This document shows, one piece after another, positions 1-64,000 of a stretch of DNA of 64,000 nucleotides. The notes beneath the pieces were generated by a model. The model was given only the letters and a program-made list of their open reading frames with translations, searched no databases and was not told the DNA's origin. Both the position numbers and the translations under genes were made by a program. Within the stretch, counting starts at the first letter, position 1, and every line of letters starts with the position of its first letter. The DNA comes from Psilocybe cubensis. Its lineage: Eukaryota. The stretch covers positions 186,001 through 250,000 of the forward strand of contig CM039008.1 in NCBI GenBank assembly GCA_017499595.2, in the 5' to 3' direction.

Positions 1-187
1 AAAATCGACCGATTAACTAGACTTACTTCTTCAAGGTAAGCAGAAGGTCTGTGCGTGTGAACCTAATGAACCTCCGCGCGGCCGGAATACTTGTGCCGAG
101 ATTGCACTTGTCGTTTTGCTCATTAAAATGCCGTAAAGCAGGCGTGGCGTCAGCACAACAGGGCAACGCAGGTTACGACCACATCTC

Positions 188-2328
188 ATGGGTTGTTGTA
201 TCTCTGTTATCTCACCTAGCTCAACCAAATCTAAGAGAACTTCTCAACCTCTCGAAAACCCCACTTTTCGACGACCTTCATCCATCTGTCAAGTATGTTG
301 GGAAACAGTATTCTCTGTACAGCTTGGCTTGTTATGCAAGCCGCTAGTTCGCACCGATGCTGACGAACCACCAAGAGGAGGCCTTTCTTACACAATTACA
401 ATGGAAGATATCAAAAAGAATGCTTTTTCTGAATGCCAATGGTGCATGTTCATTCTCACACTTATACAGGAAGACACTCGTAGATCAGGGAGTGGTACAC
501 TCGACATTATCATGGGTATCAGACCTCAAAACGGCTACCTAGGATCGCCAAAGAACACACAAGCGCTTTGCATATACATCAACAACTTTCTAAGCTTTGA
601 AGGATTTTTATATGCTGATGCAGGTATTCGGCGCAGTTCCTTACTTATATAATCCATATTCACCGGATTGAGTCAGACAGTCCATCAGCAGAGTATATTA
701 CTGCTAGAAGTCGTATCATCGAGGTCGGGTCTTCTCAGGCCCTCTCACTATGCAAAAAGCACCTGGACGAGTGTGTACGCTCTCATAAACGTTGTTCTCC
801 ACGCGTCGACCCATGTCCTCCATTACCCACCCGCGTGATAGATTGCAGCGACGCCAACAATCCCCGACTTGTGGAGACAACAAACCTAGAAGGCTCGTAC
901 TGCACACTAAGCTACGTCTGGGGTGAAGCCCAACCTCACAGTACCAATAAAAACAACATCAAGGCATATACTGACAAAATTGACACTACGCGTCTCCCCA
1001 AGACCATACTTAATGCGATCCACACCACCACTGCACTGGGTTTGCGTTACCTCTGGATAGACTCCCTATGCATAATTCAAGACTCTGAAGACGACAAGTT
1101 GCTTGAGATCGCGCGCATGGGGCACATTTACCGCAATGCATATGTTACCATCATTGCTGCGAGTGCTCAACGCGTAAGCACAGGATTCTTGGAGCCACGC
1201 CCGCCCGTTCCACCTGCCCAGTTTCCGCGTGACATTTCCATGCCGTTCCCCTGCTTCCCAGAAGAAGAAGGAAATCGTACCCCTTTCACCCTCGGAACCG
1301 TGCGCATGTCCCCTACATCATTTTACGCAGAGTCAGAGGATACGTTCGACAAATGGTCCGACTACTTCCCAGGAATGGAGCCCGTAAACGAGCGCGCGTG
1401 GTGTCTGCAGGAATACGCTATGTCTCCACGCGCACTCGTCTTCGCGTCCCATACGGTACAGTTTCACTGTCGTACTGGGGGCGCGCAGAATGTCGGCGGG
1501 TCATATGGTGACCACCCAGACCGCGAAAATCTGCTTCCTGCCTCCTTCTTCGCACAAGAAGGTTCAAAAGATGTGAAAACGGTGACCCGAGGCTCGCCAG
1601 CCTGGGTATCCGCGCGGTTCGCATGGCACTCTGCGGTAGAGGGATATACGCGCCGTGCGCTTACGAAACCCGAGGACAAATTTGTGGCTTTTGCCGGTGT
1701 TGCAGAGGCATTCCAGCCTGTTTGGGGCGGGGTCTACCTTGCAGGACTGTGGCAGGACACACTCCTCTCCGATTTACTTTGGTCAAAGTTTGCTGATATG
1801 GATATGCCACGTCCAAAAGTTTACCGTGCACCATCATGGTCGTGGGCATCTATAGACGGATCTATCATTCCTGGAAAGCTATATGATAAAGAGTTGCATG
1901 AAGGGGATACTCTTGCCAGTGTTATCGACTGCAAAGTGGAGCTAAAATACAGTGAGCACCCGTTTGGAGAGGTTAATAGGGGTGTTCTGGTTCTTCGTGC
2001 ACCTCTAGAGGAATGCAGGTGGGATATTCAAAATTCTAAACTGTTGTATCATAAGCGGGATAGCAAAGAGGGCTTCGAACAGAAATGGATTGGGACTGGG
2101 TCCATTGACAGCGAAGACGACCAGGACATTCATGATGTATTCGCCATATCCATATACCGAAAAAACGCAGAGGTTGAAGGCATCATCCTTGCTAAACTGT
2201 CAAAAAACAGTCTTGAACCGAATAACAAGACAAAATATCGTAGAATTGGATATTTCGACTCACATGGCATGGGAGGCACTGCCAGTTGGCTTGACTCTGC
2301 ACAGGTTGAAGAAGTCATTGTTGTGTAG
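188..2328 (+). CDS. HET-domain (heterokaryon incompatibility, PF06985-like) protein, 2 exons
   Basis: ORF 188.. joins via a GT-AG intron (~624-676) to exon 2, which reads ...HKRCSP...LPTRVIDC, YCTLSYVWG, LGLRYLWIDSLCIIQD, MGHIYRNAYVTIIA, RAWCLQE and YRAPSWSWAS, all hallmark HET-domain motifs. The N-terminus is MGCCIS. Confidence 0.9.
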
Positions 2329-3088
2329 TAGTACACCCAGAGTACACCTAATTTTGTGAATACGTTACGTCATTTACAACAAACAGATAATGTGTCCATG
2401 GAGCAACTTGACAAGGACATAGTCAAAATTTTCAGGAGGCGAATTAGGTATCTGTGGGAGCTATTATCCAGACCAGGGTAATTTGAGACAGCAAAGGGTG
2501 GGCTGTCATGTACAGTCCGAAAAGTCTTTATAATTACTTGTCAATGCAAGGAAGGATAAAACTGTATTGTGGAAACAATTTAAGAAAAAATGTAGCATTA
2601 CGAATTTGTTGATTACCTGAAAATAAGGGCAAGTACAATGTCAGCGGTTCTCAGCCGCGTCATGGACAAGAACCTGCACTTTATTTGGGCACTTAGCCGT
2701 GCAAGGTATACTCCAGCGCCACAAATTATAATAGGTCTTTGAAATCCGTGGGCAAAGAACAAGATATTTGGTTCGCACGGAAGATCGGAACACCGCTCAA
2801 AAGCCGGAACACTTCAAGCAGCCTCTATCCACAAGTCAACAGTGCCTGAATAATGTTACAGATACAATTCATCCTGTTCTTTTCTTCTCAAGGATGACGC
2901 CACCTTTCGGTCATACGATATTGATTAGCGTAGTGATCATCTTGTCAGAAACGAATCAGAACCGGGTGTAACTGTTCAGAAAATGGACCAGAAGACGGAC
3001 TAAACTTATATCAACGCCACCGCGCCGGTCTATAAGACGGGCGAACGTCGAGAGAGTATTCAACAAAATCATAACCCGGTAGAGCACG

Positions 3089-3673
3089 ATGCCTAAAGTA
3101 TGTGATCATAACATACACAGTCTGTTACGCCGTCGCTGATGTTTTATTCGATAGCATATTCCAGTACACCACTACCTGCATAAGCCCTACGAGCTCTTTC
3201 CAAAGGGAACTATTCACCCAGAGATCGAACACCACGACCACCCAAGCGATGCGGAGCATTATCTCCTCCCAGCAGTATTCACCTTGGAGAAAGGCGATGC
3301 CGTCATCCTCAAGTACCCCGGCCCTGGTGTCTACTTCATCCATGAAGGTGTGCACCCATTATAATATTACTGACATAGGCCTTGCATGATACTGATGTAT
3401 CATGCGCTTGCGCAACTGTAGGAGAGATCCAGTACGAAGACACTGCCAAGCCAGAGGAAGGGACTATTGTATCCAAAGCAGGCTCTGTCATTCATATTGA
3501 AAATGGCGCCGCTCTCCGATGGCACTCCCCTTCCATTGCCAAAGGTCAGTGTAGCTGGGAAGATAGTTTTTTAGATATTATTAACCCACTTCAACGTTAC
3601 TTGAACAGGATTTGCTGTGTTTTATGTTCCAGTATCAATCAAGAGCTTTGACTCATTTGTAGTCACCGAGTAA
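3089..3673 (+). CDS. EutQ-like cupin, array copy 1 (4 exons)
   Basis: Exons approx 3089-3097, 3155-3347, 3422-3544, 3609-3673 with GT-AG introns. Spliced protein: MPKHIPVHHYLHKPYELFPKGTIHPEIEHHDHPSDAEHYLLPAVFTLEKGDAVILKYPGPGVYFIHEGEIQYEDTAKPEEGTIVSKAGSVIHIENGAALRWHSPSIAKGFAVFYVPVSIKSFDSFVVTE. Spacing of the two cupin motifs resembles EutQ (recognised by eye). Confidence 0.85.
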
Positions 3674-4892
3674 ATCCTTCAGCATCCCTAAATAGTCTGT
3701 AAAGATACATGCACATAAAGATACGACAAGAATGAATATCTACAGCTCGAATATGATATTGTAATAAAGTTTTCTTGTTTAGCATGACTCGACCGACTAG
3801 CATTGATATATATCAAGAGCAGCCGAATATTATTTGTTGAATGGTCTGACTGTCCCTCGATATGGTTCTCTCACCTGCTTGTTCCGATAATTAATAAAGG
3901 ATGTCAATGGCATAACAACCTGGAAATACCATGGAGCTTGCAACTGACGAGATTACAGGTAGCATATTTGTTCACATCTGCTAAATCCATCAGCTTTTTT
4001 GGCAGGTCTCTTTTAAGGAAAAAGTTCACAGTTATTGCATTTTATGACACTCCAGCCCACGAAGTGTAATACCCCATTGACGATGTATAGATGTATTAGG
4101 TGAGGTTCTTGACGATGTTGGAATTCGGCACTCTGTCATTACATTCTCCCACGATGGCCTGAGCACGGACCATTTGGACATGGCGACTCTTTAGGGCAGG
4201 TTTCCCTTCGTCAAGTCACGAGTTGGTTAAAAAACGCCCCCTTATATCAGCCTCATCATGGTCCGGGGTACTCGAACTTCACAGTACTTTAGTACCGAAG
4301 TACTCAAGTACTCAGTACGCAATATTTCAAGATTTCCAACTTCAAGCTTTCAGCTTCACTTAACGTGATATAATACAACAAGCTTATCGAAAATTTTAAC
4401 TTTGAATTTATTTTCACAAGATGGATGCTTTCAAGCTAGGCTTTGACCACGTTTCACTGCAATTCGTTCAAGCATTTTTGCAAAAACAAGGTTATAGACC
4501 GTTACTTGCAAATCGGCCAAATAAGTCTAGCGCTGATGAGCAACATTGTAGGTCATTTAATAACGACGTAGTGAAGCAACATCACACTCCGACCGGAATC
4601 AAGTTCCTCAGCTATAAATTCATCATTTTGAATGTCAACAGTTGTATAACATCTAAACCCCTTACCACATTATATTTGCAGATACCTGGGTAAGCTGATA
4701 TACATTTGACTATTTCTGCCTCCTTTATCTGATAACCAACTTATTTATATTGACCTAGACAACAAATCGCCGTTCAGAGAAGCACGTTATGAGTAGCCTG
4801 ATAACTTGATATAGCTGAACGCTTCAATGTTGATCCCCCGTAGCACTATAAAGATCCGTGAAAACCATCCGGTGTGCAAGGAAAGTTTCAAA

Positions 4893-5468
4893 ATGCCTGT
4901 AGTGGGTGCCGTTCATTCAATTTCACCTTTCCGAGGACTATGTAACTCATATGCACACAGCACATCCCCGCAGAAGAATACACAGTGAACCCATACAAAT
5001 ATGCTCCAAAAACAGTCGTGCATCCGGCTGTTGAAATACATGATCATCCTAGTAACACAGAGCGCTATCTTTTTCCTGCTGTCTTTGTCGTGGAGAACGG
5101 CGGTAAGGTCACGGAAAAATATCCAGGGCCATGTGTCTATTACATTACGGAAGGTATGGATACCCAAATTTAAATTCTTTTCCAGCCTGCGTTGTTGACT
5201 TCTACAATGTCACACACTAGGAGAAATAGAATACGAGGATCTATCAAATCCTGGTTCTATTACTGTGCTACACACTGGGTCTGTGGTGCACATTGAGGAA
5301 GGTGCTGTTATACGATGGAAATGCAACTCTAGCACAGGAGCAAAAGGTTATGAACGAGAAATGTTTATACTGAATCTTTATCTTACCATATATCACGCAG
5401 GCTTTGCTGTGGCATATGTTCCGACATCAGTTGAACGGGCTGATGACTTCGTTGTAGGGGTAGAGTAA
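4893..5468 (+). CDS. EutQ-like cupin, array copy 2
   Basis: Same 4-exon layout: MPV|HIPAEEYTVNPYKYAPKTVVHPAVEIHDHPSNTERYLFPAVF...KYPGPCVYYITEG|EIEYEDLSNPGSITVLHTGSVVHIEEGAVIRW...K|GFAVAYVPTSVERADDFVVGVE*. Confidence 0.85.
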
Positions 5469-6958
5469 TTTAACTTGGTATCCCAGTTGGAAGAATCCAG
5501 GGAGGATGTTATTGCTAACATGGCAGGCTTATATGAAATTGCAATTTTGGAGGGTCATTACAAATGTGAAAAAATGGAGTATGAAGCACGTTCCTTACAA
5601 AAATTCCCAAATCGGCGAGTCTGAATACTCATGGAGGAGGCGAGACCCTTGAGTACAATATGTTCCATTATCTTCTGCAACATACTTAAGTTGGTAACGC
5701 AGACATTGGAGAACGCACGTCACTTCAATATGAACCCTCCGGCGTCGGGGAATAATTTCATAACTTGGTACGCAAGTGTAGCTGCATTGGGCTCTCTCAG
5801 TGTCGGTTCTCGTAAAAATAAGAGACTGTCCATCAAACTACCAGATTTGCAACACAACTCTGGGAGTGTTTGCGATATAGCCAATTCTCCTAGTCCCGCA
5901 GAACCGTACATTTTGGTATATATTGCACCATAGACGTTTCAGCATCGAAAGATTCCATATTCAAGCATAAAGAGAAGATAAACTGTATCCTAAACACGGA
6001 CTCATAGGCAGGAAAGTAGGTGATCAGACTATCGATCATCACTAACACGTCAGATGGGCCCAGAGAACAATGACGAATTCATGTCTGTTGACATCGAAAA
6101 TTCTGCCATGGAACAATTCCGTCTATTTGAGCGGTAAGTTAGTAAGGACAATACAAATGACAGTCATGTATTGGAAAGAAATTGTGTGAAACGCACTCGT
6201 TCTGTGCTATATTCGTTATTGATGCCTATAATCAGAAAATGATGGCTTCTAAGATCTGTCTTTGATAACTATTCATAGTAGCTGATAACGACTGCATGAT
6301 GGATCTAGCTCTTGCACTGTCGAAAGAAGTTTTATGCGCGCGGGTCTGGGTGCCTATATGCTGGTGACCCATTACTGTCTAATATCAGTAAGGTGAGATT
6401 CATATATATTGTATTGTAGCGATTGGAAGTAAAACAACGTAGTGCAGAGTTCATGAAAATCAAAGTACAGTGCAAGGCTCATTGTAATGTATATGTGCAA
6501 GGCTCATTGTAATATATATATATATATTGTATATTAAGTCTGGAAGACGAAGTATCCATTTAGTTACTGTGGTTTTAGTAATATTTTACATGCACTCGTA
6601 CCGTTTAAATACAATATTATTGCTAATATCCCTGAATATCTGTCAAGAAATTCTCAGGTTAGCGCGCTCAGACAAATGTACGGAAATGAACTTAAAGAAG
6701 CTCCGAACAACGAAGTCGCTTGAAAGGATAGAACCATTTATCGAAGATTGGACCCGCTATATTCAAAACCAAGTAGGGTCCCTTTCATCGTCTGAAATGA
6801 AGTCTATGGTCAGCAGATGACTCGGTACTTTGTAGTTGCGAGCTTGCAAAATCTTTGACAGCTCTAGCTAAGAATACAACTTGGTGGAGAGTATAAAATG
6901 CAGAAAATCGTTCGTCCTCGAGCAAACCAAGCCCCTTCCTTCTCTGTTAAAGTTGAAG

Positions 6959-7516
6959 ATGCCTAAAGTATATGTTAACGCTACCAACGATTTCCGTAGT
7001 GCTAACATATATGTATTAGCATATTCTCAAGGAGAATTACCATAAAAATGCCTATGAACTCTTCCCCAACGGAACCATTCATCCAGATATCGAACATCAT
7101 GATCATCCCAGCCACGTTACGCACCATCTTCTTCCTGTCATTTTCACGCTGGAAAAAGGTGACCCGGCCGTCCTCAAAGCTCATGGACCGGGCGTCTATT
7201 ATTTCACGGAGGGTAAATGACTTTATCCATCACCATTTTCGGCGTCTTCTTTCACTTAATGGGTTTGTTTAGGTGAATGCCAGTATGAGGATCTTGCACA
7301 TCCAGGGAAAATCAACGTAGTCAGCGCCGGTGCTGTTGTCCATATCGACGAGGGTTCGGCTCTCCGTTGGTCATCGCCTTCCGTAGCGAAAGGTTGTAAA
7401 CAATTTTATATCAATCGTAACGCCACATTGCTTATTTACGCACTGAAACAGGATTTGGAGCATTTTACCTCCCCGTATCCATCAAGAGTTTTGACTGTTT
7501 CGTTGTATCTGCATAA
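6959..7516 (+). CDS. EutQ-like cupin, array copy 3
   Basis: MPK|HILKENYHKNAYELFPNGTIHPDIEHHDHPSHVTHHLLPVIFTLEKGDPAVLKAHGPGVYYFTEG|ECQYEDLAHPGKINVVSAGAVVHIDEGSALRW...K|GFGAFYLPVSIKSFDCFVVSA*. Confidence 0.85.
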
Positions 7517-8139
7517 ACCAGTCTTTCCTTGACTACCGTAATCGAGACGGATTCAACCGAGAAAATAAGTCGATGTAAATATGAAATACTTCCCTGATAC
7601 AATCCCATACGGTCGTTTAAATGATATATTCCACCTATGGGTTTAGCGTCAATTTTTGAAGGAAAGTCTTAAAGCCTTAGCATTGCCATTTCCGGGAAGT
7701 GGATACTTTTACTTCTACCCCGGCATACTTTCGCATAGGTAAAACAAGTTCAGAACAATATGTCCGCATGCAGAACGCACATCCTGTTGAATAAGTGGTG
7801 TTCAGCGGAATAGTTCGGCTGCCTTTATGTTTAGACTCCGCTTGAATTCCTGAACGCACGGACCTCTGCGCGGGTGTCTTCAAATTGTATCAAATGAAAC
7901 GCGCCGACCACCTACAATGGAATTCCATGAACGAAACTAACTTTGTGCACTTCGAAGATGCGCAACTAGCAGTTTCCAGCAATAATTCATTCTGCATCTT
8001 TCTGATTAATGCTTTTAAATCTTATCTGGTAGCATGTAACAATGTATTGAACGTTTGATGGGTTTTATACTCTCGCATATTACAAGCCGTTTCTGATACT
8101 CCAACTTCATCATCAACGGTTTGTCTCGGCTCCCAGCGA

Positions 8140-8741
8140 TTACTCGTTTACTATAAACTCATCAATGCTCTTCACAGTAATCGGAACATAGAAAACACCG
8201 AAGCCTATAAAATAGATCAAGAGTAAGTCAGTGAATGTCATAAATAGCAGTATTGCAAGATCTATCCCATACCTTTGGCACCTTCAGGGGAACTGCAGTG
8301 CCAGCGGAAAACTGACCCCTCTTCAACGTGCAGCACAGAGCCTGCTTTCATCGCAATGTGTGATCCGGGATTGTCGTGGTCTTCATGCTTCAATTCGCCT
8401 ATTTTATTTTAGGTAAACGGATGTAGTACCCGAGCGTCAGCATACAGTGATTGCACGCCTCACGTTACTTACCCTCACTGAAGTAGAAAACGCCTTGGCC
8501 AGGGTACTTGGCGACGAACTGGGCACCTTGCGCGATGGAGAAGACCGTGGGAAGGAGGTAGTGCGTTACCTCGCCTTCATGGTCGTGGTGCTCGATATCA
8601 GGGTGGATGATAGTTTTATCGACGAGCTCGTACGGGTTCTCGCTGTAGTGCTGGTGTGGGATATGCTACGCAAGTGTCCAAATCAGTTTCTCGCAACTGT
8701 ACGACTAATCTGGATTCTTGATTTCTACGTACCTTGGGCAT
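8140..8741 (-). CDS. EutQ-like cupin, array copy 4
   Basis: Minus strand: MPK|HIPHQHYSENPYELVDKTIIHPDIEHHDHEGEVTHYLLPTVF...KYPGQGVFYFSEG|ELKHEDHDNPGSHIAMKAGSVLHVEEGSVFRW...K|GFGVFYVPITVKSIDEFIVNE*. Confidence 0.85.
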
Positions 8742-9680
8742 TGTTTATCTTGAATCTGTTAGAATCTGGAACTTGGTTTGGTAGGTTGACCCGTGTTTCT
8801 ATGTGTCTTTTATAGCTAAGACATGCATGATCAGCTGAAGAGGGCACTCTAACTTCTGTTTTCATTAACTGTTCAATTTCTGACATACAGATGGCATTTC
8901 TGAGTATACTGCTCATTCATTTGTTTCGATCAACCCGCCATGTATCGCTTCAGGGGAACGATACACAGAAAGCAGTTACAGGAAACAACACGGGTTGCTT
9001 CTGTGTCAACGTCGACGGGACTTTGGACGGGCATAGTGGATGACTTTATCAGCTTAGAATGATGTTACTAGTGTATCTCTTAATGAACTAGCGCATGCAA
9101 CAGTGCTATACATTGAGGAAAAATCTCACGCGCTATAGTTAGAGGTCCAGGTGACTATACCACACAGGAACCAGGAGGACTTGCTAAGGTGTGGCATAAA
9201 ACGACATATAAACTCACATTCCCTAATTTACCTCTTTCTGCGTAGATATATATAGATGTCGTGTCAAATGATTGCCCACACGACTTGACATATCTCGAGA
9301 GGTTTGATGAGTACAGTTAGCTGCATTCGAGAGTCTCACGGCAATGTTCCACCACAGTCTCCGTAATTCGCCTCCAGCGCTCATCGCGCCATCTTGCTTC
9401 TTTCTTGCATGACACAACGAGAGATAGTTCGCTCTTTGAATTGCTCATACGCCGTGGCAAACTGCTGCATTCAGAACTTCCTGTGATGTAGATGACATGC
9501 GTACGTGCAAGGAATCTGATAGTGAACCGTTCCGATCGCGCCCCTCAACTTCATATATCAAATCAAAGCGAGCAATACATCGACTGCCCATACCCCAAAC
9601 CGACTGCGATCCGAGTATCCAGCACCACGGCTAGACCAACGGAACTAAAATACTGCCGTCCCCCGTCTGTTGTGGGTAGA

Positions 9681-9979
9681 TGTAAGCCTGGAGACTTACC
9701 ACACACGCAAACACGCACCGCAGGCGGACGCGCACAACAAAACGGCGCACAAACGCGAGCCCAGATTGGGTCTCGCTAATCAACTTACAAAGATATTGAG
9801 ACCGAAAGACAAAAGGGAAACAAATGACCTTCGTTGCTTGACTAGAACGCTACGCAACGAAGGTAAATATATTATAGTAATTTACTACACATCATGTATT
9901 GACTAGAACGCTACGCAACGAAGAGAGCGTTGTCCCTTCTGTTTCAGCGAGTGAGGCTGCCGATCCCGACAGCCTTCCA
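9681..9979 (+). repeat. 5' LTR of the chromovirus element
   Basis: Direct repeat of 15024-15322; contains an internal duplication GACTAGAACGCTACGCAACGAAG. Confidence 0.95.
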
Positions 9980-10036
9980 CTTTTTTTTTGAAGCCGACTA
10001 CGTACCACCGCCGCACACTGTTACCGTTACCGTAAA

Positions 10037-13000
10037 TTGCCCACACTGTATACCGAATCGTCGCGGACCACTCGAGCGTCGACCCAACGACGAGAAGAGC
10101 TTGGATTACCCTCAGAGCTTGTTCCAGGCCTTACTGTTTTCCGCAAACCACGAACTGAACCCCAAGGTCCACCGCCGTCACCGTCTGCCTCATCAGTGAA
10201 TCTCAGCTTCTCAGATTCAGCGACCTCTAACTCAGAGGACGAAGACCATACCGACACACACACTCCCACCGCGATCAGCAATCCGATCAGAGATCGACGC
10301 AATCGCCGCAACCCTAGGTATCCCACCGTTGTCAGAGTCAAGATGCCAAACGATGACGATAAACCGCTCGCTACGGTTGTCCAAAATAAGATGAAGGACG
10401 TACCGATTCTCACACCAGGGAAGATTGATCCTCTGGTAATGCAGCAGTGGGCGGTTGCTTGCCGCAAATACATGAAGCATGCAGCGAAGTCGCCAAAAGA
10501 AGTTGTGAAGTTTGTGGCCGATGGAATGCAAGAACCAAGACTGGTGGCTTGGTATCAAGCAGATTCCACACGGATTGATGAACTGCCGCTGGAGAAATAT
10601 CTGGAGGAGCTTCAAGTGCTCGTGTTGGAGAAGAAGTGGGCTCACAAAGTCCGTGAACAGATCCTAACGTCCTATCAGGGCGACCGTATTTTCATCGACT
10701 GGAAGATCGAAATGGAGAATTTGAATGCGATCTTGAAGACGATGGCACCAGAGGGGTACGCCTTCCCCAATGAAGCATTGAAGATACAGCTCGAGTCACA
10801 CTTGAACCAGGAGCTTCGTGAGTCGCTCGGATTCGAGCCAGTCAAGGCCACCGAATTAGCCGCCTGGTCACTGGAAGTAAAGGACCGTGACGACCGCCTT
10901 CGTGAGGAACGTGCACGCACCCAACGTCAAATCGATGCGAGCTACGCAACACGAGTGGCTGCACGCAGGCTTGACAAGAAATCCTTGTTATTGCGTCTCT
11001 CGGATAGTCCAAATCCCAACCCTCGACCATCAAACAGCGAGTTCGATAATGGGGTGCGAAGGCCACTGTTACCTAAAATCACAGCAGAAGAACGTACATT
11101 ACTCGACAATCACAATGGCTGTACCAAATGCCGTCGATTTTACGTCAACCACCGCGCAAGGAACTGCCCAAATGGATGGCCAACAGCAAACGGATACAAG
11201 ACCCTTACAGAAGAGATGGCATTAAAGGCACAACGTGAGAAGGATGCCAAAGAGCAGGGCACTAGGAAGTCCTTGCCCGTGGGGCAAATCAATGCTTCCT
11301 CCTCATATACCGTGCATGACGAGGAGACAGATTCTGATTCGTACGTCCCTACCATGTCTATGACCGTTCCGCACCTCTTTCCAGTTATGGAGATTGAGGG
11401 GCCAGCGGTTGTGGATTTTCCTCTTCGCATTCGACCAATGCTTGATACGGGATCTCCTTCCACAGTGATTGACGAGACACTCGTCACCCAGCTCGGCCTC
11501 CCCCGATATCCACTACCACCCGCCGAGGACAATTTGTCATCGATTGACAATACACCGCTAGAATGCAGGGAGTATGTTAAGATTCGGGTTGCATCAGGAA
11601 ACGGGAGCTGGATATCACGGACACATAAAGCAAAGATTCATCAAAACCTATCTATACCGCTGCTACTTGGATTGTCATTTCTTTCCCCAGAAAATATAGT
11701 CATTGATACTCGGAAACGAACGGCTATTGATAAGCGTTCTGGATATGATTTAATGAATCCACCAACAAGAGATACTCTTGCTGCAAAGAGCACTGCTATC
11801 TGTGAGGGATTAAAGACGGACGCAGGGATAGATCAGGACAAACAGAGAAGATCAGCCATGGCAAAGGAACAACATCTGCGATCACAGGTCGAACCAGAGA
11901 GTGCAAAACAGTTGGTAGCAGCGATTAATGAGCAAATCAGCAACATTCAATTTCAGCAGAAGCTATTGCGCATGGACAAAGAAATGAAAGAGAAATATCG
12001 AGATCGCTTTCCTGACCGCCTACCAGACAACGTAGATATTCCTGATCACATATATCACCGGATACGATTGGTGGACAAAGACAAGATACATGCGGGTCGA
12101 GGATACGCTGCTCCAAAGAAATATCACGATGCATGGAAGAAGCTTCTTGACGAGCATCTGGCCGCGGGACGTATCCGACCATCCTCATCTGAATATGCAT
12201 CGCCAGCATTCTGCATTCCAAAGTATAAAAACGGAGTACCTGACCTGTCAGTACCACCACGATGGGTAAACGATTATTGGGAGATCAATAAGAACACTAT
12301 ATCTGACAAATTTCCACTTCCACGAGTAGATGACATTCTTGCAGACTGTGGAAAAGGCAAATTCTTTGCAAAATTAGACATGACCAACAGTTTCTTCCAA
12401 ACACGAGTACACCCAGACGACATTCACTTGACAGCTGTGCGTACACCATGGGGCCTATACGAATGGGTTGTGATGCCAATGGGCGGGAAGAATGCGCCAG
12501 CTACACATCAACGGCGAATGACAGATGCATTACGGGAACTCATTGCACAAGTATGTCACGTCTATCTAGACGATATTGTGATCTGGGCAGACACCTTGGA
12601 ACAACTATCAGAACGAGTAGAAAAGGTCTTGAAAGCGCTTCGGAAAGCGGGACTTTATTGTAATGCAAAGAAATCAGTCCTTTTTGCAACTGAAATTATC
12701 TTTCTGGGACATGTTATTTCCGCAAACGGCATTCACGCAGACCCTGCAAAGACAGACCGAATCAAGAAATGGCCACGACCAACAAACGCAACAAATGTAC
12801 GTGGATTTCTAGGACTCACAAGATATCTGGCTGTCTTTCTCCCTGCGCTCGCGGAACATACTAGCATCTTATCACCACTGACAAGCAAAGAATGCGATCG
12901 CGACTTCCCCAAATGGACCGCCGATCATGATCGAGCCTTTAACGCAATCAAGGAACTGGTTACAGGGGCGGAATGCCTCACTGTCATTGATTACGATGAC

Positions 13001-14971
13001 CCTGAAGGGAAGATCTACGTGACAACAGATGCAAGCGATAGGCGAACAGGTGCAGTCTTGAGTTTTGGAAAAGATTGGGAATCAGCAAGACCAGTTGCAT
13101 ACGATTCATATCAGCTGAAAGACGCAGAAAAGAACTATCCAACACACGAAAAAGAACTCCTGGCAATTGTGAAAGCATTGAAAAAGTGGCGCAGCAGTCT
13201 TTTAGGGGTCAAATTTGAAGTCTACACTGACCACCGAACATTGGAATATTTTCAGGCGCAGAAAGAGATGTCACGTCGGCAGATGAGATGGTCGATGTAC
13301 ATGGCAGATTTCGATTTCGAGATATGTTACATCCGAGGGGAGGAAAATGTAGCAGCAGATGCCCTATCAAGGATGCCGGACGAAGAGCCAAATTCAAGAT
13401 TTGCAGCCTGTGCATTGGCCTATACACGGAACCCTAATCGCGCCCCAAGAGGATTTGTGGGATCAGTGTTATCTATTGAAATTGACCAGGAGTTTGTACA
13501 GGCAATAAAGGATGGGTATGATGCCGATCCGTTTGTTAAGCAATTTCGAGATGGAATGCAAAAGCACAGTCTAACAGGAGCACGAGAAGAAGAAGGGCTG
13601 ATTTATCTTGGACAAAGACTAGTAATCCCAAACGATAGGAAGATCCGAGAACGACTGTATTATCTGGCTCACGATGTTTTGGGTCATTTTGGATTTGACA
13701 AATCGTATGAAGCATTACACGGGTCGTACTACTGGCCTAACATGCGAAGAGATCTCGAAAAGGCATATATTCCTTCGTGCACGGAATGTCAGCGAAACAA
13801 AGACCGAACAACCAAACCTACAGGACCACTTCACCCACTTCCTGTCCCAGACAAACGACTCACGTCAGTTGCATTGGACTTTATTGGACCATTGCCCGAG
13901 GAGAAGGAACGCGACACAATACTCACGATGACTTGCCGTTTAGGTACTGATATACAACTGATTGCAACTCACTCCTCATGGACCACAGAACAAATTGCGC
14001 ACAAAGTTGTTGACCACTGGATTTGCGAAAATGGATTGATGGAAGAATTAATCTGTGATCGCGACACAATCTTTACATCAGATCTATGGACTGCAATATG
14101 CAAGATTTTGAATGTAAAGATCAAGATGTCGACCGCCTATCATCCAGAAACCGATGGAGCGAGCGAGAGAACAAATAAAACCGTCAATCAAGCAATACGA
14201 TACTATGTGGATAGAAACCAAAAAGGCTGGTTAGACAAGCTCCCTCGCATTCGGTTCGCAATGATGAACACAGTAAATGCATCGACAGGATACTCGGGTT
14301 TCCAACTGAAGACAGGTCGATCTCCACGGATTATTCCTACAATGGCAAAGGCAAACAAGGATGCACCAATGGTGGAAACATCAGCAAGAGAGATCATTCG
14401 GAAAATTGAGATCGATGTGAAGGAAGCGCAGGATGCCTTACATACAGCCAAGATCCGACAAGCAGCTCAGGCAAATGAGCAGCGAGGTAACGAGATCGTG
14501 TACCAACCAGGCGATATGGTAATGCTCTCTACAAAGAACCGGCGACGCAACTACAAACGGAAGGGGAAGAAAAGGGTGGCAAAGTTCATGCCACGGTTTG
14601 ATGGACCGTACGTTGTAGAGGCTGCCTTCCCCGAACGATCAGAATATACACTGAGGTTACCAAACAACCCAAAGACGTTCCCGGGGTTCCATGCCAGCCT
14701 TTTAAAACCATTCGTGCCGAATGATCCAGAGAAATTTCCGGACAGAGAATTGGTACGACCACCAACAGTGATAACCGAGGACGGGGTGGAAGAGACAGTG
14801 ATAGAGAAAATTGTGGATGCGAGAAAACGTGGTAGAGGGATGCAATATCTGGTACGATGGGCTGGATTTGGGAAGGAGCATGATGAGTGGCTTCCAGGGC
14901 GTATGCTTGAAGAGAATGAAGCACTGGATAGATGGGAAGAGGAAGAGGCCGAGGACAAAGAAGACGAATAA
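10037..14971 (+). CDS. Gag-Pol polyprotein (Gag, protease, RT, RNase H, integrase, chromodomain)
   Basis: Zn-knuckle-like CTKCRRFYVNHRARNC; protease LDTGS; RT YLDD; RNase H TDAS...ELLAIV...TDH; integrase HDVLGH...CTEC, DFIG, DRD and GPY; C-terminal chromodomain IVDARKRGRGMQYLVRWAGFGKEHDEW. The first in-frame ATG is ~10343, so the true start is uncertain. Confidence 0.95.
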   Translation: MPTLYTESSRTTRASTQRREELGLPSELVPGLTVFRKPRTEPQGPPPSPSASSVNLSFSDSATSNSEDEDHTDTHTPTAISNPIRDRRNRRNPRYPTVVRVKMPNDDDKPLATVVQNKMKDVPILTPGKIDPLVMQQWAVACRKYMKHAAKSPKEVVKFVADGMQEPRLVAWYQADSTRIDELPLEKYLEELQVLVLEKKWAHKVREQILTSYQGDRIFIDWKIEMENLNAILKTMAPEGYAFPNEALKIQLESHLNQELRESLGFEPVKATELAAWSLEVKDRDDRLREERARTQRQIDASYATRVAARRLDKKSLLLRLSDSPNPNPRPSNSEFDNGVRRPLLPKITAEERTLLDNHNGCTKCRRFYVNHRARNCPNGWPTANGYKTLTEEMALKAQREKDAKEQGTRKSLPVGQINASSSYTVHDEETDSDSYVPTMSMTVPHLFPVMEIEGPAVVDFPLRIRPMLDTGSPSTVIDETLVTQLGLPRYPLPPAEDNLSSIDNTPLECREYVKIRVASGNGSWISRTHKAKIHQNLSIPLLLGLSFLSPENIVIDTRKRTAIDKRSGYDLMNPPTRDTLAAKSTAICEGLKTDAGIDQDKQRRSAMAKEQHLRSQVEPESAKQLVAAINEQISNIQFQQKLLRMDKEMKEKYRDRFPDRLPDNVDIPDHIYHRIRLVDKDKIHAGRGYAAPKKYHDAWKKLLDEHLAAGRIRPSSSEYASPAFCIPKYKNGVPDLSVPPRWVNDYWEINKNTISDKFPLPRVDDILADCGKGKFFAKLDMTNSFFQTRVHPDDIHLTAVRTPWGLYEWVVMPMGGKNAPATHQRRMTDALRELIAQVCHVYLDDIVIWADTLEQLSERVEKVLKALRKAGLYCNAKKSVLFATEIIFLGHVISANGIHADPAKTDRIKKWPRPTNATNVRGFLGLTRYLAVFLPALAEHTSILSPLTSKECDRDFPKWTADHDRAFNAIKELVTGAECLTVIDYDDPEGKIYVTTDASDRRTGAVLSFGKDWESARPVAYDSYQLKDAEKNYPTHEKELLAIVKALKKWRSSLLGVKFEVYTDHRTLEYFQAQKEMSRRQMRWSMYMADFDFEICYIRGEENVAADALSRMPDEEPNSRFAACALAYTRNPNRAPRGFVGSVLSIEIDQEFVQAIKDGYDADPFVKQFRDGMQKHSLTGAREEEGLIYLGQRLVIPNDRKIRERLYYLAHDVLGHFGFDKSYEALHGSYYWPNMRRDLEKAYIPSCTECQRNKDRTTKPTGPLHPLPVPDKRLTSVALDFIGPLPEEKERDTILTMTCRLGTDIQLIATHSSWTTEQIAHKVVDHWICENGLMEELICDRDTIFTSDLWTAICKILNVKIKMSTAYHPETDGASERTNKTVNQAIRYYVDRNQKGWLDKLPRIRFAMMNTVNASTGYSGFQLKTGRSPRIIPTMAKANKDAPMVETSAREIIRKIEIDVKEAQDALHTAKIRQAAQANEQRGNEIVYQPGDMVMLSTKNRRRNYKRKGKKRVAKFMPRFDGPYVVEAAFPERSEYTLRLPNNPKTFPGFHASLLKPFVPNDPEKFPDRELVRPPTVITEDGVEETVIEKIVDARKRGRGMQYLVRWAGFGKEHDEWLPGRMLEENEALDRWEEEEAEDKEDE

Positions 14972-15023
14972 CGCCATAGAGAACAGACCCTTTCACAATG
15001 GAATTCTTCAGAGGGGGGAGGGG

Positions 15024-15322
15024 TGTAAGCCTGGAGACTTACCACACACGCAAACACGCACCGCAGGCGGACGCGCACAACAAAACGGCGCACAAACGCG
15101 AGCCCAGATTGGGTCTCGCTAATCAACTTACAAAGATATTGAGACCGAAAGACAAAAGGGAAACAAATGACCTTCGTTGCTTGACTAGAACGCTACGCAA
15201 CGAAGGTAAATATATTATAGTAATTTACTACACATCATGTATTGACTAGAACGCTACGCAACGAAGAGAGCGTTGTCCCTTCTGTTTCAGCGAGTGAGGC
15301 TGCCGATCCCGACAGCCTTCCA
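15024..15322 (+). repeat. 3' LTR of the chromovirus element
   Basis: Direct repeat of 9681-9979, preceded by the PPT GAGGGGGGAGGGG. Confidence 0.95.
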
Positions 15323-18300
15323 GTAGATCCGGTTGTGTGAAAGGATAATTAGCACTGTGGGAATCAGACGGTGCTCCGGACTCACCTCGCACGCCACAGA
15401 CCTTGGTGTGGCGTAGGTCTTTGTATCCATCAGATCCCTCAACCATTTCATGTCCTTGAATCAGTAGCTATCATCCCACATCGTACCATGTGCCCTACAA
15501 CACGATACTCCCCCTCTCCATGCGCATACATCGCACATTGGGCCCAATGTTCCGTTCTATATGCATTCACCGTCGACTGCACTGGCTATCTGGTGCGACA
15601 TGAGTAATAATGTCTGTAAATATGGTTTGAATGCTCTCATACCTGCCCTTGAAACTACCGTCCCTGTGTCTATAACCCTCCTCTGGTAATAAACCTCCCC
15701 CAGCGCACGAGCGTCCCTCGTTTCTGGATTGATAGGCTGTAAGACAGGTATTCATCCTGGGAATGAGGGACGGACTGTATCTCCTACTCGAATTCGTCTC
15801 CTGAGTGTGTAGACTGCGGTCGAGATGACATATGATGTAGGCGTAGAGGTGGGGGAATGTCGAATGGACCTTCCGAAATTGACAGAGGTGTTGTGATTGT
15901 CCGGATGGCGTATTTCTGAAAGAGGTCCACTCGTGTCCTGTGGAAGTAATGTGAGGTCGAATCGAAAAGGTAAGGCTAGGATAATGGGTACATGGATGGA
16001 ATAGACAGGGAGAGGAGGTCTCGACGTAGAAAGTGCTGGGAAGTTGCAATTGGGAAGGGAAGAAATAAAACGTACGCATACTGGAGTTAGGTAAATGTCC
16101 GCCTAAAGCTCTGTGTCATCACGGAGGAGCGCCTTTTCCATATATGACGAATCGGGATGGTAGGATGGTTTTGTGTGGAAGGTTGTTTGAAGGGAGCGAT
16201 TTCGTACGGTACAATTTTGGAAGTGCTACGGAGAAGGTCGTTGAGGAGAACCGGACTCTCTACACATATTGTTGTCCTGAAACGACCCAAATAGGTCAGC
16301 ACGTCTTTCAAAATTCGGGAATCGAGATAGAGGACAGAGAGTCAACCTACAAATTGGGCCACAGTCAAAATACAGATCGCCGATATTACACAGAAGCAGT
16401 CCGGGTGTCACTCAAGTATGTCTCAGCTCCTCGTAAGCAGGAAAGACAGAACGATACGGCCATGGGCCTTTCCCTGATTTAAGAACCAGCCGAACGTTGA
16501 CCACGCAACATAATCGCCAAGTTGTCGTTTAGGACTCCGCTTGAACATTGTCCCACGGTTGATGTGAGCACGGACCATTGTGGGAACTCTGACTTGGGCA
16601 GGAAATTGATGATCATGAGAAGGGATAGTGGGGATGGTATCAGTATGAAGGGAATCGTGTTGATCCAGTTTGTGTGTCTCGAAGTCGCAAGTGATATGAG
16701 TACGGAATGAATATTTTAAGTTGTTGGCTAAAAATGATTTCCAAGTTACTACCGCCAGTTTTAAGTATTGACGACTGGAATGTATTTGTGTCATTTAGTG
16801 AATCATGTCCTGTATCCAGATATCACCATCTCTAGTAAAAAATGGGGCCATCATATGTCTTTGAAATGTTAAAACGGAGGCCACATTCAAGGACCACCAG
16901 AGGATATTTAAAAAAAAACATAATAGGAATCTTCCAGAATGTTGGATAGCTAGGCACTGCTCATCATCGTGGCCATGAGATATACAATAATGATTTAATT
17001 TGCGGCCGGGTATTGTTGCAAATGTCACTATAACGTAATGTGGCCCAATTTTTCTTCATGCTTCTATGTAATTTTCGCAAGTACAAGAATTGTGGCCCAC
17101 TCTAATCAAGGCCGAAGGCCGGAGCAGTATATATACCCCAGCCATAATTCACTGATAACCATACCATTTATTGTACCCACATTTACTCATCGAGAGCTCA
17201 ATTGAAGACAGCATCGCATAATAAACATGCTCTGCAAAATCTTAACAATGACGAATTATTCGCCTCATATCGAGTCTACACCACGCTCGTCTTTCCAGAA
17301 GGTTTATCAATTGGCCACCTCATGTAAGACATCCCCCACTCTCGTTTTAACTCATCTAATGCCACATTTCTCTCATAAATTTATAGTCATATGAGTTGCA
17401 CAAAGGCTACTAGTGGCTTCTGCACGCCCCGAAACCTCCCCTTGATGGCAACAAGAGGTCATTTCAAGGCTGGCATATTTGCCATATAATCCATATGTGT
17501 ATCAACTTCACCCTTCAGGGTGGAAGCGTATAAGAGTTGAAGCCTTTCAAAGCACCCTTTTCAACCCGTCTCCACATGGCTTTGTACGAGAGCCGCACTA
17601 GTAGATAACAAATTTATGTAGTACTAAAATTTAAATCCATTCCCTGTTCCTCTATTCAATAAAGTCAATTGGTGGCGCCTTATTCAAATGCACCTTTGGC
17701 ACCAATTTGCGCACCTTCGCATGGTTCCATCTGTCTTTAACAAGCACACCACACCTGAAAATACGAAGTTGACTAAATATCAAAGGAAGCATTAGCTTGA
17801 AGCAAAATAACGTCCCCGTGGGAAGAGCCGGAAACCCGGAAACAGAACAATATCCTCCAGCTAGGGTTTCTAAACGTAGCACGGTAGAACCACACATATC
17901 CTGACTCCAGAATTGCCACCCTTGACTAGAATCCATCGGACATGTCATTTCTCTCTCATGAAGGGTTAAACGCAGAGACCCTGTCCGCAGAAACCCTGTC
18001 CGCTACTGTATACCGATTTGTGAAGAAGGATTGGAAACAGGGCAGGGGGTTAGTACATTGTCGATGTTATCAAAGTTATATCGGGCTGTGGTTAAAGGGT
18101 TAGAAGGTCATCACCTGTACAGCGGACTAGTCATGCAATTGAAGTGATATCGATATTCTATAACTGACATTCTCATCTGAGATATAAGACCCAACAATCA
18201 GCTGTACGACTACACATCTAGTAACCAATAATCCAAGTTTCAATTTCAATGCCCAAAGTAAGCTTCACAAGCTTATTCGACAGGTTTCATACACTGATAG

Positions 18301-19410
18301 TCGTATCGACAGCATATCCCAAGCGAGCACTACGTCGGGAAATCCTACGAAGTCACCAACAAAACATTCATACACCCAGAGATCGAACATCACGATCACC
18401 CCAGCGACGCCGAGCATTACTTGCTTCCAACTGTGTTTACCATTCAGAACGGCGCTTCTGTGCTGGCCAAGTATCCTGGTCCTGGCGTCTATCATATCAC
18501 AGAGGGTCAGTATCTCTGAACACGACGTTATTCCCTTCCCGAACTCATCAAAATGTGATTGTATCAAGGCGAATGCCTTCTTGAGTACGTCACCGAGCCT
18601 GTGCACAGTACCACTATCAGCGCCGGCTCTGTTATTCACGTCGAAGAGGGTGCATCGATTTGCTGGATCTGCGGGTCGCCTTCTGGAGTCAAAGGTACAT
18701 CGGAGTTTTGATTTATATTACCCACCGCTCACAACTACATAGGCTTTGCGGCGTTCCATGTCCCGGTGTCTGTCAAAGGCATTGACGATGATGAGCTGTC
18801 GTGGCTCTATGCAGTGCACAACACAATAAGCACCAGCAAGTAACCAATATCAACGAGGCTCGGTAGTTGCGAGGCAGTTTTGAGGAGCAACCTGGCAAGG
18901 GTTTCGAAGCTCTCTGACGAGTGATATAGAAGGGGAACGCAGTTACGAAGTGAAACGAAGTCAAACGAAGTTTACGCGGTACGAAGTGAGAGACAAAGTT
19001 CGGGGGATCCAAAATCTCCTTCATTCCCTGCGGTATCGCACTACATAAGACAAAATTGAACCTATTCGAAGTACCTTAAGGAATTATAGCAATAAAATCG
19101 GAACATGAAAAGATCCTTGGCAAATATCATTCCAAAACAAACCAAATAGCAAGGGGAACATGAATTGAAAAGACGAATAAGTCAGTATGTACCTGGCACG
19201 AGGTTCGAACGCCATATCAGAGGTGAAACGAAAGTGATCGAAATCTGTGAGGGTTGAATCGAAAGAATGGTGAACCCCTAAAGCCCGAGTATGCTCGTAT
19301 GCTTCGAAAGGTAGCTTCGAAAACCGTGGTAAGGTCAAAAAGTATGCGTTTTCAGTGGTCAGCGCAGTTCGATGCTCATCATCTCCTCCCTACTGAAATA
19401 TTGACTGTCC

Positions 19411-22400
19411 TCAGTCATCGTTGCGAGCCTCTGCCATTCGAAGTCCTGGATCATTAACATCCTCATCATCCTCGTCCGGATCAATTATATCTGACTGCTC
19501 CATTTCGCGTAGACGTTTGGTGGTGATGTCAAGGAGTTTGTCGAGAGGTGGAATGGTTATCGAAGTACGTGCGAAGTATGGAATAACGCGGAATGCAGCA
19601 GTGGGACGGTGGAAAGCGGTACCATCGAGCTCTGCAAGAATATATGCACCTCCTTTGTTGCGCGAGATGACGATGAAGGGGCCGAGGTATCGAGCTCGCA
19701 TCTTGCGATTGAGGGCCTTTTCAATGGCAGTGTTCCTGATGAGTACGAGATCTCCGAGCTTAAAATCGAAGTTGCGAATGGTGTGAGAATGCTCTGTTTC
19801 GAAGCGGACGGCGGCCTTGACTCGAGCTTCATAGACCTTGGTTCGAAGTTCCTCGAGGTGTTCGTGACGTTTTTGAAGACTGATTGCACGACGAGCTATA
19901 AGGTCAGTTGTGGAGAGAATAGAATCCGGAGGGGGAAGAAGATAGTTAGCCTCTGCAATATCAAAGGGGAGAAGGGGTTGAGTTCCTGTAAGTCCGAAAT
20001 ATGGAGAACACCCAAAGCAACGCTTGATGGTGACTCTCTCTGACCAAAACACTGAATGAGTACCCATGTACCATTTCGATTCATCACCATCTACAGATTT
20101 GAAGAGAGCCTGTCGAACATCGAAGTGCGCGCGTTCAACGAGGCCGTTGGCTTGCGAGTTATAACCCGAAATGCGAATGTGTCGAATGTTGTACTTCTTT
20201 GCGAGGTAGGCACAAGCTTTGATGATGGCTGGCCCGTTATCGGTGACGATTTCAAGGAGAAGTCCATATCTGCAGATGAGATCTCTAAAGATAAACTCTC
20301 CAACAGTCTTGGCTGTCTCTCGACGAAGCATGGCGTATTCTGGAAAGTGAATGAGTGAACATCGAGCCTGGATGATATATCGAAAGCCTCCTGCCGGGGG
20401 AAGAAACATAGTATCGAGATAGACCTTCGAAAACAGGGGTGCAGGCATAGCGACTGTTGGAGGAATTAAAACATTCTGGGTGCGTCGAAGTTGGCATAGA
20501 TGACATGTGCGAACGAACCAGGCAACGTCAGCAGCCATTAGAGGCCACCAATAGCGCTCGGCGATAATAGCGTTTGTTGCGAAGAAGCCTCGATGTCCAG
20601 TATCCTCATGGCCCGAAGTTAGAATGAAGAGTCGACGATGCTGGGGAACTACAAGCTTATGTTTTCCTTGGGGATCCTTGCGCCAGAGACGATTCGAATC
20701 AATGAAGAACTCCGTGCAATACCTGACGAAGGTTTCGTAGTTAGAGTCGGACATGTCCGCAGGGCGTTCGAGAGTGGAAAGCCAGTCTCTGACTTTATGA
20801 AGACGTTCATCGGCGAGTACTGCATTATCGGTTCGAGGCACGATGCGATACGAGTCTTCAGGGGCTTGATTATCTTCTTTGTTGATTTCGGATGCTGGTT
20901 GTGAGGTGTCGATGTCGTTGGAATATATGAGAATGGGCGGTTGGTGAATTCGAGCTGGGGAAATGGGATTAATCATGTGAACGAAACCATGGAGCTTGTC
21001 GATCCAGTCTTCGAAGTCATCTTCGGGTTCGGGCTTGTCGCCTGGCTGCTGAGGTCTTCGAGACAATCCGTCGGGTCCGTGAAACGCACCGGGAACGTGC
21101 ACAAGGGTGAAATGAAATGTTAGTATTGCGACGATCCACCTGTTGATGCTGGCCGAAGGGGCGATATCGGGATTTGCAAGCATGCCCTTGATGTACTTCG
21201 CATCAACCTCGACGATGAGATTTCGAAGGCCAATGAGATAGTGCTTAAGTGCTCTGAAGGACCTAAATAAACCATAGAGTTCGAGCTTGGGCTGAGAGAA
21301 GCGGGATTCACGGTCGTTGAGTGTGATAGATCCAAAGCGAGTGATGTAGCGGATCCGGTGGTCATTAACGTCGCACTGGCTGAGGATATTCCCAATAGCA
21401 ATGTTCGAAGTGTCGACTGATAGAATGACGGGTGCTCCTGACTCGTGGTTGAGGGGCCGAAGTGCGGGTGAAGCAAGAAGAGCTTTCTTGAGGTCTTCCT
21501 GGGCTGATATTTGATGTGGTCCGAATTCAAAAGGGGCATCCTTCCGAGTGAGTTTCGTGAGGGCATGTGCTCAATGTGCGAAGTTACGAATGAAGCGGCG
21601 ACAAACACCTATAGTCCCTAGAAAGGCTCGGACTTCCGAAAGAGAGAAGCATGGGCCCCACTTGACGATGACATCGACCCTCTTGGTGTCTGGAAGTCGT
21701 CCTTCGTAAGTGCAACGGTGGCCCAGGACCGTGATCTCAGGAGCACAGAGAGTTGACTTGTAGCCAGAGAAGGTGCCGCCAGAGTACTTCATGCGTTGAA
21801 CGATACGATTGAGACCCTCAAAATGTTCCCAAACAAATCTACGAATGCCGGAGTTGGCCTCAATGGTTTCGAAGTCACCATTTGAAGTAATGTAGCGTGT
21901 TTCGGGACCTCGAACAGGGACATCGTCGATGTAAGGAATGGTGTATTTAGGAATTTCAGGTCGAAGGATATATGTAACATCGTCATGGAAAATAAGAACG
22001 GAATTAGTCCACCCCATAGGGAGAGTGGTGAGTCAAAGTGCGCCGAAGGGGGTTTGGAAGGTAGTGAGGTCTCGGGATGATTCTGTGATGGCTCTTTCGT
22101 CATATCCAACGTAAAGGTCAAGCATTCCTCCGCAGGCGCGAGCAGCAAAGTGTTCAGCAACATCCTCAGTGAAAGGGGGAACTCCGGAATGAGCGATGGT
22201 GACTGCATTGAGGGGCTCGAGAGACTGTACTATACGAAGGGAAGTCCCATCCTTCTTGACGACGCAGAACCAGCGGGATCGATAGGACGAGTTGGATGGT
22301 TCGAAGACTCCGGCATCAATCTTCCTTTGGATAAGCTCGCAAACTTGCTTATGAATTCCTGGGGGTATGGGGATGTTTCGAAGTACCCAAGGCTTGTGTG

Positions 22401-23286
22401 CGATGACTGGAATTTCGACTGGAGGAAAGAAGTCTTCACGAAAATGACCACGCTCTGTATCATTCCATGCGAAGACGTCGTTATGGAGTGTCATAAAATG
22501 ATGAAGGAGGTCGCGCTCGGCAGGCCAAAGGAAGTTGAAGTCGTTAGCTTTATCGAATTGGTCACGGCGTTCGGTAGTGTATCGTCCTCGAGGCTCAAAG
22601 GGTGGAGGTTGAGTGCTAAGTGTAGGGAGCTTTTCGAGTGGGTCGCCTTTAATGTTACGGATGATTCGAAACCTTTCTGGAACCTTGGCAATTACGGGGC
22701 GAACCTTCAAGGCAACTGGTTTGTATTTCTTGCGGGCTAGAAACGAGGAGACATTGGGAGATCGAGATTTAGGGCGCGAGTAGATCTTTGGAGGGAATAA
22801 GGTTGCGATATTATGTTTCGAAACAAGAGGTGTTGCCGTCGAGTCTGAGATGTTAGGTTCTCCGTAAGGCAGAGAAGTCGATGGCATAGTCGGAATATTG
22901 TACATGGGAGAGGAAGTGGAATTCGAAGGTTCCGAGCTGATAGAAGATCCAGAGGGTAAAGAAGACGATGATGGCTTTGGTATGGTACAAGGAGGTTCTG
23001 GAGCAAGTAAAGAAGTTGTCGAGGAACTGGATGGGACTGCGGTCGAAGGTCTGGGTGGATTAGTGGTATTAAGAAATAGATTAGCGAAGGCCGGAACAGA
23101 CTTGAGATCAGAATTGACAGGAATGGAGAAGAGATCACAAGCAGTAAGATAAGATCGAGCGTAGTCTGGATTCGAGGAGTCTAGTAACTGGTAAGCTTTG
23201 ACATGAGGTTCACCGTGTTCGTTGAGGGTGATAGAGAATGCTATTTCGCCCTCGTGCTTATCTAGCTCCTCTATTCCCGAAAATTT
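19411..23286 (-). pseudogene. Pol (RT, RNase H, integrase) of the minus-strand Gypsy element, with internal stops
   Basis: RT segments SRWFCVVKKDG, LDLYVGY, LPMGW and YIDD; integrase HEDTGH...CHLC, TDNG, NGLVER and YLGPF; in-frame TGA stops at 22033 and 21571. Confidence 0.9.
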
Positions 23287-25550
23287 CCAGAATGGTGTTG
23301 GCACAAATGACTTCGGGGGGGACCGCGAGGAGAGGTCGGGACTGTCGAAACCTTTCCTGTATTGGGGTCGTGGACAGTGATGGTTTGGTGTTCGTTAGCA
23401 TAATTTCGAATGACACTTTCTATCAACACATCAAAGGGCCTTCCAAGCAGGATGTCGTATGCTGGAGCTCGAATAACGTGCACTTGCATGTAAAGTGTTA
23501 TGTCGCCGATGAGAAAGGGTACATTTCGAGCTAGTCCGAGAGATCTATCGACACTGCCATTAGCTGATTGCATTCGAAGCGTAATGGTAGGATCGTAGGT
23601 GATTCCGAGGTCGAGACAAACTTGTTCGGACATTGCGATGATTTGACTCCCAGGATCAATGATACATTCGACCTTCATGTTGTTGTCGATGAGGGGGAAG
23701 ATAGAACGAAGTGCAGCAGATTCCATTGCAACAACAAGGCGATTAGGATCAGGTTCTTCACCCGGTCGAAGGGAGCGATAGTAGGTTTCAAAATCGTCCT
23801 CGATGATTGTGGCTCCGATGGGTGGGCTTCGATGTTGACTGTTAGCAAGGGCATAGGTGCGGAGTGGAGGTGTGGAGGTCTGCTGAGTCTCGGGTGCGGA
23901 ATGTGACGCTTCATCTTCAACGAATGTAAGTTGGGCAGTTCCCTCCTTTGCATTGGGTTGACGTTTGGTGGTGGTAGCTTCGCGATATTGATTACGAACC
24001 TCTGGAGAAAGGGATAGAAGTTCGCGCTGAGTGATGGTGATGGGGGCATTGAGGGAACGGCTGTAAACGGACTCCGCAACCACAGGATCATGAATAGGGG
24101 GAAGGGTTCGATAAGCCGCTTCGGGTTTCTTGGGGTTCGCGGGTTTCGGAGCTGGTGCGCCTACGTTCCTATCACGGGGAGGGGCATATGACGCCTCCGG
24201 AACATTTAGATAAGGGTGTTCAGGGATGGGCGCTGGTGGCTGAGTGGGTGCAATAGGCACCGAAGGAGTTTGTGGTGGAGGTGACTGTTCACGAGTGACA
24301 GCAGGTGGTTCCTTGGACTGAGGCAGTGGCTCATCCTTGGGCTCGACAGCAGTATCTCGATTGCGCTGGGCACGAGTGCGAATAATGGGTGTGAAGTCAG
24401 GACCACGAGCTCGAAGTGCAAAGAGTTCTGCTTCGAGGGATGCGATTCGATCGGAGGCAGAGAGCTGATAAGTGGGTTGGAACGCAGTAGGAATTAGAAT
24501 GGTTTGCCCTGATGAGTTCGAAGTAGCAACAATTGAATGCATAAGTGTTCCTGTGCTAAGCTGATTGGGGTTTCGGCGGTGCCACTCGTCGATGCGATCC
24601 TTCAGGAGAGTGCCTGGAATGTCTCGAGGTACGAAGGAGTTTGAAGGGAGAACTACCTTGCCTTCGATGTTGCGTTTGCACTTGCCAGCACGGATGTACT
24701 CATCGACGTGCTCGCATTCACGAATGTAGTGATCCTTGCCACAGAAATTGCAGGCGCTGTTTGGGTTTCGAACACCGGTGGAAAAGGATGCAGCTCTAGG
24801 AATCGAACGGTTCTGACCAATGGCTTCGACAATGGACTTGGTAAATTCTGAGAGGATCGAGGTAAGGTTTTCAGCTTTGATTGTGGGTTCCGAAACGATA
24901 GATGGGGTGGTTGAAATGGCAGTTGCATTGTGATGTCCCAATGACGCTCCCTGAAGGACCCAATTCGCAGCTTCAAAGATTTCGTCCACAGTGTGAGGCT
25001 TTGCAGGATCGTGGTTGGGGTATTTGACTTGGAGGCGATTGGCAACTAGAAGCCAGAGCTGCGATTGGAATCCCCTGATGTAGAAGCGAGACTGTTCTAG
25101 AGAAAAGAGGTATTCTTTTGAAATGAGAAATGTGGATATAACAGTGAATTGTCAATGATAGTTGGCGAGATCCGAAATAGAATTAATGCCTAAACGCTGT
25201 TGGGTGCCAATGAGAAGATCGAGGTCCGTCATCGAATACTTCTGCTTGTCTGAAGCATCAGGATAGAGACCCTTTACGTCGTCCTTGAAGTCGACAAATC
25301 TCTTGGTGACGTCGGAAAATGATTTGAGAGTCTCCCAGATGTCTGCAGTATCAACATCAAGAAAACGAGTGGTGTGCTTCTTCATTTGCGTTTCGTCAGT
25401 GATCTGGGCACGTTCAAAGAGGAACTCAAGTTCGGCGAAATATCTACGAAGCTCTCGAGGCTTCAATGGATCGAACTGAGGTGCGGAGCAATCTCCTCGA
25501 GCAGGCATAGGAATTGGTGCGGGTACTGTTGCAGACATTGTTGAAGGCAA
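23271..25550 (-). pseudogene. Gag-protease of the minus-strand Gypsy element (internal TGA at ~25152)
   Basis: Gag N-terminus APQFDPLKPRELRRYFAELE; Zn knuckle CNFCGKDHYIREC; protease IIDPGSQI...ILLGRPF. Confidence 0.88.
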
Positions 25551-26907
25551 ATACGGAACGGTGTCGGAAAGGTCGAAAGGATTTTGGCCGATGGCAACGA
25601 GTTCGTTGAGGAGAGCAAGATTCTGTGCACTTTCAGCTGCAGCTCTAGTTGCACTTCGAAGTTGACGATCTGTAGGGGGTGCAATATAACGAGTGCGAGA
25701 GCGACGAGTGCCAGAAGATGCAATTTTTGATGAAACCCGTCGCGGTGGGCTCCAAAATGATGAGCTGTCGTGGCTCTATGCAGTGCACAACACAATAAGC
25801 ACCAGCAAGTAACCAATATCAACGAGGCTCGGTAGTTGCGAGGCAGTTTTGAGGAGCAACCTGGCAAGGGTTTCGAAGCTCTCTGACGAGTGATATAGAA
25901 GGGGAACGCAGTTACGAAGTGAAACGAAGTCAAACGAAGTTTACGCGGTACGAAGTGAGAGACAAAGTTCGGGGGATCCAAAATCTCCTTCATTCCCTGC
26001 GGTATCGCACTACATAAGACAAAATTGAACCTATTCGAAGTACCTTAAGGAATTATAGCAATAAAATCGGAACATGAAAAGATCCTTGGCAAATATCATT
26101 CCAAAACAAACCAAATAGCAAGGGGAACATGAATTGAAAAGACAAATAAGTCAGTATGTACCTGGCACGAGGTTCGAACGCCATATCAGAGGTGAAACGA
26201 AAGTGATCGAAATCTGTGAGGGTTGAATCGAAAGAATGGTGAACCCCTAAAGCCCGAGTATGCTCGTATGCTTCGAAAGGTAGCTTCGAAAACCGTGGTA
26301 AGGTCAAAAAGTACGCGTTTTCAGTGGTCAGCGCAGTTTGATGCTCATCAACGAGTTCATCGTTAAGGAGTGAAACGTTGACCGTTTTTTTGAGTAGCCT
26401 TTGGCTTCCCTGAAAAATTTCCTTTTGATACAAACTTGAAAGTTGATAAACCCAATATACTTTCGTAAATTGACTTGAAAATACGCTGATATTCAAGTTT
26501 CGTTACCTTAAACTGTTTGATGAAGCATTAAGCCTGAGAAATTCCCAACAAGGATAACAAATATTTGATGAGCCTATGCAAGTTTAGATCTGTAGTACCT
26601 CGTGTGGCTATCCTCACTGACCTCCAAATTCGGATCATCAGACATCTTAAATTCGTATTCTGAGGCCATATATTTGTGAAGGAATAGACATCATATATAC
26701 CTTGACATTTGACAAGATAGCTACAAATAGTTATATGTAGTGTAACTATGATGTTCCGTTATCCATGTACTCTATTGGACAGATATGTCAGAAAGATAGT
26801 GCTGGATGATAACCTTACATCATCTGACAGGCCACGATAATATATAACACGCATTAACATTTGGGTGAGAGTCAATCACCATCTACTCTCCGTAACCCTT
26901 CATAAAA

Positions 26908-29900
26908 ATGCCTAAGGTGCGTTATTGTTTGACAGTAAAACCTCATACCATGTTCACTGTGAGTTTAATAGCATATCACAAGCGATCAGTACATTGGAAA
27001 CCCTCACAACCTTTCAGCCAAAGGGATCATACATCCTGATATTGAGCGACATGACCATTCTGGAGATACAGATCGTTATCTGCTCCCCACGCTCTTTGCG
27101 GGAGAGCAAGGAATTGTCATTACTGCTAAATATCCTGGGCCAGGAGTATTTCACATAACTGAAGGTGAGGACTCTATACCGCATAGTAATGGAGTAATTT
27201 GACTTGTCGCACATAGGTGAATGGCATGTTGAGGACATGGCTCAGCCGGGACACACTACCCTGTTGAAACCTGGCTCCGTGTTTCATGTGGAGGAGGGCT
27301 CAATTATTCGATGGAATACCAAATCACCTACTGGCGCAAAAGGTTATTTGACTTATTAAATTAAAGGTGTACCTTCTCTAATTTAATTATAACGCTCAGG
27401 TTTTGCAGTATTCCACTACTACTTACCACCTTATATGATATATACTGACTAGATTTCAGCACAACCTCATGTAAATCTGTCAGTGAATAAAGATATGAAA
27501 AATTGTGGTAAATAAATGAGATATCCTACCAGCCATTTATCAAAAAGCTGTGACACTTTTCATTCAATGCCAGCCCCATTTTTCATTCAATGCCAGCCCT
27601 ATTTTTTATTGGATGCCAGCCATATTTTTCATTGAATATCAGCTGAATTTATCATTGGATGCCAACCAAATTTTTCACAGAATGTCAGCCGAATTTCTCA
27701 TTAAATATCAGCCGAATTTCTCATTCCATGCCACCCACTTTTCTCATTCAATGCCAGCCGTATTTCTCATTGGATGCCAGTATCATTTAGATTACTTAAT
27801 GGCTGCATCATTCTTTCTAGATTACTTAATGAAATGATCTTGATGTCATTGATCTGATTAGAATTAGGCTTTGGACCATCATTGATGGACATGACATCAT
27901 GCTCAATTAGGGTCCTGGGCTTTTCCCTTTGCCTCGGCCCCTGGCTCTATAAATAGTGCTCATCCTATGCTACTTTTGTGCATTGCTGGCAATGGATTGG
28001 GCGCTTTTGGGGGCATTTCTGGACCGTTTTCCTTGGTCTCTTTTGGTATACCTATAGTTATAAAGTGTCCCAATCCGAATCTGAAATCAGAATTGCAATA
28101 TCTTTACTCATTATTGTGCAATTAAGTGTGCGATGTTTTGGTCAAAAAGCGCACCTTGAATAGCACCCTCCAGGGGTGGGTATTCACCCTTTTGACCATT
28201 CCATTATTTTTTATTTATGTTAGACAGAGTACATGCCAAGTTTTAGCTTAATTGGAGCAGTGGAACCTATTGAACTAGAATGTGCACCCTACCCCTCCTC
28301 CTACCCCTTGTACAAATGCCTTCCTGATCAGATAAATTCAGGCCCAACCAGGGCTGGGTAGGCATCTATTATACCAATTTTTAGAGCCCAAGATCTTGGT
28401 GCAATTCCAAGATTTAAGGGTACTACCCCCCACTCCCTCCAGAACTTGTGTATTTTATTATACCATAGGATGGGCTCTCAGACCATTAAAAAACATGTAG
28501 ATCTACTAATAACAGGACATAGAGTCCAAAATCTACCCTTAAAAACCCTCTGCAGCAAGGGAACATACTGATTCAAGGAGGGGTATGAGGACAGGTATGG
28601 TAGGTTATTGATTAGGTTATATCTCTACAAATACTTCTTTGTAAATCATATTCTTGACGTCTACAGATACCTATAGTTGCCCCCTAACTATCATTCTCAA
28701 GGTGCAAAAAGATCCGTCCATGATATGAGATGCTGCAGAGGGAATACCATTCTTTATCAAAATGCACAGTATTTTCGCATTTACCATATATAAATGATCA
28801 TAATCAGAAAATATAAAAGCAGGATAGTATAGCCCCAAAATGTAGCTTTCCATAACATTAATGATGTTGTGCATTGGACCAGTGGTTGTCGAGATATGGA
28901 AAGAAAGGTGTTGAAGAATCCATCAGAGACCCGGATGGATATTGGCCTTTATTTATGCTTTGTTTGTGGTCACCTCTTTGGCCTTTCTCCGAGATACATT
29001 TTGACATATCTCAGCTCATACTCATCGGATTTTCATGAATTTATATACCACAGATAGGTGTCATTTGGGGCTACACAACCGTATCATATTTGTATTTTTT
29101 GGGTGTTATCTTGCCCATCATATTTCGCCTTTTCGCTATTTTTAGACAATTTTGCTTATTCTTCTTGTACAATTTTGTGAGGTGCTCTGGCTGTTTAGCA
29201 CACTGAATATAATATGTAGAGGACCATAATAGCTCTCAGTAGATGTATAATATGAGGATTTTGGTGAAGTATAAGCGGTGATATGCTCATATTAGGGTGG
29301 AAACCTAATGTCTTTTTGTTGACCTCATAACCAAGGTGTTCTTCTTTATCTAGAATGTTTCAAAGGTATGTATTGCGTTTCTGGTACTGTGTAGGACAGG
29401 TTTACATACTTATATGTACTGGAGATGTCCATTCTATCCTGTAATAAAATATATAATTTCTGGAGGGAATAGAGAATGGTACCCTTCAATCTTGGAATTT
29501 AATTGAGATTAAGGACTCTAAAAATTGATATAATGGGCGCCTAACCAACCCTAGCTGGGCCTGAATTTATCTGGTCAGGAAGGCATTTGTACAAGGGGTA
29601 GGAGGAGGGGTAGGGTGCACATTCTAGTTCAATAGGTTCCACTGCTCCAATTAAGCTAAAACTTGGCATGTACTCTGTCTAACATAAATAAAAAATAATG
29701 GAATGGTCAAAAGGGTGAATACCCACCCCTGGAGGGTGCTATTCAAGGTGCGCTTTTTGACCAAAACATCGCACACTTAATTGCACAATAATGAGTAAAG
29801 ATATTGCAATTCTGATTTCAGATTCGGATTGGGACACTTTATAACTATAGGTATACCAAAAGAGACCAAGGAAAACGGTCCAGAAATGCCCCCAAAAGCG

Positions 29901-30545
29901 CCCAATCCATTGCCAGCAATGCACAAAAGTAGCATAGGATGAGCACTATTTATAGAGCCAGGGGCCGAGGCAAAGGGAAAAGCCCAGGACCCTAATTGAG
30001 CATGATGTCATGTCCATCAATGATGGTCCAAAGCCTAATTCTAATCAGATCAATGACATCAAGATCATTTCATTAAGTAATCTAGAAAGAATGATGCAGC
30101 CATTAAGTAATCTAAATGATACTGGCATCCAATGAGAAATACGGCTGGCATTGAATGAGAAAAGTGGGTGGCATGGAATGAGAAATTCGGCTGATATTTA
30201 ATGAGAAATTCGGCTGACATTCTGTGAAAAATTTGGTTGGCATCCAATGATAAATTCAGCTGATATTCAATGAAAAATATGGCTGGCATCCAATAAAAAA
30301 TAGGGCTGGCATTGAATGAAAAATGGGGCTGGCATTGAATGAAAAGTGTCACAGCTTTTTGATAAATGGCTGGTAGGATATCTCATTTATTTACCACAAT
30401 TTTTCATATCTTTATTCACTGACAGATTTACATGAGGTTGTGCTGAAATCTAGTCAGTATATATCATATAAGTGGTAAGGACCACTCAGTATTCAGTGTT
30501 CCGATATCCGTCAAAAGCGTCGACGAATTTATAATCGATAATTAG
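26908..30545 (+). pseudogene. EutQ-like cupin, array copy 6, last exon split by a foldback element
   Basis: MPK|HITSDQYIGNPHNLSAKGIIHPDIERHDHSGDTDRYLLPTLF...KYPGPGVFHITEG|EWHVED...KPGSVFHVEEGSIIRW...K|GFAVF, then insertion 27414-30486, then SVPISVKSVDEFIIDN*. Confidence 0.85.
27414..30486. mobile_element. Non-autonomous foldback DNA element with ~0.9-1 kb inverted arms
   Basis: 27422-~28330 is the near-perfect reverse complement of ~29570-30479 (mirror ORFs in the track), with diverged pairing for ~150 bp further inward. ~23-bp subrepeats (TTTTCATTCAATGCCAGCC-like) lie in each arm. An 8-bp direct repeat CAGTATTC flanks it (27406-27413, 30487-30494). No transposase ORF. Confidence 0.9.
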
Positions 30546-31624
30546 TTTAACCGATCCATATGGAAGTGAATAAATATCCAGATTGTAAACCAGAGTTTGT
30601 GTTTGACCTACCGGCTGATTACTTTCAGTCCGCTCCTCAACAATACAGTCCGCGATTCGCAGTTGTCATTTAAGACTCCGCTCGAATATGCTCACACAGT
30701 AAATGTGCACGGGCCATTGTGGGAACTTCAACTTGGCTGGAAATTTGTCTCATGGTATTTTGGTCTGTACATCTAAATCGACATTCTTTTTTGGGGGCAA
30801 AATGTCCAATCCATCTTTGCATATCCTTTGAATTTGCAGGAGTAACCTATGGTCGCCAATCAGTACTTGATATTTAAGGAGGTGAGTTATATTGCTATCA
30901 TTGAGTACCCCAAGCTAATCTTCCCAGTACGTTGTGTTTATACAAGTCGATACTTTTTGTTCGTACTGCTTTCCCTTATATGCCTCATGAGACTGCTATT
31001 TCGGGCACGTCGTTTATGCTTCTATTTCATTAGCGGACAAAGAACAGCCAAAATCGAACTCAGAATGGCAGAACGTCAGTATTTGTGCTAGATTAGCTGC
31101 TTTGAGAGCACACGAACTCAATTCATCCTGGGCAACGTCAGTCGGAGACGAATTATCCAATTCATGAGAAGATGCGGAAGCCGCGAAGTGTGATATTCGT
31201 CTCCACCTACCCCTTCTAATTTACATAATAGAAACACATAGTTCGCTGTCCGAAGTGCACGAAGGTTGTCATAGATCACGTATACTTTCCAAATGATGCC
31301 CTGTACTATGATGTATTTAACATTTCATTTCCACAATGAAGGTCAAATTTGGTCAAATATGAACAGCATATACGCCACTGTGTCCCAATTTGTGTGCATG
31401 GTCTAATAAAAGTTCAGGAAGTAATTTCAATGCGGATACTCTCGCAGTTATATGGGGTTTAGACAGATATTAAAGGCTAGAAGGGCGTCACCTGCACACC
31501 GGTCTAGTCATGCATCCGAAATGATTCAGATATTGGCGTGGAATCAGTTCAGGCTTCATTAAATCTATAAAAGAGACATATATTTGTGCGTACATTCATC
31601 TCTCAAACAATAACCCGAGTCTCA

Positions 31625-32205
31625 ATGCCCAAAGTAGGCTTTACAAGCGTGTTAACCAGGTTTAAAACATTGATCGTCGTCTCTTGCACAGCACATTCCA
31701 AGCGAGCACTACGTTGGGAAGCCCTACGAAGTGGCCAGCAAAGCCTTAATTCATCCACATATCGAACACCATGACCATCCTGACGACGCAGAGCATTATC
31801 TGCTCCCAGTAGTGTTCGCTGTTGATAAAGGAGCCTCCATACTCACCAAGTATCCTGGCCCGGGTGTCTATCACATCACCAAGGGTGAGTGACGCGAAAC
31901 AGACTGTTTTCTCCTACCCATTAACAGCCTGTATATTTTACCAAGGCGAGTGCATCCTTGAATACGTCACCGAGCCTGTACACAAGACCGTCATAAGCAC
32001 AGGCTCTGTTATCCACATCGAAGAGGGTGCGTCGATTCGTTGGATCTGTGAATCAGAAGCAGGACTCAAAGGTACATTTGAGCTTTGATTGCTCCTATTC
32101 ACGGCTCATAATTACACAGGCTTCGCGGTATTCCATGTTCCGGTGTCTGTCAAGGCTATGGAAAGGAATGAATCGTGGACAGTAATAGACAAGCACTCAA
32201 CATGA
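31625..32205 (+). CDS. EutQ-like cupin, array copy 7 (divergent C-terminus)
   Basis: MPK|HIPSEHYVGKPYEVASKALIHPHIEHHDHPDDAEHYLLPVVF...KYPGPGVYHITKG|ECILEYVTEPVHKTVISTGSVIHIEEGASIRW...K|GFAVFHVPVSVKAMERNESWTVIDKHST*. It lacks the family DEFxV end. Confidence 0.8.
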
Positions 32206-32554
32206 TCGTGGAACTTGTTTCAAGAAACCTATTTTAATGAAGAAACTACATCGTTTGCGTTGATATATTTAAAAATTGACCTACGGCACTATATCTTGAA
32301 TAGGCCAGGAAAGCGATAGAAGACAGTATCTTGTCATTTGACAATGTGACCAGCTGTACGAACCATTAGCTTGATGTCAGGGTACGTATTGGTGCCACCC
32401 CTATCCGTTATCGTTATCTGTTACGGTCCCACGCTGTCATGCCTTGTTCTATCTTTGTGTTCGGTCCCACGTCTATCGTTCTCCTGTTTCATCTATTGAT
32501 AGTTGTCATATGTCGAGTACTCTGGTCCGGGAAGTAGTTACTCCGGTCTCCATG

Positions 32555-32664
32555 TATATATAGGGTCCTGGGGTCAGTAGTCAGACCCCAGCTTCGATAT
32601 CAACTTGGTCTTTGGGCACTCTTCTCTCTTGACTTAAGTCGATTCCTAACAGCATATCGAAGCT
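32555..32664 (+). promoter_or_regulatory. LTR TATA box plus putative self-priming pair
   Basis: TATATATA at 32555-32562. AGCTTCGATAT (32590-32600) is the exact reverse complement of ATATCGAAGCT (32654-32664), which lies at the PBS position just after the LTR. Confidence 0.75.
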
Positions 32665-32742
32665 ACCCAACGTTGCCCTGGTACTCTATCCACTGCAGCG
32701 CTCGTCTACCCCACTCTACCTTGCCCCCACCTACTATACTCT

Positions 32743-33639
32743 ATGGCTGACCCTCCTTCGCCTTACGATGGGTTCATGACGATGTCTCTCGACGACCGTT
32801 TCGCCCTCCTCTTTAGGGCACAGCAAGTCCGGTTTGACGCTGATAAAAAGGTTGATGACCAACTGTCTGCCATCGAGTCTAAACTCGAACGCCTCACAGC
32901 CTCCCTACCCAAACCGCCTGCCGCTCCCACTCCCTCTGCTCGCGCACCTCGCGCTCGACGCACCTCTAGGAAGGAACGCCCGGCTGCACCTACCTCTACC
33001 CCTACTACAGGGCCCCCGCACTCCCAATCCATCCGCTCTACCACTACCAAAGCCGCCCTCGAGAAGATCGTCGCTACCCTGTCTATTGCGGACGAACAGG
33101 CTGGCCACGTCATAGGGCGCGCGGGAACTGGCTTACGCCAAATCCACGACATCTCGCATGCAAAGATCTCAGTCTCCCCCGTCGTCACCTCCGGTTTGCG
33201 TGCCGTCACTATCAGGGGCACCGCTCGTGAAGTCGGTGATGCTCTCTCTGCTATCGGCAAGCGGATTGCCCGTCGTCGCATCCGCAACCCTAGGTCCAAG
33301 AAGCCTAAACAGCCTCCTGCGCCCACTGCTGCCCCTCCTACCCTCGTCGTTGAACCTCCTTCTCCTACTCCAACCTCGAGCTCTACCCCAACTACGCGGA
33401 CATCCCGTTCCGGGACGGCTTCTCCGCACTCGCCCACTCCTACGGCTGTTGACACTCGCTCCAGCCCATCCTCGTCGCTCGCCCCTGGTTCGCCTATGGA
33501 GGTGGACGCTCTCAGGGCTCCGCAGCAACACTCTGACGGTTACTCTCGCCCCGGGCCAGTTCAGCCTAGGGAGGGAATTCAGACCGCGCGTCGTGGCGGT
33601 GGACCGCCTCGTGTCTTTGGTGCAAACCGTCCACGGTGA
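32743..33639 (+). CDS. KH-domain RNA-binding protein (298 aa) inside the mini LTR element
   Basis: Intronless ORF. Type I KH pattern TLSIADEQAGHVIGRAGTGLRQIHDISHAKISVS...RAVTIRGTAREVGDALSAI with the GxxG loop intact; helical or coiled-coil-like N-terminus; Pro/Ser/Thr/Arg-rich flanks. Confidence 0.85.
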   Translation: MADPPSPYDGFMTMSLDDRFALLFRAQQVRFDADKKVDDQLSAIESKLERLTASLPKPPAAPTPSARAPRARRTSRKERPAAPTSTPTTGPPHSQSIRSTTTKAALEKIVATLSIADEQAGHVIGRAGTGLRQIHDISHAKISVSPVVTSGLRAVTIRGTAREVGDALSAIGKRIARRRIRNPRSKKPKQPPAPTAAPPTLVVEPPSPTPTSSSTPTTRTSRSGTASPHSPTPTAVDTRSSPSSSLAPGSPMEVDALRAPQQHSDGYSRPGPVQPREGIQTARRGGGPPRVFGANRPR

Positions 33640-34060
33640 AGACCAGGTCGTTGGGACACCGACCTTTAGAGGGGAGGTGATGTCAGGGTACGTATTGGTG
33701 CCACCCCTATCCGTTATCGTTATCTGTTACGGTCCCACGCTGTCATGCCTTGTTCTATCTTTGTGTTCGGTCCCACGTCTATCGTTCTCCTGTTTCATCT
33801 ATTGATAGTTGTCATATGTCGAGTACTCTGGTCCGGGAAGTAGTTACTCCGGTCTCCATGTATATATAGGGTCCTGGGGTCAGTAGTCAGACCCCAGCTT
33901 TGATATCAACTTGGTCTTTGGGCACTCTTCTCTCTTGACTTAAGTCGATTCCTAACACTTGAGAAAATAATCTGTCGAGTTTTTCTTACACGATATAAAG
34001 AGCCTAAAATCTTTGGACGAGACTCCAATCGCCATCTAAACTTCATATTCATTGATTAAC

Positions 34061-34612
34061 ATGCCTACAGTGTGTTTCCATTCGAATGTCATCAACAATT
34101 CTGATCGAAAATTTAATAGCATATTACAAGCGACCAGTACATTGGAAATCCCCGCGAAGTCTCACCTAGGGGTCTCATACATCCTGACATTGAGCGTCAT
34201 GACCATTCTGCGGATACAGATCGTTATCTACTCCCTACGCTCTTTGCTGGAGACAAAGGAGTCGTCATTACTGCCAAATATCCTGGACCGGGAATCTTTC
34301 ACATAACTGAAGGTGAGTCCCCTTGCTTAATGGTAATGGCATGATTCTACTCAACATAAATAGGTGAATTTCATGTTGAGGATACGTCGCAGCCGGGGCA
34401 TACTATCCTGTTGAAACCTTAGGCTCCGTGTTTCATGTGGAAGAGGGCTCGGTTATTCGGTGGAACTGCGAATATCCTTCTGGTGTCAAAGGTTAATTAG
34501 CTTTTAGAGGCAGATATTTCTTTGCTAATTCAATTTCGAACAATAAGGTTTTGCGGTATTCCATGTCCCGACGTCAATCAAAAGCGTCGATGAATTTATA
34601 ATCTATGATTAG
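34061..34612 (+). pseudogene. EutQ-like cupin, array copy 8, frameshifted
   Basis: Closest to copy 6 (HITSDQYIGNP...HPDIERHDH). Exon 3 reads AAACCTTAGGC versus AAACCTGGC in copy 6, a 2-bp insertion that creates TAG at 34420-34422. Confidence 0.82.
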
Positions 34613-34711
34613 TTGAGCGGAGCTTAAGAAGAAGGCAAACAAGTAGTCAGATATCAATCAGAATTTTGATTAATAGTTATATGGTCAATACCTTCCATCC
34701 GTTCTTCACTA

Positions 34712-34924
34712 CACTGCTGGCGCTGATACATATTTGGTAGAAAAATATGTATTGGTAATTATGTTTCCTGTTGGTTTTTGACGTGTTTTTCTCGTATATA
34801 GAGTCCGGGGTTACCCAATTAGGGAAGCCCGAAGCCTATATTCCAATAAAATACGTCAAAAAATATAGGAAACATAATTACTGGGTCTTATTTTCTTTGA
34901 AAATATGTATGAGCGCCAGCGGTG
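34712..34924. mobile_element. 213-bp MITE with CACTG-type ends
   Basis: TIR CACTGCTGGCGCTGATACATATTT versus CACCGCTGGCGCTCATACATATTT; 3-bp TSD CTA (34709-34711, 34925-34927). Confidence 0.8.
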
Positions 34925-35063
34925 CTACCTTGGCTGGCCAGTGCCGAAAGTCTGCCCTAATGTGTATTTTCCCACATGACACCCGATCGTCACATCCAGG
35001 TCACATCACAGGCCAATGTTCACATTTGTTTTGATTGTCATGCTACGAATAATCCGGAAAAAA

Positions 35064-36091
35064 TTACGCTGCCCTCCTCTGTTGACCACTAATTAAATAA
35101 ACAGCTGCCCTCATCTCCAACAAAGGGTCTTCGCTGGGCTCGACTCCTTTGATCCTTGGAATCGGATCGAAAATGATGTATTTCTCCTCTTTCTTGCTCT
35201 GCGCTTCGTCCATCAACTCTTCAATTCGCACAACCCCCAGTTCTATCAATTGACGCTCTTCAGGCCAGTGAACAGTCGCGTCATCTGTGATATCACCCTC
35301 TTCTGCGATTTGTGCGACGAGTTTGAAGGTGAAAGGGCCAGACCCAGTGGGGGAGAGACGAGTAGAGAGCTCGTCGTGCAGGTAATTGTGACCCTTCGTT
35401 TTCGTCTCTTCTGATGATAGAACGGATACCTCATTTTCGGGGACAAACCGATATCGCACATAGGTCTCTATGCCCTCGGAACTGACTAATTTGACAGCTG
35501 TGACACCGAAGTATACATCTGACGCGAAACTTTCTGGCGCAGGCTTCGGCGCTTGCACGAACTTGACAGTAGCCGGGTGCGAAGCCAGGAACTTCTCCAC
35601 AGGTGAGGGCGACTCTCCTCCAGCTCCAGATGCCTCCACCGCTTTCAAGAACTCCAGAAACTCGGCACCTGTTCTCGTAGGGAAGAAAGGCGTCGAGTGT
35701 GCAATGATATCTGTGTGTACCCGCCTCCCATTAGCGTCCAACCCAAGGTTGAAGCGTACGGCGATTCCACGAGGGTCTGCATTTCCGTCGTTATCAGGGA
35801 TATTGGGAATGCCCGTGGAGTTGGAGAAGCGGACTATGATGGGAGTGGAGGCAGCATGGAAATGTGGGGCGGAAGAGAGGGTTGCGGCAGCAGCAGACGG
35901 GGTAAATGTGCCTGTCAACAAGAATCCTTTCGCGTGTGCTAACAGAAAAGATTTTGGTATGTGACTCTCTATGTTTATGTCTTGCAAGACGTACCAGGTC
36001 GCATGCCTGCATGTTTTCCAAACAGCTTCTGTAATTGTTCAACGAGGTCGCTGCTTGTCTGGATGATGAATTTGTCGGTTGGGAACGGCAT
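35064..36091 (-). CDS. Catalase-related (SrpA-like) heme peroxidase, 2 exons
   Basis: MPFPTDK...FGKHAGMRP|AHAKG (distal His), VRFSN, DPRGIAVRF, FDPIP, and proximal Tyr motif DPLLEMRAAVY. Confidence 0.9.
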
Positions 36092-61799: not shown

Positions 61800-63359
61800 T
61801 TATTTTACTACTACCACTACCACTACTGCTGCTGCTTCTTCTGCCTATCAGAGGAGGCCATGGTGGTAAAAATTAGAACACGACCGTCTTAAGAACCAGG
61901 GTGGCCGTATACCTGGTGGAAGATGCACTATAAACTTGAAGAATGGAACTCTCTTTGGTGCGCGAACGAGGCTCCGGATGGGTGCTATAAGGTCCAACGG
62001 CGCCGACCTTGAATATAATCAGTATGTTTTGATTGTGGTGGGAATGTGTGTGATACGTACCGCCCATGCAACCGTGTGCGATATCAAATTCCATCGAGAA
62101 TGTGAATAAACCGGTCTTTGAGAAAGACGCGTCACTGTATGATGATGATGTTATGAGATTTGAAGCCTGTCCCAAATGCCGTTGGAATATCATTGGGGGA
62201 ATAATTCGCTAAGTTCAGAAGCTTCTTGAGGAATGGTGTACAGCTGGGTATTTATACATAACTGGATAATGTGTCTCATAGCAACGAAAAATCTATTCCA
62301 GCCACTGCGAGTGGCGCAAAAAACTGCACTTTTGGGCAATAATGGCCACAAAGGGCCACCAGTGGCACATTTTCATTTCTTACTTACAAGGTGTAGAATA
62401 ACCAGAGTTTGCATGGACCTGCTGTTTAAGGTATACTAGGTCAATGAATAGTTTGATCGAGCCACAATAATGGCCAGGATACCAGATCAGACAGACGATT
62501 GGTGAGGTTTTCGCCATGGCATCAACGGTAACATATTTCATGGTTTCTGTTGTTATAATGACCTTTGTCTTCATTACGAAGTCGTCGACTCGGTCGACAA
62601 ACGCCTTGCTCGATCCCCACAAATATGCGACGTTAGTCGCGTTAAGCGCTTTATATTGAAATCATGTCCACCGACAAGTGAAATGTCCAAGAGGCCGCAT
62701 AATCCAATATCTTGGTACAACTCAAGATGTTCGCCCACGGAAAGACCCAGACAGGGTTAAACAAAAATCTTGGCAATTTCATTCAATGACGGATCAATCT
62801 ATAATTAACTCTACGATAACCTCGGAATGCGCGCTTTAAAATACACAACGGAAGCAAGGCGAAGGCGAAGGTGATAACGATCATGATGAAGATCCCAATC
62901 CGTCTCACAAGTGCCCACTCCACAAGTATTCTCATTGAACGGTATGGTAAACGTGTCTCTTCTGCATTCGTGTCTCGCATATCTCGTGACAATCCAAGGT
63001 ACTCATTTCACACAGACTTCCAGGATTACCTTCGGAGGCCGTACAAGCCGATGGTTCCCCTCGGTTCCACCCTGGCTTCCATGAATAAGATCCCCTTCTG
63101 AACACAAGTTTAAGTTAGGATCAGTATGCGGTCTGTCGTTCAAAATTGTGTTTGGTATAGCATGGGCTATGAAGAGAAATCCACTTCAGAACATAGCCGT
63201 CGATGTCCGTTTCGATGAGGAAAACCGTGAGTGGGGATGTTTAGACAGCTTAGAGCTGAAAGCAAATTGAGACAACGAGAAACATATAAAGGCGGGAGCC
63301 TGAACTACCCGTCATTCCAGGACATTCTCCAGCGAATACATTCATCCACACATCCATTG

Positions 63360-64000
63360 ATGGCTGCTCAAAGTGCGTAGACTTCTAGGAGATCCTACCA
63401 CTAACGTCACAGTAAAGTCGTCTAATCAAATCGCCCTCCAGACACCTTCAAGTTCGAACGTATCAACAAGGACGATGTCGCGCTGCTTGTCATCGATCAC
63501 CAAGTCGGGCTTTTCCAACTCACTCGCGACATCCAAGCAGATCAATTCCGAAACAATGTCCTCGCCCATGCCGAATTGGCCAAGGTTTTCAACCTCCCAA
63601 CTGTGCTCACCACCAGCGCGGAGACTGGTAAGTAGTACGCCACTTTCCATTCCCCGTCCAACTAATTTCGTAAAAAAACTGATAAATTAACCAATGCACA
63701 CAGGACCCAACGGCCCACTTCCCAAGGAAATCCTCGACATGCATCCTAATGCCCCGCTCATCAAGCGTAATGGTGAGGTCGATGCATGGGACAACGAGGA
63801 TTTCCGCAAGGCCGTGAAGGCCACAGGAAAGAAACAGGTTATTATCGCGGGTATTACCACTGATGTACGTAGTAAACTTCTTGCACTAACTTGCTTCATT
63901 GCCAACTATAAAACTCTGTAATGAATAGGTTTGCACTGCATTCCTTGCATTGTCCCTTCGCGCTGAGGGATACACCGTCTTTGCCAACGCGGAAGCATCT
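63360..64000 (+). CDS. YcaC-like isochorismatase-family hydrolase (runs off the window end)
   Basis: FERINKDDVALLVIDHQVGL...LAKVFNLPTVLTTSAET|GPNGPLPKEI...IKRNGEVDAWDNEDFRKAVKATGKKQVIIAGITTD|VCTAFLALSL, containing the catalytic Asp and Cys. Confidence 0.92.

Follow-up and report, generated by a model that had tools for sequence, protein, structure and literature searches.

How does a mobile element that encodes none of the proteins of its own replication manage to spread, and what use could it have for the single, seemingly unrelated protein that it does encode? This question is raised by a short LTR element lying in the window analysed here, a stretch of 64,000 nucleotides of Psilocybe cubensis DNA (contig CM039008.1, positions 186,001–250,000), since the only gene of this element codes for a KH-domain protein. 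Non-autonomous LTR elements are usually viewed as non-coding shells or gag-only deletion derivatives. We found no paper on a KH-encoding LTR element; a Repbase entry, lying beyond the literature covered, may exist.

The element occupies positions 32375–33957 (1,583 bp), and all of its features described below are on the forward strand. It is bordered by two copies of the target site duplication (TSD) CTTGA, at 32370–32374 and 33958–33962, the same 5-mer lying outside both LTRs. The 5′ LTR (32375–32651; TGTCAG...CCTAACA) and the 3′ LTR (33681–33957) are direct repeats of 277 bp with TG..CA ends, identical at 276 of 277 positions. Their sole difference is a C at 32595 versus a T at 33901, the latter falling on a CpG site within the primer block discussed below. 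A search of the 64-kb window with the first 25 nt of the LTR gave exactly two occurrences, a number reached in none of 100 shuffles. Between the LTRs there is an interior of 1,029 bp (32652–33680), 87% of which is filled by one uninterrupted ORF running from ATG to TGA (32743–33639) and encoding a coiled-coil plus KH protein of 298 aa (P0001). A polypurine tract (PPT; AGAGGGGAGG, 33668–33677) ends 3 nt before the 3′ LTR. Such an anatomy, with TG..CA repeats, a TSD together with insertion evidence, a primer binding site (PBS) and a PPT, is that of an LTR retrotransposon, and it agrees in every detail with the initial annotation (277-bp LTRs, 5-bp TSD, PPT, 1,029-bp interior and 298-aa KH ORF). 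The reverse transcriptase (RT), RNase H and integrase of an autonomous LTR retrotransposon are absent: a Pfam search of the KH ORF returned KH_1 only, and each of the other listed ORFs of at least 50 aa either overlaps the KH ORF in another frame or strand or sits in a flank. An Rfam search of positions 32300–34030 gave no match at E ≤ 1, and a tRNA scan of the 64-kb window found no genes.

The copy in the window is young, and its insertion is polymorphic between isolates. Two other DNA data sets extend over the flanks, and both lack the insertion at this site; the absent stretch measures exactly 1,588 bp, corresponding to the element (1,583 bp) plus one TSD copy (5 bp). The empty-site joint (32369 to 33958), at which five letters fit either side and a single TSD copy is present, was recovered from run X14, in 18 raw DNA reads, and from run X1, in one contig of 6,998 nt. 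Read depth in run X14 was ~300–455 over the interior versus ~23–42 in most flank bins, pointing to roughly 12 copies. Between 214 and 244 reads of this run cross the LTR edges into flanks, where consensus agreement is merely 0.37–0.40, and many insertion sites must therefore exist. LTR depth was 1.3 to 2.5 times the interior depth, which fits two LTRs per element, although 1,834 reads match both LTRs and make solo LTRs inseparable in this figure. Beyond the copy in the window, no fewer than 10 full-length paralogues carry the name Psilocybe cubensis; counted together with it, there are 11 distinct paralogues of 298 aa, on contigs of six different sizes (3.05–4.68 Mb). Moreover, Psilocybe cubensis gene models labelled “K Homology domain-containing protein” or “hypothetical protein” match the ORF at 90% identity or more, and because of this identity they probably stem from copies of the KH element. 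Overall, the locus almost certainly belongs to a non-autonomous mobile LTR family, which is apparently active now; the empty site, the copy number and the many different flanks bear out the earlier claim of a real, multi-copy and recently mobile element.

Is the KH gene a stable part of this family, or was it picked up once? The protein has 38 relatives among 90% clusters and 375 representatives at E ≤ 1e-3, the more distant of them being named in Psilocybe cf. subviscida, Agrocybe, Dendrothele and Termitomyces. Intact relatives are known as protein predictions only, with their DNA context unseen, but two metagenome contigs (L001 and L002) represent diverged relatives with a matching layout, in which a KH ORF is followed by a PPT and a homologous LTR. 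In L001, a KH frame without ATG lies between a truncated 5′ LTR and a 274-bp 3′ LTR; in L002, a decayed KH frame is followed by the PPT and the LTR. Thus, this order holds directly in three of three DNA loci, with ~40–100 nt from the ORF to the PPT and LTR. It is also important to note that this sample of DNA loci is small: L001 and L002 were the only relatives among at least 600 metagenome pattern matches, while 34 pattern matches in IMG/VR viral contigs contained no relatives. In the ESM Atlas, two basidiomycete KH clusters scored 0.84 and 0.79, below the 0.9 mark for anything more than a lead. The LTRs of the window, L001 and L002 share the start TGTCA, a block CCCCAGCTT(C/T)GA(T/A)ATC(A/G)ACTTG and the end ACA. 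Both the LTR ends and the R-start block of the 5′ LTR are conserved in L001 and L002, as is the succession of a purine run, TGA and the LTR start TGTCA.

The KH codons 104–180 of the window and L001 differ by a dN of 0.161 and a dS of 1.067, giving a dN/dS of 0.15 in this one pairwise comparison, for which dS is near-saturated. The substitution pattern shown here points to purifying selection on the KH domain between lineages. However, decay is even among the genomic copies, with C>T and G>A changes predominating, and amino-acid changes among these copies amount to 0.156 per residue in the KH domain versus 0.083–0.186 elsewhere. The KH domain is not spared within the genome, so that selection is visible only between lineages. 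Together with the layout of the three loci, the between-lineage value indicates that the KH ORF has been kept by the family, not acquired once, and the diverged LTR-borne relatives contradict the earlier option of a one-off captured host retrogene. The element is best explained as one member of a long-established family of small, non-autonomous LTR retrotransposons in mushroom-forming fungi.

The KH assignment itself, which had been proposed from the GxxG motif, was upheld by profile and fold comparisons. Pfam KH_1 (PF00013) matched residues 112–171 of the protein (E 7.5e-9; 35.7 bits versus a cut-off of 21.5), and a profile search against PDB retrieved PCBP1 KH3 at E 2.4e-9. An AlphaFold2 model built on 31 aligned sequences places a long helix at codons 16–53 (32788–32901; block pLDDT 85–93) and a KH domain at codons 109–177 (33067–33273; block pLDDT 85–96), with the beta-alpha-alpha-beta-beta-alpha succession E109–116, H117–124, H126–138, E141–144, E152–159 and H161–177. 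With a profile above the cut-off, this fold and the loop G125-R-A-G128, the domain belongs to type I; every one of the 31 aligned family members has a KH_1 match and both glycines of the loop. The best Foldseek matches were hnRNP K KH3 and PCBP KH1/KH3, including PCBP2 KH3 (TMt 0.85–0.90, rmsd 1.3 Å), and all of the ~30 matches shown, each with E below 0.001, were KH domains, although identity to the nearest solved ones is only 20–33%. In the model, the long helix at the N-terminus is joined by a basic, disordered linker to a single KH domain like those of PCBP and hnRNP K, after which the chain continues as a disordered tail rich in Pro, Ser and Thr. Each of the six short family members read likewise begins with a helix-forming stretch and has a tail of this Pro/Ser/Thr-rich kind, and the C-terminal part carries the short conserved motifs SPM-x-VD and RPG...QTA(R/K)RGG. 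A dimer prediction for residues 1–60 scored 0.02 versus a mark of 0.32. Type I KH domains bind single-stranded RNA or DNA, and extrapolating from the nearest solved ones, we infer that the protein may bind C-rich RNA.

None of these results connects the protein with Gag. Its Pfam search gave no significant RT, integrase, protease, Gag or zinc knuckle, no Gag or zf-CCHC match was found in P0001 or in any of the 31 members, and the AlphaFold2 model contains no capsid-like fold or helical bundle. Searches for longer relatives of the whole protein or of residues 1–103 returned none, which counts for little, and a comparison of the protein with the Gag-Pol of both autonomous elements in the window revealed no similarity. 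Consequently, the suggestion that the N-terminal helix is a Gag-derived segment found no link to lean on. Among 11 single-KH members scanned with Pfam, nine had KH_1 only, P0006 had no match, and P0154 combined KH with esterase and zinc-finger hits; in the multi-KH proteins P0113 and P0115, every family above threshold was of the KH type.

How, then, might reverse transcription of such an element begin? Two nucleotides past the 5′ LTR there is a candidate PBS of the self-priming type (ATATCGAAGCT, 32654–32664), which matches, as a reverse complement without any mismatch, 11 nt within the LTR (AGCTTCGATAT, 32590–32600). This putative self-primer begins at the predicted transcript start (32590), 35 nt after the start of a TATA-like box in U3 (TATATATAG, 32555–32563) that may act as the promoter. 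An 11-nt complement between LTR and PBS was reached by 7 of 5000 shuffled LTRs. In L001, primer and PBS are complementary over 13 nt with the same geometry: in both loci the primer lies 62–64 nt from the LTR end and the PBS starts 2 nt after the LTR. A C:G pair in the window is replaced by T:A in L001, this covariation consisting of a single compensated position in the only two loci that carry both primer and PBS. No other part of the LTR is as well conserved across the three loci as the primer block, and in L002 a TATA-like box precedes this block by 36 nt. The stem formed by primer and PBS closes the minimum-energy fold in both the window and L001 (fold z-scores −2.9 and −4.2). No TGG adjoins the 5′ LTR, so that the PBS is not a standard one for a tRNA 3′ end. 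Self-priming, in which the PBS complements the 5′ end of the mRNA from the same element, is described as shown for Tf1 and proposed for Tj1 (PMC4600332). Judged from its sequence, the complementarity between PBS and LTR is the signature of Tf1-type self-priming, and the element probably uses this mode, with its transcript predicted to start at 32590. The PBS had been overlooked in the initial annotation.

Downstream of this start, the predicted leader (32590–32742; 153 nt) is C-rich (35% C), contains no upstream ATG and carries four C-runs of 3–5 C each, at 32666, 32676, 32709 and 32724. The sense strand of the element is likewise 35% C.

The element encodes neither enzymes nor capsid, and these must therefore come in trans. 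A Gypsy-type helper is plausible because a PBS of the self-priming kind has been described in Tf1-like members of the Ty3/Gypsy group. This part of the earlier helper claim stands, while the hope of matching LTR ends was disappointed for both autonomous elements of the window. An intact chromovirus (9681–15322) and a Gypsy-type element (18788–26056) were each considered as the helper and rejected: their LTR ends differ, they lack the self-priming complement (no LTR/PBS complement of at least 8 nt), and they show no protein similarity. As regards other neighbours, four of four pieces of a flanking repeated gene family had no Pfam hits. Run X16, guessed to be RNA, has reads on a neighbouring 213-bp element and none on the KH element, an observation that has no bearing on expression.

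Such evidence induces us to propose the following scenario, in which we infer the transcription start, the self-priming, the class of the helper and every function of the protein. Transcription would start ~30 nt after the TATA box of the LTR. The first 11 nt of the RNA would then fold back onto the complementary PBS just past the 5′ LTR and prime reverse transcription in the manner of Tf1, with RT, RNase H, protease, integrase and capsid protein all supplied in trans by a self-priming Ty3/Gypsy-type helper. During translation, the KH protein may bind the C-rich RNA of its own element and either steer it into the particles of the helper or protect it. Taken as a whole, this picture of a young, self-primed, helper-dependent copy whose KH protein serves as an adaptor for its own RNA has a little better than an even chance of being right. 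That the KH protein is needed for the element's own spread seems to us somewhat more probable than the full scenario. Its specific role as a cis-acting RNA-binding or packaging adaptor is a tentative proposal, to which we would give less than an even chance.

Several other readings have to be weighed against this scenario. The KH gene might be a host gene riding as a passenger on a TRIM-like element, playing no role in transposition and kept through the youth of its copies or through some benefit to the host. The evenly decaying KH domain of the genomic copies, its ordinary cellular PCBP/hnRNP K type and the presence of multi-KH proteins among the weaker matches (E ~1e-11) would all suit a passenger. 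However, the ORF is common to three LTR-borne lineages, two of which have diverged to a dS above 1 with a KH dN/dS of 0.15, and across so great a distance, decay would be expected of a useless ORF carried by a non-autonomous element. In addition, the single-KH layout of 31 of 31 aligned relatives and the N-terminus and tail shared by the six short members are unlike multi-KH proteins, and we regard a passenger gene as unlikely. Much the same low probability is given to a KH protein that acts on the host or the helper, shielding RNA from silencing or decay, boosting translation or competing with the helper RNA. Long disordered regions beside a KH domain are a typical feature of post-transcriptional regulators; the lack of a predicted capsid-like fold fits such a role as well, and the two C-terminal motifs could be docking sites. 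Yet all of the results that show retention of the protein are common to this reading and to the adaptor role that we favour.

Less probable still is the possibility that the KH protein is the Gag-equivalent of an autonomous lineage, so that the 1.6-kb elements would be internal-deletion derivatives of a helper encoding the same protein. Non-autonomous LTR elements often arise from helpers by deletion and keep gag, as in BARE-2, and gag and pol can be separate ORFs, in which case protein searches would not show a KH “gag” of ~300 aa as part of a fusion. Nevertheless, no protein longer than 875 aa occurred among the best 150 of 375 matches, none of the 11 single-KH family members scanned had a Pol or Gag domain, and no capsid-like helical bundle was predicted. 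The close spacing of ORF, PPT and LTR in all three DNA loci also speaks against this reading, whereas the two empty searches for longer proteins add little. Priming may be questioned in a similar way: a cellular RNA such as a tRNA fragment could be the primer, leaving the LTR/PBS complementarity incidental. Some LTR elements, such as copia and Ty5, do prime from internal tRNA fragments, the start at 32590 is a prediction, and a few shuffled LTRs reach the 11-nt complement. An incidental match is hard to reconcile, however, with a complement at the same two positions in L001, including the compensatory change, with the strong conservation of the primer block in three loci, with its distance of 35–36 nt from the TATA-like box in the window and L002, or with the missing TGG next to the LTR. 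We thus consider cellular-RNA priming improbable, to about the same degree as the Gag-equivalent.

With Ty3/Gypsy elements of the Tf1/Tf2/Tj1 type, the KH element shares TG..CA LTRs, a 5-bp TSD, a PPT and a PBS complementary to an LTR stretch at the predicted 5′ end of the transcript; the primer of Tf1 is 11 nt long as well. Unlike them, it is only 1.58 kb in length and has one KH ORF in place of Gag, protease, RT, RNase H and integrase; having no RT, it lacks the RT/RNase H of the Tf1/sushi lineage that cleaves the RNA duplex in self-priming elements, and RT phylogeny cannot assign it a place. TRIMs, LARDs and gag-only elements such as BARE-2 likewise combine two LTRs, a PBS, a PPT and a TSD with a lack of enzymes, and for the KH element this lack implies a similar dependence on a helper. 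LARDs are large elements with no coding capacity and BARE-2 has retained gag, whereas the gene kept here is no retroelement gene at all. TRIMs are described as shorter than 1,000 bp and encoding no protein (PMC10886601), while the KH element, at 1,583 bp and with an intact, conserved 298-aa ORF, falls outside that description.

At the protein level, the differences from Gag and capsid are the lack of a Gag profile, of a CCHC knuckle and of capsid-like helical domains. In both sequence and structure, the KH core, with its intact GxxG loop, is matched best by PCBPs and hnRNP K, but these are host genes with three KH domains, and the protein described here combines a single KH domain with a long helix at its N-terminus and extended disordered tails and lies between LTRs. 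LINE-1 ORF1p, described as a homotrimeric RNA-binding protein (PMC10202459), similarly has a single RNA-binding domain behind a helical N-terminal region, along with disordered parts, and is encoded by the RNA on which it possibly acts. In contrast to ORF1p, our protein has a KH domain instead of an RRM and belongs to an LTR element and not to a LINE, and no homology between the two was detected. The resemblance would be one of functional analogy only, although the architecture appears nearer to ORF1p, with its coiled-coil oligomerisation and RNA-binding domain, than to Gag.

Our results describe a family that keeps a cellular-type RNA-binding domain under apparent purifying selection without any canonical retroelement protein. 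A family lacking replication enzymes while keeping a KH gene suggests an undescribed way to exploit a helper element. It is tempting, although we would give this less than an even chance, to suppose a distinct class of coding parasitic LTR retroelements without Gag and Pol, whose own coiled-coil and KH protein would coat or tag their RNA in cis and smuggle it into the particles of a helper. In the world of LTR elements, that protein would correspond to LINE-1 ORF1p, having arisen independently from a cellular KH domain of the poly(C)-binding type and persisted throughout the Agaricomycetes. Being small and apparently active, with a clear self-priming signature, the family is testable. If the proposal is true, the KH fold would join the RNA-binding modules recruited by retroelements, and a parasite of a parasite would have a different route by which to compete for the machinery of its helper.

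By its structure, the KH element (32375–33957, plus strand, 1,583 bp) is an LTR retrotransposon. The near-identical 277-bp LTRs described in the initial annotation were borne out: the direct repeats (32375–32651 and 33681–33957, plus strand) start with TGTCAG, end with CCTAACA and show a single difference, C at 32595 versus T at 33901. This mismatch is a CpG site within the primer block discussed below, and post-insertion deamination would be its simplest reading. The LTR start sequence occurs twice in the 64-kb window, both times in the LTRs of this element. Also confirmed were the 5-bp target site duplication (TSD), CTTGA on both flanks, and the polypurine tract (PPT), a plus-strand purine run AGAGGGGAGG ending 3 nt upstream of where the 3' LTR begins. 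The 1,029-bp interior (plus strand) is indeed almost filled by a single intact ORF, 32743–33639 from ATG to stop, encoding the 298-aa protein P0001. In Pfam, P0001 matches KH_1 at residues 112–171 (E 7.5e-9, 35.7 bits, cut-off 21.5), and the scan returned no other domain of note, as the initial annotation had supposed.

TRIMs, according to PMC10886601, are by definition shorter than 1,000 bp and non-coding; at 1,583 bp and with a 298-aa ORF, the KH element is not one of them so defined. Nor is it a gag-only derivative. Placement in Ty3/Gypsy by reverse transcriptase (RT) is impossible for this element. Among the papers listed by full-text literature searches, none describes a KH-encoding LTR element.

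Public reads and contigs from four runs were mapped on window positions 31300–35000. The flanks were covered by two runs, X14 (DNA reads) and X1, and the insertion was absent in both. The empty-site joint, 32369->33958, is supported by 18 raw DNA reads in X14 (12 start places) and by one 6,998-nt X1 contig spanning both flanks. It omits 1,588 bp, made up of the element itself (1,583 bp) and a single copy of the TSD, with five letters compatible with either side. Precise excision is not known to occur for LTR elements; since the empty site is present in X14 and X1, the KH element is an insertion polymorphism at this site.

The initial annotation had supposed a mobile family, and multiple copies at differing sites are seen by depth, in diverse flanks and as full-length paralogues. 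Because X14 depth (read directions summed) is ~300–455 over the ORF versus ~23–42 in most flank bins, X14 contains roughly 12 copies at a likeness of at least 90%. From the LTR edges, 214–244 X14 reads lead outwards with a flank consensus agreement of merely 0.37–0.40, therefore indicating many distinct insertion sites. The 90% cluster of the KH ORF has 14 members, the named ones all from Psilocybe cubensis. Eleven, the window copy counted, are distinct 298-aa sequences, 94–99% identical and spread over contigs of six different sizes (3.05–4.68 Mb). Shorter or decayed versions exist as well, among them chimeric gene models like P0006 and sequences of 275, 246, 245 and 73 aa.

The KH element lies between two tandem members of a repeated gene-like family, ~100 bp 5' of an ATG at 34061. 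Members of this family (4953–5358, 18309–18785, 26964–27354, 31684–32162, 34112–34581 and 39545–39780) are 60–85% alike and have no match in Pfam; ...HPDIE.HDH... and GSV.H.EEG are examples of what is conserved among them. Terminal inverted repeats, CACTGCTGGCGCT... / ...AGCGCCAGCGGTG, bound a 213-bp element at 34712–34924, which has CTA on either side. Its depth is ~30 times that of its flanks, it is missing from this site in X14 and X1 (joints 34695->34925 and 34708->34925), and it is covered by a contig from X16, presumed to be an RNA run. It resembles a polymorphic, high-copy MITE whose TSD is 3 bp long and which may belong to PIF/Harbinger. An apparently intact chromovirus (9681–15322, plus strand) has 100% identical 299-bp LTRs, GTAGA on both sides, a single open frame of 1,659 codons that encodes RVT_1, RNase H, Integrase_H2C2, SH3_Tf2-1 and Chromo domains, and a T-rich stretch where a primer-binding site (PBS) would lie. 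A second Gypsy-type element (~18788–26056, minus strand) has 100% identical LTRs of at least 300 bp and a coding region distributed among several frames (aspartyl protease, DUF4100, RNase H, integrase); TTTGGAGCCCACCGCGACGGG, 3' of its 5' LTR, looks like a tRNA-type PBS. Ordinary fungal genes are represented by a HET (heterokaryon incompatibility) domain frame (619–2328, plus strand) and a catalase-like frame (35064–36038, minus strand).

In the AlphaFold2 model of P0001 (31 aligned sequences, mean pLDDT 66.6), a long helix (residues 16–53, block pLDDT 85–93) leads into a basic linker, Pro-rich and disordered, then a KH domain of beta-alpha-alpha-beta-beta-alpha topology (residues 109–177, block pLDDT 85–96) and lastly a disordered tail. 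The KH identity was corroborated by Foldseek, whose listed matches are KH domains throughout, headed by hnRNP K KH3, PCBP1 KH1 and PCBP2 KH3 (TMt 0.85–0.90, rmsd 1.1–1.6 Å), and by the family profile, which matched PCBP1 KH3 in the PDB at 2.4e-9. The proposal of a Gag-derived N-terminal helix found no support: neither the model nor the listed Foldseek matches contain a capsid-like domain, and P0001 shows no similarity to Gag-Pol from either of the nearby autonomous elements. Judging from structure entry titles, the closest solved KH domains bind C-rich single strands, and the sense strand of the KH element is 35% C, with four runs of 3–5 C in its leader; on these grounds, we suppose with modest confidence that the KH protein binds its own RNA. 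The closest system in working principle is LINE-1 ORF1p, a homotrimeric RNA-binding protein according to PMC10202459, although its fold and element class differ.

HMMER, run exhaustively with the KH protein, retrieved 375 representatives at E<=1e-3, of which 83 reached E<=1e-10 and 20 reached E<=1e-30; at E<=1e-12, nearly all were single-KH, mostly of 250–350 aa. Named relatives came from Psilocybe cf. subviscida, Agrocybe pediades, Dendrothele bispora and Termitomyces. A domain scan of 13 matches comprised 11 single-KH family proteins (nine with KH_1 alone, P0006 with no match, and P0154 with KH, esterase and zinc-finger matches) and two multi-KH proteins (P0113 and P0115), which had KH-type families alone above threshold. 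Three relatives of ~760–780 aa (P0133, P0151 and P0166) carry the N-terminal helix motif of the family and a single KH, after which come 450 aa of low complexity and a C-terminal segment that is conserved.

At the DNA level, two LTR-borne relatives, L001 and L002, were present among the metagenome matches listed. The 1,969-nt contig L001 begins inside the 5' LTR, which ends at 173, and continues with a 312-codon open KH frame without ATG (242–1180), a purine run and a 274-bp 3' LTR (1231–1504). In L002, a 274-bp 3' LTR (704–977) is preceded by a decayed KH frame, AAGAAGGGGG and TGA. The three 3' LTRs align from a conserved start, GGTGA followed by TGTCA, to the end ACA, and share the block CCCCAGCTT(C/T)GA(T/A)ATC(A/G)ACTTG. 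Since PPT and LTR directly follow the KH ORF in 3/3 loci, there is no room for pol. The association of the LTR with the KH ORF is old. The translation of L001 positions 1505–1969 reads by eye like the RNase H portion at the C-terminus of a Copia-type pol (...HIDIRHHF...ADVLTKAL...), suggesting that this KH element is nested in another retrotransposon.

TGG is absent directly 3' of the 5' LTR of the KH element. Two nt past this LTR, ATATCGAAGCT (32654–32664) is identical to the reverse complement of AGCTTCGATAT (32590–32600, within the LTR), which starts 35 nt downstream of TATATATAG, a TATA-like box in the LTR, at the expected (predicted) transcript start. L001 shows equal geometry and distances, its pair AGCTTTGATAT with ATATCAAAGCT carrying a compensated change and extending complementarity to 13 nt; in L002, known from its 3' LTR only, AGCTTCGAAAT lies 36 nt downstream of its own TATA-like box. 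An 11-nt complement arose in 7/5000 shuffled LTRs, the leader's minimum-energy fold is closed by the primer/PBS stem in the window as well as in L001 (z-scores -2.9 and -4.2), and the two autonomous elements of the window have no self-complement of at least 8 nt. Self-primed reverse transcription is defined with reference to Tf1 in PMC4600332, where Tj1 is a proposed further case. The KH element bears what reads as the sequence signature of self-priming, and, given a predicted transcription start, it quite likely uses it; the alternative would be priming by a cellular RNA. The leader, predicted at 153 nt, lacks an ATG, so that of the ORF would be the first in the predicted RNA.

What is shown are the sequence features; a helper, RNA binding and a benefit are inferred. 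Under self-priming, transcription would begin at about 32590, and the KH protein would be made from the element RNA and then bind the same RNA in cis. The 11-nt RNA 5' end would fold back onto the PBS, helper RNase H would cleave it to yield the primer for cDNA synthesis, and the RT, integrase and particle of the helper would perform the remaining steps, integration leaving the 5-bp TSD. The KH protein may alternatively be an anti-silencing or regulatory factor, or the counterpart of Gag in an autonomous lineage not yet seen. Of the aligned family members, 0/31 carry a Gag or Pol domain.

Nei-Gojobori counts on a single pair, window versus L001, gave the dN/dS sought for the ORF: 0.15 for the KH core (codons 104–180; dN 0.161, dS 1.067) and 0.29–0.47 for helix, linker and tail, where dS is saturated or nearly so. 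Among the 11 full-length paralogues there are 45 distinct replacements, with C>T or G>A in 35 of the 42 mappable, and their density per residue is 0.156 in KH versus 0.127, 0.083 and 0.186 elsewhere. In X14, 280/374 variant places are C>T or G>A, flank strain differences included. Because replacements are equally dense on KH and mostly C>T or G>A, inserted copies decay neutrally in a C:G>T:A-biased process. Such decay would suit a rival reading, the KH gene as a passenger gene. In lineages still spreading, the KH domain appears intact by the one comparison of window and L001, a pattern expected if the KH protein matters for propagation.

One of the scanned proteins, P0154 (613 aa), has two KH domains, a weak N-terminal coiled-coil-type profile match, weak GDSL-esterase matches under the Pfam cut-off and a weak CCCH zinc-finger match. 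Its layout presumably resembles that of esterase-type LINE ORF1 proteins. If P0154 is indeed LINE ORF1-like, KH domains would have been put to use by a retroelement a second time, independently.
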